Origin: Burkholderiales bacterium
Lineage (GTDB): Bacteria; Pseudomonadota; Gammaproteobacteria; Burkholderiales; SG8-39
Reading direction: 5' to 3'
NCBI GenBank assembly: GCA_036374055.1
Contig: DASUUN010000144.1
Location: forward strand, 1-42,109
Length of the DNA: 42,109 nucleotides
Shown: one piece after another, positions 1-42,109 of the stretch
How positions within the stretch are numbered: position 1 is the stretch's first letter
How the letters are laid out: every line of letters begins with the position of its first letter
Program-made: the position numbers and the translations under genes
The notes under the pieces: model-generated
Told to the model about the DNA's origin: nothing
What the model saw: the letters and a program-made list of their open reading frames with translations, nothing else
The model's database searches: none

Positions 1-198
1 GCCATCAAGGCCTACCTGATCTCCAAGGGCCACGAGGCAAACCGCATCTACACCGAAGGCAAGGGCGAGTCCCAGCCGGTCACCGGCGGCCGATGCAAGA
101 ACATGGGCCGCGAGCATCGCAGCAACCGGAAGCTGGTGGACTGCCTGCAGCCGGACCGGCGCACCGAGATCGAAGTCATCGGCACGCGCAGGAACTAG
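1..198 (+). CDS. OmpA/MotB-family peptidoglycan-binding protein, C-terminal fragment (5' end outside window)
   Basis: Frame +1 is open from the window edge. The translation ...GKGESQPVTGGRCKN...LVDCLQPDRRTEIEVIGTRRN matches the OmpA C-terminal domain pattern. Stop TAG at 196-198. Confidence 0.75.
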   Translation, partial: AIKAYLISKGHEANRIYTEGKGESQPVTGGRCKNMGREHRSNRKLVDCLQPDRRTEIEVIGTRRN

Positions 199-215
199 GC
201 CTTCCCGGCTCCAAC

Positions 216-248
216 AAAAGCCCCGCTCCGGCGGGGCTTTTTGTTTTT
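216..248 (+). terminator. Rho-independent terminator after the ompA-like gene
   Basis: Stem AGCCCCGC (219-226) pairs with GCGGGGCT (231-238) across the 4-nt loop TCCG. An upstream A-tract and a downstream TTTTGTTTTT flank it. It lies about 20 nt after the stop codon. Confidence 0.75.
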
Positions 249-262
249 GGGTCAGAGCCCCA

Positions 263-331
263 GAATTCGGGGTCAGGGTCGTAATTATTCGCCGCTGCGC
301 CTAGGATAATTACGACCCTGACCCCGAATTC
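263..331. repeat. Perfect 26-bp inverted repeat (REP/MITE-like hairpin element) abutting the ubiG start codon
   Basis: GAATTCGGGGTCAGGGTCGTAATTAT (263-288) is the exact reverse complement of ATAATTACGACCCTGACCCCGAATTC (306-331), with a 17-nt spacer. A partial extra GGGTCAG copy sits at 249-255. Confidence 0.7.
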
Positions 332-332
332 C

Positions 333-1025
333 ATGAACGCCGACCCCGCCGAGCTCGAGAAATTCAGCAACCTCGCCCACCGCTGGTGGGACCCGCAGGG
401 CGAGTTCCGCCCGCTGCACGAGATCAACCCGCTGCGCCTGGAGTGGATCGACCGCCACGCGCAGCTCGCCGGCAAGGCGGTCATCGACGTCGGCTGCGGC
501 GGCGGCATCCTCGCCGAAGCCATGGCGCAGCGCGGCGCGCGCGTCACCGGCATCGATCTTTCCGAGAAAGGGTTGAAGGTCGCGGAGCTGCACCTGCTGG
601 AGTCGAAGCTGGACGTGACCTATCGCAAGGCCATGGCGGAGGAATTCGCTGCGGAGAATCCCGGCGCCTTCGACGTCGTCACCTGCATGGAGCTGCTCGA
701 GCACGTGCCGCAGCCCGAAAGCATGGTGGCGGCCTGCGCGCGCCTGGTGCGCCCGGGCGGGCTGGTATTCTTCTCCACCATCAACCGCAATCCCAAGTCC
801 TATCTGTTCGCCGTGATCGGCGCGGAGTACGTTCTCAACCTGCTGCCCAAGGGCACGCACGACTACATGCGCTTCATCAAGCCGTCGGAGCTGTCGCGCT
901 GGAGCCGCGGCGCCGGGCTGCGGCCCGAGGAGCTCGTCGGCATGACCTACAACCCGCTGACGCGCCGCTACCGGCTGGGAAGCGACTGCGACGTCAACTA
1001 CCTGCTGCGCTGCTCGCGTGAATAG
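333..1025 (+). CDS. ubiG: Bifunctional ubiquinone biosynthesis O-methyltransferase UbiG
   Basis: 230 aa. The N-terminus [33 protein letters not shown] and the SAM motif [16 protein letters not shown] are typical of UbiG. It is followed by a HAD phosphatase, as in many proteobacteria. Confidence 0.9.
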
Positions 1026-1665
1026 AGCCGCGGTGCTGTTCGACCTGGACGGAACGCTCGCCGACACGGCGCCTGACCTCGCCGACGCGGTGAACCGCAT
1101 ACTCGTCGAGCAAGGCCACGAGCCGCTGCCCCTCGAGCGCCTGCGCCCCTTCGCCTCGGCCGGCGCGCGCGGCCTGCTGCACGCGGCGCTCGGCATCAAG
1201 CCGGACGACGCCGAGTACGCCGCGCTGCGCGAGACCTTCCTCGAGTACTACGCCGAGAACGTCTGCCGGCATACGAAGCTCTTCCCCGGCATCGCCGAGC
1301 TGCTGCGCGAGCTGAGCGGGCGCGACGTGCCCTGGGGCATCGTCACCAACAAGGCCACCCGGTTCACCGAAAGGATCGTCCTCGGACTGGAGCTGAAGCC
1401 CGATGCCGTCGCCTGCGGGGATACCACGCCGCATCTCAAGCCGCATCCCGCCTCGCTGCTGCACGCGGCCGGGCAGCTCAATGTCCCGCCCGGCAGCTGC
1501 TTCTACCTCGGCGACGACCTGCGCGACATGAAGGCCGCGCAGGCCGCGGGCGCGCGCCCGATCGCCGTCGAATGGGGCTACCACCATCCCGACCACGGCG
1601 GCCCAAACACCTGGGAGGCCAGCGCGGTTCTCACCCACCCCTTAGAGCTTCTTTCTCATCTATGA
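1018..1665 (+). CDS. HAD-IA family phosphatase (phosphoglycolate phosphatase Gph / MupP-like)
   Basis: GTG start overlaps the ubiG stop by 8 nt. It carries the DLDGTLADT nucleophile motif, a later GIVTNK, and [14 protein letters not shown] (HAD motifs I-IV). Confidence 0.8.
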
Positions 1666-2612
1666 AAGCGGTTGCCCACACCTTCACGGACATCGAGCTT
1701 CCCAAGCCCTCCCCGACCGGCCGCGACCTGCTGGTCAAGGTGGAGGCCGTCTCGATCAACCCGGTGGACTACAAGCAGAGAAAGGTCGGCTCATCCACGC
1801 CGCGCGTGCTCGGCTGGGATGCCGCCGGCACGGTGGAGGCGGTCGGCAGCGAGGTGACCCTGTTCAAGCCCGGCGACGCGGTCTACTACGCGGGCGACGT
1901 CACGCGGCCCGGCTGCGACAGCGAATTCCACCTGGTCGACGAGCGCATCGTCGGGCGCAAGCCCAAGCGCCTGGATTTCGCGCAGGCCGCCGCCATTCCG
2001 CTCACCGCCATCACCGCGTGGGAGGCCTTCTTCGACCGGCTGAAGGTCCAGTCCGGCCGCAGCATGCTGATCATCGGCGGCGCCGGGGGCGTGGGCTCCA
2101 TCGGCATCCAGCTCGCCAAGATCGCCGGCCTGCGCGTCATCGCCACCGCCTCGCGCCCGGCATCCGTCGCCTGGGTGAAGGAGCTCGGCGCCGACGAAGT
2201 CGCGGACCACCGCAAGAACCTCGCCGCCGAGATCGGGAAGCCGGTCGACTACATCGCCTGCTTCAACGACCTCGACCAGCACTGGCCGGCGATCGGCGAG
2301 CTCATCGCGCCGCAGGGCGGCATCGTGTCGATCCTCGGCAACCAGAGGCCGCTCGCCATGGACGCGGTGCGCGCCAAAAGCGCCACCCTCGCTTGGGAGC
2401 TGATGTTCACCCGCCCGCGCTTCCAGACCCCCGACATGATCGAGCAGCACAAGCTGCTCAACCAGGTGGCCGACTGGCTCGACGCCGGCAAGCTGCGCGG
2501 CACGCTGAAGGAGACCCTCTCGCCCATCAACGCCGCCAACCTGCGCAAGGCCCACGAGAAGGTCGAGTCCGGCACCATGATCGGCAAGCTCGTTCTGAAG
2601 GGATGGTCATGA
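1662..2612 (+). CDS. Zinc-type alcohol dehydrogenase-like / quinone oxidoreductase (MDR superfamily)
   Basis: Internal ATG at 1662 shares ATGA with the upstream stop. It has a GroES-like N-terminus (VKVEAVSINPVDYK, GWDAAGTVEAVG) and the Rossmann motif IIGGAGGVGSIGIQLAK. The track ORF from 1572 is an upstream in-frame extension. Confidence 0.85.
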   Translation: MKAVAHTFTDIELPKPSPTGRDLLVKVEAVSINPVDYKQRKVGSSTPRVLGWDAAGTVEAVGSEVTLFKPGDAVYYAGDVTRPGCDSEFHLVDERIVGRKPKRLDFAQAAAIPLTAITAWEAFFDRLKVQSGRSMLIIGGAGGVGSIGIQLAKIAGLRVIATASRPASVAWVKELGADEVADHRKNLAAEIGKPVDYIACFNDLDQHWPAIGELIAPQGGIVSILGNQRPLAMDAVRAKSATLAWELMFTRPRFQTPDMIEQHKLLNQVADWLDAGKLRGTLKETLSPINAANLRKAHEKVESGTMIGKLVLKGWS

Positions 2613-3172
2613 CCCTCGCGCAAGCGGTTTGGCCGAGCGCCGCACCCATTGCGCGCAACGCCGCGCTGGCGATCGCGGGCACGCTGCTCCTCGCGATCTC
2701 CGCCAAGGTGCACATCCCATTCTGGCCCGTTCCTCTCACCATGCAGACCTTCGTCGTGCTGGTGCTCGGCATGGCGTACGGCTGGAAGCTCGGCGCCGCG
2801 ACCATGCTGCTGTACCTGGCCGAAGGCGCCATCGGCCTGCCGGTGTTCTCCGGCACACCCGAGCGCGGCATCGGGCTTGCCTATATGGTCGGCCCGACCG
2901 GCGGCTACCTCGCTGGCTTCGTCGCCGGCGCGGCGCTCTGCGGCTGGCTCGCCGAGAAGGGCTGGGACCGCAGCTGGTGGCGCACCGCCGTCGCCATGTC
3001 GCTCGGACACCTCGTCATCCTGGCGCTCGGCTGGGCCTGGCTCGCCACGCTCATCGGCCCCGCCAAGGCCTACGCGCTCGGCGTCGAGCCCTTTTACCTC
3101 GCGACCGCGGCCAAGACTGCCCTCGCCGTAGCGGCTTTGCCGCTGGCATGGAAACTAATTCCCAAGCCTTGA
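2609..3172 (+). CDS. bioY: Biotin transporter BioY (ECF S-component-like)
   Basis: MTLAQ...ISAKVHIPFWPVPLTMQTFVVLVLGMAYGWKLG...GLPVFSG...GPTGGYLAGF is the BioY signature. Start is ATG 2609 (or 2603), overlapping the upstream stop. Confidence 0.85.
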   Translation: MTLAQAVWPSAAPIARNAALAIAGTLLLAISAKVHIPFWPVPLTMQTFVVLVLGMAYGWKLGAATMLLYLAEGAIGLPVFSGTPERGIGLAYMVGPTGGYLAGFVAGAALCGWLAEKGWDRSWWRTAVAMSLGHLVILALGWAWLATLIGPAKAYALGVEPFYLATAAKTALAVAALPLAWKLIPKP

Positions 3173-3221
3173 GTCAGAGCTAACCGTCCCCATATGGGAC
3201 AATGCAGGACACAACGAATCC

Positions 3222-3591
3222 GGGGGCGACCTGGTTTCGACGTGGGCAACGAAGCAGCGCAGGGCATGCCGAGGACCAGATCACCTCGCAAATCCAGTCT
3301 GGAAACACTACAAACGCCAACGACGAGCGTTTCGCTCTAGCCGCCTAACACCGGCTAGACGCTGCACTGGTCTGCTGATGGGCCAGGCCCAGTTCATCGG
3401 GTGCAGCGTCATTCACATCAGCCTCTCTCCCGGGCTTGGCCGCTTGGCCCGGGGGATCCGTCGAAGCGGCTAGCCGCGCGTCAGCCTGCCGGTGGGCGGG
3501 CGCAAGGCGAAGCTCAAACCACCAGGCTAAGCATGTAGTCCTGACTGCCTAGGGTCTACGGACGCGGGTTCGATTCCCGCCGCCTCCACCA
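3222..3591 (+). ncRNA. ssrA: tmRNA (transfer-messenger RNA, SsrA)
   Basis: 5' end GGGGGCGACCTGGTTTCGACG and 3' end GGACGCGGGTTCGATTCCCGCCGCCTCCACCA (tRNA-Ala-like acceptor and T arm). The internal tag ORF GCC AAC GAC GAG CGT TTC GCT CTA GCC GCC TAA (3316-3348) encodes ANDERFALAA. Confidence 0.95.
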
Positions 3592-3699
3592 ATTCCCACA
3601 GCGTAGCGCGTGCCGTGACTAGTCCGACAACGCGCCTCTCGACCAGTGAGCGTGGAATAGGCAGGCGGCTTGCTTGTTGGCGGTGGCACGGAGGTATTC

Positions 3700-4089
3700 A
3701 TGTCACCCAGACCTGTCTTCGCCGCCTCAGCCCTTTTCCTTGCCGGCTGCGCCGGAATGCAGCAGCCGGATCCATCCAACGTAGCGGCCTACTGCACCGA
3801 GCAGAACGGCTACCGCCTCGGCTCGCAGATGCGTGCCTACTACGGCAATTGCCCGAAGGAATCCGAGGCGGCCTTCCTCGCCGGCCTGCAGCGCGGCCGT
3901 GCCGTGCGCCCCAGCACGCCGGCGGCAGAGCCCTTTTTCTGGCAGATGGACGAGCTTGAAAAGCAGTTGCGCGCCGCAACCTCGGATGCCGACCGCGAGC
4001 GGCTGCACGCGCGGTTGCGGGAGGCCGAGTACTGGGCCATCCATATTGTGAACGACCCGGGCAGCTACACCCCTTCTGGCCCAAGATAG
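3700..4089 (+). CDS. Hypothetical lipoprotein
   Basis: ATG 3700 is preceded by GGAGG (3690-3694). Signal plus lipobox MSPRPVFAASALFLAGC. No family recognised. Confidence 0.6.
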   Translation: MSPRPVFAASALFLAGCAGMQQPDPSNVAAYCTEQNGYRLGSQMRAYYGNCPKESEAAFLAGLQRGRAVRPSTPAAEPFFWQMDELEKQLRAATSDADRERLHARLREAEYWAIHIVNDPGSYTPSGPR

Positions 4090-4096
4090 GCAAACC

Positions 4097-4564
4097 CTAT
4101 AGCCAGCGACGGACCGCGCGCTTGTACGGCGGGTACTGCGCGGGGAACCGAGCCTCGAGGTAGCGCTCCTCGCGCGGGATGACCACCAGCGTCATGAGGG
4201 CGAGCGCGGGAAGAAGCGCGAGCAGCAGGCCCAGGCTGTTGACCCATGCAGCGAGTCCGATCTGCAAGAGCGTGAAAGCGAGATAAACGGGATTGCGGCT
4301 GAAGCGGTAGGGGCCTTTGCGGACAATGGTTGTCGTGGGGCGGTTGCCCGGGAGGGGAGTCCCCGCCTTTCGGAACGTGCGCACGGCGCAAATGAAGACA
4401 GCGCCGGCCACGAGCACGACCATGACGCCGAGCGGCACGCCAAGGGAAGGTGGAAGCAACCGCACCGGCCAGAACCAGTGGACGAGCAGGCCAAGGGCGA
4501 TCGAGCCGAGGTAAGCGAGGGGCGGGCGGATTAGTCCGAGGTTCGCGACTTCGCGCCGGGTCAC
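4097..4564 (-). CDS. Membrane methyltransferase, isoprenylcysteine carboxyl methyltransferase (ICMT)/PEMT family
   Basis: 155 aa with multiple TM helices. The C-terminal GPYRFSRNPVYLAF...EERYLEARFPAQYPPYKRAVRRWL is the ICMT/PEMT-type signature. Its GTG start shares GTGA with the upstream gene's stop. Confidence 0.75.
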   Translation of the reverse strand: MTRREVANLGLIRPPLAYLGSIALGLLVHWFWPVRLLPPSLGVPLGVMVVLVAGAVFICAVRTFRKAGTPLPGNRPTTTIVRKGPYRFSRNPVYLAFTLLQIGLAAWVNSLGLLLALLPALALMTLVVIPREERYLEARFPAQYPPYKRAVRRWL

Positions 4565-5175
4565 GGCTTGCGGAATACCACGCAGTAGCTCCCGAGCGGG
4601 CCGCGGCCCGGCCAGTCGTCGATCAGGCGGACGAGTTTGAATCCGCTGCCCGTCACTTCGCTGATGACGGCCTTGGCGGGAACCCCGAACGAGCCTCGGC
4701 TGAAGAAGAAAGGCGGCGGGAAGTCGATGACGGCGAGCACGCCGCCCGGCCGCAACGAGCGCAACAGGCTGGCGTTGATGCCCGGGGGATCCGTCAGGTG
4801 GTGATACACGCGCCGCAGCACGATCGCGTCGCAGCAGTTCAGGGGCAATCCGGTCTCGCTGGCGGACGCTTCGACCACCGTAACATTGTCGAGCCTGGCG
4901 ACGACGAGCGCCTCGCGAAGCCCGCGCAGGCGTCCGGGGTCGATCTCGGTGGAAAAGACGCGCCCGTTCGGGCCCACCTCGCCCGCAAGCGCGAACGTCA
5001 GTCCGCCCTTACCGGCGCCGACATCTGCCACCACGGCGTCCGCCTCGAGGGCGAGCACCTGGCTGAGGCGCGGCATTTCGGGACCGTCGGCGCGAAAGCC
5101 GAACCCGCTCCACTGACATCCCGCGCAGAGCGCCGAGAGGACAACCGCCACTGCCGCCGCGCCGCTTCGACGCAT
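4561..5175 (-). CDS. Class I SAM-dependent methyltransferase with N-terminal signal peptide (possible lipoprotein)
   Basis: VADVGAGKGGLTFALA is SAM motif I, followed by VYHHL and LRPGGVLAVIDF. I prefer ATG 5175 (GAAGG sits 10 nt upstream) over the track's TTG 5205, which would fall inside the predicted promoter. N-terminus MRRSGAAAVAVVLSALCAGC. Confidence 0.75.
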   Translation of the reverse strand: MRRSGAAAVAVVLSALCAGCQWSGFGFRADGPEMPRLSQVLALEADAVVADVGAGKGGLTFALAGEVGPNGRVFSTEIDPGRLRGLREALVVARLDNVTVVEASASETGLPLNCCDAIVLRRVYHHLTDPPGINASLLRSLRPGGVLAVIDFPPPFFFSRGSFGVPAKAVISEVTGSGFKLVRLIDDWPGRGPLGSYCVVFRKP

Positions 5176-5201
5176 CGCTTGCTTGCCTTCGGATATCGAA
5201 A

Positions 5202-5237
5202 GCAATACTGTGCCAATTCAAGTCGACTTCAAGTCAA
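5202..5237 (-). promoter_or_regulatory. Candidate MerR-type promoter/operator for the methyltransferase operon (divergent from the regulator gene)
   Basis: On the minus strand: TTGACT (5237-5232), then an imperfect dyad ACTTGAA-GTCGAC-TTGAATT (5234-5215, 16 of 20 positions symmetric), then A/T-rich -10-like sequence (CAGTATT, about 5210-5204). That gives an over-long spacer of about 19-21 nt, as in MerR-activated promoters. Confidence 0.4.
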
Positions 5238-5241
5238 GCGG

Positions 5242-5670
5242 ATGAGGCCCCTGGACATCGCAGAGGTGGCGCAGCGCTCCGGGGTTGCTACCTCGACGCT
5301 GCGGTTCTACGAGCAGAAGGGACTGATCGCCTCCGTTGGAAGGCGCGGCTTGCGCCGCGTCTTCGCTCCCGGCGTGCTGGAACGGCTGGCGCTGATCGCG
5401 CTGGGACGCGCTGCCGGTTTCTCGCTGGAGGAGATCGCGCTCATGTTCGCACCGGATGGGCAGGTGCGCATCGACCGGCAGATGCTCACGGCTAAGGCTG
5501 AGGACCTGGAAAGGGCAATCAGCAAGCTGAGCACGATGCGCGACGGCCTGCGGCACGCCGCTGCCTGTCCGGCGCCGAGCCACATGGAATGCCCCAACTT
5601 CCGCCGCCACCTGCAGTCCGCCGCGGCCCGCAAGCTCACCGAGACAAAGCGCCGTCCCAACCGACGCTAG
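5242..5670 (+). CDS. MerR-family transcriptional regulator with C-terminal C-x7-C loop (metal/redox-sensor type)
   Basis: The N-terminal wHTH MRPLDIAEVAQRSGVATSTLRFYEQKGLI is typical of MerR. It has a coiled-coil region and then ACPAPSHMEC (Cys109/Cys117). Internal ATG of the track ORF 4450..5670. Confidence 0.85.
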   Translation: MRPLDIAEVAQRSGVATSTLRFYEQKGLIASVGRRGLRRVFAPGVLERLALIALGRAAGFSLEEIALMFAPDGQVRIDRQMLTAKAEDLERAISKLSTMRDGLRHAAACPAPSHMECPNFRRHLQSAAARKLTETKRRPNRR

Positions 5671-5836
5671 TACACGAAGGCGAGAAACAAACCCGAGGCG
5701 ATGCTGTAGCGCACAACGTCGACTTTTTCACCAGGTCCGCGGCGGTCCCTGCTATAGAATCCTTGCGGGGACTGGCGCGGCGACCAACGCCGCGCTGCAT
5801 CAGAAAAAAAAGACTCTGGCAGACAAGGAGCATCGC

Positions 5837-5935
5837 ATGTCCGCAGGTTCCACGACGCTCAAGCGACAGGCCATGGCGGGAACGCCGCAGGCCGACCGGA
5901 TTTTCAGCGACCTCATCATGGAAAGCCTGCGATGA
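5837..5935 (+). CDS. Possible 32-aa leader/small protein upstream of the LTA-synthase-like gene
   Basis: AAGGAG (5825-5830) lies 6 nt before ATG 5837. Translation is MSAGSTTLKRQAMAGTPQADRIFSDLIMESLR. Its stop shares ATGA with the downstream start (5932). About 77% G/C at third positions. It is below the ORF-track size cut-off. Confidence 0.35.
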   Translation: MSAGSTTLKRQAMAGTPQADRIFSDLIMESLR

Positions 5936-7899
5936 AACTGGCCTTGCTGGCCACCGCGCTCAACCTTGCGGCGTTCGCGTGCCTGCGCATCGCCTTCCTG
6001 TGGACCTTCGGCAATCTCGCTTCCTCCCCCGGCGAGCTGCTTCAAGCCTTCTACCTGGGCTTCAAGTTCGATCTGCGGCTCGCCGTGCTGGTGAGCTCGC
6101 CGCTGATTGTCACCGCCTGGCTGCCGCTGCTCGATCCCGCGCAGCGGCGCGCCGCCAGGCGCTTCTGGCTGGCTTACTTCGCGGCGGCATTTGCGGCGCT
6201 GCTGCTCGCCTACGCCGCCGACTTCGGGCACTACGCCTACACCAGCACGCGCCTGCACGGCGGCGCGCTCGAGCATCTGACGCCGGCCGATGTCGCGCTG
6301 CGCATGGTCTGGGAGAGCTATCCGGTCGTCTGGGTTCTGATCGGCGTTGCCTGGGCGGCCGGCGTCTTCGGTTGGCTGCTGCATCGCGCCTCGCCGCCGC
6401 CTGCCGCGCCGCGGCGCGCGCGCGGCCGCATGGCAGCACTTGCCGGGCTGGCGGCGCTATGGCTCCTGTGCCTCGCGGCGCTATGGGGGAAGTTGTCCTG
6501 GTACCCGCTGCGCTGGAGCGATTCGTATTTTTCGCAGAACCCGTTCGTGTCGGCGCTCGCCTTGAACCCGGTGCTGTTCCTTGCAGACACCCTGGACGAG
6601 CGCAGGCGGCCCTTCGACGAGGACAAGGTGCACGCCCACTACGGCGAGGTCGCCGCGCTGCTGGGCATGCAGCGTCCCGATCCCGGGAGGCGGTCATTCG
6701 CGCGCTACGTCGCGGGTTCGGCCGCTTCGCCTGCCCGGCCGCCCAACCTGGTGCTGATTCATCTCGAGTCGTTCGCCGGCTTCAAGGCGGGGGCCCTCGG
6801 CAATCCGAGCGGTGCGACGCCGCATTTCGATGCCCTTGCCAAGGACGGGATGCTGTTCACCAACTTTTTCGTGCCCAATTCCCCGACCGCTCGCTCGGTG
6901 TTCACGATGCTGACAGGCGTGCCGGACTACCACCCGGGACGCTCGGCTTCCCGCAATCCGCTCCTCGTCAGGCAACACACGCTGATCAACGCGCTGGAGG
7001 GGTACGAGCGGTACTACTTCCTGGGCGGCAGCGCCTCGTGGGCGAACATACGAGGCCTGCTGACCCAGAGCATCCATGATCTGCGCGTGCACGAAGAAGG
7101 CGACTACGCCGCCGAGCGCGTGGACGTCTGGGGCGTCACCGATCACGATGTCTTCGAACAGGCGCATACGGCTTTTGCGCGGTCCACGGGCCCGTTCTTC
7201 GCCTTCATCCAGACTTCCGGCAACCACCGTCCCTACACCATCCCGGACACCAATCGGCGAGGATTCGAGCTGGCGGATCTCGATGCCGCAGCGTTGCACG
7301 CGGCCGGTTTTGACAGCCTTGCGGCGTACAACGGGCTGCGCTTCCTCGATCACGCCGTCGGCCACTTCTTCGACATGGCGCGCAGCGCCCGGTATTACCG
7401 CGACACGGTCTTCATTCTCTACGGGGACCATGGCAATCCCGCGGCCAACGATATCCCCTTCGAGCGGCTGGCACTCACGCGCTACCACGTTCCCATGCTG
7501 ATCGTCGCGCCGGGGCGCATCGCTGCCGGGGAGCGCAGGGACACGGTGGCGAGCTCCGTCGATCTGCTACCCACTGCCCTGCGCCTCATGGGAGTTCCGC
7601 ACTTGAACCAGACGCTCGGCCGCGACCTGCTTGCGGAGCGGCCCGGCGCTCACCGTGTCGCCCTTGTACCCGACGGCCTGCTGACGGACGAGTACCTGCT
7701 GCGTCTGTCACCCGGCGGCCAGGCGCACTTGTACGCCTATCGCTCCAAGGAGCCGACCAAGGATGTCGGCACACGCGTCCCGGAGAGGGTGCAGGAGCTG
7801 CGCCGGCTGAGGGAGGGGCTGTACCAGACGTCTCTCTACCTCCTCCATAACAACCCGCCCCAGCCGCATGAGCCGCCCGCTTCCTACGGAGCCCATTAA
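5932..7899 (+). CDS. LTA synthase family protein / membrane-anchored sulfatase-fold phosphotransferase (OpgB/MdoB-like)
   Basis: 655 aa. The N-terminal part has about 5 TM helices. The following alkaline-phosphatase/sulfatase domain shows NLVLIHLESFAGFK, VPNSPTARSVFTMLTGV and LYGDHGNP. Confidence 0.85.
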   Translation: MKLALLATALNLAAFACLRIAFLWTFGNLASSPGELLQAFYLGFKFDLRLAVLVSSPLIVTAWLPLLDPAQRRAARRFWLAYFAAAFAALLLAYAADFGHYAYTSTRLHGGALEHLTPADVALRMVWESYPVVWVLIGVAWAAGVFGWLLHRASPPPAAPRRARGRMAALAGLAALWLLCLAALWGKLSWYPLRWSDSYFSQNPFVSALALNPVLFLADTLDERRRPFDEDKVHAHYGEVAALLGMQRPDPGRRSFARYVAGSAASPARPPNLVLIHLESFAGFKAGALGNPSGATPHFDALAKDGMLFTNFFVPNSPTARSVFTMLTGVPDYHPGRSASRNPLLVRQHTLINALEGYERYYFLGGSASWANIRGLLTQSIHDLRVHEEGDYAAERVDVWGVTDHDVFEQAHTAFARSTGPFFAFIQTSGNHRPYTIPDTNRRGFELADLDAAALHAAGFDSLAAYNGLRFLDHAVGHFFDMARSARYYRDTVFILYGDHGNPAANDIPFERLALTRYHVPMLIVAPGRIAAGERRDTVASSVDLLPTALRLMGVPHLNQTLGRDLLAERPGAHRVALVPDGLLTDEYLLRLSPGGQAHLYAYRSKEPTKDVGTRVPERVQELRRLREGLYQTSLYLLHNNPPQPHEPPASYGAH

Positions 7900-7909
7900 G
7901 GGACAAGCC

Positions 7910-9106
7910 ATGGACGCCATCTATGACACTCCAGCCAGAGTCGTCCACCGGACACGCCGAGGGCGACGGCCTCTGGTTTGGCTCGCGGCCATTGCCGCCG
8001 TGTACGGCAGCCTTTGCATGCAGATGCTCGCCGCTGCCACGGCCCCCGGGTTCGCCGCACGCCCGCTGTCCAGTGCTGCGGACGTGGATCCCGTGCCGTT
8101 CTATGGAGAGCGGTACGCCTCGAGCGCCGGGACACCGTCCGTGCACGCCGCCACTGCTATCGACGTTCCGGGCGGCATGCGGGCCTTCTGGTACGGCGGC
8201 ACGCGAGAGGGCGCGCAGGATGTCGCGATCTACACGGCGACATACGACCATCGCGCGGGCGCATGGGCCGGCGAACAGCGCGTCGTCACACGCCAGAGCA
8301 CCGAGCAGGGCGTGCGACGCTACATCCGCAAGCTGGGCAATCCGGTCGTGGCACGCGACCGGCAGGGGCTCCTGTGGCTCTTCTACGTCAGCGTTTCGGT
8401 CGGGGGCTGGTCGGGAAGCGCCGTCAACGCGCAGGTCTCGACCGACGACGGCGAGAGCTGGGGCGCGCCGCGCCGCCTGATCGCCTCGCCGTTCTTCAAC
8501 ATCAGCACCCTCGTCAAAGGCCGTCCTTTCCTCTACGAGGACGGCACGATCGGCGTGCCGGCATACCACGAGTTCGCCGGGAAGTTCGGCGAGATTCTTC
8601 GGGTCGACGCCGAGGGACGAGTGATCGGCAAGACCCGGCTTTCTCACGGGCGGTACTCCCTGCAGCCGGTGGTGGTGACCCGCTCTCCCCAGGAGGCCAT
8701 AGCGTTCATGCGCCATGGCGGACACGGCCCGGGGAACGTCCTGATGCTTCGTACCCGCGATGGCGGCGAGACGTGGAGCGAACCCTCGAGGCTGGCGCTA
8801 CCCAATCCGAACGCGGCCGTCGATGCCATGGCCATGGCCGACGGCTCTCTTGCGCTGGTGTTCAACAACCGGCACGGCGGACGCGACGATCTCTCCCTCG
8901 CCGTTTCGCACGATGCCGGCGACACCTGGCGGATAGTGCACAGCTTCGAGAAGGTGCAGGCGCATGCGGGCCGCCCACCGGAGTTCTCTTACCCCTGGCT
9001 CGCCCCCGCGCGTGACGGCTCGCGCTTCCACCTGCTCTACACCTGGCGCAGGCAGCACATCAAGCACATCAAGTTCGACGAAGACTGGCTGGACGAGCGC
9101 AAGTGA
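7910..9106 (+). CDS. BNR/Asp-box repeat beta-propeller protein (annotated family: exo-alpha-sialidase-like), signal-anchored
   Basis: Three Asp-boxes are visible: STDDGESW, TRDGGETW and SHDAGDTW. N-terminal hydrophobic anchor LVWLAAIAAVYGSLCMQMLAAA. I prefer ATG 7910, 10 nt after the upstream stop, over the overlapping ATG 7868. Confidence 0.8.
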   Translation: MDAIYDTPARVVHRTRRGRRPLVWLAAIAAVYGSLCMQMLAAATAPGFAARPLSSAADVDPVPFYGERYASSAGTPSVHAATAIDVPGGMRAFWYGGTREGAQDVAIYTATYDHRAGAWAGEQRVVTRQSTEQGVRRYIRKLGNPVVARDRQGLLWLFYVSVSVGGWSGSAVNAQVSTDDGESWGAPRRLIASPFFNISTLVKGRPFLYEDGTIGVPAYHEFAGKFGEILRVDAEGRVIGKTRLSHGRYSLQPVVVTRSPQEAIAFMRHGGHGPGNVLMLRTRDGGETWSEPSRLALPNPNAAVDAMAMADGSLALVFNNRHGGRDDLSLAVSHDAGDTWRIVHSFEKVQAHAGRPPEFSYPWLAPARDGSRFHLLYTWRRQHIKHIKFDEDWLDERK

Positions 9107-9696
9107 CGCCGCTTGCGCTTGGTTACAGCGGCTGCATGCTCCTGGCGGCCGGGCTGGTCTGTCTATCCGTCCGCCGCTGGAGCCTGAACCTGCGGGCGCG
9201 GATCGGGCTGGCGCTCGCGGCCGCGGTGTCGGTAATGCTGCCGATGGGCGACCTCTTCGCCGCCGACTATATTCGCGCCGTCTTTGGCGATCTCAGCGTG
9301 CTCAGCCAGGCGATGCTCGCAGCATTCATCCTGGGCTACGTCGCCGACCGGCGGCTCCTTGATCTGCGCCAGCTCCGTGCCGTGATGGCCGCAGCCTTCG
9401 CCGGCGGCTTGTTTCTCTACCCGGCCGCCCTGGGCCTCGTTCCTGTGGACCCTTACTCCCTGGGATTCGGGTCGGTCTACTTCGCCGGAGCGCTCGGCGG
9501 GTTGACGCTCATTGCGTGGTACCTCGGCTTCCATTGGCTCGCCGGGGGCATGCTCCTCGCCGTGTCGGCGCGCCTCCTCGACGCCCTCGAATCGCGCAAT
9601 CTATGGGATTACCTGCTCGACCCGTTGCTGGTGCTGTACGCCGCGTTGTGGCTCGGCGCGACGGCCCTTAGAAGGGGCTATTCTTTCAGCCGGTAA
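9103..9696 (+). CDS. Hypothetical polytopic membrane protein
   Basis: GTG start shares GTGA with the upstream stop. About 6 hydrophobic segments and strong G/C third-position bias. No family recognised. Confidence 0.6.
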   Translation: MTPLALGYSGCMLLAAGLVCLSVRRWSLNLRARIGLALAAAVSVMLPMGDLFAADYIRAVFGDLSVLSQAMLAAFILGYVADRRLLDLRQLRAVMAAAFAGGLFLYPAALGLVPVDPYSLGFGSVYFAGALGGLTLIAWYLGFHWLAGGMLLAVSARLLDALESRNLWDYLLDPLLVLYAALWLGATALRRGYSFSR

Positions 9697-10214
9697 AGCG
9701 GGTCGTCCATGCCGTGCCGCTGCTCGGTGAACTCGGGCGGGAAGCCGGCGGCCTCCTGCATCGGCGCGCTTTCGATGTCGCCGAAGACCAGCGTGCGGTG
9801 CGCGACGCGCCATTCGCCGCCGCGCAGCTCGAAGCGGTCCAGGTAGCGCGCGGAGGCGAGGTTGCGCAGCCCCTTGCTGCCCGGCGGCACGTTGGGCGCG
9901 CCCGGGCGGAAGCGCTGCAGCACCAGCACGTAAGTCTCGACGAACGCCCGCTCCCTAGTCTGGAACTCGATCAGCACGTTGGTGTTGAAGTGCATCGAGT
10001 GGTCCTGGTGCTGGTGCATGCGGGCGATGTGGGCGAGAAAGGCGTCCGGCGGGCCCTTGAAGAAGCCGTGATCATCGAACGCGTCGTCGTGGTAAAGGGT
10101 GCGCGCGAGCGCCCAGTCCTGCCGGTCGACGGCGCGCGCGAAGCGCTTCAGGCAGTCCTCGATCGCCGTGCGCGCCTGCAGCTCCTCGAGGAAGCTCGGG
10201 AATACGCCGCTCAC
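9678..10214 (-). CDS. NTF2-fold / SnoaL-like domain protein
   Basis: GTG 10214 shares GTGA with the upstream stop. AIEDCLKRFARAVDRQDWALARTLYHDDAFDDHG...LDRFELRGGEWRVAHR is typical of the SnoaL_4/NTF2 family. The track ORF to 11084 is an in-frame extension. Confidence 0.75.
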   Translation of the reverse strand: MSGVFPSFLEELQARTAIEDCLKRFARAVDRQDWALARTLYHDDAFDDHGFFKGPPDAFLAHIARMHQHQDHSMHFNTNVLIEFQTRERAFVETYVLVLQRFRPGAPNVPPGSKGLRNLASARYLDRFELRGGEWRVAHRTLVFGDIESAPMQEAAGFPPEFTEQRHGMDDPLYRLKE

Positions 10215-11134
10215 GGCTGGAGCGCCTCTTCGCGGTACGAGCTGTCGATGTACTTGCCCGGATCGCCGAGCGTGCGCCTGGCTTCGCTGAACTTCGAGCG
10301 CAGGGCAAGCACCGTTGCCGTGCCTTTCGGATCCAGCCGCACGTCCTTGAAGAAGCCCGAGCGCTCGTTCAGCAACACGCCGAGGGACTGCCTGGCGAGC
10401 GCCGGCGTCATGGCGCGCATGTTCGCCACCAGCAGCGCCTCCGCGATCTCGCGGTTCGCCGGGTCGTAGAGGAACCCGACGCCGGCGTGATAGGCGCGGA
10501 TGAAGCCGACCAGCGCCTGCTGGTTCTGTCTCGCCCAGGAGCGCCGCGACGCCGCCACCACGCCCTGGTAGGCGCCGAGGTGCTCGTCCGCGCGCGCCAG
10601 CTGCGCATGGCCCTGGTTCATCGCCAGCAGGTCGAAGGGCGTGATGAGGACCGTGGCCGAGTGCGTGCCCTTGAGCAGCTCCTGGAACCGGCCGAGCACG
10701 CCGCCGGCGCGATCGAACGTCACTGCCGATTCGGCGATGCCGTTTTTCGCCAGCAGCTCCCGAAGGACGAACGCGTAGCCGGTGGTGAGCGCGTCGACCG
10801 ACAGTTTCTTCCCCTCGAGGTCGGCGAAGCTCCGGATGTCGCGCCCGCCGACCACCGACAGGAAGCCGCTGTCGCTGCCCATGAAGGCGAACATGTCCGG
10901 GTCCGGCGGAATCGCCGCCTCCCCCTGCCCTTCCTGGTAGGCGACGACGTTGTCGAACGCCGTCATCGCGATGTCGAAGCGGCCCTGCGCCAGGCCCTGC
11001 ATCTGGAAGGTCGAGCTCGGCGTGGGGGTGAGGCTCACCCGCACGCCGTTGCTCTCGAAGAAGCCCTGCCGCTCGGCGGCCCACAGCGGCAGGTTGAAGC
11101 CGCCGGGGAAGACGATGACGCTCAGCGGCTTCAA
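10211..11134 (-). CDS. NMT1/THI5-like (sulfonate/nitrate-type) substrate-binding-fold protein lacking a signal peptide
   Basis: MKPLSVIVFPGGFNLPLWAAERQGFFESNGVRVSL...FDIAMTAFDNVVAY shows the periplasmic-binding-protein type 2 fold pattern. There is no N-terminal hydrophobic signal. Confidence 0.75.
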   Translation of the reverse strand: MKPLSVIVFPGGFNLPLWAAERQGFFESNGVRVSLTPTPSSTFQMQGLAQGRFDIAMTAFDNVVAYQEGQGEAAIPPDPDMFAFMGSDSGFLSVVGGRDIRSFADLEGKKLSVDALTTGYAFVLRELLAKNGIAESAVTFDRAGGVLGRFQELLKGTHSATVLITPFDLLAMNQGHAQLARADEHLGAYQGVVAASRRSWARQNQQALVGFIRAYHAGVGFLYDPANREIAEALLVANMRAMTPALARQSLGVLLNERSGFFKDVRLDPKGTATVLALRSKFSEARRTLGDPGKYIDSSYREEALQP

Positions 11135-11138
11135 CGGC

Positions 11139-11678
11139 TCATGCCGTGGTCTTGATGTTGAGCTCCTTCAGCTCGCCCACCTCCGCGCCGTCGTCCATGG
11201 AGAAGCGGTCGCCGAAGTCGAACAGGTCCTCGTTCTGGAAGCCCGGATAGTGCTGGATCTCCCACCAGTTGTGGTCCAGGTCCTCCATGTAGAACGAGTA
11301 CACGCCGTGCTGCATCACCACCGGCAGGACCTGCCGGATCTTGTACTTGTCCTTGTGCTTGAGCGCCGCCTCGTGCGCCTTGTCGACTTCTTCCTTGGAG
11401 CCGACGTCCATGCCCCAATGGTTCAGGACGTTCTGCGGGTGCACCGCGGAGCCGACCTCGACCGCGACGATGTGGAACTTGAGCCCGCAGCGCACCACCA
11501 TCGCCGGCTTGGCGTGGCGCACGCACTCGAGGCCCAGGAACTCCTCGTAGAACTTGCGCGACTCCTTGAGGCTGTAGCACTCCATCGTGCCGTGCGACAG
11601 GACGTAAGGCTTGACGACGGACTTCTCGGTCTTGGCATCGGCGATGCCATCCTGGATCTTCTCTCGGGTCTGGGACAT
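11139..11678 (-). CDS. VOC (glyoxalase/bleomycin resistance/extradiol dioxygenase) family protein
   Basis: ATG 11678 is preceded by GGAGGAG. HGTMECYSLKESRKFYEEFLGLECVRH...FHIVAVEV...HWGMDV...SFYMEDLDHNWWEI resembles VOC beta-alpha-beta-beta-beta modules. Confidence 0.75.
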   Translation of the reverse strand: MSQTREKIQDGIADAKTEKSVVKPYVLSHGTMECYSLKESRKFYEEFLGLECVRHAKPAMVVRCGLKFHIVAVEVGSAVHPQNVLNHWGMDVGSKEEVDKAHEAALKHKDKYKIRQVLPVVMQHGVYSFYMEDLDHNWWEIQHYPGFQNEDLFDFGDRFSMDDGAEVGELKELNIKTTA

Positions 11679-11686
11679 GTCTCCTC

Positions 11687-12691
11687 CTATGCGGTTGCGG
11701 CCTTGTCGGCCTCGGTCAGGAATGAATCGGCGTAGAACTCGTCGGCCGGCAGGCGGCATTGCGCGCTGAAGTCGCGCCGCGCCGACTCGACCATGATCGG
11801 CGCGCCGCAGGCATAGACCTGGTGCCCCGACAGGTCGGGAAAGTCTTCCATCACGGCGCGGTGCACGAAACCCATGCGTCCGTCCCACTGCTCGTCGGAA
11901 AGCACGGGAACGAACTTCAGGTGCTTCCAGGCGCGCGCGAGCTCCAGCATATACAAGTCGCGCTTCAGGCGCACGCCCCAGTAGAGCGTCATCGGCCGGG
12001 AAATCTTCTTCTCCAGGGCGTGCTCGGCGATCGCCTTGATCGGGGCGAAGCCCGTGCCGCTGGCCACCATCACGATCGGCTTGCCCGAGTCCTCGCGCAG
12101 GTAGAAGCTGCCCAGCGGGCCCTCGAAGCGCAGCAGGTCCCGCACCTTGAGCTTGTCGAACACGTGGTCGGTGAAGGCGCCGCCGGGCGTATGGCGCACG
12201 TGGATCTCGAGCGCGGTGACGCCGCCCGGGTCGGGCCGCGTGGCGAGCGAATAGCTGCGCCGCTTGCCGTCCTTCAGCAGGAAATCGATGTACTGGCCGG
12301 CCAGGAAGCGGAAGTTCTCGTTCATCGGCAGGCGCAGGCCGATCACCGCCACGTCGGGGGCGGGCTTCTCCAGCCGCTCCACCCGGCAGGGAATCACGCG
12401 CGGGCGCACGCCCTGGACTTCGCGCACCTCGACCACCAGGTCGGAGAGCGGCTTTGCCTGGCACAGCAGCGCGTAGCCCTTCGCCTTGTCGCTCTCCGGC
12501 AGGTAGGTGGCGTGCACCAGACCATAGTCGACCTTGCCCTCGAGGATGGTGCCCCGGCAGGTGCGGCAGACGCCTGCGCGGCAGCTGTAGGGCAGCATGT
12601 GCCCGGCGTCCAGGCCGGCCTGGAGGATGTTCTGCCCTTCCGGGACCTCGAAGGCGTGCCCGCTCGGTTTCAAAGTGACGGTGAATCCCAT
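11687..12691 (-). CDS. 2Fe-2S ferredoxin / FAD-NAD(P)H oxidoreductase (FNR-type, CDP-6-deoxy-delta-3,4-glucoseen reductase-like)
   Basis: ATG 12691 is preceded by AAGGAG. Plant-type ferredoxin motif YSCRAGVCRTCRG...LLCQA, FAD motif RSYSLA and NAD motif MVASGTGFAPI. Confidence 0.85.
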   Translation of the reverse strand: MGFTVTLKPSGHAFEVPEGQNILQAGLDAGHMLPYSCRAGVCRTCRGTILEGKVDYGLVHATYLPESDKAKGYALLCQAKPLSDLVVEVREVQGVRPRVIPCRVERLEKPAPDVAVIGLRLPMNENFRFLAGQYIDFLLKDGKRRSYSLATRPDPGGVTALEIHVRHTPGGAFTDHVFDKLKVRDLLRFEGPLGSFYLREDSGKPIVMVASGTGFAPIKAIAEHALEKKISRPMTLYWGVRLKRDLYMLELARAWKHLKFVPVLSDEQWDGRMGFVHRAVMEDFPDLSGHQVYACGAPIMVESARRDFSAQCRLPADEFYADSFLTEADKAATA

Positions 12692-12701
12692 GCTCTCCTT
12701 T

Positions 12702-13427
12702 CTAGCTCTTCGTCTCGGCGGCGCCGATTCCAAGGTAGACGCGGCGGATCTCGTCGCGCCCCAGCAGCTCGGCCGGCGCGCCTTCGGCGACGATGCGACC
12801 CTCGTCCAGCACGTAGCCGCGCCGCGCCAGTTCCAGCGCCATGGCGACATTTTGCTCCACCAGCAGCACTGCGACGCCTGCCGCGTTGACCTCGCGGATC
12901 GCGCGGAACAGCTCCTGCACGATCAGGGGCGAAAGGCCGAGCGAGGGCTCGTCGAGAAGCAGGAAGCGCGGCCGCGCCATCAGCGCCCGCCCGATCGCCA
13001 CCATCTGCTGCTGGCCGCCGGAAAGCGCGCCCGCGGGCGCCGCCATCCGCTCGGCGAGCACCGGGAAAAGGGCGCAGACGCGCCGCAGGGAGTCGGCGCG
13101 CATCCGGCGGGCCTCGGCGCGGTAGCTGCCGAGCTCCAGGTTCTCCCGCACGGTCAGGTTCACGAACAGGCGCCGCCCTTCCGGAACGATCGCGATGCCC
13201 CGGTCGCAGAAGCGATGCGGCGCCTCGCGGGTGATGTCGTGGCCGTCGACCCGCAGGCGGCCCGACGCCACCGCGTGCAGGCCCGCCATCGCGTTGATCA
13301 GCGTCGATTTTCCGGCGCCATTGGGGCCCACGACCACCACCAGCTCGCCGGCGTCGATGCGCAGGCGCACGTGCGCGACCGCGGCCGCCGCGCCGTAGTT
13401 CACGCCGACGTCGCTCACCTCATACAT
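12702..13427 (-). CDS. Branched-chain-amino-acid-type ABC transporter ATP-binding protein (LivF-like)
   Basis: Walker A GPNGAGKST, signature LSGGQQQM and Walker B FLLLDEPSLGL. Confidence 0.9.
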   Translation of the reverse strand: MYEVSDVGVNYGAAAAVAHVRLRIDAGELVVVVGPNGAGKSTLINAMAGLHAVASGRLRVDGHDITREAPHRFCDRGIAIVPEGRRLFVNLTVRENLELGSYRAEARRMRADSLRRVCALFPVLAERMAAPAGALSGGQQQMVAIGRALMARPRFLLLDEPSLGLSPLIVQELFRAIREVNAAGVAVLLVEQNVAMALELARRGYVLDEGRIVAEGAPAELLGRDEIRRVYLGIGAAETKS

Positions 13428-15132
13428 GCGCCGCCCCCAGGTAGGCCGAGACCACCTCCGGGTGGCGCATGACCTCGGCCGGCGCGCCCTCGGCGATCGC
13501 CTTGCCGTAGGTCAGCACCGCCACGCGGTCGGTCAGCTCCATGACCGCGCGCATCACGTGCTCGACGAACACAATGGTCGCGCCCTGGTCGCGGATGGCG
13601 CGGACGAGGCGCAGCGCCCCATCCATCTCGGCCGGCGTCAGGCCGGAAAGCACCTCGTCCAGGAACAGCAGCTTCGGGCGCGACGCCAGCGCGCGCGCCA
13701 GCTCGAGGAACTTGCGCTGGTGCAGGTTGAGCTCGCCGGGATACTGGTGCGCCTTGTCGGCGAGCTGCGTGAACTCGAGCCAGCGCCACGCCTCCCGCTC
13801 GGCCGCCGCGCGGTCCATGATCACCTGTCCGAACATCGGCGGCAGGGCAATGTTCTGCAGCACGGTGAGCTGCGGAAACGGGCGGGGGATCTGGTAGGTG
13901 CGCGCGATGCCTGCCCGGGCGATGCGGTGCGCGGGCGTGCCGACGAGCTCCTCGCCCTCGAAGCGGATCGAGCCGCGATCGGCCGCGTAATGGCCGCTCA
14001 CCACGTTGATCAATGTCGACTTGCCGGAGCCGTTGGGGCCGACCAGCCCGAGGATTTCGCCGCGGCGCACGTCGAGGTCCACGCCGGCGAGCGCCTGCAC
14101 GCCCTTGAACGCCTTCGCCACGCCGCGCACCGCCAGGATCGGCTCCGCGGACGCCTTCGCGGCCCGCCGCGGTACTTCGTCCGCCCGCGCGGACGGTGCC
14201 GCCGCGACCGCCGTTTTCCGCAAGCGCTTGAAAATCTGGCCGAGGATGCCTGCCGGCATCGCCACGATGACCACGATCAGGATCAGTCCGCTCAACGCGC
14301 GGCCGATCACGGCCGCCTCGCCGCCGGTAAAGGCATACAACAGCAGGGTGATCACCACGGCGCCGACCGCGGGCCCGAGCCAGTGGCGCGTGCCGCCCAG
14401 CGCGCTCATCAGCACCACGTTGACCGCCAGCGCGATCGAGAACGTTTCCGCCACAGTGACATACGAGACGAAAATGGCGTGGATGCCGCCGGCGAGCCCA
14501 GCAAGCGCGCACGAGATGGCGAAGGCCGCGAGCTTGAAGCGGTAGGTCGGCACGCCCATCACCTCGGCGACGTCCTCGTCGTCGTGGATCGCGAACAGCC
14601 CGGTGCCGAAGCGCGAGTGATACATCGCGTAGGCCGTCCACAGCGTCAGCGCCGCGGCCGCGAGCATCATCAGATAGATCGCGCCCGACGGCGTCGGCGC
14701 GATCCTCGGCATGTCGACCATCACCTGGATGCCCGGCCCGCCGTCCACGGTGTTGAGCGCGATCGTGGACAGGACAAAAGTGATGGCCAGCGTGAGAAGG
14801 GCAAAGAGCTCGCCTCGCAGCGCGCGCACGCGGAACACCACTGCGCCGAGGGCCACGCCGAACACCGTGGCGGCGAGCGCCGCGAGCGGCAGGGTCCACA
14901 GGAAAGGCCAGCCCAGCTTGCCCGCGAGCGCCGCGGTGGTGTAGACGCCGACGCCGAAGAACGCGCCGTGGCCGAAGGAGAAGTAGCCCGAGTAGCCGCT
15001 GAGCAGATTCCACGAGGTCGCGAGCACGATGGCGTGCAGCAGCAGGTACCCGAACGACTCGTAGAACGCCGGCAGCCCGAGGTAGGGAAGCGCGCAGAGC
15101 AGCGCCGCGCAGGCCGCGAGCATGGCCTTCAT
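13420..15132 (-). CDS. Fused ABC permease (LivM-like) / ATP-binding (LivG-like) protein
   Basis: ATG 15132 overlaps the upstream stop (TGATG). The N-terminal ~300 aa are polytopic (NLLSGYSGYFSFGHGAFFGVG). After the linker KRLRKTAVAAAPSARADE comes an ATPase with GPNGSGKST and LLFLDEVLSGL. One continuous frame of 571 codons. Confidence 0.85.
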   Translation of the reverse strand: MKAMLAACAALLCALPYLGLPAFYESFGYLLLHAIVLATSWNLLSGYSGYFSFGHGAFFGVGVYTTAALAGKLGWPFLWTLPLAALAATVFGVALGAVVFRVRALRGELFALLTLAITFVLSTIALNTVDGGPGIQVMVDMPRIAPTPSGAIYLMMLAAAALTLWTAYAMYHSRFGTGLFAIHDDEDVAEVMGVPTYRFKLAAFAISCALAGLAGGIHAIFVSYVTVAETFSIALAVNVVLMSALGGTRHWLGPAVGAVVITLLLYAFTGGEAAVIGRALSGLILIVVIVAMPAGILGQIFKRLRKTAVAAAPSARADEVPRRAAKASAEPILAVRGVAKAFKGVQALAGVDLDVRRGEILGLVGPNGSGKSTLINVVSGHYAADRGSIRFEGEELVGTPAHRIARAGIARTYQIPRPFPQLTVLQNIALPPMFGQVIMDRAAAEREAWRWLEFTQLADKAHQYPGELNLHQRKFLELARALASRPKLLFLDEVLSGLTPAEMDGALRLVRAIRDQGATIVFVEHVMRAVMELTDRVAVLTYGKAIAEGAPAEVMRHPEVVSAYLGAAHV

Positions 15133-15983
15133 CAGAATCTCGCCGGCCGGACCAGCAGGATGGCGATCAGCAGCGAGAACGACACCAGCGGCGCCCAGGT
15201 CGGCGCCGTGACCGCCATGGTGAGGGCCTCGCTCACGCCGATCACGATGCCCGCCACCAGCGGCCCGATCGGGCTGCCCAGGCCGCCCATCATCACCGCC
15301 GCGAACACCACCCCCATCCAGGCGTAGATCTGCACCGGCGCCAGGGTGTGGTTCAGGGCGAGGCAAAGGCCCGCCACGGCCGCCACCGCGGCAGCCAGCC
15401 CGGAGACGAGGTAGCCGAGCAGCTTCTCGTTGACGCCGAAGGCCGCGGCGATCGGCGCATCCTCGGTGGTGGCGCGGATCGCCTTGCCCATGTCGGTGAA
15501 GCGCAGCACGCCCCACATGCCGAGCGCGAGCGTCAGGGCGAAGCCGAGCGTGATCAGATCGGGCAGCGACACGAACAGCGGCCCGAGCTTCCAGCGCATG
15601 GCCGCGTACGTGCTCTCCATGCGGTGGAAATCCGCGGTCCAGAACCACTGGATGCCCGCCTCGATGATGCTGGTGAGCCCGAACGTGACCAGCAGCGTGT
15701 TCAGCAACGTCACCGAGAAGCGCAGGAAAAACCAGTGCAGCGCCATTCCCAGCGCAAAGAACGCCGGCGCGGTGACCGCGAGGGTGACGAAAGGATCCAC
15801 CTGCGCCACCGCCGCGAGCTGGTAGGTGACGTAGCCGCCGAGGAAGGCGAGCGCGAAATGCGCCAGGTTGACCTGGCGCAGCATGCCCCACGACAGGCTC
15901 AAGCCGAGCCCGAGCAGCCCGTAAAGCGAGCCGATGAAGATCCCCGACAGGACCGACTGGCCCAGCAGGGTCGCGCTCGGCAC
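15132..15983 (-). CDS. Branched-chain-amino-acid-type ABC transporter permease (LivH-like)
   Basis: 283 aa, polytopic. IFIGSLYGLLGLGLSLSWGMLRQVNLAHFA is the typical LivH N-terminus. Confidence 0.85.
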   Translation of the reverse strand: MPSATLLGQSVLSGIFIGSLYGLLGLGLSLSWGMLRQVNLAHFALAFLGGYVTYQLAAVAQVDPFVTLAVTAPAFFALGMALHWFFLRFSVTLLNTLLVTFGLTSIIEAGIQWFWTADFHRMESTYAAMRWKLGPLFVSLPDLITLGFALTLALGMWGVLRFTDMGKAIRATTEDAPIAAAFGVNEKLLGYLVSGLAAAVAAVAGLCLALNHTLAPVQIYAWMGVVFAAVMMGGLGSPIGPLVAGIVIGVSEALTMAVTAPTWAPLVSFSLLIAILLVRPARF

Positions 15984-16000
15984 CTACCCTCCGGCGCGGC

Positions 16001-17203
16001 TCAGACGACCTTGGCGCCGGGCGCCGCCCATTGGGCCGGCGAGACCACGACCCACCTGCCCTGCTGCAGCTGCTTCACCTTGTACTGGTCGGAGCCCTCG
16101 ACGTAGTTCTGCGGGCCGGTCCACTTGAGCGACCCGAAGATCACCTTCACCTCGTTCTTCTTCAGCCACGCGGCGATCGCCTTGTCGTCGGTGCCCCGGG
16201 TCGCCGTCACCGCCGCCTCGAGCACCTGCCAGGCCGCATAGGCGATCGCCGACTGCAGGTCGACCGCGTTGTACGGGATGCCGGCCGCCTTGCTGCGCTC
16301 GGCGTAGGTCTTGACGAACTGGGCGATCGAGGGATCGTCGGTGAAGGGCGGATGCGCCTCGAAGTTGGTCAGCGCGAACGCGCCCTGCGCCTGCGGCAGC
16401 TTCAGCATCGGCCCGGGCGCCGGGAACAGATGCACCTGCGCCGGCGGGCGGTAGTCGATCTTATTCATCGCCTCGAGCATCAGCACCGGGTCGATGCCGT
16501 TGGTGCCGCCCCAGAGGAAATCGGGGTTCGCGTCCTTGACGCGGCTCGCGATCGGGCCGAAGTCGCGCGTGCCGAACTCGTACTCGAGGTGCAGCACCTC
16601 GTCGAGGCCGCGCTTCTTGAGGACCTGGCGCGCGCCGCCCGAGATGAAATGCACCGACGGAAACTTGCTCGTCACGATGGCGACCCTTTTCGGCGGCTTC
16701 GGCAGCTTCGCCGCCGCGTCGAAGATCAGGTTGGGCCAGACGTTCTCCGGGTCGAAGGCGACGCCCGCGGTCTGGAACTGCATGTCGTACTTCGCGAGCC
16801 TCGGGATGCCGAACGAATTGTGCAGCAGCACCTTGCCGTAGCGTTGCGCCACGCCCATGGCGGCGAGGATCGCCCCGGTGGCATAGGGGCTCTGGATCAG
16901 GTCGACCTTGTCCGAGGTGATGAGCTGTTCGTAGAGCGTGCGGGTCAGCTCGGGCTTCGACTGGTCGTCGCGCAGCACCCATTCGACCGGCCGGCCGAGC
17001 AGGCCGCCGCGCCGGTTCAGGTTCTCGACGTAGATCTCGCCGGTGACCCTGTGGATGAGGGCGAGCGATGCGAGCGGGCCGGTGAGCGGCAGCGTGCTGC
17101 CGATGCGCAGCGGCCTGCCCTGCGCGCGCAGCGCGCCCGGCAGCGCCAGGGTGGAAAGAAGCGCGCCTCCGGCCGCCAGGGCCCGACGTCGGTCTATTCT
17201 CAT
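16001..17203 (-). CDS. ABC transporter substrate-binding protein (type 1 periplasmic binding fold, LivK-like) with Tat-type signal
   Basis: MRIDRRRALAAGGALLSTLALPGALRAQ signal, then RIGSTLPLTGPLA... as in Leu/Ile/Val-binding family proteins. It is the first gene of the 8-gene minus-strand operon. Confidence 0.85.
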   Translation of the reverse strand: MRIDRRRALAAGGALLSTLALPGALRAQGRPLRIGSTLPLTGPLASLALIHRVTGEIYVENLNRRGGLLGRPVEWVLRDDQSKPELTRTLYEQLITSDKVDLIQSPYATGAILAAMGVAQRYGKVLLHNSFGIPRLAKYDMQFQTAGVAFDPENVWPNLIFDAAAKLPKPPKRVAIVTSKFPSVHFISGGARQVLKKRGLDEVLHLEYEFGTRDFGPIASRVKDANPDFLWGGTNGIDPVLMLEAMNKIDYRPPAQVHLFPAPGPMLKLPQAQGAFALTNFEAHPPFTDDPSIAQFVKTYAERSKAAGIPYNAVDLQSAIAYAAWQVLEAAVTATRGTDDKAIAAWLKKNEVKVIFGSLKWTGPQNYVEGSDQYKVKQLQQGRWVVVSPAQWAAPGAKVV

Positions 17204-17266
17204 CTTGCTCCTCCTCAGGACGAAACGGTATATTGTCCATACGCCAACGCATTGTCAATTCGCCAA

Positions 17267-18040
17267 TTGAAGAAAAAGCGCGCCAGCCGCGGCATCCAGT
17301 CGATAGACACCGGCATACGGCTGCTCGAGGCCATGGAGAAAGCCGACGGGCCGCTCGCGCTGAAGGAGCTCAGCGCGCGCGCCGGCCTGGACCCGAGCGG
17401 CGCGCACCGCTACCTCGCGAGCTTCGTGCGCTGCGGCCTGGTGCGCCAGGATGCCGATACGCGCTACGACTTCGGCCCGCTCGCGTTGCAGATGGGCCTC
17501 GCCGCGGTGCGGCGCCTCGACTCCGTGCAGCTCACCGAGCAGGCGCTGCCGGCGCTCGTCGCCGAAACGGGCTACACCGCTCTATTGACCGTGTGGAGCA
17601 ACCGCGGCCCGACCGTGGTGCACTGGCAACGCAGCCGCAATCCGTTCGTCACCAGCCTGGGCCTGGGCTCGGTGCTGCCGGTGTCGCGCTCGGCCACCGG
17701 GGCGGTGCTGGTCGCCTTCCTGCCCGCGGCCGTGACCGCCGACGCGCTCGCCGCCGAGGCCAAGCGCGAGAGCATCGATCGCCCGGCCTTCGAGCGCGCG
17801 CTCGAGCGCGCGCGCCGCAACCGCCTGGCGTCGGTCGACAACAGCGTCATTCCGGGCCTCGCCGCGGTGTCCTCGCCGGTGCTGCAGTGGAACGGCGAGG
17901 CGGCCGCCGCCGTGACGCTCATCGGCCCGGACCACGAGCTGGCGAGGCTCACCCACCCCGCGGCGCTCGCGCTGCGCAAATTCTGCGACCGCCTGTCGAA
18001 GGACTTCGGCGCGGGCGATCATCTGAGGACCGCCGCATGA
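17267..18040 (+). CDS. IclR-family transcriptional regulator
   Basis: GIQSIDTGIRLLEAMEKADGPLALKELSARAGLDPSGAHRYLASFVRCGLVRQ is the IclR wHTH, followed by a C-terminal effector domain. The start is uncertain: TTG 17267 or TTG 17252, with no in-frame ATG nearby. Confidence 0.8.
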   Translation: MKKKRASRGIQSIDTGIRLLEAMEKADGPLALKELSARAGLDPSGAHRYLASFVRCGLVRQDADTRYDFGPLALQMGLAAVRRLDSVQLTEQALPALVAETGYTALLTVWSNRGPTVVHWQRSRNPFVTSLGLGSVLPVSRSATGAVLVAFLPAAVTADALAAEAKRESIDRPAFERALERARRNRLASVDNSVIPGLAAVSSPVLQWNGEAAAAVTLIGPDHELARLTHPAALALRKFCDRLSKDFGAGDHLRTAA

Positions 18041-18882
18041 AGCTGGTGACATTCGAAGTGGACGGCCGCAGCCGCGCGGGCCGCCTGGAAGGCGAGGAGA
18101 TCGTGGAGATCGGCGCCAGCCTGAAGGAGATCCTCGCCGGGGCGCCGCAGCAGCCCGGCGCGAGGCATGCGCTCGGCGGGGTGAAGCTGCGCGCGCCGAT
18201 CCCCGACCCCGGGCTGGTGCTGTCGGTCGGCATGAACTACCACGAGCACCTGAAGGAGATGAAGACGCCGGTTCCCGGGAAGCCGGCGGCCTTCACCAAG
18301 AGCGTGGCGAGCATCATCGCCAGCGGCGAGCCGATCAGGGTCCCGCCCAGCCATCCGGACATGCTCGACTGGGAAGGCGAGTTCAGCGTGGTGATCGGCA
18401 GGCCGTGCCATCGCGTGAGCGCCGCGCAGGCGCTCGACTACGTCTTCGGCTATACGCTGGTCAACGATGTCTCGGCGCGCGACTGGGTGGCGCCGATCTT
18501 CCAGGCGCAAGGGGTCATGGGCCCGATCCATGCCTGGGAGCACAACCTGCTCGGCAAGATGTTCCCGACCTTCTGCCCCATGGGGCCGTGCATCGCCACG
18601 AAGGACGAGATTCCCGACCCAGCGCGCGTGCGCATCCAGACGCGGCTGAACGGCAGGCTCATGCAGGACGCGAGCACCGACGACCTGGTGTTCAGCGTAG
18701 TGCAGCTCATCGAGTACTACTCGCAGTTCTATCTCTTCCGGCCCGGCGACGTCATCACCACCGGCTCGCCGAGCGGCGTCGGCTTCGGCCGCAGCCCCAA
18801 GGTGTTCATGAAGCCCGGCGACGTGGTGGAAGTGGAAGTGAAAGAGATCGGCATCCTGCGCAACCCCATCGAGGCCACGTAA
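18037..18882 (+). CDS. Fumarylacetoacetate hydrolase (FAH) family protein
   Basis: ATGA overlap with the iclR-like stop. GMNYHEH, DWEGEFSVVIG, GYTLVNDVSARDW and GDVITTGSPSGVG are FAH-family motifs. Confidence 0.85.
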   Translation: MKLVTFEVDGRSRAGRLEGEEIVEIGASLKEILAGAPQQPGARHALGGVKLRAPIPDPGLVLSVGMNYHEHLKEMKTPVPGKPAAFTKSVASIIASGEPIRVPPSHPDMLDWEGEFSVVIGRPCHRVSAAQALDYVFGYTLVNDVSARDWVAPIFQAQGVMGPIHAWEHNLLGKMFPTFCPMGPCIATKDEIPDPARVRIQTRLNGRLMQDASTDDLVFSVVQLIEYYSQFYLFRPGDVITTGSPSGVGFGRSPKVFMKPGDVVEVEVKEIGILRNPIEAT

Positions 18883-18893
18883 GGAATTGAGGC

Positions 18894-19976
18894 ATGGAAT
18901 TCGGCTACTTCACCCTTAGCGACAACCATTACCCGAACAACCCGCGCTCGGCGAACCAGTTCGTGCTCGAGATCCGCGAGCAGGCGATCCTGGCCGACAG
19001 GATCGGCATGCACTCGGCGTGGATCGGCGAGCATCATTTCGACTCGCTGGGCGTCAACTCGCGCCCGGACCTGGTGCTGGCGAACGTGGCGGCGCAGACG
19101 AAGAACATCCGCCTCGCGCCCGCGGTAACGGTGCTGCCGCTCCACCACCCGGTGCACGTGGCGGAGATGTGGGCGACCCTCGACGTGCTCTCCGGCGGCC
19201 GCGTCGACTTCGCCACCGGCCGCGGCTACGACCGCAAGGAGTACGCCCCGTTCGGTGCCGACTTCATGGCCTCCGCCGAGATCTTCGAGGAGGGCATCGA
19301 CGTGCTGCTCAAGGCCTGGAACTCGCCGGGCAAGTGGTCGCACCGCGGCCGCTTCTACGACATCCCGGAGATGGCGATCACGCCGAGCCCGCTGCAGAAG
19401 CCCCTGCCCTTCTACGTCGCCTCCTTTTCCAAGACCAGCGTCGAGATCGCCGCCAAGCGCGGCCTGAACATCATCTACGCGCCGTTCGCGGCGGGCATGG
19501 TGTTCGGCGGCCTCGAGAAGGCGGTCGAGAGCTACCGCGAGGCCTGCGTGCGCAATGGCAAGAAGCCCGGCCGCGCGATGTGCAGCTACTTCATCTACAT
19601 CGCCGACGACGCGCAGCAGGAGGATTACGGGCGGCAGACGCAGATGGACTATTTCAACCACTGCGTGCTGCAGGCCTTCCCGCAGAAGCCCGAGGACGCG
19701 CCGCCGACCATGCAGTACTTCATGAAGATCGTCGACATCCTGAAGAACATGAAGAAAGAGGACCTGTCCGAGCGCTCGATCCTGCTCGGCAGCCCGCAGA
19801 AGATCATCGATACGCTGAAGAAGGTGGAGCAGAGCGGCGTCGAGGAGGTGATCCTCTACTTCAACGTCGGCAACAAGCCGCACAGCCTCGTCAAGGAGCA
19901 GATGCAGCGCTTCATGAAGGAGATCGCCCCGCACTTCCAGGGCAAGCATATCGAACGCATGAAAGTCGCGGCCTGA
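18894..19976 (+). CDS. LLM-class (luciferase-like) flavin-dependent monooxygenase
   Basis: MEFGYFTLSDNHY...GMHSAWIGEHHF...GGRVDFATGRGY is typical of the luciferase-like monooxygenase family. Confidence 0.85.
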   Translation: MEFGYFTLSDNHYPNNPRSANQFVLEIREQAILADRIGMHSAWIGEHHFDSLGVNSRPDLVLANVAAQTKNIRLAPAVTVLPLHHPVHVAEMWATLDVLSGGRVDFATGRGYDRKEYAPFGADFMASAEIFEEGIDVLLKAWNSPGKWSHRGRFYDIPEMAITPSPLQKPLPFYVASFSKTSVEIAAKRGLNIIYAPFAAGMVFGGLEKAVESYREACVRNGKKPGRAMCSYFIYIADDAQQEDYGRQTQMDYFNHCVLQAFPQKPEDAPPTMQYFMKIVDILKNMKKEDLSERSILLGSPQKIIDTLKKVEQSGVEEVILYFNVGNKPHSLVKEQMQRFMKEIAPHFQGKHIERMKVAA

Positions 19977-20482
19977 TGTGGGAGGAAGTCGTCGCGCCTC
20001 AGGCGACGCAGCACGATGCGCGGGATTTTCGCAGCGCGCTCGGCACTTTCCCCACCGGGGTGTGCCTCATCACCACCGTCGCGCCGGAGGGCCGCCGGGT
20101 CGGCCTGACCGCCAACTCCTTCAGCTCGGTATCGCTCGACCCGCCGATGGTGCTGTGGAGCCTGTCGCGCACGGCGAGCAGCGCGCCGGTGTTCCGCGAT
20201 GCCGAGCACTTCGTCATCAACGTCCTCGGCGCCGGCGACCAGGCGCTGTCGTCGCATTTCGCCCGGAGCGGGCCCGACAAGTTCGCCGCCTTCGACGGGC
20301 GCTTCACCCCCGGCCTGGGCGGCGCGCCCGTGCTGCAGGGCGCGGCGGCGACCTTCGAGTGCCATAGCCGGCACCGCTACTACGGCGGCGATCACATCAT
20401 CGTCATCGGCAGGGTCGAGCGTTACGCCTACCGCGACGTCAAGCCGCTCGTGTTCCACCGCGGCGCCTATGCAGCGCCGTGA
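19976..20482 (+). CDS. Flavin reductase (HpaC/NADH:FMN oxidoreductase family)
   Basis: The start overlaps the LLM stop (TGATG). FRSALGTFPTGVCLITT...GLTANSFSSVSLDPPMVLWSL is the flavin-reductase-like domain. Confidence 0.85.
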   Translation: MWEEVVAPQATQHDARDFRSALGTFPTGVCLITTVAPEGRRVGLTANSFSSVSLDPPMVLWSLSRTASSAPVFRDAEHFVINVLGAGDQALSSHFARSGPDKFAAFDGRFTPGLGGAPVLQGAAATFECHSRHRYYGGDHIIVIGRVERYAYRDVKPLVFHRGAYAAP

Positions 20483-20552
20483 AAATCACCTTCGGCCAGG
20501 GGGGCACGCCGGGAACTGTTGCCACGAGCCGCCGCGGCTGGCGGCGATCCGG

Positions 20553-21881
20553 CTAGTAGGCGTTGCGGCCTGTCACGACCGCCCTCGCCGTGCGGGCCAG
20601 AATTGAAAGGTCCAGAAAGAGGGACCAGTCCGACAGGTATGCCAGATCGTGCTCGATGCGTGCCTTCATCTTCTCCACGGTATCCGTCTCGCCGCGGAAC
20701 CCGTTGACCTGCGCCCACCCTGTGAGTCCCGGGCGCACCTTGTGCCGGATCATGTAGCCGCTGATCGCATTGCGATAGAGATCGTTGAGTGCGACCGGGT
20801 GAGGTCGTGGTCCAACCAGGCTCATGCGCCCCTGCAAGACGTTTACGAGCTGGGGTAGTTCGTCCAGCGAGTATCTCCGCAAGAACGCGCCCACCTTGGT
20901 AACACGCGCATCGCCTGGCTTTGCTTGCCTGAACTCCGAGCCATCTTCCAGCACGCGCATCGTGCGAAACTTGTAAACGACAATCTCTCTACCGTCGAGT
21001 CCGTGACGCCGCTGCCTAAAGATGATCGGACCAGGCGCATCAAGCCTGATCGCCGCTGCGATCACCAGCATGACGGGCAGGCAGAGGAGCAACAGAACTG
21101 TGCCCAGTACGAGGTCTTCCGTCCGTTTGATGACCGCATTCATACCGAGGAACGGCGTCTCGCACAGCTGCACGACGGGCGTACCGGCAACCATGTCCAG
21201 ACGCGGCCTCATGGGCGCGCAAAGAGCTGAAAGAAATATGTCGGGCAGCAAGTAAACCGACACCGTGGTGTCGTTTAGTTGTCTGAACATGTCCACCGTA
21301 CGAGGTTGCGACATGACGGGAAGCGCAACATAGACCACGTCGGCGCGTCCCGTTTGGCAGAACCCGGGGACCTCGGCCACGGAACCCAAGAGCTCCTCGC
21401 GCGCGACACCGACCCGATCTATCGAGCGGTCATCGAAAAAACCGCAGAACGCCACGCCGGGAACGCTGGTCAGGCTGGTGCGGAAGCGCTTGCCCGGTGC
21501 ATTGGCTCCGACGATAACGACTCTCCTTTCGAACGCCCGTGCGCTTGCCGCGCCGGCAGTTACATCCCGGGCGAGCAGCCCCCCAAGATATCCGACCATC
21601 GGCGTCAGGCACACCCAAGCCACAAGCACCGTAGGGTCGGTCCACCCCATTTTTTCGGTGACGATGCCGAGGCCTAGAAGGAGCACTGCTATCGTTGCGC
21701 CGCGAGCGAGCAGGCTCGCAAAGCGACCTGTTGGTCGCTTGGGCGCCGGGACCGCGGTTGAGGCCGTGCTCGCGTGACGCTCGCCCAACTGGTTGTCCGT
21801 GAAGGCACGTGCCAGTGATCGCCAACGAGACTTTTGGTTTTTCTCCGTCGTTTCCACGCTTCGCTCGACCCTCTTGTGCAC
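20553..21881 (-). CDS. Undecaprenyl-phosphate hexose-1-phosphate transferase (WcaJ/EpsB-type exopolysaccharide priming sugar transferase)
   Basis: C-terminal bacterial sugar transferase domain: [23 protein letters not shown]...[16 protein letters not shown]...DLAYL. It has N-terminal TM helices and a central Rossmann-like part. The exact start is uncertain. Confidence 0.85.
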
Positions 21882-22155
21882 GCGGTCTTGAACGTTGCCA
21901 TAGCGACAATTGCTGACGCATCGTCAGGATGAAGGACGTACTAAGAGCGACAAGATGCCACGCCGCCGCAGCGCATCAGCGCATCCCACCTGAACATTGC
22001 TGAATGATGTTCGCGCGAACGCGACCAGTGGCGGACAGGCGCCCGGCCGCCTGTCCGGGACCGGACGGTGCTGTAATGCGCGCAGAGTCATCGATGTCGC
22101 GAGCCCCGCGGCGGCGAACGGGAGAATCTGGAACCGGCGCCGAATGCCGCGGCGC

Positions 22156-23562
22156 CTATGCGTCGCCGTAAGGCTGACCCCTCGGCAAGCTCAGGATCGC
22201 TTCGAGTCCCCCGCCGTCCAGGTTGCGCAGCGTCAGCGTGCCGCCGTGCAGGCGGGCGATCTGCCTTGCGATGCTCAATCCCAATCCGGTGCCGCCCGTG
22301 TCCCGGCTGCGCGAGCCCTCGAGGCGATGGAACGGCTCGAACACTCGTTCCAGCTCCGGCTCAGGTATGCCCGGCCCGCGGTCGCGGATGCGGATCGTCA
22401 AACGGCTCGGGGCGTCATCGACAAGCATGATGGCGGAGCTGCCGTATTTCACGGCGTTGTCGAGGAGGTTCCCCAGGCAGCGCTTCAAAGCCTGCGGCCG
22501 GCCGACGTAGGGTCCGGAGGCGGCCCCTTCGATGCTGACCTGCGCACCGGTGTCCTGCGCGTCGGCCTGAAGGCTGCCGAGCAAGGCGTTCACATCGACC
22601 GGCTGCGGCTTTTCGGCGGTCTTGCCCCCTCGCATGAATTCGAGCGTGCCCAGGATCATCGTCTCCATCTCCTCCAGGTCCTGGGCGATTTTGCTCTTGA
22701 CCTCGCCGTCTTCGAGCAGCTCGGCGCGCAGCCGCAGGCGGTTCACCGGGGTCTTGAGGTCGTGCGACATCGCTGCCAGGGTCGCCGCGCGTTCCCGGAT
22801 ATGGCCGGCAAGGCGCTCCTGCATCGTGTTGAATGCGCGCGCCGCGCGCACCACCTCCACCGGGCCCTTCTCCGGCATGGGCGGCCGGTCGATATTCCGC
22901 CCAAGCTCGTCGGCGGCGTCGGCGAGCGCCTTGAGGGGCCGCGTCGCCCAGCGCACGGCGACCCAGGAGACGGCGATAACCGCCACGAGAAGCACCGCGA
23001 GGCTCAGCAGCAGCCGGTAGGGCCAGCCCGCCGTCTGCACCGGCTGGCGTGAATCGAAAGCGACCAGTGCCCCATCGTTGAGGCGCACCTGCGCGACGAA
23101 GGAAACCCCCGGCCCGGATCCGAAGTGCAGCGCCGCTCCCGGGGCCATCCAGGGGCGATGCGCCATGGGTCCCGGCGGGCCCTTCCTTACCTCCACATTT
23201 GCTTCTCTTACCACGACGGCAACCGGGCGCCCGTCGCCGAGGTACCGGCGCAGCATCATGCCGAAGAGGGTCGACCGTGCACCGCTTTCCACCTGCGCGT
23301 CGAATGGGCGCTGGTCCAGGCTGATGGTGAGCGGCGGCGCGCTGAAAACCTGCACGATGCGCCGGCGCTCGGCGGGGGCGAGCGGCTCGAGCAGCCTCAC
23401 GATGTCGGCGATGCGCTGAGCGGTTTGCATGCCGCTTGCCTGCGCCAGTGCCTCGCTGCGATCGTGCATGTGAATCGCGAAGCTGACCAGCAGCGCGACG
23501 ACGAGCACGCTCAACTGCACCAGTACGAGGCGGCTGAACAGCGAGCGCGGCGCGACGTTCAT
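22156..23562 (-). CDS. Sensor histidine kinase (EnvZ/CpxA-like: TM, ~150-aa periplasmic loop, TM, HAMP, HisKA, HATPase)
   Basis: H-box AAMSHDLKTPVNRL, N-box LLDNAVKY, G1 IRDRGPGIP and G2 GGTGLGLSIA. Two hydrophobic segments flank a periplasmic loop. Confidence 0.85.
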   Translation of the reverse strand: MNVAPRSLFSRLVLVQLSVLVVALLVSFAIHMHDRSEALAQASGMQTAQRIADIVRLLEPLAPAERRRIVQVFSAPPLTISLDQRPFDAQVESGARSTLFGMMLRRYLGDGRPVAVVVREANVEVRKGPPGPMAHRPWMAPGAALHFGSGPGVSFVAQVRLNDGALVAFDSRQPVQTAGWPYRLLLSLAVLLVAVIAVSWVAVRWATRPLKALADAADELGRNIDRPPMPEKGPVEVVRAARAFNTMQERLAGHIRERAATLAAMSHDLKTPVNRLRLRAELLEDGEVKSKIAQDLEEMETMILGTLEFMRGGKTAEKPQPVDVNALLGSLQADAQDTGAQVSIEGAASGPYVGRPQALKRCLGNLLDNAVKYGSSAIMLVDDAPSRLTIRIRDRGPGIPEPELERVFEPFHRLEGSRSRDTGGTGLGLSIARQIARLHGGTLTLRNLDGGGLEAILSLPRGQPYGDA

Positions 23563-24293
23563 CAGGCCGCCGCTTCGACCTGCGCCGCGAGCACGTAGCC
23601 CTCGCCCCGCACGGTCTTGATGATCTGCGGCTCGCGTGCGCCGTCGCGCAGCCGCTGCCTCAGACGGCTCACCTGGACGTCGATCGCGCGGTCGAACGGG
23701 CCGGCTTCGCGCGAGATCATGAGCTCGATCAGCTGGTCGCGGGAAAGCACCCGGTGCGGGTGCGCGAGAAAGGCCCTGAGCAGCTTGAACTCCGTTCCGC
23801 TCAACGGCACCACCACACCGTCCGGCGCAGTAAGGTTGCGAGTGGCGACGTCGAGGGTCCAGCCGGCGAAGCGGTAGGCCTTCGCCCCGTCCGGCTCAAG
23901 GTTCCCGGGCAGCGAGCGCGCACGCCTGAGCACGCTCTTGATGCGGGCTAGCAGCTCCCGCGGATTGAACGGCTTCCCGAGGTAATCGTCGGCACCCATC
24001 TCCAATCCGACGATGCGGTCCGTCTCCTCGTCCCGCGCCGTGAGCATGATGACCGGCAAATTGGAGCGGGTCCGCAGATCGCGGCACAGCTCGAGGCCGT
24101 CCTCGCCTGGAAGCATCAGGTCGAGGACGATGAGGTCCGGCCGCGCTACATCGACCGCGCGCCTCAAGGCCCTGCCATCGGCCGCGACGGTTACCCGATA
24201 GCCCTGCTTTTGCAGATACGCCCGCAAAAGGCTGCGGGTCTCTGCGTCGTCGTCGACGATCAGGATGTGGTCTTGCCCGGCCATGGCTGACAT
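23562..24293 (-). CDS. OmpR-family response regulator
   Basis: Receiver ILIVDDD...DLIVLDLMLPGEDG...MLTAR and winged-helix C-terminus LSGTEFKLLRAFLAHPHRVLSRDQL...IKTVRGEGY. The start could instead be ATG 24284. Confidence 0.9.
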   Translation of the reverse strand: MSAMAGQDHILIVDDDAETRSLLRAYLQKQGYRVTVAADGRALRRAVDVARPDLIVLDLMLPGEDGLELCRDLRTRSNLPVIMLTARDEETDRIVGLEMGADDYLGKPFNPRELLARIKSVLRRARSLPGNLEPDGAKAYRFAGWTLDVATRNLTAPDGVVVPLSGTEFKLLRAFLAHPHRVLSRDQLIELMISREAGPFDRAIDVQVSRLRQRLRDGAREPQIIKTVRGEGYVLAAQVEAAA

Positions 24294-24327
24294 ATAGCGT
24301 CACGCGGCCGGTTTTCAGCCGCAAGAC

Positions 24328-24373
24328 TGTTACCCAGTGTAACAACGGCAGCCTGAACAAGCCTGCGATACAA
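24328..24373. promoter_or_regulatory. Candidate response-regulator binding repeats in the divergent promoter region
   Basis: Inverted TGTTAC(24328-33)-N5-GTAACA(24339-44), plus three similar heptamers GTAACAA (24339), TGAACAA (24354) and GATACAA (24367). Confidence 0.25.
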
Positions 24374-24468
24374 AACGCGCCTCTCTCTACATGGCGCGCT
24401 TACATCTCTTTGGTTCAATGGATTCCGCCGAGAGGTGAAGCTCTCACAACCCTGAAAGGAATCTCATT

Positions 24469-24807
24469 ATGAAACGTTCACACAAGACAGCAGCCGGGAT
24501 CGTCGCCGCTTTGAGCCTGGGCGTCGCCGCGGCGGCATTCGCCCAGCCGGGTCCTATGGGCGATGGCAACGGCCCACACGGCAAGATGCGCGGGATGCAG
24601 CATGGCGCAATGGGCCATGGCGCAGCGGGAATGGGCGCCGGCCAGTCGCTCATGACTCCGGAGGAGCGGACGGCTCTCCAGGAAAAGATGCACAACGCCA
24701 AGACAGCCGAAGAGCGCCAGAAGCTGGCGCAGGCAACGCACGAAGAGATGCAGAAGCGCGCCAAGGAGAAGGGCACCACCCTTCCCGAGCATACGCACGC
24801 GCATTGA
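24469..24807 (+). CDS. Small periplasmic Met/His-rich protein, tentatively Spy/CpxP/ZraP-like (LTXXQ-type)
   Basis: Signal MKRSHKTAAGIVAALSLGVAAAAFA, then the Met/His tract GPMGDGNGPHGKMRGMQHGAMGHGAAGMG. A helical part follows with LMTPEERTALQEKM...EERQKLAQATHEEM. Confidence 0.6.
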   Translation: MKRSHKTAAGIVAALSLGVAAAAFAQPGPMGDGNGPHGKMRGMQHGAMGHGAAGMGAGQSLMTPEERTALQEKMHNAKTAEERQKLAQATHEEMQKRAKEKGTTLPEHTHAH

Positions 24808-24878
24808 CGCATCGGGTCAGCACGCCGGGCAGCTTCCTCTTCCCGGCGTCGCTCGCCAATGATCTGGAGATACTGACA

Positions 24879-25424
24879 ATGAAACGTTCGCGCAAGATAG
24901 TCGTCGCGGGCCTGGCAGCGCTGGGGTCGGGGCTGGCGATAGCCGTTGCGTTCGCCCATCCCAACGGCATGCATCACGGCGGTCCGATGGGCATGATGCA
25001 ATCGGGCGACGCCGCCTTCCAGGCGGACATGCAACTGGTGCACGAGATGCTGGCGGGTCACGACAAGATCAAGCGCTCGGTCGAGAACCTGCCCGACGGC
25101 ATCCGCACCGTGACCGAATCCGATGATCCTCAGGTCGCCCAGGCCCTCAAGGCGCACGTGGCGAGCATGGAGCAGCGGCTCAAGGACGGCCGGATCTTCA
25201 ATCTGTTCAGCTCGACGCTGCCGGTGCTGTTCGACAACAAGGACAAGATCAAGACCACGGTGGAAATGACGCAGAACGGCGCCATCGTCACCCAGACCTC
25301 GGCCGACGCCAAGGTGGTCGCCGCGCTTCAGGCGCACGCCGGCGAGGTCGACGAGCTGGCGCGCGACGGCATGGCCGCCATGATGCGCGGCATGCGCTCG
25401 CGCATGATGGGAGCAGCGCGATGA
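24879..25424 (+). CDS. Periplasmic protein of unknown function with Met/His-rich N- and C-termini and an internal duplication
   Basis: Signal MKRSRKIVVAGLAALGSGLAIAVAFA, then HPNGMHHGGPMGMMQ. There are two ~44-aa repeats. C-terminus MAAMMRGMRSRMMG. Its stop overlaps the next gene's start. Confidence 0.55.
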   Translation: MKRSRKIVVAGLAALGSGLAIAVAFAHPNGMHHGGPMGMMQSGDAAFQADMQLVHEMLAGHDKIKRSVENLPDGIRTVTESDDPQVAQALKAHVASMEQRLKDGRIFNLFSSTLPVLFDNKDKIKTTVEMTQNGAIVTQTSADAKVVAALQAHAGEVDELARDGMAAMMRGMRSRMMGAAR

Positions 25425-26068
25425 AGCACGCCCTGCTGCTTGCCTTGTCTCTTTCTCTTTCAGGTCCCGCCGCGGCCCAGGCGCCCCATACGCACCAGCA
25501 CAGCTTCAGCGGCGCGGAGCAGTGGGCGCACGTTTTTGATGATCCGAAGCGCGATGAATGGCAGAAGCCCCATGAGGTGATCGAGGCGCTGGCCCTCAAG
25601 CCCGATGCCGTCGTCGCCGACCTCGGCTCGGGCACGGGCTATTTCGCCGTACAGCTCGCCAACATGGTGCCCCAGGGCCGCGTCTACGGCGTGGACGTCG
25701 AGCCCGACATGGTGAAATACCTCGCCGCGCGCGCGAAACGCGAGAAACGGGACAACCTCGTGGCAGTTGCGAGCACGCCAGACGATCCCCGCCTTCCGGA
25801 GAAGGCCGATCTCGTCCTGCTGGTGGACGTCTATCACCACATCGACGATCGGGAGCGCTACTTCCGCAACCTGCGCGGCTCCCTCAGGCCTGGCGGCCGC
25901 ATCGCCGTCATCGACTTCCGCATGGACTCCCCCGACGGCCCGCCGCGGGCCGCGCGCATCGCGCCGCAGCGCGTGGTCGACGAGCTGGCTCGCGCCGGCT
26001 ACCAGGTCGCCCGGCAGCACGATTTCCTCCCCAACCAGTACTTCCTCGTGTTCCAGCCACGCGACTAA
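25421..26068 (+). CDS. Class I SAM-dependent methyltransferase with cleavable Sec-type signal peptide
   Basis: MKHALLLALSLSLSGPAAAQA signal, SAM motif I VADLGSGTGYFAV, then VYHHI and LRPGGRIAVIDF. It is a paralogue of the 4561..5175 gene. Confidence 0.8.
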   Translation: MKHALLLALSLSLSGPAAAQAPHTHQHSFSGAEQWAHVFDDPKRDEWQKPHEVIEALALKPDAVVADLGSGTGYFAVQLANMVPQGRVYGVDVEPDMVKYLAARAKREKRDNLVAVASTPDDPRLPEKADLVLLVDVYHHIDDRERYFRNLRGSLRPGGRIAVIDFRMDSPDGPPRAARIAPQRVVDELARAGYQVARQHDFLPNQYFLVFQPRD

Positions 26069-26074
26069 GCGCCA

Positions 26075-26962
26075 TCAACGTCGCGGCGGCATCGGGCTCT
26101 GGTCGCGCGGGGTGTAGACGAGCTGGAGATCGAGCTCGATGAGCCGGGCTTCGAGCGCGGAGAGATCCGGCCGGTTCTCCGGCACGCCGGTGAAGATCTT
26201 GCCGTCCGGAAAGATGGTCACCGTCTGCGTGACCGGCAGCAGCTTGCGCACGGTGGTGAGCGAAACCTGGGTGCGGTCCACGTCCGAGACGGCGAAGCGC
26301 GTCTGCTCTCCGTCCGCGTTGCCGATGAATCTGAAGATGAGGCCCAGCAGCCCCGACGTGGCGCGCCCGGTAATGCCGTACAGGTCGTCGTAGACGATGA
26401 TCCCGCCGAAGTCGAGGATGCGATAGCCGTTGAGCCGCTCGTGCGCCACCTCGACGTGCGGATCGGAAGTCTTGTCTTCGTAGAAGTAGCGCGAGGGCGA
26501 GCCGGCGGCCGGCGGCCAGCCGGCCTTGACGTTCATCGCGCGCCTGGGCACCGGGCCGCCGCGCGCGTCGGCGATCACGTTCTCCGCCCGGTGATCGATC
26601 AGGAAATCCTCGCCATGGCGGTGAGCCACCGACACGAACTTCGGCGCGGTGGCCGGCGTATGTCCCGCCACCTGCAGGAAGGCCTGGAAGTATTCCTCGT
26701 GGCCCACGCGCAGCGGCCGCCGGCTACCGTCGGCTTGCACTGCCGCGACGATCTCGAGAAACACCCCCGCCTGCAGCCTGACCGCGTTCGAAGGCGCGTC
26801 TAGCGAGTACCCCTGGCGCTTCTGCTCCTGCATCGCCTTGACGATCTCGTCCTTGGTGACTGCCCGCGCATCGTCCCAGGGCGATGCCGCCATGCAACCG
26901 GGGGCCGCGGCAGCAAGCGCCACGGCTGCCGACAGAACAAGCCGGCGCACGCCGACGCTCAT
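26075..26962 (-). CDS. Secreted protein / possible lipoprotein of unknown function (last gene of the rSAM-TIR-UbiA operon)
   Basis: ATG 26962 shares ATGA with the UbiA-2 stop. Signal MSVGVRRLVLSAAVALAAAAPGC. No family recognised. The track ORF to 27793 is an in-frame extension. Confidence 0.6.
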   Translation of the reverse strand: MSVGVRRLVLSAAVALAAAAPGCMAASPWDDARAVTKDEIVKAMQEQKRQGYSLDAPSNAVRLQAGVFLEIVAAVQADGSRRPLRVGHEEYFQAFLQVAGHTPATAPKFVSVAHRHGEDFLIDHRAENVIADARGGPVPRRAMNVKAGWPPAAGSPSRYFYEDKTSDPHVEVAHERLNGYRILDFGGIIVYDDLYGITGRATSGLLGLIFRFIGNADGEQTRFAVSDVDRTQVSLTTVRKLLPVTQTVTIFPDGKIFTGVPENRPDLSALEARLIELDLQLVYTPRDQSPMPPRR

Positions 26963-27816
26963 TTGAGGAGCCCCAGCGGCACGAAGCTCGCCACCCAGAC
27001 CAGGCGTGACAGTTTCGCGGCTCGAGCCACGGCGGCGGGTGACAGCGGCCGGCGCAGCAGGCGAATGAGGATCCCGGCCGGAAGCGCCAGCAGGGCGAGC
27101 GCGGCCACGAAATAGCTCGCCGAGGCGAGTCCGACGGCCGGCGGCACGAGCGCAAGCACGATGAAAACGGCGAGGATCGCGCGCACCAGTCGCGCGGTGC
27201 GGTCGGCGCCCAGCCGGGTGGCGGTGGTATGCAGTCCGGCGCTGCGGTCCTGATCTTCGTCCTCGAGATTGAACAGCGCCTCCTGGGCGACGATGTAGGG
27301 AAAGCTGATCGCGGCCGCGATCCATACCGCGGCGCCGGGCGGGCCCCCGGTCAGCGCGCCATAGATGAGCGCGGCCACCACCAGCAGGGCGACCGCGCCA
27401 TTGCCGAGGAGCAGGGTGTTCTTCAACCGGTACGAATACGCCCAGCTCAGGACCACGGCGCCGAGCGTGATCATGGCGAAGCCCCAGCCGAGGATCGCGC
27501 TCAGGGCGAGCGCCGCCGCCGCGAGCAAGCCGGCGAATGCCGCAGCGAAACCGCCCGATACCCGTCCGGACGGGATCGGCCGGTGGGGTTTGCCGAGCGC
27601 ATCCACGGCAAGGTCGTAGCAGTCGTTCACGACGAAGCCGAAAGCCGTGACCAGGAGCACCACGCAGGCCGCGAGGAGCGTGGGCGCGGAGACAAGCTGC
27701 GAAGGCGGCGCTGCAAGGTAGGCGCCGAGAAGCACGAACGAAGCCGCGGCGACCGGCTTCGACGGGCGCACCAGCTCGATCAGAGCCGACCACTGCCGCG
27801 TGCCGGCATGGGTCAT
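26959..27816 (-). CDS. UbiA-family prenyltransferase 2 (DGGGP-synthase / decaprenyl-phosphate PRPP-transferase-like motif pattern)
   Basis: 285 aa, polytopic. First Asp-rich motif NDCYDLAVDALGKPHRPIPSGRVS and second acidic motif NLEDEDQD. ATGA overlap with the UbiA-1 stop. Confidence 0.85.
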   Translation of the reverse strand: MTHAGTRQWSALIELVRPSKPVAAASFVLLGAYLAAPPSQLVSAPTLLAACVVLLVTAFGFVVNDCYDLAVDALGKPHRPIPSGRVSGGFAAAFAGLLAAAALALSAILGWGFAMITLGAVVLSWAYSYRLKNTLLLGNGAVALLVVAALIYGALTGGPPGAAVWIAAAISFPYIVAQEALFNLEDEDQDRSAGLHTTATRLGADRTARLVRAILAVFIVLALVPPAVGLASASYFVAALALLALPAGILIRLLRRPLSPAAVARAAKLSRLVWVASFVPLGLLK

Positions 27817-28814
27817 GAGCGCCAGCGCGTCCGGTTATAGAGGTACATCGCCAGGACCGGAAGCGCGAACGAGGCGATCATCGCCGCCGCGCCCGGCGCC
27901 TCGAGCACGGGCACGTACAGCATCGGCATGACCGCCATGCCGAGCAGGACCTGCGCCAGGCACACAGTGATCAGGCTCCTTCGGCTGCGCACGAGCCGGG
28001 TCCCGCCGAGCAGCAATAGCGCCGAGGCAGCAAGACACAGCACCACCGGCACGGCGCCCCACGGGCTGCCTGCCATCCCGGGAACCGAGCGCAGGACGGC
28101 GATCACGCACGCGAGCAGCGCGATCTGCAGCGCCAGCGCGTAGGCGAGAAGGCGCGTCGAGATGGTCACCGCATCGCCGGCGCCCGGACGCGCGCCGAGC
28201 CAGATCGCGGTGGTCCGGGCGCCCTGGGCGAAGTCATTGGCGAGGTCGCGCAACGCGCCGTGGAAGCCGTTGGCCAACAGCACGTAGATGAACACGTACG
28301 CCGTCAGCCAGAAGAGCCCCGGCGCGGCGAGCGACCCGCGCCAGAGCGCGCCCACCAGCAGCAGCGCGCACCAGCCCAGCGCCTGCAATCCGTCGGTGAG
28401 GAGCGGCCAGGCGCAGCGCTTGCCGTAGAGGTCGTAGCCCGCCAGCGCTGCAAAGGCGAGCGCCAGCATGGCGAGCGCGGCCGGCGTCGCGCCGGCATAA
28501 AGCGCGAGCGAAAAAGCGAGCGGCGGCTGCAGCAGCGCAAGCCACAGCGCGCTGCGGCGGCTCAGCGTGCCCTGCACCAGCGGCGAGTCGGCGCGCAACG
28601 GCTCGCTGCGGTCCACCCAGAGGTCCGCGACGTCGTTCAGCACGTACGCGAAAACGTGGAAGGCGAGCGCGATGAACAGCAGCGGCGCGGCGTCCCGCAG
28701 CGGCAGCTCGCCCTGCGCGCCTGCCGCGCCCACGAGCGGCAGCAGCAGCGTGAAATTCAGCGCCCAGACGCGTATGACCAGGTAGAGGCTCACGAGCCAG
28801 CGCATGCCAGCCAT
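27813..28814 (-). CDS. UbiA-family prenyltransferase 1
   Basis: Polytopic. NDVADLWVDRSEPLRADSPLVQG is the first Asp-rich motif and RDLANDFAQG the second. Start is ATG 28814 or 28805, both inside the 3' end of the TIR gene. The track ORF to 30110 is an in-frame extension. Confidence 0.8.
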   Translation of the reverse strand: MAGMRWLVSLYLVIRVWALNFTLLLPLVGAAGAQGELPLRDAAPLLFIALAFHVFAYVLNDVADLWVDRSEPLRADSPLVQGTLSRRSALWLALLQPPLAFSLALYAGATPAALAMLALAFAALAGYDLYGKRCAWPLLTDGLQALGWCALLLVGALWRGSLAAPGLFWLTAYVFIYVLLANGFHGALRDLANDFAQGARTTAIWLGARPGAGDAVTISTRLLAYALALQIALLACVIAVLRSVPGMAGSPWGAVPVVLCLAASALLLLGGTRLVRSRRSLITVCLAQVLLGMAVMPMLYVPVLEAPGAAAMIASFALPVLAMYLYNRTRWRS

Positions 28815-31800
28815 TCGTCCAGCCGGAACCGGGTCTGGCGCGCCATGCGGATCGCCTGAGCGGCATAGGCGGCGATGAACTCGCGGGTGCTGCCCGCTTC
28901 GGCCATCACCTTGAGAGGAAACACGCTGAGCCCCTCCCGCATGCCGGGGCGGAACAGGCACTGGTGGACGGCATTGTTGAAGAAGCCGAGCGTCCTCATG
29001 AACTCGTCGATCAGCGCGACGTCGGTCGTCGCCACCACCTCGCGGCGCAGCGCCTCGTCCAGCTGCTCCCGCTCCATGAAGAGGTCGACCAGATCGAAGT
29101 GCAGCGTGCGCATGGTGGCGAGCACCACGGTCAGGGCCCTGCGCAGGCCGTCGTCGGCGGCGAGCGCCGCCAGGTGCGGCCGCAGCGTGTCGAGCAGCGC
29201 GTCCGGATGGTAGAAGCCTATCGGCGCGAGCATCGACAGCAGCTGCGCGCTGCGCTCCGGCTCCCGCCCTGTGGCGGCGGCGGCGGCCAGCGCCTCGAAT
29301 AACGGCATGCCCTTCCCCTGCTTGCCGTACGCAAGACCGAGCGGCACCAGCAGGAGCTGCGCGACCTTCGGCGGCCGCGCCTCCCCCACCTGGAAGCGCT
29401 CCTCCAGGCAGCGGCGCGTCATGTCCTCGAGCATGCCCGTCCAGGCAGGCGGCGTGCGGCGCAGCAGCACCGCGAAGGACATGAGCAGCCAGATGCGCCC
29501 CCGGCTGTCGAGGGCGTCGAACATGCTCCGCAGGCGCGGCTCGTGGCGCGGGAAGTCCCGGTACGCGTGGACCGCCACGGCAAGCGCAGCGGCGCCGCAA
29601 TACACGTCGACCCCGGAGCGGAAAGCGCCCGAGACGAGGGCCTCGTCGGCGAGCAGGTCGGTCCCGGGATCGAGCAGCGCAGCGATCCGCGCAAGCACCG
29701 AGCGCTCCTGCGCCGGAATGCGGAAGAACGCCGCCGCCTCCTCGGGCGTGGTCTGCAGCATCCACTCGAGGATCGGCCGGGCGAACACCGCCGCCACCCC
29801 GCTCGCCACGACCTTGTCGACGTGGCGGCCGAGGTTCATCCGATCCAGGTGCAGGCCGTTGACCGCGAGATCGTGGAACACCTCCGCGGTCTGCGCCGCG
29901 ACCTCCTCGCTGTCGCAGTGGTTGATGTACATCGTGATGCACCAGTCGAGGACGAAGCGCATGATGCGCCAGAGCTCCAGCGGCCGGCGCCAGCTCATGC
30001 GTTCCACCAGGAACTTCACCAGCTCGTGGGTGAACTTCGGCGCATGCCGCCACACGGAGTAGAGAGTGGCGGCGGCGTGCCGCGGCTGCACCTCGGCGCT
30101 GCCTATCCATATGACGTACAGGGAGTCGCGCACCGCCCGCCGCAGCGCGTCGGAGCTGCTCAGCGCGCCGCGCAGGATCAGCTCGCGGGCGGGAGGTCCG
30201 ATGCGGAACGCGGCGCGCAACGCCGTGCGCTGCCGCTGGGCCGAGCCGCTGTCGAGGAGCGCCTTGAGAATCTGCGCGGCGCGCTCGCGCTTCACTTCGT
30301 CCAGCCTCACCAGGCTGTCGCTCGCGAGCTCGCGCAGCGCCGCCTCGGGCGCGCCCGCGAGCTGCAGGTACAGCTCGAGCGAGCCCTTGTCGGACAGGCT
30401 CTTCATCACGAGCAGCGTGACCGCGGCATCCCAGGCCAGCGGGAAGCGGCCGGACTTGTGCACCAGCTCCGCGAGGAGGGCTTGCGCCGGCTCCCTGCGT
30501 TGCGCGAGCGAAGTCGCGAGCGCGTAGGCACCCACGAGCGGATAGGCGAACTTGAGCAGATCCTGGGTAAAGAGGCCCTCGCCTTTGACCTCGAGAAGCA
30601 CGCCCTGGTCGAGCAGGCGCGCATAGCTTGCGTCGGGCTGGGCCGCGTTGATGGCCGGACCGAGCACCGGATGATCGAACAGGCTCGCCACCGGCAGGGC
30701 GGCGTCTTCACGCTCGTACATCGCCTGGACCAGTGCCTGGACGAACCGTTCGTCCTCGGGGCGCTGCAGGCGCTGCTCGTAATAGCGCCGGAAGACCAGC
30801 GTATCGGGGCGTGGCAATACCCGCTGCCCGGCGCCGGGCCGATACGCGTCGGCCAGCAGGCGCAGAATCAGCGGCGAGCGCAGGCGGACGGCGAGCGTCG
30901 GCGGCAGCTCCGGCAGCGCGAACGGCAGCTCGAAGCGCGCGCGGTAGCGCTCGAACGCGGCGGCGGCCTCCTCCTCGGTAAAGGCGCCGAGCACGAGCGG
31001 CTCGCCGCCGCGGTGATAGCGCTCGCCGCTCATGGCGGGCCGGCCGACGCGGTCCAGCCGTTTCCAGGCCGGCGTGCTGCAGGTCAGGACCAGGCGCACA
31101 TTCTTTCCAGGCAGCCGGGAGACCAGCTTGTCGACGCACAGCAGCAGCTGCCTTTGCCCGTCACCGTTGCCGCCGCGGAAGTCGTTCAGGGCATCGATGA
31201 CGATGAGCACGCGCAGGCCGCCGCGGCCGGCCAGCTCGTCGAGGTAGTCGAGCGCGGGCCACAGGGCGGTCGGGTCGCCGAGGTTCAGGTCCTTCCGCAA
31301 CTCGCTCTCCATGTCGGCCGTGGTCAGCCGCTCGCCCGCGAACATGAAAACGGCATGCCGCCTGGCGGCCTGCGCCGCGGACCAATGGCACAGCAGGCTG
31401 GTCTTGCCCATGCCCATGTCGCCGAGGACCACCAGGGCCCGGGCGTCGCCCGCGAGAAACTCGTCGAGCTCGCGCTCCTCCGCGGCCCGGCTCACGTACA
31501 GCGCCGGCTCATAGACGGCGACCGCGCCCGGCCTGGGCGCGAGCGACTCGAGGAACCTCGAGCGCTGGCGCTCCGCCATGGCCGCCACATCCTCCCAGCT
31601 CGCCTGGCGGCGCAGCAGCGCCGCCTCCATGGACCGCACGCCGACGTCCTGCGGCAGGCTGCTGCGGGTGCGCTCCGGAAGGTCGTCCAGCCTCACGCCC
31701 CTGCCCTTCTCGATCCTGCGCAGCAGCTCGGCCAGGCTCGACTCGTAGAGCGCGGGATCCGTGAAATCGAGGTAGTGCCTTGCCTCGAGGTCCAGCGGAC

Positions 31801-32089
31801 GGTCGGCATCCTTCTGCACCAGCAGGGGCACCACGTACTTCTCCTTGCGCAAGGCGCGCTGCAGCTCGGCCCGACAGATGCGCGAGCCGTACGCCTCCTT
31901 CGTCAGCAGCGCGACCAGGCCGTCGCAGCGGTCGATGGCGCGCTCGATCTCGCGCGACCAGTCATCGCCTCCTTCGATCTCCGCCCGGTCCCTCCACGGC
32001 TCGTGCCGGCGATCGCGCAAGTCCGCTTCCAGCCGCTCGGCCAGCGCCGCGCCGTCGCGCCGTGCGTACGAAATGAACAGGCTAGCCAA
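28790..32089 (-). CDS. TIR domain - STAND P-loop NTPase (NACHT-like) - alpha-helical (HEAT/ARM-like) repeat protein, 1099 aa
   Basis: N-terminal bacterial TIR: SLFISYARRDG...DGLVALLTKEAYGSRICRAELQ, with a putative catalytic Glu75. Walker A GDMGMGKT at 31423-31400 and Walker B LRVLIVIDALND. The Leu/Ala-rich helical C-terminus is about 750 aa. TTG start with GAGGGAG upstream. Confidence 0.85.
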   Translation of the reverse strand: MASLFISYARRDGAALAERLEADLRDRRHEPWRDRAEIEGGDDWSREIERAIDRCDGLVALLTKEAYGSRICRAELQRALRKEKYVVPLLVQKDADRPLDLEARHYLDFTDPALYESSLAELLRRIEKGRGVRLDDLPERTRSSLPQDVGVRSMEAALLRRQASWEDVAAMAERQRSRFLESLAPRPGAVAVYEPALYVSRAAEERELDEFLAGDARALVVLGDMGMGKTSLLCHWSAAQAARRHAVFMFAGERLTTADMESELRKDLNLGDPTALWPALDYLDELAGRGGLRVLIVIDALNDFRGGNGDGQRQLLLCVDKLVSRLPGKNVRLVLTCSTPAWKRLDRVGRPAMSGERYHRGGEPLVLGAFTEEEAAAAFERYRARFELPFALPELPPTLAVRLRSPLILRLLADAYRPGAGQRVLPRPDTLVFRRYYEQRLQRPEDERFVQALVQAMYEREDAALPVASLFDHPVLGPAINAAQPDASYARLLDQGVLLEVKGEGLFTQDLLKFAYPLVGAYALATSLAQRREPAQALLAELVHKSGRFPLAWDAAVTLLVMKSLSDKGSLELYLQLAGAPEAALRELASDSLVRLDEVKRERAAQILKALLDSGSAQRQRTALRAAFRIGPPARELILRGALSSSDALRRAVRDSLYVIWIGSAEVQPRHAAATLYSVWRHAPKFTHELVKFLVERMSWRRPLELWRIMRFVLDWCITMYINHCDSEEVAAQTAEVFHDLAVNGLHLDRMNLGRHVDKVVASGVAAVFARPILEWMLQTTPEEAAAFFRIPAQERSVLARIAALLDPGTDLLADEALVSGAFRSGVDVYCGAAALAVAVHAYRDFPRHEPRLRSMFDALDSRGRIWLLMSFAVLLRRTPPAWTGMLEDMTRRCLEERFQVGEARPPKVAQLLLVPLGLAYGKQGKGMPLFEALAAAAATGREPERSAQLLSMLAPIGFYHPDALLDTLRPHLAALAADDGLRRALTVVLATMRTLHFDLVDLFMEREQLDEALRREVVATTDVALIDEFMRTLGFFNNAVHQCLFRPGMREGLSVFPLKVMAEAGSTREFIAAYAAQAIRMARQTRFRLDEWLACAGS

Positions 32090-33611
32090 ACGCCGGCTCC
32101 CTCGTCGGCTGCGCCAGCTCGCTCACGTCCTCGGCGATCCGCCCCCGGGCGTCGGTCAGCAGGGTCGGCGTGAAATGCCGCTCGTATCGGGCATCGACGC
32201 GGAACGCGGGCCGATAGACCGCGTCCAGCGCTTCGGTTCCCGCCACGTGCGTGCGGCGCGCGCGCGCCGCCCACAGCCTTCGCGCCGAAGGCGCGGTGAA
32301 CAGCGCGGGCGCGCACAGCAAGACCGCCCCGCTCAGTGCGATGAGCATCTGCGTCCGGTTCAGATGCTTGCGGTAGCGGCGGAAGAAGCGCGCGGAATGC
32401 GCCAGCACGCGCCGGCGGTAGCCGCGCAGGCACTGCAGCCCGCGGACGAACTCCGCGGCCTCGCCGAGCGCACCGAAAGGCTGCAGGCTGATCGTCGTGC
32501 CGTCCATGTCGCGAAGCGAAGTGTTGGGCAGCAACGTCCCGCCCGCCAGCGACTCCCGGAAGAAGGGCGTGCCGAGCATCGGAATGGGGATGGAGATGTA
32601 GCTCGGCAGAGTGATCTCGGCGGTGGAAGCGATGATCTCCAGCTCGGCGCGCAGGTCGGCCAGCCGGCGCTTGCCGATGTCGAACATCATGCCGTAGGTA
32701 AGCGCGATGCCGGAATCCAGGCAGCGGCGAATCAGCTCGACGGGCTGCAGCCGGGTGTTCTGGCCCTTGTTGAAGCGGCGCAGCCACTGCGTGTCGAACG
32801 ATTCCACGCCGGTAAAGAGCGCTTCGCAGCCCGCGTCCTTCGCGAGCGCGAGATTCTCCTCCTTCAGGAAGAAGTCGCCCGTGACGAGCGCCGCCCACCC
32901 CCGCAACAGCTTCTGCTCCCTGAGCTCCTTCAGCAGCCCGAGCCTGGCGATGAAGTAGTCCCGGTCGTTGCCGTAGAAATTGTTGTCGAGGAATACGACC
33001 ATTTGCCTCGGTCCTTGCGCCACGATCTGGCGCCGGATGTCGTCGAGCGCGTACTTGCCGTAGGGCTGCCGTTGCGCGGTGAGCGTGCAGAAGGAGCAGC
33101 GGAAATTGCAGTTGCGGCTGCTTTCGGCGTACCCGACGCGCCCGATCCAGGGCGCGAGATCGAAGCGCGGCCGCAGGTGGGCGGCCGCGAAGCCTTCGCC
33201 GAACGCATCGCGCACCACTTCGCGAAGCTGCTCCACGTCGCCGGAGCAGCAATAATCGAAGAACCGCGCGCATAGGGCAGGCAGCACGCGAACCAGCGGC
33301 CCGCCGGCCACGACGATGACCCGGGGATTCCTGGTCCGTGCGTAGGCCGTCACGTGCAGCATGCGATCGAACGCCGTATTCATGCCGGTGAGCACCAGCA
33401 TGTCGGGCCAGCCGAGCAGCCCCTCGTCCTCCAGCGGCCCGCTGTAGAGCTCGCTGTACACCTTGACATCCCAGCGCTCCGCCGGGAACGCGCCGGCCAG
33501 CCAGACCGGCGCCATGGCCTGCGGAATCTTGTGGGTGCGCGCGATCGACAAGCGTGTTTCGTCGAAGTAGCAATTGACGATCAGAGCACGCTTGCGCTCA
33601 CCGGCGCCCAC
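32082..33611 (-). CDS. B12-binding-domain radical SAM protein (class B rSAM-like)
   Basis: The N-terminal Rossmann-like cobalamin-binding-type region (ALIVNCYFDE...MLVLTGMNTAF...VIVVAGGP) precedes CNFRCSFC (CX3CX2C, 33110-33087). GTG start with GAGGA upstream. Its stop overlaps the TIR gene's start. Confidence 0.8.
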   Translation of the reverse strand: MGAGERKRALIVNCYFDETRLSIARTHKIPQAMAPVWLAGAFPAERWDVKVYSELYSGPLEDEGLLGWPDMLVLTGMNTAFDRMLHVTAYARTRNPRVIVVAGGPLVRVLPALCARFFDYCCSGDVEQLREVVRDAFGEGFAAAHLRPRFDLAPWIGRVGYAESSRNCNFRCSFCTLTAQRQPYGKYALDDIRRQIVAQGPRQMVVFLDNNFYGNDRDYFIARLGLLKELREQKLLRGWAALVTGDFFLKEENLALAKDAGCEALFTGVESFDTQWLRRFNKGQNTRLQPVELIRRCLDSGIALTYGMMFDIGKRRLADLRAELEIIASTAEITLPSYISIPIPMLGTPFFRESLAGGTLLPNTSLRDMDGTTISLQPFGALGEAAEFVRGLQCLRGYRRRVLAHSARFFRRYRKHLNRTQMLIALSGAVLLCAPALFTAPSARRLWAARARRTHVAGTEALDAVYRPAFRVDARYERHFTPTLLTDARGRIAEDVSELAQPTREPAFG

Positions 33612-33629
33612 ATCATCCTCCCGGCGCGA

Positions 33630-33693
33630 TTATCCGCCAATCCGCACGCCAGGCTGTCTCATTCGAGCTTTATCCGTTAGTCCGTGGTCCGTG
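33630..33693. promoter_or_regulatory. Candidate operator repeats in the 96-bp divergent region between the rSAM operon and the TauD-like gene
   Basis: TTATCCGCCAATCCG (33630-33644) and TTATCCGTTAGTCCG (33670-33684) match at 12 of 15 positions and lie exactly 40 bp apart. A tandem GTCCGTG GTCCGTG sits at 33680-33693. Confidence 0.3.
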
Positions 33694-33707
33694 GTGAAAT
33701 AGCGCGC

Positions 33708-34562
33708 ATGGCAATCGAGTTTCATTCGCTGTCCTACGCGCTCGGCGCGGAGGTCCAGGGCCTGGACATCCGCCGGCCGGTCTCGGGCGCCGACTGGGAG
33801 GCCGTGCACCAGGGGTTCCTGAAATACGGCGTGCTGCTGTTTCGGGGCCAGCGCCTCACGCGGGAGCAGCACATCGCCTTCAGCCGCCTGTTCGGCGAGC
33901 TGGACCGGCACGAATCGCTGCCGCTGGACCGCGACCCGCAGCATCCCGAGCTGCTGATGGTGACCAACGACGCCAAGCCCGACGGTACGCCGTCGAACTC
34001 CCGCTACACCGGCCAGATGTGGCACTCGGACATGTCCTTTACGCTCGCTCCGGCGCTCGGCTCCCTGCTGCGCGCGGTCGACGTGCCGCCCGTGGGCGGC
34101 GATACGATGTTCGCCAACATGTCCCTGGCTTACGAGGCGCTTTCTCCCGCCATGCAGCGCATGCTGGAGGGCCTGCATGGCATTCATCACTCCGAGCGGA
34201 AGAATTCGGGGATGTCGGCGCAATGGGAGGCGGAAAACCGCAAGCGCAATCCGCCGGTCGCGCAGCCGCTCGTCCGCGTGCACCCGGAGACCGGCAGGAA
34301 GGCGCTCTACATCGGCGAGAAGGTCAAATGCCTCGAGGGCCTGACGCCGGAGGAAAGCCAGCCGATCCTGGATTACCTGGTGCGCCACGCGACCCGGCCC
34401 CAGTTCGTCTATCGGCACCGGTGGCAGACCGACGACCTGCTGATCTGGGACAACCGCTGCACCTGCCACCTCGCGCTGGGTGATTACGACCCGACCCGGC
34501 GGCGCCACCTGGAGCGCACCACCGTTCTGGGCACGGCTTCCGGCTATCATGTAGCCCCATGA
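33708..34562 (+). CDS. TauD/TfdA-family Fe(II)/2-oxoglutarate dioxygenase
   Basis: GAEVQGLDI...LLFRGQ.LT.EQHIAFSRLFGEL, the HxD facial-triad region WHSDMSF, then GGDTMFANM and WDNRCTCH. Typical of the taurine dioxygenase family. Confidence 0.9.
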   Translation: MAIEFHSLSYALGAEVQGLDIRRPVSGADWEAVHQGFLKYGVLLFRGQRLTREQHIAFSRLFGELDRHESLPLDRDPQHPELLMVTNDAKPDGTPSNSRYTGQMWHSDMSFTLAPALGSLLRAVDVPPVGGDTMFANMSLAYEALSPAMQRMLEGLHGIHHSERKNSGMSAQWEAENRKRNPPVAQPLVRVHPETGRKALYIGEKVKCLEGLTPEESQPILDYLVRHATRPQFVYRHRWQTDDLLIWDNRCTCHLALGDYDPTRRRHLERTTVLGTASGYHVAP

Positions 34563-34678
34563 AGGATAGCACCGAGCTCATCCGTGTCCGGCAGTCGGCC
34601 AAGCGGCACAAGCTCACCTTGGCCATCTGCGCGCTGCTGGTCATCGTGGGGTTCGTCGGCTGGCTGACGACTCTCTAG
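34559..34678 (+). CDS. Possible 39-aa single-TM small protein translationally coupled to the TauD-like gene
   Basis: ATGA overlap with the TauD stop. Translation is MKDSTELIRVRQSAKRHKLTLAICALLVIVGFVGWLTTL. 36 of 39 third positions are G/C, and it has a basic N-terminus plus one hydrophobic helix. It is below the ORF-track size cut-off. Confidence 0.45.
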   Translation: MKDSTELIRVRQSAKRHKLTLAICALLVIVGFVGWLTTL

Positions 34679-35922
34679 AGGGCGGAGTTCGCGGCGGCCG
34701 AGCGGTCCCACAGCGCCCGCCGCCAGCGGTAGCCGATCCAGACCGTCGCCGCCAGGCCAAGGCCGGCGTAGATCAGCGTGCACGCCGCGTAGCCGAGCCG
34801 CTCGATGATCGGCCCGGCCGCAAGCAGCCCCAGCGGCAGCCCCCAGATGGCGAGCATGCGGATGCCCATGACGGAGCCGCGCATCTCTTCGCTCGATGAG
34901 CGCAGCATGACGGCGGCGAGCGGCGTGAGGCAGAAGCTCTGCACGAATCCCGAAGCGAACAGCAGCACGAGGCCGGGCCCCATGGACCCGGTCTGGCCGA
35001 AAAGCAGGATGGTCACGAACCACGCCGCCGCGGTCCAGAGCATGACGCGCGCGGCCGGCAGCGGCACCCGGTTGGCGCCCACGGCCAGCGAGCCGGCGAG
35101 CGCGCCCGACCAGAAGGCCATGGCAAGGTAGCCCAGCCCCGCCTGCCCGACCCCGTAGACGTCCTTCGCCACGAAGGGCAGCAGGCCGAGGAAGAAAGGG
35201 AAAGCGAGCAGGTTGACGAGGAACGCGATGCCGAACGCGCCGAGCAGATCGGGCTTGTCCCGCACATAGCGGACGGCCTTCATCAGGCTGGCCAGCGTAT
35301 CGGCGTGGGCCTGGCTTTTCGCGGGCGCCGCCACGCCGAGCGACAAAACGAACGCGGCCACGTACATCGCGGTGACCACGGCGTAGGCCGGACCCATGCC
35401 GATGAGCGCCACGCCGCCGGTGCCCGCCAGCGCGCCCACGATCCTTGCCGTGTCCGAGGTCGTCCGCGAGATGGCGAGCGCGCCGATCAGCGCGTCGGGC
35501 CGCATGGTCTGCGCCACCAGGACATGGCGCATGGCCATGTCGGAGGGCCGCAGCAGGCCGGCAAGGGCGGAGACCACGAACACGTGCCATGGAACGAGCG
35601 CGCCGCTCAATGTCAGCACCGCGAGCACGCCCGCGAGAAGCGCATAGAGCGCCCGCGTGGCGCACAGCAGGGGGCGAACGCCGATCCGGTCGCCCACGAT
35701 GCCCAGCCACGGCGAGAAAAGCGTTCCGACCCACGCCAGCGCCGCGATGAGCACGAGGTACTGGACCGAGCCGGTCGCGACGAGCACGTACCATCCGAGG
35801 ATCAGCGCCTCCATCTCGAAGGCCCAGGACGTAGCGAGGTCCGCCGGCCACTGGAACCGGAAGCTGCGCACGCTGAACGGGGCAAGAGCCGGGGCGCGGC
35901 CCCCTGGGGACGGCGATGTCAT
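34675..35922 (-). CDS. MFS transporter
   Basis: ATG 35922 lies 11 nt after the upstream stop. About 12 hydrophobic segments and the loop motif GIVGDRIGVRP (MFS motif A-like). Confidence 0.85.
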   Translation of the reverse strand: MTSPSPGGRAPALAPFSVRSFRFQWPADLATSWAFEMEALILGWYVLVATGSVQYLVLIAALAWVGTLFSPWLGIVGDRIGVRPLLCATRALYALLAGVLAVLTLSGALVPWHVFVVSALAGLLRPSDMAMRHVLVAQTMRPDALIGALAISRTTSDTARIVGALAGTGGVALIGMGPAYAVVTAMYVAAFVLSLGVAAPAKSQAHADTLASLMKAVRYVRDKPDLLGAFGIAFLVNLLAFPFFLGLLPFVAKDVYGVGQAGLGYLAMAFWSGALAGSLAVGANRVPLPAARVMLWTAAAWFVTILLFGQTGSMGPGLVLLFASGFVQSFCLTPLAAVMLRSSSEEMRGSVMGIRMLAIWGLPLGLLAAGPIIERLGYAACTLIYAGLGLAATVWIGYRWRRALWDRSAAANSAL

Positions 35923-35932
35923 CGGTCGATCC

Positions 35933-37054
35933 CTAACGTCGATTGCGCGCGCAGCGGAACCCCACGTCCTCGCCGCGATTTTTCGGGTGGGCGTAGAACC
36001 GCCGGCTCGCGGTGATGCGATCCGCGGGGTCGCGCCAGCCTCCGCCGCGGATCGTCCTGCTGACGTTTTCGTCGTACCAGTCGGCCACCCATTCGGCGCT
36101 GTTGCCCGCCAGGTCATGGATACCGAACGGGCTCGCGCCGGCCGGATGGCTGGCCACGGGCTTGAGCCCGCCTTGGTACGCGCCCGGCGCGCTGTTCCCG
36201 AAGTTCGCCTGGACGGGAGTGGGCGGCGAGTCGCCCCACGGATACTTGCGCGCGTCCGTGCCGCGCGCCGCCTTCTCCCATTCGGCCTCCGACGGCAGGC
36301 GCTTTCCTGCCCATACGCAGTAGGCGCTTGCGTCGTGCCAGTCCACGCCGATCACGGGAAGGCTCGCGTCTTTGGCGAGATCGAGCGCCTCCCAGCCGTC
36401 GGGAAGCCGGACCGAGCCGGTCGCCTCGACGAACTTTCCGTACTGCGAAACCGTGACCTCGTGCCGGTCGAGGCGGAAGGCGTCCAGGTAGACCTCGCGT
36501 TGCGGCGAGTTCTCGTTATCGCCCATCGTGAAGGTCCCGGCGGGAACGAGCACCATGTCCGCCCCCTCCCCGCCTTGGCGGGTCGCAAGCCAGGCGCCGG
36601 TCGCGATCAAGCCTGCCAGCAGCGGCACGGCCGCCTTTATCACCCAGGACCGCCGGCGCTGCCGGCCTATCCGGTGCACCGTGTGCGCCACGGTAGCCGG
36701 GACATTGCCCTCCGGCTGAAGGAAGGTGACCGACTTGAGGAAAGGCGAGATCGAGTCGAGCGGCGTTGGACGCAGCAGCACGGGCAGGAGCTTGCGCGCG
36801 GGATGCTTCCACGTCTTCTCGGCGATCTCCGCCTCCGTCAGCGTGTAGCTGCCGGCATCCAGCGCTTCGGGGCTGATGAGGAACACCAGCAGATCGGTCT
36901 GCTCGATGGCGCGCCGTATCCGGGCGTGGTATTCCTCTCCCGGAGGCAGGTCGTCGCGGTCGAAGAATACGTCGTCGCCCTGCGCGCGCAGCGCGAGCTC
37001 GATGGCCCGCGCCGTGGCGCGGTCCTCGGATGCGTAGCTGAGGAATACCTTCAT
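35933..37054 (-). CDS. TIR domain - single TM helix - FGE-sulfatase (SUMF1/formylglycine-generating-enzyme-like) domain protein
   Basis: N-terminus KVFLSYASEDR...DLLVFLISPEALDAGSYTLTEAEI is a bacterial TIR. RQRRRSW precedes the hydrophobic VIKAAVPLLAGLIATGAWLA. The C-terminus shows MVLVPAGTFTMGDN...HEVTVSQY...GKRLPSEAEWEKAARG...HDLAGNSAEWVADW...GFRCAR, which is an FGE-sulfatase domain. Confidence 0.85.
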   Translation of the reverse strand: MKVFLSYASEDRATARAIELALRAQGDDVFFDRDDLPPGEEYHARIRRAIEQTDLLVFLISPEALDAGSYTLTEAEIAEKTWKHPARKLLPVLLRPTPLDSISPFLKSVTFLQPEGNVPATVAHTVHRIGRQRRRSWVIKAAVPLLAGLIATGAWLATRQGGEGADMVLVPAGTFTMGDNENSPQREVYLDAFRLDRHEVTVSQYGKFVEATGSVRLPDGWEALDLAKDASLPVIGVDWHDASAYCVWAGKRLPSEAEWEKAARGTDARKYPWGDSPPTPVQANFGNSAPGAYQGGLKPVASHPAGASPFGIHDLAGNSAEWVADWYDENVSRTIRGGGWRDPADRITASRRFYAHPKNRGEDVGFRCARNRR

Positions 37055-37068
37055 CGGAAGGCGACATT

Positions 37069-37731
37069 ATGGCCGTCACTGTGCTTAGCTCGCTCGCCCT
37101 GAAAGGGGTGCTCGAGAGGTTGCGCCCGGCGTTCGAGCGGGCTCTCGGTCCGCTGGAGCTGCATTTCGACGCGACGCAGGCGATCGTGCCACGGGTGGGC
37201 CGGGGCGAGCCCGCCGACCTCCTGATCCTCACCCGGGAAGCGATGGACGAGCTGCGCTCGAGCGGCGCCGTCACGCAGGCGTGGCTCCTGGGCAGCTCCG
37301 GGGTCGGCGTGGCGGTGCGCGCAGGCGCGCCCCGGCCCGATATCAGCTCCGTCGACGCGCTGCAGCGCGCGCTTCTATCGGCGCGGTCGGTCGCCCATTC
37401 GAAAGTCGGCGCAAGCGGCATCTACTTCTCCGAGCTTCTGGACCGGCTCGGTATCAGGTTGAAAAAGCGCATCGTGGTGGAAAAGGGGCCGGTCGGCATT
37501 GCCGTGGCGACCGGCGAAGCGGAGCTGGGCGTGCAGCAGTTGTGCGAGCTCGCGCCCGTCCCGGGGATCGAGATCGTCGGGCCGCTCCCCGAGCCGGTCC
37601 AGAAGCTGACGTACTTTTCGGCGGGCATCCCAGCCGGCGCAGCCGATGCCGCGGGCGCCCGCGCCCTCGTCGAGCTGCTGCGCGCGGACGCAGCGCGCGC
37701 CGAAATGATCCAGGGGGGTCTGCAGCCCTAG
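37069..37731 (+). CDS. ModA-like type 2 substrate-binding-fold protein without signal peptide
   Basis: VTVLSSLALKGVLERLRPAFE...ADLLILT...GVGVAVRAGAP resembles molybdate/tungstate-binding family proteins. There is no N-terminal signal. GGAAGG lies 7 nt upstream of the ATG. Confidence 0.65.
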   Translation: MAVTVLSSLALKGVLERLRPAFERALGPLELHFDATQAIVPRVGRGEPADLLILTREAMDELRSSGAVTQAWLLGSSGVGVAVRAGAPRPDISSVDALQRALLSARSVAHSKVGASGIYFSELLDRLGIRLKKRIVVEKGPVGIAVATGEAELGVQQLCELAPVPGIEIVGPLPEPVQKLTYFSAGIPAGAADAAGARALVELLRADAARAEMIQGGLQP

Positions 37732-38576
37732 AGCCGGGCGGCAGCGAAAGTGTCGCAGTCCTGCGGGTTGCCGGACTCCAGGCCGCGCCGGAACCACCGC
37801 ACGCGCTGCTCGGATGAGCCGTGGGTGAACGACTCGGGCACCACGCGGTCCTGGGTCTGCTTCTGCAGGCGGTCATCGCCGATCGCGCTCGCCGCGGCGA
37901 GCGCTTCAGCCACGTCGCCCGCCTGCAGCTGGTTGAGCGTGCCCGCGTGGTGTCCCCAGACGCCCGCGTAGCAATCGGCCTGCAGCTCCATGCGCACCGA
38001 GATGGCGTTGAATTCCTCCCGCGATACGCGGCCTTGTGCCGCCTCCAGCTTGCGAAAGCTACCGGTCAGCCTCTGCACGTGGTGCGCGACCTCGTGCGCG
38101 ATGACGTACGCCTGGGCGAAGTCACCCGGCGCCCCGAAGCGCGTCTGCAGGTCGCGGAAGAACGAAAGGTCGATATACAGCTTCTGGTCGCCGGGGCAGT
38201 AGAACGGCCCCATCGCCGATTGCCCCATGCCGCACGCCGAACGCACCTGCCCGTCGTAGAGCACGAGCGTAGGCGGCCGATACTGGGCGTTGGATTGCTC
38301 GAAAATCTGTCCCCATACGTGCTCCGTGCTGCCGAGCACCCTGGAGGCGAACTGGCCCATCTCGTCCGCCGGTGCGCCCTTCGGCACCTCGCGCGTATCC
38401 TGGGGCGAGCTCACCTGCTCCGCCACGTTGATGACGGTCCCGGGATCGAAACCCAGGAAATAAGCGATGACGGCGATGACGATGGCGCCGACGCCCAGTC
38501 CACCGCCGATCCTGCCGACGCCCATCCCGCGCCGGTCCTCGACGTTGCGGCTCGCGCGCTGGTTGCGCAGATCCAT
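37728..38576 (-). CDS. ypfJ: YpfJ-family putative neutral zinc metallopeptidase
   Basis: RNVEDRRG, one TM helix, GPFYCPGDQKLYIDLSF, the HEVAHH zinc motif, RMELQADCYAGVWG and GDDRLQ...ESFTHGSSEQRVRWF. It aligns closely by eye with E. coli YpfJ. Confidence 0.88.
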   Translation of the reverse strand: MDLRNQRASRNVEDRRGMGVGRIGGGLGVGAIVIAVIAYFLGFDPGTVINVAEQVSSPQDTREVPKGAPADEMGQFASRVLGSTEHVWGQIFEQSNAQYRPPTLVLYDGQVRSACGMGQSAMGPFYCPGDQKLYIDLSFFRDLQTRFGAPGDFAQAYVIAHEVAHHVQRLTGSFRKLEAAQGRVSREEFNAISVRMELQADCYAGVWGHHAGTLNQLQAGDVAEALAAASAIGDDRLQKQTQDRVVPESFTHGSSEQRVRWFRRGLESGNPQDCDTFAAARL

Positions 38577-38618
38577 GCTCGCGAGTGACGCAATATGCGT
38601 GCCGCCGGGCGCTGCCGC

Positions 38619-39548
38619 CTAAACGGTGCCCACCACGTTGCGCAGCACGCCGATTTTCTCCATTTCGCACTCGATGACGTCGCCGGGCTTGAGGTAGCCC
38701 TTCGCGGGCACCAGGGTCTCGCTGCCGTCGCCGCCCACCCATTTGCCGCCGAGCTCGGGGTCGGTGGACCAGGCGGTGCCGCCGGGGGTGCCGGTGATGA
38801 TGATGGTCCCCGGCTGCAGCGTCATGTTGGCGGAGAAGAAGTGGATGAGGTGCGCGCAGGAGAAGATCATGCTGCCGGTGGAGGCCGACTGGCGCAGCTC
38901 GCCGTTGATGCGCGTGCGCAGCCGCAGCGCCTGCGGATCGGAAATCTCGTCGGCGGTGACGATCCACGGCCCGGTGGGCCCGGAGGTCTCGAAGCACTTG
39001 CTGCGGCCGAGCTCGTACCAGGTGAAGCCCTGCTCGTTCCTGCGCACCTGGCGATCGCGCGCGGTGACGTCGTTGACGATGGTATAGCCGAACACGTGCT
39101 CCAGGGCCCGCTCCACCGGGATGTGGCGCCCGGGCTTGCCGATCACCACCGCGAGCTCGGTTTCGGCGTCGAGCTTCTTCGTCAGGCGCTCGTCGTAGAT
39201 GATCTTGTCGCCGTGGCCGATCACGCAGTCGGCGGTCTTGACGAAGAACTCCGGCTCCTTGCCCGAGATCGGCGTGTTCGCCTTCTCCTTGTTGTGGTCC
39301 CGGTAGTTGCTGCCGCTGCACAGCATGGTGGCCGGGCGGATGGGCGGCGCAAGCTTCACCGACGAGAGCGCCCGGCGCGCCGTGGCGGGCGCCTTGGCGA
39401 GGTATGCCTCCGCGGCGCGCCGGCCCTCGGCGCCCGACTCGATGAACGCCTTCATGTCCTTCATCTCCGGCGGCGCATCGACCACATCGTCGCCGACGAT
39501 GAAGCCCAACCGCTCGCTGCCGCCGGCGACGTACGTGGCTACCTTCAT
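38619..39548 (-). CDS. Fumarylacetoacetate hydrolase (FAH) family protein
   Basis: GSNYRDH, ELAVVIG, GYTIVNDVTARD and GTIIITGTPGG are FAH-family motifs. ATGA overlap with the upstream Bug gene. Confidence 0.85.
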   Translation of the reverse strand: MKVATYVAGGSERLGFIVGDDVVDAPPEMKDMKAFIESGAEGRRAAEAYLAKAPATARRALSSVKLAPPIRPATMLCSGSNYRDHNKEKANTPISGKEPEFFVKTADCVIGHGDKIIYDERLTKKLDAETELAVVIGKPGRHIPVERALEHVFGYTIVNDVTARDRQVRRNEQGFTWYELGRSKCFETSGPTGPWIVTADEISDPQALRLRTRINGELRQSASTGSMIFSCAHLIHFFSANMTLQPGTIIITGTPGGTAWSTDPELGGKWVGGDGSETLVPAKGYLKPGDVIECEMEKIGVLRNVVGTV

Positions 39549-40501
39549 TGAGTCTTGCCCATCTTGCGCACCACCTGGGCCAGGCGCTCGCCGTCCGCCT
39601 TGACGAAGGCGGCGAACTCCGGGGCGTCCTGGTACTGGATCGGCGTGTTCACGTTGGCCATCGCCTTCTGGAAGTCCGGGTCGTTCACGGCGCTGCGCAC
39701 CGCTTCGCGCAGCTTGGCGGCGACCTCGGGCGCGAGCCCCGCTGGCGCGAATACCCCGGCCCAGATGTAGAACTCGGCATCCAGCCCGCGCTCCTTGAGG
39801 GTCGGGATGTCCGCGATCTGCGGCAGGCGCTTGGCGCCCCAGGAAGCGAGCGCGCGCACCTTGCCGCCCTTTATGTGGGGGTGCGCGACGGCCGGCGATT
39901 GCGCCGTGACGTGCACTTCGCCCGACAGCAGCGCGAGCATCGAGGGTCCGCCGCCCTTGTACGGCACGTGCAGCATGTTGATGCCCGCCGCCTGGGTGAA
40001 CATCGCCTGGCAGGTGTGCGTGGTGCCGTAGATGCCGGAGGTGCTGTAGCTGATCTTGCCCGGGCGCTTTTTCGCGTCGGCGATCAGGTCCTCGATGGTC
40101 TTCCAGGGGCTGTCGGCGCGCACCAGCAGCACCGTCGGGTCGGCGGCGATGCGCGCGATGGGCGTGAAATCCGACATCCGGTAGGTCGGCTGGCGCCCGT
40201 TTACCTCCTCGGCGGTGGGGATCACCGTGATCGAGGAGAGCGCGTTCATGATGCTGTAGCCGTCGGCCGCCTGCCGCGCGGCGTGCGCATGGCCGACGGC
40301 GCCGCCCGCGCCCGCCTTGTTCTCGATCACGATGGGCTGGCCGAGCGCCTTCGACATGGCTGCGGCGAGCGGGCGGCCGGTGATGTCGGCGATGCCCCCC
40401 GGCGGGAAGGGCACGATCATGGTGATCGGCCGGCTGGGATAGGTTTGCGCCTGCGCCAGCGCGCAGATCGCCGCAAGTGCCAAAGCAGTGATCAGTCTCA
40501 T
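39545..40501 (-). CDS. Tripartite tricarboxylate transporter substrate-binding protein (Bug/TctC family)
   Basis: ATG 40501 is preceded by GGAGGAG. Signal MRLITALALAAICALAQAQ, then YPSRPITMIVPFPPGGIADITGR...ENKAGAGG, the Bug-family hallmark. Confidence 0.9.
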   Translation of the reverse strand: MRLITALALAAICALAQAQTYPSRPITMIVPFPPGGIADITGRPLAAAMSKALGQPIVIENKAGAGGAVGHAHAARQAADGYSIMNALSSITVIPTAEEVNGRQPTYRMSDFTPIARIAADPTVLLVRADSPWKTIEDLIADAKKRPGKISYSTSGIYGTTHTCQAMFTQAAGINMLHVPYKGGGPSMLALLSGEVHVTAQSPAVAHPHIKGGKVRALASWGAKRLPQIADIPTLKERGLDAEFYIWAGVFAPAGLAPEVAAKLREAVRSAVNDPDFQKAMANVNTPIQYQDAPEFAAFVKADGERLAQVVRKMGKTQ

Positions 40502-40527
40502 CGGTACACTCCTCCTCGTTCGTTTGA

Positions 40528-41121
40528 TTATGCGGCGTGCTTGCCCGGCTGCCACCCCTGTTTCGCGAGGTAGCGCTCGCCGACCTCGGTCGGCTCCTCC
40601 TCCAGCGGCGTCGCCATGGTGTCGTTCCAGCGGTTCATGAAGCCGAACAGCGAGATGACGCCCACGATCTCCACCATCTGCCCGTCGCTCCAGTGCCGGC
40701 GCATGGCGGCGAACATCTCGTCGGTGACATCGTTGGGCACCGAGCCGGCGGCGAGCGCGAAGTCGAGCGCCAGGCGCTCGGCTTCGCTGTAAAGCGGGCT
40801 GGAGCGGTAGTCCCAAAGCGCGTCGAGCTTCTTCTCGTCCACGCCGAGCTTCGCCGCGCCGCCCACGGTATGCGCCATGCAGTACCGGCAGCCGGCCGCG
40901 CGGCTGGCGAAATGCGCCAGCAGCCGCTTGAAGCCGCGGTCCACCGCGCTTTCGGGATCCCATACCGCGGCGGCAAGCTGCGCCAGCGCCTGCACCATCT
41001 TGGGCCGGCGCTGCATGATGAGCACGCTGTTGGGGATGAAGCCGAGCGACTTCTCGTACTGCGCGAAAGCCGCGCTCAGGCTGGGATCGGCGTCCGCGGG
41101 CAATGGCGCAAGTCGGGGCAC
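40528..41121 (-). CDS. Carboxymuconolactone decarboxylase (AhpD-like) family / peroxidase-related protein
   Basis: 197 aa. SRAAGCRYCMAHT is a CxxC motif in the AhpD-like fold context. First gene of the CMD-Bug-FAH operon. Confidence 0.75.
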   Translation of the reverse strand: MPRLAPLPADADPSLSAAFAQYEKSLGFIPNSVLIMQRRPKMVQALAQLAAAVWDPESAVDRGFKRLLAHFASRAAGCRYCMAHTVGGAAKLGVDEKKLDALWDYRSSPLYSEAERLALDFALAAGSVPNDVTDEMFAAMRRHWSDGQMVEIVGVISLFGFMNRWNDTMATPLEEEPTEVGERYLAKQGWQPGKHAA

Positions 41122-41245
41122 GTCGCGTCTCCTTCGGAGGGAGCCCCAAGATACCGCGCCGCCCTCAGGGGAGGGTTTCGCATTTCAGTCGGCTGAGAAG
41201 AAATACATTGCTGCACAGCCGCAAACACGCTGAGATAGAGGCCGC

Positions 41246-42100
41246 ATGAAAGTTCCGGCGTTTCTCAAGCGCGCGGCGCGGTTCTGGCGCAGGAGCAAGG
41301 CACCCGGGCGCTTCATCAAGCGCCACTACGCCAACGCGGCGGGCACCCGTGCGTACAAGGTCTATCTGCCGGCGCGCTACGGCGGGCAGTCGCTGCCGCT
41401 GGTGGTGATGCTGCACGGGTGCAAGCAGACGCCCGACGACTTCGCCGACGGCACGCGCATGAACCAGGCCGCCGACGAGCTGGGGTTCATCGTGGCGTAC
41501 CCGTCGCAGGCGCGCATCGCGAACTTTTCGCGCTGCTGGAACTGGTTCTCGCTGCACAACCAGCAGCGCGAGCGGGGCGAGCCGTCGCTGATCGCGGGCA
41601 TTACGCGCGAGGTGATCGAGCGCTACGGCGTGGACGCGCGCCGCGTGTACGTGGCGGGGCTGTCGGCCGGCGGCGCGATGGCGGCGGTCATGGGGGCGAC
41701 CTATCCCGAGCTGTACGCGGCGGTGGGCGTGCACTCGGGCCTGCCCTATGCGTCGGCGCGCGACGCGGTGTCGGCCATCGCCGCGATGCGCGGGCAACGG
41801 GACAAGGTCGCGCCGCTGCCGCAGGTGCCGACGATCGTGTTCCACGGCGACCGCGACACGACGGTGCATCCGCACAACGGCAAGTACGGCGTCGAGGAGG
41901 CCAGGCTGCAGTCGGAGAACGGCGAGGCCGGCGGACGGCCCTATACGCGGACCACTTTCCGGGGCAAGCCCAGGCTCGAGCACTGGCTGGTGCACGGCGC
42001 GGGCCATGCGTGGTCGGGCGGCAATCCGCGCGGCAGCTACGCCGACGCGAGCGGCCCCGACGCCACGCGGGAGATGCTGCGCTTTTTCGCCATCGCCTAG
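41246..42100 (+). CDS. PHB depolymerase family esterase (alpha/beta hydrolase)
   Basis: YKVYLPARY...PLVVMLHGCKQTPDDFA..GT.MN, CWNWF, the nucleophile elbow GLSAGGAM and VFHGDRDTTV. Typical of the esterase/PHB depolymerase family. Confidence 0.85.
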   Translation: MKVPAFLKRAARFWRRSKAPGRFIKRHYANAAGTRAYKVYLPARYGGQSLPLVVMLHGCKQTPDDFADGTRMNQAADELGFIVAYPSQARIANFSRCWNWFSLHNQQRERGEPSLIAGITREVIERYGVDARRVYVAGLSAGGAMAAVMGATYPELYAAVGVHSGLPYASARDAVSAIAAMRGQRDKVAPLPQVPTIVFHGDRDTTVHPHNGKYGVEEARLQSENGEAGGRPYTRTTFRGKPRLEHWLVHGAGHAWSGGNPRGSYADASGPDATREMLRFFAIA

Positions 42101-42109
42101 CGGATCGGC

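Follow-up and report, generated by a model that had tools for sequence, protein, structure and literature searches.

A TIR-STAND gene coupled to two UbiA-family prenyltransferase genes in a Burkholderiales genome: candidate member of an undescribed NLR-like family

Described relatives and gene layout

Exchange of N-terminal output domains is typical of conflict systems of the NLR/Avs type, and TIR, SIR2, CHAT, trypsin-like and EAD domains are death or conflict effectors in Avs, bNACHT and the conflict systems of Aravind. Avs (AVAST) and bNACHT proteins combine an effector, a STAND NTPase and a C-terminal helical sensor; the TIR-STAND protein characterized in this study has the same parts with intact Walker motifs, and its family shares the N-terminal swapping, including TIR, SIR2 and proteases. 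The Fxs (FxSxx-COOH) system, like the locus described here, combines a radical SAM enzyme with a TIR-like domain and with a STAND NTPase; it consists of FxsB (rSAM/SPASM), FxsC (TIR-like) and FxsT (NB-ARC/TPR), and UbiA is not part of it. For our locus, PADLOC and NCBIfam gave domain-level matches only and no named system, and in the literature searched no paper joined UbiA with TIR, NACHT, CHAT or anti-phage terms, in agreement with the first-pass annotation, which knew of no such operon.

The window, i.e., the whole stretch of DNA analysed, comprises 42,109 nucleotides of contig DASUUN010000144.1. A block at 26075-33611 was found to contain five head-to-tail genes on the minus strand at the coordinates noted earlier, and the shared stop and start codons and the ATGA overlaps that had been claimed for them were reproduced. 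The features are as follows:

33612..33683, no strand: intergenic region separating the divergent starts of rSAM and TauD (72 bp; presumed promoter region)
32082..33611, minus: B12-binding radical SAM enzyme (rSAM; 509 aa)
28790..32089, minus: TIR-STAND protein (TTG start at 32089)
31700..32089, minus: TIR domain of the TIR-STAND protein (residues 1-130; Pfam TIR_2)
30944..31504, minus: STAND (NACHT-like) NTPase module (residues about 196-382)
28790..30649, minus: C-terminal helical (HEAT/ARM-like) solenoid of the STAND protein (residues 481-1099)
27813..28814, minus: UbiA1, membrane prenyltransferase, divergent member of the UbiA family (333 aa when started at the ATG at 28814; a second candidate ATG lies at 28805)
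26959..27816, minus: UbiA2, UbiA-family prenyltransferase (285 aa)
26075..26962, minus: P5, secreted/periplasmic protein (295 aa)

The rSAM and TIR-STAND genes meet in the sequence ...ttTGGCTAGcc, where TAG at 32084-32082 ends rSAM and TTG at 32089 starts TIR-STAND. The in-frame UbiA1 ATGs at 28805 and 28814 precede the TIR-STAND stop codon (TGA, 28792-28790) by 16 and 25 nt, respectively, and according to the ORF coordinates UbiA2 shares 4 nt (ATGA) with UbiA1 and another 4 nt (ATGA) with P5. A GGAGG sequence was found 5 nt before the GTG start of rSAM at 33611. All five ORFs showed a strong coding signal (GC3 0.86-0.92 in the called frame; genome 68% GC), and both GC and GC3 of the block were host-like, as had been claimed for the TIR-STAND gene from its GC. 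The block is flanked by a divergent TauD gene (33684-34562, plus strand) on one side and by a convergent methyltransferase gene (25421-26068, plus strand) on the other. No match to the sigma-70 consensus was found in 25900-33800, and we infer from position only that the operon promoter lies in 33612..33683. Besides TauD, the neighbourhood in the window contains transporters, and a gene encoding TIR and FGE-sulfatase domains is located 2.3 kb from the block.

Proteins encoded by the block

All motifs quoted in the first-pass annotation (CNFRCSFC, FISYARRD...SRICRAEL, GDMGMGKT, LIVIDALND, NDVADLWVD, and NDCYDLAVD) were present in the translations, and Pfam confirmed its calls of B12-binding and Radical_SAM, TIR_2 and, twice, UbiA. 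The TIR domain (TIR_2, 1.2e-24) showed PDB profile matches to Toll-receptor-related 2, Cat1 and SARM1 TIR; F5, S7, Y8, S69, C72, and E75 were invariant among 21 orthologues, and Glu75 within SRICRAEL is the putative catalytic residue. The call of a STAND NTPase held with respect to its Walker motifs, A being GDMGMGKT (K229) and B LIVIDALND (D299), with G223, G226, G228, K229, and D299 invariant among 21 orthologues, but the Pfam matches to NACHT (1.8e-05) and nSTAND1 (1.2e-05) were both slightly under cut-off. The P-loop region matched Avs2 in PADLOC, NCBIfam and PDB entry 9o4e. In the AF2 model (pLDDT 82) the C-terminal solenoid of about 620 aa was all-helical, with Foldseek matches to CAND1 and karyopherins, and it is presumed to be a sensor or a UbiA-interaction domain. 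Its mean pairwise identity was 0.50-0.54 compared to 0.51 for the NTPase, and this even conservation fits a self ligand and, equally, a purely regulatory role. Many phage-protein sensors, in contrast, are diversifying. The protein is thus built in three parts like an NLR: a TIR domain that keeps its candidate catalytic Glu, an NTPase of NACHT-like type in which both Walker motifs are intact, and a conserved solenoid.

UbiA1 (Pfam UbiA, 5.6e-15) showed about eight hydrophobic segments by hydropathy, and its NDxxDxxxD motif (N60, D61, D64, and D68) was invariant among nine orthologues, as were D190, N193, D194, G198, T201, and T202. UbiA2 (Pfam UbiA, 2e-34) matched PRK12884 (5e-39) and DGGGP synthase (4e-36) in NCBIfam, both under the equivalog cut-offs, and its PDB profile matches were to the DGGGP synthase 6m31 over the full length (7e-34) and also to 8j8j (1.4e-07). 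Residues N64, D65, D68, D72, D186, D190, G194, T197, and T198 of UbiA2 were invariant in the TIR-type cassettes, and the Asp-rich motifs of both proteins were retained in the CHAT and trypsin-type cassettes described below. Both enzymes look active, their catalytic motifs being intact, and UbiA2 appears closest to archaeal digeranylgeranylglyceryl-phosphate synthase.

The rSAM protein matched Pfam Radical_SAM (8.5e-13) and B12-binding (1.4e-08), both over cut-off, with the CX3CX2C motif at about residues 166-173 and a hydrophobic segment at 422-440 according to hydropathy. In NCBIfam it showed weak matches only, to PhpK, HpnJ, HpnR, and a ladderane-lipid rSAM. It belongs to a large lipid-linked family of more than 1331 homologues. 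The family is abundant in Acidobacteria, there unaccompanied by TIR-STAND genes, and the acidobacterial homologues adjoin FA_desaturase and patatin genes.

P5 showed no match in Pfam, NCBIfam or PADLOC, and its fold (AF2 model, pLDDT 93) matched nothing in PDB or BFVD at E below 0.05. Among its 47 homologues, all 29 that were aligned carry an N-terminal signal peptide, which supports the earlier description of a secreted protein, and since its Cys is not conserved it is regarded as secreted/periplasmic rather than as a lipoprotein.

Conservation of the cassette and exchange of effectors

The order STAND-UbiA1-UbiA2 was found in 22 of the 24 related loci with enough downstream DNA, and the loci surveyed span 43-72% GC. 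TIR-STAND, the two UbiA genes and P5 kept their tight coupling over identities of 100% to 33%. Because many unrelated contigs share this gene order, the block is more than a chance arrangement. The identities for STAND core, UbiA1, UbiA2, and P5 were 79, 79, 69, and 65% in one locus (L016) and 38, 46, 45, and 45% in another (L010), a parallel fall that indicates inheritance as a unit. In the window and six homologous contexts the STAND stop and the UbiA1 start overlap or lie at most 5 nt apart. One ORF (P0219) contains NACHT, solenoid and a UbiA1-like domain and may be a fusion, or else a read-through or assembly artefact, as its odd linker of 70 aa has an internal Met. In two loci (L020 and L027) no UbiA genes were found within 10 kb of TIR-STAND homologues of 38-39% identity, and therefore the switch can exist without the pair nearby. 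Most neighbourhoods were metabolic or housekeeping and not defence islands (e.g., ppsA/moeA in L008 and L009). Searches of plasmids and viral contigs gave no match and so did not support a mobility like that of defence genes. Two extra TIR genes adjoin the cassette of P0020.

The conserved core is the STAND NTPase with its distinctive solenoid, followed directly by two UbiA prenyltransferases. The five-gene unit proposed earlier thus stood for STAND-UbiA1-UbiA2 but not for rSAM, an accessory that 6 of the 10 decidable TIR-type loci contain; compared to the five-gene operon, the unit that is conserved is smaller, and it is also more general. Two types of cassette rSAM, 27-30% identical to each other, were found: that of the window lies upstream and points the same way as the cassette in L006 (77% identity) and L016 (83%), and the second is downstream and convergent in L001, L005, and L017. 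The cassette has recruited two B12-rSAM types that are not orthologous. P5, too, is an accessory, of TIR-type cassettes: it lies downstream of UbiA2 in 12 further sequenced loci, its homologue stands alone in L011 and L096, and beside P0020 a 300-aa protein without Pfam match is located downstream of UbiA2. In CHAT and trypsin-type cassettes an Amino_oxidase (CrtI-like) flavoenzyme is found instead, and CHAT-type cassettes additionally contain a methyltransferase. These tailoring enzymes are of lipid or isoprenoid type.

The solenoid defines 185 clusters among 1.84 billion representatives, and their N-terminal domains are varied. Among 37 sampled members, Pfam found CHAT in 15, SIR2_2 in four, TIR_2 in four, and Trypsin_2 in two, besides EAD5, EAD7, EAD8, Pkinase, and BTAD. 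Loci were examined for the TIR, CHAT (L022-L024) and trypsin-like (L029) types, the SIR2, kinase, EAD, and BTAD members being known from proteins, and in each type examined the UbiA pair was found beside the STAND core. Because the output is exchangeable and the UbiA pair constant in these types, the pair is placed on the input side; its link is probably to the sensor and not to a TIR product, the same STAND core and UbiA pair also carrying CHAT and trypsin-like domains.

Proposed function and alternative explanations

The pairing of STAND and UbiA suggests that a self-made membrane lipid is what the switch monitors. Our main reading, which we hold at about even odds (roughly 0.5), is that the window contains the TIR-type member of an undescribed NLR-like STAND family tied to a UbiA pair and sensing a self-made lipid or the membrane state. 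We infer the function of the cassette, defence included, from sequence. UbiA1 and UbiA2 would make a prenylated membrane lipid or metabolite, to be modified by variable tailoring enzymes, here the membrane-associated B12-rSAM and periplasmic P5, and in sister cassettes the CrtI-like flavoenzyme, plus a methyltransferase in the CHAT type. By binding the UbiA pair or what it makes, the solenoid would monitor lipid or membrane state. A change caused by phage infection or by another envelope or metabolic insult would release the switch, and NTP-dependent oligomerisation would gather the TIR domains, which might then hydrolyse NAD+ or make an ADPR-derived signal, leading to growth stop or cell death.

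It is unlikely, if still worth weighing, that the genes form a specialised cluster for lipid or isoprenoid biosynthesis in which the STAND protein acts as a metabolite-sensing regulator in the manner of AfsR/SARP or MalT, with no role in immunity. The mostly metabolic neighbourhoods, the uniformly conserved solenoid, tailoring enzymes that vary as in biosynthetic clusters, and the presence of a BTAD transcriptional-activator domain in one family member and a protein kinase in one would all fit, but the dominant outputs are TIR (with intact Glu), SIR2, CHAT, trypsin-like, and EAD domains and not pathway regulators, and no DNA-binding domain was found by Pfam in the TIR-type protein. A lipid pathway gated by a STAND switch, as suggested in the first-pass annotation, likewise fits poorly, the outputs being mostly death-type effectors. 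Distinctly doubtful is the explanation that TIR-STAND is a self-sufficient phage sensor like Avs/bNACHT, co-travelling with UbiA-UbiA-P5 as an independent envelope-modifying defence (e.g., by modification of a receptor or lipid carrier). The TIR-STAND homologues without UbiA genes and the solitary P5 homologues speak for it, as does the fact that single-gene STAND defences are the norm among Avs systems. However, the UbiA pair tracks the solenoid through changes of effector (TIR, CHAT, and trypsin-like) and accessory genes, and co-travel alone is not expected to outlast such reshuffling; the conserved stop/start codon overlaps and the possible fusion P0219 also argue against independence.

The earlier suggestion that TIR NADase chemistry is coupled to a prenylated product has become very improbable. 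In its detailed form, TIR would derive a moiety from NAD (either ADPR or a cyclic isomer), which the UbiA enzymes prenylate or link to polyprenyl phosphate and rSAM modifies, resulting in a lipid-linked nucleotide signal or effector. The UbiA family includes enzymes that accept phosphoribosyl donors, such as decaprenyl-phosphate phosphoribosyltransferase, UbiA2 matches 8j8j, and the TIR Glu is intact; but the UbiA pair is kept with CHAT and trypsin-like domains, which make no nucleotide product, other family members have kinase or BTAD domains, and rSAM is dispensable in several loci. Insertion of TIR-STAND by chance into a pre-existing rSAM-UbiA-UbiA operon, which the first-pass annotation had thought less likely, was refuted by the neighbourhood survey and retains next to no probability. 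The rSAM family is indeed widespread without TIR-STAND, but STAND, UbiA1, and UbiA2 stay together in nearly all loci and, with P5, over the whole range of identities, GC and GC3 are host-like, and the variable member is rSAM and not the STAND gene.

Compared to known systems, the likeness of TIR-STAND to Avs2 is confined to a P-loop stretch of about 100 residues (46 bits in PADLOC; 31.9 bits in NCBIfam against a cut-off of 1000), and Avs sensors did not match the solenoid. Unlike in Avs/bNACHT, the sensor domain is conserved rather than variable, and the STAND gene is tied to two UbiA prenyltransferases, which are absent from the Avs/bNACHT descriptions in the literature searched. Another set of close relatives consists of eukaryotic NLRs, above all plant TIR-NLRs of the RPP1/ROQ1 type, together with NOD2, CED-4/Apaf-1, and SAMD9, with which TIR-STAND shares the order of TIR, NB-ARC/NACHT, and repeat solenoid. 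Foldseek matched the TIR-STAND model to SAMD9 (2.5e-07), NOD2 (3e-06), RPP1 (2.6e-05), ZAR1 (4e-05), and CED-4, but the low TM-scores on the query (0.14-0.21) point to module-level resemblance only; these NLRs have LRRs where TIR-STAND has a HEAT/ARM-like solenoid, and TIR-STAND comes from a bacterium and shares its operon with genes for membrane enzymes. With Thoeris and other defences that signal through TIR it has in common the TIR_2 domain with its conserved Glu, but the match to ThcB4 was at domain level (46 bits against a cut-off of 220), no ThsA-like, SLOG or Macro receptor is present here, and TIR and STAND sensor are joined in one protein. As to Fxs, the FxsC_Nterm match was weak (20.9 bits against a cut-off of 130), and the rSAM is of the B12-binding lipid type and not a SPASM peptide maturase. 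UbiA2 resembles archaeal DGGGP synthase (PDB 6m31) in both Asp-rich motifs and full-length alignment, but scored below the equivalog cut-offs (124.8 against 296 bits; 134.1 against 269 bits), has no GGGP synthase gene nearby, and is partnered by another UbiA paralogue, which is divergent, and by a STAND switch. The 'conflict systems of multicellular prokaryotes' of Kaur, Burroughs, Iyer, and Aravind (eLife 2020, PMC7159879; 2021, PMC8195603) share the toolkit of STAND, TIR, CHAT, trypsin-like, SIR2, and EAD domains, a likeness extended by the FGE-sulfatase and TIR protein near the block. The word 'prenyltransferase' does not occur in either paper, and neither was returned by the literature search for UbiA with TIR-domain, STAND or prenyltransferase. 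What is new relative to these STAND/EAD conflict systems is the partnership with the UbiA pair, with P5, and with the B12-rSAM.

Organization of the operon and its surroundings

Five minus-strand ORFs had been claimed in the first-pass annotation, and ORF calls showed them to be present at the following positions:

32082–33611 (−), rSAM, B12-radical SAM protein
28790–32089 (−), TIR-STAND protein
27813–28814 (−), UbiA1
26959–27816 (−), UbiA2
26075–26962 (−), P5, protein with a signal peptide

In the called frames, all five showed GC3 values of 0.86–0.92 (window GC about 68%), and they are therefore regarded as genuine genes. The rSAM stop codon and the TTG start codon of the TIR-STAND gene both lie inside TTGGCTAG, the TIR-STAND stop codon TGA (28792–28790) lies downstream of two UbiA1 ATG codons (28814 and 28805), and ATGA overlaps were found at both UbiA1/UbiA2 and UbiA2/P5. 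Direct reading of the sequence thus confirmed the four junctions proposed earlier, and all motifs quoted with them were found in the five translations. A divergently transcribed TauD gene flanks the operon on one side, and a convergent gene for a methyltransferase flanks it on the other. Only 72 bp are present upstream of the rSAM GTG start codon, which is preceded by GGAGG, and when the operon was scanned for promoters and terminators, no sigma-70 consensus match was obtained in 25900–33800. Pfam searches detected B12-binding and Radical_SAM domains in rSAM, TIR_2 in the TIR-STAND protein and one UbiA domain in each of UbiA1 and UbiA2; NACHT and nSTAND1 fell slightly below cut-off, and P5 had no match.

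Further features were observed around the operon:

24804–26068 (+), two genes converging on the 3′ end of the operon, one for a 206-aa protein that contains a single hydrophobic segment, the other for a SAM methyltransferase of class I
34675–~35930 (−), MFS transporter gene, following the next gene listed
35933–37054 (−), second TIR gene, 2.3 kb upstream of the operon, encoding a 373-aa TIR_2 + FGE-sulfatase (SUMF1-like) fusion
3222–3591 (+), tmRNA gene with tag peptide ANDERFALAA (ARAGORN; Rfam RF00023, 196 bits), 22 kb from the operon and with no integrase seen nearby

The stop codon of the convergent methyltransferase is 6 nt from that of P5. Methyltransferases of other families, not orthologous to that of the window, were found in or beside the cassettes (the STAND gene and its partners) of L010 and L022–L024, four of the related loci surveyed, which are numbered L001 onwards. 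P0037, a protein containing NACHT, FGE-sulfatase, TIR and guanylate-cyclase domains, was a distant match in the TIR-STAND homology search. The TauD gene, the convergent methyltransferase gene, the 206-aa gene, the TIR + FGE-sulfatase gene and the MFS gene were rejected as cassette members, as tblastn against L001–L010 detected none of them next to the cassette, the one exception being TauD in L001, at a distance of 6 kb upstream.

Predicted proteins of the operon

The TIR-STAND protein was found to have a tripartite layout, with a TIR_2 match (1e-24), NACHT/nSTAND1 matches and a C-terminal half that is all-helical in the AF2 model, together with NLR and HEAT/ARM matches in Foldseek. Within an S-x-x-C-x-x-E-L helix of the TIR part, S69, C72 and E75 were invariant in 21 orthologues, and the profile matched the TIR domains of SARM1 and Cat1; with its conserved Glu and TIR fold, this part is a predicted catalytic TIR NADase. 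K229 (Walker A) and D299 (Walker B) of the STAND part were invariant in the alignment, and conservation of the solenoid (residues 481–1099) was equal to that of the NTPase. In the whole-protein AF2 model (pLDDT 82), a TIR fold was seen together with an NTPase that carries winged-helix modules and a solenoid made up entirely of helices. Foldseek matched the NTPase part to SAMD9, NOD2, the plant TIR-NLR RPP1, ZAR1 and CED-4, and the solenoid to CAND1 and karyopherins.

UbiA1 and UbiA2 scored 55.7 and 119.4 bits, respectively, with Pfam UbiA (cut-off 34.2), and both contain multiple hydrophobic segments according to hydropathy. Both Asp-rich motifs (NDxxDxxxD and a second D-rich motif) were invariant in both paralogues of the TIR-type cassettes, and both motifs were also kept in both paralogues of the CHAT- and trypsin-type cassettes described below. 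The two proteins are predicted prenyltransferases of the UbiA superfamily. UbiA1 is a divergent UbiA, and UbiA2 matched the archaeal DGGGP synthase 6m31 over its full length (7e-34). Assignment of UbiA2 to the DGGGP synthase equivalog was rejected (124.8 bits vs. the NF009521 cut-off of 296), and the two are homologous only.

The rSAM protein showed the features of class B (cobalamin-dependent) enzymes: B12-binding at 35.1 bits (cut-off 32.1), Radical_SAM at 49.2 bits (cut-off 29.5) and CNFRCSFC (CX3CX2C) in the translation. It scored below every cut-off of the named NCBIfam rSAM equivalogs. Identity with HpnP/HpnR, HpnJ, PhpK or Tes-type enzymes was rejected (PhpK 48 vs. 600 bits, HpnJ 22.9 vs. 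577.6 and HpnR 15.1 vs. 650), and the JGI label “hopanoid C-2 methylase” carried by some homologues is unsupported by equivalog scores. In PDB, OxsB was the sole match and a weak one. The family of the window-type rSAM gave more than 1331 matches, with 55–60% identity in Pyrinomonadaceae and Blastocatellia. Acidobacterial relatives are encoded together with fatty-acid desaturase and patatin genes, and the window protein contains a hydrophobic segment (residues 422–440), which together make a lipid substrate plausible.

Among these rSAM relatives, L014 (8001–15231) and L015 (8001–16864) were seen to carry rSAM-(FA_desaturase)-patatin operons with rSAMs 55–56% identical to that of the window, and in both a convergent gene for a 1235–1275 aa Pkinase + AAA_16 (STAND-like) protein is located close to the operon. 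This pattern could be a second association of an rSAM/lipid operon with a STAND gene or a coincidence between related genomes. Genes of the CMD family (carboxymuconolactone decarboxylase-like) were also observed near rSAM genes in L001 (17648–18220) and L015 (17007–17330), and the window contains one as well (40528–41184, −); this recurrence is probably a coincidence.

P5 follows UbiA2 in 12 further sequenced TIR-type loci, and beside P0020, a homologous protein, a 300-aa protein without Pfam match follows UbiA2. A signal peptide was present in 29 of 29 aligned P5 homologues, and Cys was not conserved. The AF2 model of P5 had a pLDDT of 93, and fold searches of PDB and BFVD with this model yielded nothing at E < 0.05; lipid-binder-like matches (OSBP, START, lipocalin) were weak and not significant, and were set aside. 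Lone P5 homologues without STAND or UbiA genes were seen at L011 10001–10927 (an Ideonella MAG), next to glutaredoxin, hydrolase and ABC-transporter genes, and at L096 5416–6282, next to genes for Por_Secre_tail/PKD proteins.

A conserved trio and exchanged effectors

A search of 5.8 billion clusters gave only 21 full-length relatives of the TIR-STAND protein (39–100% identity). Neighbourhoods were gathered by contig look-ups, a genome scan and a metagenome scan, and the window proteins were then compared with all loci by tblastn. The scan of genome contigs used a P5 pattern and yielded four loci, a number that is limited by the pattern and is no true census; the named genomes were Rhizobacter, Rubrivivax and Ideonella MAGs. 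The order STAND, UbiA1, UbiA2 was found in 22 of the 24 loci with enough downstream DNA, and the STAND stop codon and the UbiA1 start codon were overlapping or at most 5 nt apart in all six homologous contexts with gene calls. GC content of the loci ranged from 43% to 72%, and therefore several lineages are involved. Identities of the STAND core, UbiA1, UbiA2 and P5 fall in parallel from locus to locus, which fits a co-inherited unit. Fortuitous insertion of the TIR-STAND gene, already held to be less likely at first pass, is excluded by this survey because the order of the trio recurs across the loci. Most cassette neighbourhoods were metabolic rather than defence islands. A tblastn search of plasmids with the STAND core gave no match, and a scan of viral contigs with UbiA1 gave no relative.

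No UbiA genes were found within 10 kb of the STAND homologues (38–39% identity) of L020 and L027. The TIR-STAND homologue without UbiA in L020 (3795–15433) was observed in a conflict-type neighbourhood, alongside genes for a class-3 lipase, a 1317-aa CHAT-TPR protein, a 357-aa unknown protein and a ParA/MinD + TIR protein.

The five-gene operon thus stood as a unit in part only: STAND, UbiA1 and UbiA2 are the true core, whereas rSAM is an accessory of variable presence. In the window, L006 and L016, the window-type rSAM gene precedes the STAND gene on the same strand. A second type, also with a B12-like + rSAM layout, is convergent and downstream in L001, L005 and L017, and showed 27–30% identity to the window type and 72–77% within itself. 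No rSAM gene was found within 10 kb in L008, in the flanks of L009 (4.7 kb upstream, 6.6 kb downstream) and L010 (4.6 kb upstream, 2.7 kb downstream), or in L003 (2.3 + 2.3 kb). Independent recruitment of two paralogous types argues for an rSAM step that benefits the system without being obligatory.

TIR-STAND residues 481–1099 were used in a family search against 1.84 billion representatives. In the resulting 185 clusters the matching region was always C-terminal, and the N-terminal regions differed widely in length. Among 37 family members, Pfam detected NACHT (24), CHAT (15), SIR2_2 (4), TIR_2 (4) and Trypsin_2 (2), besides EAD5, EAD7, EAD8, one protein kinase and one BTAD domain. All of these domains other than NACHT are effector domains exchanged on one NTPase-sensor chassis. 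This NLR-like chassis with exchangeable, mostly death-type effectors is genetically linked, in an obligate-looking manner, to two predicted UbiA enzymes with intact catalytic motifs, and the lipid- or isoprenoid-type tailoring enzymes vary among the cassettes.

Cassette types, with gene order and loci
TIR-type: (rSAM), TIR-STAND, UbiA1, UbiA2, P5; window and 12 further sequenced loci
CHAT-type: CHAT-STAND, UbiA1, methyltransferase, UbiA2, Amino_oxidase (CrtI-like flavoenzyme); L022–L024
Trypsin-type: trypsin-STAND, UbiA1, UbiA2, Amino_oxidase; L029

In addition, one ORF of 1366 aa, the metagenomic protein P0219, carries NACHT and the family solenoid together with a domain resembling UbiA1 (44% identical to that of the window); they are joined by a 70-aa linker, which contains an internal Met just ahead of the UbiA part. 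The fusion may be genuine or may result from read-through, and it was counted as weak evidence.

Possible function and comparison with known systems

Exchanges of TIR, CHAT and trypsin-like effectors leave the UbiA pair in place, from which we infer that the pair serves the constant part, the sensor solenoid. The interchangeable effectors appear to be chemically unrelated (NADase, proteases, kinase, transcription activator). Retention of the pair with CHAT or trypsin-like effectors argues against the earlier proposal that TIR chemistry feeds the prenyltransferases. Instead, the pair could be a membrane docking partner or a ligand maker for the solenoid.

Our preferred model is a guard-type system, in which the solenoid would monitor a dedicated prenyl lipid or a UbiA complex; perturbation of either would lead to NTP-dependent STAND assembly, and assembly to TIR NADase activity. 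A further, more tentative reading, to which we give a probability of about 0.3, holds that a family of NLR-like immune or cell-death switches senses a self-made prenylated lipid, or the UbiA heterodimer making it, and not an invader protein. What is guarded would be a lipid made for the purpose of reporting on the integrity of the membrane or of isoprenoids, and TIR, SIR2 or caspase-like effectors would be set off by its loss or alteration. The guard model has its weak points in the mostly metabolic neighbourhoods, the two homologues without nearby UbiA and the lack of matches on plasmids or viral contigs. Its rivals are a lipid pathway regulated by the STAND protein, and two independent modules that travel together.

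In the current view, each bacterial NLR-like STAND protein is by itself a receptor and binds phage proteins directly. An NLR chassis with swappable death effectors, tied to two prenyltransferases and lipid tailoring, suggests that the input is a small molecule or a lipid, or that sensing takes place in a complex anchored in the membrane. If the guard model is true, NLR-type immunity would gain a new kind of input, metabolite or membrane guarding, UbiA enzymes would have a new role, probably with a new bacterial isoprenoid lipid, and the unmatched periplasmic fold of P5 would be placed in context, all within a compact system of four core genes.

Searches with Pfam and PADLOC, as suggested at first pass, and with NCBIfam gave domain-level matches only and no named system. 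For Avs2, NF041813 gave 31.9 bits (cut-off 1000; residues 215–306 only), and the best match to the PADLOC models was 46.4 bits (residues 203–305 only). FxsC_Nterm of the FxSxx-COOH system gave 20.9 bits (cut-off 130), with no FxsB among the matches of rSAM. For Thoeris, ThcB4 gave 46 bits (cut-off 220) and PADLOC ThsB 17.8 bits, and no ThsA-like gene was found among the operon neighbours. The TIR-STAND family also uses the toolkit of STAND/EAD conflict systems (Aravind and colleagues, PMC7159879, PMC8195603). A 2026 survey of STAND proteins (PMC13581612) does not mention UbiA, prenyl or radical SAM. In line with the earlier statement that no such operon had been described, literature searches for UbiA enzymes or prenyltransferases in connection with TIR, STAND, NACHT, CHAT, SIR2 or anti-phage systems found no relevant paper; among the papers searched, none links UbiA to TIR, NACHT, CHAT or anti-phage systems. 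The tripartite effector-NTPase-sensor layout and the swapped effectors, known here from genes and a model, resemble Avs and bNACHT, and by analogy the system would work as the switches of the Avs, bNACHT and NLR kind do. Because it fell outside the named systems compared and no paper among those searched links UbiA to such systems, we rate it as a putative NLR-like conflict system whose novelty lies in an unprecedented prenyltransferase partner.

What the first reader, a model, noticed from the sequence alone, without database searches (positions are those of the whole stretch)
35933..37054. Toll-receptor-like topology in a bacterium: cytoplasmic TIR, one TM helix, periplasmic FGE-sulfatase (C-type-lectin-fold) domain
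The translation shows three parts.
- An N-terminal TIR: FLSYASEDR...LLVFLISPEAL..GSYTLTEAEI.
- A positive patch RQRRRSW, then a 20-residue hydrophobic helix (aa 137-157).
- A complete FGE-sulfatase/SUMF1-type domain (aa 166-373).

By the positive-inside rule, the TIR is cytoplasmic and the FGE-like domain periplasmic. The protein would then be an outside-in sensor with a TIR output. That is the same logic as eukaryotic TLRs, but with a different ectodomain.

FGE-sulfatase domains fused to kinases or caspase-like proteases are thought to act as ligand-binding modules. A TIR fusion next to an MFS transporter (11-nt gap, probably co-transcribed) has, as far as I know, not been functionally described.
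Basis: partly seen in the sequence, partly recalled or inferred. Interest (0 to 1): 0.72.

Follow-up and report, generated by a model that had tools for sequence, protein, structure and literature searches.

The report
Membrane TIR protein with periplasmic sensor
This is a real, conserved bacterial gene that joins a cytoplasmic TIR domain, through one membrane helix, to a non-enzymatic FGE-type (lectin-fold) binding domain in the periplasm; the design is common in soil metagenomes but untested, and it may be an outside-in immune or stress receptor.

Summary
ORF 35933-37054 (-) encodes 373 aa:
- TIR_2, aa 3-101 (E 3.7e-19).
- One hydrophobic helix, aa 138-156, preceded by RQRRR.
- FGE-sulfatase domain, aa 165-370 (E 5.4e-50).

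Charge bias predicts the TIR inside and the FGE domain outside. The nearest FGE-only relatives carry signal peptides, which agrees. The TIR keeps an invariant Glu (E74) at the catalytic position of NADase TIRs. The FGE domain lacks FGE's two catalytic cysteines, so it is a binding module and the database name "nonheme iron enzyme" does not fit.

Both domains are under purifying selection (dN/dS about 0.23).

The architecture is not rare. At least 120 protein clusters and 55 complete metagenome genes share it, across several phyla. It is one branch of a larger TIR-TM-X family (419 representatives) with many different ectodomains.

No partner gene is conserved. The MFS linkage holds only in the closest lineage. 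I found no paper describing the family.

Best reading (about 0.4): a self-contained sensor in which periplasmic ligand binding clusters the protein and switches on TIR NAD+ cleavage. "Toll-like" is an analogy only: the polarity is inverted and the ectodomain differs.

Verdict: new variant of a known kind, moderately interesting.

The parts
35933..37054 (-). Whole gene, 373 aa: TIR, one TM helix, FGE-like domain.
   Evidence: ORF list. Pfam. 121-member family alignment. dN/dS 0.23 against a 93%-identical homologue.
36704..37054 (-). TIR domain core (aa 1-117), predicted cytoplasmic.
   Evidence: TIR_2 E 3.7e-19. AF2 TIR-only model has pLDDT 89. Foldseek TM-scores of 0.72-0.83 to SPARTA TIR-APAZ, AbTir, SARM1, TLR1 and TLR15.
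36938..36961 (-). BB-loop D32-G39 (DRDDLPPG). D32, R33, L36 and G39 are invariant. It resembles box 2 of receptor TIRs.
   Evidence: Invariant columns. The profile alignment puts D-L-P-P-G on D-F-K-P-G of TLR15 and N-F-V-P-G of TLR6. It is the lowest-pLDDT block of the TIR, 68.
36833..36835 (-). Codon GAG for E74, the candidate catalytic glutamate (Y70-T71-L72-T73-E74 = W-x-x-x-E position).
   Evidence: Invariant in 121/121 and in the 143 TIR-TM-X representatives. Aligned to the W-C-x-Y-E glutamate of TLR6 and TLR15. It lies in helix 70-81, which follows strand 55-60 after a short loop.
36647..36703 (-). Last TIR helix and juxtamembrane basic patch (aa 118-136, ...HRIGRQRRRS).
   Evidence: AF2 predicts one continuous helix, 118-160, running from the TIR into the membrane segment. 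R133-R135 are nearly invariant.
36581..36646 (-). Single transmembrane helix (aa 137-158, WVIKAAVPLLAGLIATGAWLAT).
   Evidence: KD 1.77 for aa 138-156. The position is conserved but the sequence is not (pairwise identity 0.29 against 0.66 for both soluble domains). Positive-inside bias holds in 98% of members.
35945..36562 (-). FGE-sulfatase / C-type-lectin-fold domain (aa 165-370), predicted periplasmic and non-catalytic.
   Evidence: PF03781 E 5.4e-50. Foldseek hits include CalU17, ToxD, pFGE, FGE and PvdO, E 1e-19 to 1e-13. No Cys at the FGE active-site loop.
36317..36319 (-). Codon for C246. With C368 it is one of only two Cys in the ectodomain, and both are invariant.
   Evidence: Cys census of 121 members. 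Whether the two form a disulfide could not be checked because no model coordinates were available.
35951..35953 (-). Codon for C368 in the terminal GFRCA motif, invariant.
34675..35922 (-). Downstream MFS_3/MFS_1 transporter, 10 nt after the stop. The linkage is lineage-specific and is probably not part of the system.
   Evidence: Pfam. The same junction occurs in L081, L095 and L096. It is absent from all more distant homologues.
37069..37731 (+). Divergent SBP_bac_11 gene. Its start codon is only 14 nt from the TIR gene's start codon.
   Evidence: The same 14-nt spacing occurs in L095 and L096.

Best explanation
The gene encodes a self-contained, type-II single-pass inner-membrane protein. 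The N-terminal TIR domain sits in the cytoplasm. Its last helix runs straight into the membrane helix. A compact, non-catalytic FGE-type (C-type-lectin-fold) domain sits just outside the membrane in the periplasm.

Proposed mechanism:
1. The periplasmic domain binds a ligand. That ligand is still unknown and appears to be conserved; candidates are an envelope-derived or invader-derived molecule.
2. Binding clusters or re-orients the receptors.
3. Clustering brings the TIR domains into the head-to-tail assemblies that TIR enzymes need.
4. The TIR then cleaves NAD+. This either depletes NAD+ and arrests growth, or produces an ADPR-derived signal.

What is shown: the domain identities, the conservation pattern, purifying selection on both domains, the absence of FGE catalytic residues and the absence of a conserved partner gene.

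What is inferred: the topology, ligand binding, oligomerisation, NADase activity and the biological role.
For: - **Domains.** TIR_2 and FGE-sulfatase are both well above the Pfam cut-offs.
- **Topology.** There is a single hydrophobic segment with positive-inside bias in 98% of 121 homologues. The nearest FGE-only relatives (45-48% identity, Nitrospira and others) start with signal-type hydrophobic segments or a lipobox. Chloroflexi Ser/Thr kinases show the same cytoplasmic-domain/TM/FGE order.
- **Catalytic position.** E74 is invariant in 121/121 family members and in all 143 TIR-TM-X representatives. It aligns with the W-C-x-x-E glutamate of TLR6 and TLR15. From published SARM1 and plant/bacterial TIR work, recalled from memory, this is the position of the catalytic Glu of NADase TIRs.
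- **TIR fold.** Foldseek TM-scores are 0.72-0.83 to AbTir, SPARTA, SARM1 and TLRs.
- **Coupling.** AF2 predicts a continuous helix, 118-160, linking the TIR to the TM segment.
- **Ectodomain is not an enzyme of the FGE type.** It has no active-site Cys pair. The fold is used as a binding scaffold elsewhere: the Tsi3 immunity protein (doi 10.1101/2021.05.21.445229), sensors of conflict systems and STAND proteins (PMC7159879, PMC13581612), and DGR variable proteins (PMC10907252).
- **Selection.** Both domains are equally conserved (0.66 pairwise identity) and under purifying selection (dN/dS 0.24 and 0.21).
- **Modularity.** The same TIR+TM cassette heads proteins with many different C-terminal tails, a receptor-like pattern.
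- **Autonomy.** No conserved neighbour exists, so the protein must act alone or with unlinked partners.
Against: - Nothing here is experimental. Topology, ligand binding and NADase activity are all inferred.
- The conserved Glu is necessary but not sufficient. TLR TIRs keep it and are scaffolds rather than NADases.
- The aromatic residue four positions before the Glu is Tyr, not the usual Trp.
- The gene does not sit consistently in defence islands. Among 104 neighbours there are 105 Pfam families with no enrichment, and only scattered PADLOC hits.
- The ectodomain is not hypervariable and has no DGR. That pattern is unlike a typical arms-race sensor and points to a conserved ligand, and possibly to a physiological rather than an immune role.
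- FGE-fold proteins without the Cys pair include members of biosynthetic pathways or named enzymes (PvdO, ToxD, CalU17), so an enzymatic ectodomain is not excluded.
Confidence: 0.4

Rival explanations
1. Scaffold receptor. The TIR is not an enzyme. Like TLR TIRs, it recruits other TIR proteins after periplasmic ligand binding. In this window the candidate partner is the TIR-STAND NTPase encoded 3.8 kb away.
For: - The TIR profile finds metazoan receptor-type TIRs first: oyster TIR-STING 1.8e-8, Hydra TRR-2, TLR15/6/1.
- The BB loop is box-2-like, with D-L-P-P-G aligned on the D-F-x-P-G part of the TLR box 2. PMC7075850 says this motif is usually absent from prokaryotic TIRs.
- A second TIR protein (TIR_2 + NACHT/nSTAND1, 1099 aa) lies at 28790-32089.
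- TIR_2 neighbours occur in 2 of 104 surveyed neighbours.
Against: - TIR neighbours are rare and are absent from most contexts.
- The two TIRs in the window are only weakly similar: 30% identity over 76 aa, E 0.006.
- The E-value differences between metazoan and bacterial TIR hits are small.
- From general knowledge, characterised bacterial TIRs act enzymatically.
Confidence: 0.12
2. Membrane-tethered periplasmic enzyme or maturation factor. The FGE-fold domain carries out chemistry or chaperoning in the periplasm, in the manner of PvdO, ToxD or CalU17. The TIR only regulates or oligomerises it.
For: - The best structural matches are FGE-fold proteins from biosynthetic pathways or named enzymes: CalU17 1.1e-19, ToxD 7.8e-18, PvdO 1.9e-13.
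- NCBIfam finds partial hits to PvdO, EgtB and SenA.
- The ectodomain is strongly and evenly conserved.
- Public annotation calls it a "SUMF1/EgtB/PvdO family nonheme iron enzyme".
Against: - No FGE Cys pair is present.
- There is no DinB-type N-terminal domain, which (from memory) supplies the iron ligands of EgtB/OvoA. The N-terminus here is a TIR.
- All NCBIfam hits are far below their cut-offs, for example PvdO 48 bits against 500.
- No biosynthetic partner genes are conserved nearby.
- This reading does not explain why E74 is invariant, or why the same TIR-TM cassette is joined to unrelated tails.
Confidence: 0.12
3. Inside-out device or anchor. The TIR responds to a cytoplasmic cue, such as infection or a nucleotide signal. 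The membrane helix and ectodomain merely localise it at the envelope or act on the envelope.
For: - About 30 of 149 relatives of the TIR-TM cassette have multi-pass membrane tails rather than folded ectodomains. These look more like membrane effectors.
- Four representatives hit the CAP12/Pycsar effector TIR model.
Against: - The FGE ectodomain is as conserved as the TIR and is under equal purifying selection. That is more than a passive anchor needs.
- No cyclase or other signal-producing partner is conserved nearby.
Confidence: 0.08

Closest known systems
Animal Toll-like / IL-1 receptors
   Same: Both are single-pass membrane proteins with a cytoplasmic TIR and an extracytoplasmic ligand-binding domain. 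The BB loop has the P-G motif, and the conserved Glu lies in the same helix.
   Different: - The polarity is inverted: here the TIR is N-terminal and the ectodomain C-terminal.
- The ectodomain is FGE/C-type-lectin fold, not LRR or Ig.
- No box 3 was noted.
- No MyD88-type adaptor is known.
- The output is probably enzymatic.
- The sequence similarity is weak (E 1e-5 to 1e-8), and no common descent of the architecture is shown.
Bacterial TIR NADase effectors fused to a sensor (TIR-STING, TIR-SAVED, SpbK, AbTir, SPARTA TIR-APAZ)
   Same: Both have a TIR with the catalytic-position Glu and a fused sensor domain, and could plausibly be activated by oligomerisation. The best PADLOC hit is a SAVED_TIR model (2.4e-13, TIR part only). 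Foldseek TM-scores reach 0.8.
   Different: Those proteins are cytoplasmic and sense nucleotides, nucleic acids or phage proteins inside the cell. This protein is membrane-anchored with the putative sensor in the periplasm. It matches no full-length PADLOC model.
FGS/FGE-sulfatase (C-lectin fold) sensor domains of NTP-dependent conflict systems and STAND proteins (PMC7159879, PMC10907252, PMC13581612)
   Same: The FGE-fold domain lies at the C-terminus, with effector domains including TIR always N-terminal to it. It is proposed to act as a direct binder of invader molecules.
   Different: Those systems pair the FGS domain with vWA/MoxR or STAND NTPase partners, and many are DGR-diversified. 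Here there is no NTPase, vWA or DGR. A membrane helix places the domain outside the cytoplasm.
Ser/Thr kinase-TM-FGE and caspase-TM-FGE proteins (bioRxiv 10.1101/2025.01.12.632604; PMC3501461)
   Same: They share the type-II layout: cytoplasmic signalling or effector domain, TM helix, C-terminal FGE domain. The FGE domains are 39% identical to this one in loci L035 and L056.
   Different: The output domain is a kinase or a peptidase rather than a TIR. None of these has a known ligand either.
Tsi3 FGE-like T6SS immunity proteins (doi 10.1101/2021.05.21.445229)
   Same: Both use an FGE-fold domain as a protein-binding module rather than as an enzyme.
   Different: Tsi3 is not described as carrying a TIR output domain and is encoded next to its cognate effector. 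No effector gene is linked here.
Formylglycine-generating enzyme (SUMF1) and EgtB/OvoA sulfoxide synthases
   Same: They share the Pfam domain and fold. Conserved structural motifs include GN-x-x-EW and the terminal GFRCA.
   Different: The two catalytic Cys of FGE are missing. The DinB-type iron-binding domain of EgtB/OvoA is also missing. The public name "nonheme iron enzyme" is therefore not justified for this protein.

Membership tests
TIR domain superfamily (Pfam TIR_2 PF13676) | Score above the curated cut-off, and a flavodoxin-like beta-alpha fold. | tested here: met
   69.8 bits against a cut-off of 28. The AF2 model shows five strands alternating with helices and has Foldseek TM-scores of 0.72-0.83 to solved TIRs.
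NADase-type TIR enzymes | A glutamate at the catalytic position, in the helix after the third strand (the W-x-x-x-E motif). | tested here: met
   E74 is invariant and aligns with the W-C-x-Y-E glutamate of TLR6 and TLR15. The aromatic residue is Tyr rather than Trp. Equivalence to SARM1 E642 rests on a by-eye alignment with a sequence recalled from memory, because the HMM alignment stopped at residue 67.
NADase-type TIR enzymes | Measured NAD+ cleavage that depends on oligomerisation. | not testable with these tools
   This needs an enzyme assay. TLR TIRs carry the same Glu without this activity, so the sequence alone cannot decide.
FGE-sulfatase domain family (Pfam PF03781) | Score above the cut-off, with full-length coverage of the model. 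| tested here: met
   170.9 bits against a cut-off of 23.3, profile positions 3-255 of 255. Foldseek E-values of 1e-19 to 1e-13 to FGE-fold structures.
True formylglycine-generating enzyme (SUMF1) | Two active-site cysteines (human C336/C341) in the C-terminal loop. | tested here: not met
   The query and all 121 family members have only C246 and C368. There is no Cys between them in the stretch that corresponds to the human ...GGSYMCHRSYC... loop.
EgtB/OvoA/SenA sulfoxide or selenoxide synthases | An N-terminal DinB-like iron-binding domain, plus a score above the NCBIfam equivalog cut-off. | tested here: not met
   Only the C-terminal FGE part matches: EgtB 74.5 bits against 360, SenA 77.8 against 420. 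The N-terminus is a TIR.
PvdO | NCBIfam equivalog score, and a pyoverdine gene context. | tested here: not met
   48.1 bits against a cut-off of 500. No pyoverdine genes are among the scanned neighbours or the other window genes scanned.
Toll-like receptors | An N-terminal LRR ectodomain, a TM helix, and a C-terminal TIR with boxes 1-3. | tested here: not met
   The domain order is reversed and the ectodomain is FGE-fold. Only box 1 and a box-2-like motif are recognisable.
Thoeris (ThsB TIR + ThsA effector) | An adjacent ThsA-type effector (SIR2/Macro-SLOG), and a ThsB model match. | tested here: not met
   ThsB models match only weakly (E 9e-5 and worse). No ThsA-like neighbour is in the window. 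None of the 25 commonest families listed for the 104 surveyed neighbours is ThsA-like.
DGR-diversified C-lectin/FGE variable proteins | A template repeat matching the 3' end of the gene, plus a nearby reverse transcriptase. | tested here: not met
   Self-BLAST of the 3' part of the gene finds only itself, both in the window and in L091, which has an RVT_1 gene nearby. The ectodomain is not hypervariable.
VMAP / iSTAND ternary conflict systems with FGS effectors (PMC7159879) | Linked MoxR ATPase and vWA component, or a STAND NTPase in the same protein or operon. | tested here: not met
   None is in the protein. None is among the called neighbours of the homologues examined or among the 25 commonest families listed for the 104 surveyed neighbours.
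Type-II single-pass membrane protein (N-in, C-out) | One TM helix, positive-inside charge bias, no cleavable signal peptide, and experimentally mapped termini. | tested here: inconclusive
   The sequence criteria are met, and secreted relatives support an outside location for the FGE domain. No dedicated topology predictor was available, and no experiment was possible.

The most novel reading that the evidence does not exclude
Bacteria possess a large, previously undescribed family of type-II single-pass "TIR receptors". A constant cytoplasmic TIR plus TM cassette, with an invariant catalytic-position Glu and a TLR-like BB loop, is joined to interchangeable periplasmic ligand-binding domains. 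These include FGE/lectin fold, carboxypeptidase-regulatory-like, Sel1/TPR and amidase_2 domains, and many with no Pfam match.

These proteins would sense events outside the cytoplasm, such as phage adsorption or injection, competitor toxins, or envelope damage. They would transmit the signal by ligand-induced TIR clustering. That would make them a prokaryotic counterpart of Toll/IL-1 receptor signalling, with an NADase output.
Probability: 0.3. Interest if true: 0.8.

Novelty: new variant of a known kind. Interest (0 to 1): 0.58.

Why it matters
To my knowledge, most bacterial immune sensors characterised so far detect cues inside the cell. TIR domains are the shared currency of bacterial, plant and animal immunity.

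A TIR wired to a periplasmic binding domain would show that bacteria can couple TIR activation to events at or outside the inner membrane. It would also give an experimentally simple system for asking how ligand-induced clustering across a membrane turns on a TIR: one gene, one helix, two well-understood folds.

Two practical points follow. It corrects a widespread database name, since these proteins are not FGE, EgtB or PvdO enzymes. It also points to a much larger TIR-TM-X family whose ectodomains have mostly no Pfam match.

Tried and rejected
- **Conserved operon partner.** I examined 10 homologue contexts from called genes. I then added 104 non-redundant neighbours from 80 metagenome loci, scanned with Pfam and PADLOC. 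No partner emerged. The commonest family was NMT1, 5 of 104.
- **MFS as a functional partner.** The linkage is conserved only in the 93% and 77% identity relatives.
- **DGR diversification.** No template repeat exists in the window or next to the RT-containing locus L091.
- **Known defence systems.** PADLOC gives only partial TIR hits.
- **Plasmid or phage carriage.** PLSDB has FGE-only hits below 40% identity and no full-length homologue. INPHARED has no hit to the TIR-TM part.
- **Species-representative genomes.** The scan picked patterns in the FGE domain. It returned mostly FGE-only proteins and only 4 full-length loci, all MAGs.
- **Direct HMM alignment of the TIR to SARM1.** Using a sequence from memory, the alignment stopped at residue 67 because of SARM1's insertion before the catalytic helix. 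E74 = E642 therefore rests on the TLR alignments and a by-eye alignment.
- **Finding the Amidase_2-bearing family member.** A T7 lysozyme query failed to find it.
- **C246-C368 disulfide.** I could not check whether the two Cys are within disulfide distance, because model coordinates are not exposed.
- **Promoters.** The scan found no sigma-70-like site around the gene.
- **Literature.** Six searches found no paper on TIR-TM-FGE.
Full report

Yes. The window holds an ORF at 35933..37054 on the minus strand, 373 aa. Its ATG is the first start after an in-frame stop, and homologues begin at the same M-K-[IV]-F-L-S-Y.

Pfam gives three matches:
- TIR_2: aa 3-101, E 3.7e-19, 69.8 bits (cut-off 28).
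- TIR: E 2.7e-5.
- FGE-sulfatase: aa 165-370, covering profile positions 3-255 of 255, E 5.4e-50, 170.9 bits (cut-off 23.3).

Between them lies a single hydrophobic stretch, aa 138-156, with a Kyte-Doolittle mean of 1.77. It follows RQRRRS directly. No other 19-mer exceeds 1.1.

Some details need correcting. The gap to the next gene is 10 nt, not 11. The FGE domain is compact and has lost a 15-aa loop that most relatives keep.

Codon usage matches the neighbours (GC3 0.86). Against a 93%-identical homologue dN/dS is 0.23, with 0.24 for the TIR and 0.21 for the FGE domain. This is a functional gene, not a chance ORF or a decaying fusion.

**2. Anatomy**

AlphaFold2 with a 121-sequence alignment gives mean pLDDT 86.8. 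The model has three parts:
- A canonical TIR: strands 2-6, 28-30, 55-60 and 89-93, with intervening helices.
- One long helix, 118-160, that runs without a break from the last TIR helix through the basic patch into the membrane segment.
- After a short low-confidence linker (160-166), the FGE-fold domain.

A TIR-only model (pLDDT 89) superposes on several solved TIRs with TM-scores of 0.72-0.83: SPARTA TIR-APAZ, AbTir, SARM1, TLR1, TLR15, Hydra TRR-2 and TIR-STING. The whole model's best matches are FGE-fold proteins: CalU17, ToxD, pFGE, FGE, EgtB and PvdO.

**3. Topology**

I had no dedicated predictor, so I used the family.
- In 121 full-length homologues the hydrophobic segment keeps its position but not its sequence. 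Pairwise identity is 0.29 there, against 0.66 for each soluble domain.
- The 15 residues before the segment carry on average 5.1 K+R, against 1.9 after it. N>C holds in 98% of members.
- There is no N-terminal signal peptide; the TIR starts at residue 2.
- The FGE domains most similar to this one (45-48% identity) belong to Nitrospira and other proteins that begin with signal-type hydrophobic segments or a lipobox.
- Chloroflexi Ser/Thr kinases show the same order: cytoplasmic domain, TM helix, C-terminal FGE.

All of this predicts TIR inside and FGE domain outside. It remains a prediction.

**4. Are the domains catalytically competent?**

*TIR.* G68, S69, Y70, T71 and E74 are invariant in the first 20-member alignment, and S69, Y70, T71 and E74 in all 121 members. 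E74 is also invariant across 143 representatives of the wider TIR-TM family.

A profile of the TIR aligns Y70-T71-x-x-E74 with W-C-x-Y-E of TLR6 and TLR15. By published work on SARM1 and plant and bacterial TIRs (my knowledge, not a tool result), this is the position of the catalytic glutamate.

Two caveats apply. TLRs keep this Glu without being NADases. The usual Trp is a Tyr here.

The BB loop (D32-G39, DRDDLPPG) is highly conserved. It aligns with D-F-K-P-G of TLR15 and N-F-V-P-G of TLR6, the P-G part of the TLR box 2. A survey of TIR diversity says box 2 is typically absent from prokaryotic TIRs (PMC7075850).

Consistent with this, the profile's best solved-structure hits are metazoan: oyster TIR-STING 1.8e-8, Hydra TRR-2, TLR15/6/1. 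Bacterial TIRs follow closely behind. I do not read descent into such small differences.

*FGE domain.* Only two cysteines exist, C246 and C368, and both are invariant. None lies in the loop that in human FGE carries the catalytic pair.

The NCBIfam equivalogs all score far below their cut-offs and match only the C-terminal part: GldK, SenA, EgtB, PvdO and OvoA. The DinB-type domain that (from memory) supplies the iron ligands of EgtB/OvoA is absent.

The public names are therefore not supported. These are "SUMF1/EgtB/PvdO family nonheme iron enzyme" and [quoted passage not shown]. The domain is best seen as a binding scaffold, as shown for the Tsi3 immunity protein (doi 10.1101/2021.05.21.445229) and proposed for conflict-system and STAND sensors (PMC7159879, PMC13581612).

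Within the ectodomain, three stretches are the least conserved: aa 221-230, 281-290 and 341-360. By my by-eye alignment, the last corresponds to FGE's active-site loop. From memory, it also corresponds to the variable region of DGR proteins. It is therefore a candidate ligand-contact surface. This is inference.

**5. How common is it, and where?**

The architecture is not rare.
- The 120 best hits in a 5.8-billion-protein collection are all full-length TIR_2+FGE proteins of 368-457 aa at 54-93% identity. Where named, they come from Casimicrobiaceae, Burkholderiales, Betaproteobacteria, Gemmatimonadaceae/Gemmatimonas and Candidatus Binatia MAGs.
- A metagenome scan with a TIR-only profile found 258 contigs encoding a relative. 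Of the 80 kept, I could complete TIR-TM-FGE genes on contigs with GC from 0.52 to 0.70.
- Among species-representative genomes, only four full-length loci surfaced, all MAGs. That scan used FGE-domain patterns.
- There is no full-length homologue on PLSDB plasmids and none in phage records.

The family thus lives mainly in uncultured soil and sediment bacteria of several phyla. About 58% identity between Burkholderiales and Gemmatimonadota members implies horizontal transfer.

Two related contigs carry the gene at different positions relative to the same PhoPQ_related and HSP20 genes (L090 against L093). This shows that it moves.

**6. Genomic context**

The window's arrangement is a divergent SBP_bac_11 gene with its start 14 nt away, then TIR-FGE, then a 10-nt gap, then MFS_3.

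This arrangement is kept in an identical contig and in the 93% and 77% identical relatives. It is absent from every more distant homologue examined.

Those sit next to a varied set of genes:
- patatin and a PKS;
- a transposase;
- an arsenic island and tpiA-secG-nuo;
- a resolvase, DUF4062, trypsin and eCIS cluster;
- Imm8 and a STAND-like ATPase;
- a reverse transcriptase and an ABC transporter;
- catalase;
- HSP20;
- Hcp, TPR and patatin.

A broader survey of 104 non-redundant neighbours gave 105 Pfam families. None recurs in more than 5 neighbours, and PADLOC hits are only scattered.

The protein therefore has no obligate linked partner, and the MFS link is most likely lineage-specific. Equally, it is not reliably embedded in defence islands, which weakens any guilt-by-association argument for immunity.

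**7. A larger family**

Searching 1.84 billion representatives with aa 1-160 (TIR plus TM) returned 419 proteins at E<=1e-30 and 1795 at E<=1e-10. Many align over residues 1 to about 155 at 45-60% identity, yet they range from 146 to 629 aa.

Of 133 scanned, all have TIR_2 but only 11 have FGE-sulfatase. Others carry CarboxypepD_reg (4), Sel1, Amidase_2, Big_6, TPR, DUF4019 or DUF7019. Most tails have no Pfam match.

By my hydrophobicity count, 72 of 149 have a single helix at aa 120-175 followed by 43-465 residues. About 30 have multi-pass tails. Inspected examples include helical-repeat tails of about 480 aa and tails of about 610 aa.

A constant TIR-TM cassette joined to interchangeable extracytoplasmic modules is the pattern expected of a receptor family. 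The TIR-FGE protein is one branch of it.

**8. Mechanism**

My best-supported reading is a self-contained transmembrane sensor-effector. The periplasmic FGE-fold domain binds a ligand. Binding clusters or re-orients neighbouring molecules through the rigid helix. The TIR domains then form the assemblies needed for NAD+ cleavage, causing NAD+ depletion or release of an ADPR-derived signal.

The shown steps are domain identity, conservation, selection, loss of FGE catalytic residues, modularity and lack of a partner. The inferred steps are topology, ligand binding, clustering, NADase activity and purpose.

Two features point to a conserved ligand rather than a fast-evolving phage protein. The ectodomain is as conserved as the TIR, and it is not DGR-diversified. 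Envelope damage, a cell-wall fragment or a widespread foreign molecule are all candidates. I put this reading at about 0.4.

The rivals are:
- a non-enzymatic scaffold TIR that recruits other TIR proteins (0.12);
- a membrane-tethered periplasmic enzyme or maturation factor (0.12);
- an inside-out device or anchor (0.08).

The remainder is unassigned.

**9. Comparison with what is known**

In logic it resembles Toll/IL-1 receptors, but it is not a member. The order of domains is inverted and the ectodomain is unrelated.

It belongs to the TIR and FGE-sulfatase superfamilies by their Pfam criteria. It fails the defining tests for true FGE, EgtB/OvoA, PvdO, Thoeris, DGR targets and the VMAP/iSTAND ternary systems (see the membership table).

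The closest described ideas are:
- FGS/FGE sensors fused C-terminally to effectors, including TIR, in conflict systems (PMC7159879, PMC10907252);
- kinase- or caspase-TM-FGE proteins (bioRxiv 10.1101/2025.01.12.632604; PMC3501461).

Six literature searches found no paper that describes or tests the TIR-TM-FGE architecture. The held library is incomplete, so prior mention elsewhere cannot be excluded.

**10. Verdict**

This is a new variant of a known kind: a sensor-fused bacterial TIR in which the sensor is placed outside the cytoplasm.

It is common but uncharacterised, and it is mis-named in databases. Interest is 0.58. A specialist would find the outside-in TIR idea and the breadth of the TIR-TM-X family worth testing. 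Against that, nothing is shown experimentally, the gene lacks a defence-island signature, and the Toll analogy is only architectural.

Noticed in passing
window 28790-32089 (-), with 32082-33611 (-): A second TIR protein lies 3.8 kb downstream of the TIR-FGE gene. It is 1099 aa: TIR_2 (E 1.2e-24), then a NACHT/nSTAND1-like NTPase (Avs2-type hits in PADLOC), then a long C-terminal region with no Pfam match. Its TTG start overlaps by 8 nt the stop of a B12-binding radical SAM gene. The two TIRs are only weakly similar (30% over 76 aa)..
   Followed up: partly
proteins P0121-P0269; examples P0135, P0137, P0140, P0145, P0150, P0171: The TIR+TM cassette of this protein (aa 1 to about 155, 45-60% identity, invariant E74) heads a large family: 419 representatives at E<=1e-30. 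Their C-terminal tails differ widely. Only 11 of 133 are FGE. Others are CarboxypepD_reg, Sel1, Amidase_2, Big_6, TPR or multi-pass membrane regions, and most have no Pfam match..
   Followed up: partly
proteins P0122 (2023 aa), P0124 (2208 aa), P0131, P0139, P0144, P0146, P0243: These giant proteins contain 5-7 tandem copies of a TIR related to this one (about 30% identity per copy). I did not examine them further.
   Followed up: no
window 37055-37068; also L095 1352-1365 and L096 511-524: The start codons of the TIR gene and the divergent SBP_bac_11 gene are only 14 nt apart, and the spacing is conserved in relatives. No sigma-70-like promoter was found. Each promoter must therefore lie inside the other gene, or the mRNAs are leaderless. 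By eye, the solute-binding-type protein has no obvious signal peptide (sequence; Pfam).
   Followed up: partly
window 36047-36073 (about aa 328-336), and the linker after the TM helix (36560-36580): The window protein and its two closest relatives (P0001, P0002) lack a 15-aa loop (consensus F-x-x-x-DVRNPKGPESGT-x-K) that the other family members aligned in A1 retain. They also have a shorter TM-to-FGE linker. The sub-lineage is still under purifying selection..
   Followed up: partly
L090 against L093: Two related contigs share sCache, AAA ATPase, PhoPQ_related and HSP20 genes but carry the TIR-FGE gene at different positions. This is direct evidence that the gene relocates..
   Followed up: partly
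L082-L085 9265/9334-10197; L094 3030-4217: A patatin-like phospholipase gene lies immediately downstream of the Casimicrobiaceae homologue P0004 and a few kb upstream of P0093. Patatin occurs in 2 of 104 surveyed neighbours. This may be an occasional effector partner or a coincidence..
   Followed up: partly
L103-L121 and L130 (contigs with GC 0.53-0.57): In one lower-GC lineage, my ORF calls repeatedly show a divergent ORF of 105-109 aa about 240-320 nt upstream of the TIR-FGE gene. Its identity was not determined.
   Followed up: no
window 5932-7899 (+) and 7868-9106 (+): A Sulfatase-family (PF00884) protein of 655 aa has its Sulfatase match at aa 271-555, and a BNR-repeat protein sits next to it. 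It is 28 kb from the TIR-FGE gene. Because the FGE-like domain lacks the catalytic cysteines, no sulfatase-maturation link is expected.
   Followed up: no
window 22156-24293 (-), 39545-40573 (-): The surrounding genes are ordinary chromosomal ones: a HAMP histidine kinase with an OmpR-type regulator, a TctC/Bug-family binding protein, a FAA hydrolase, TauD, luciferase-like monooxygenase, and branched-chain amino-acid ABC transporter parts. GC is 62-72%. The nearest named homologue of the TIR-FGE protein is from Casimicrobiaceae. This fits a Burkholderiales-like betaproteobacterium (inference)..
   Followed up: no
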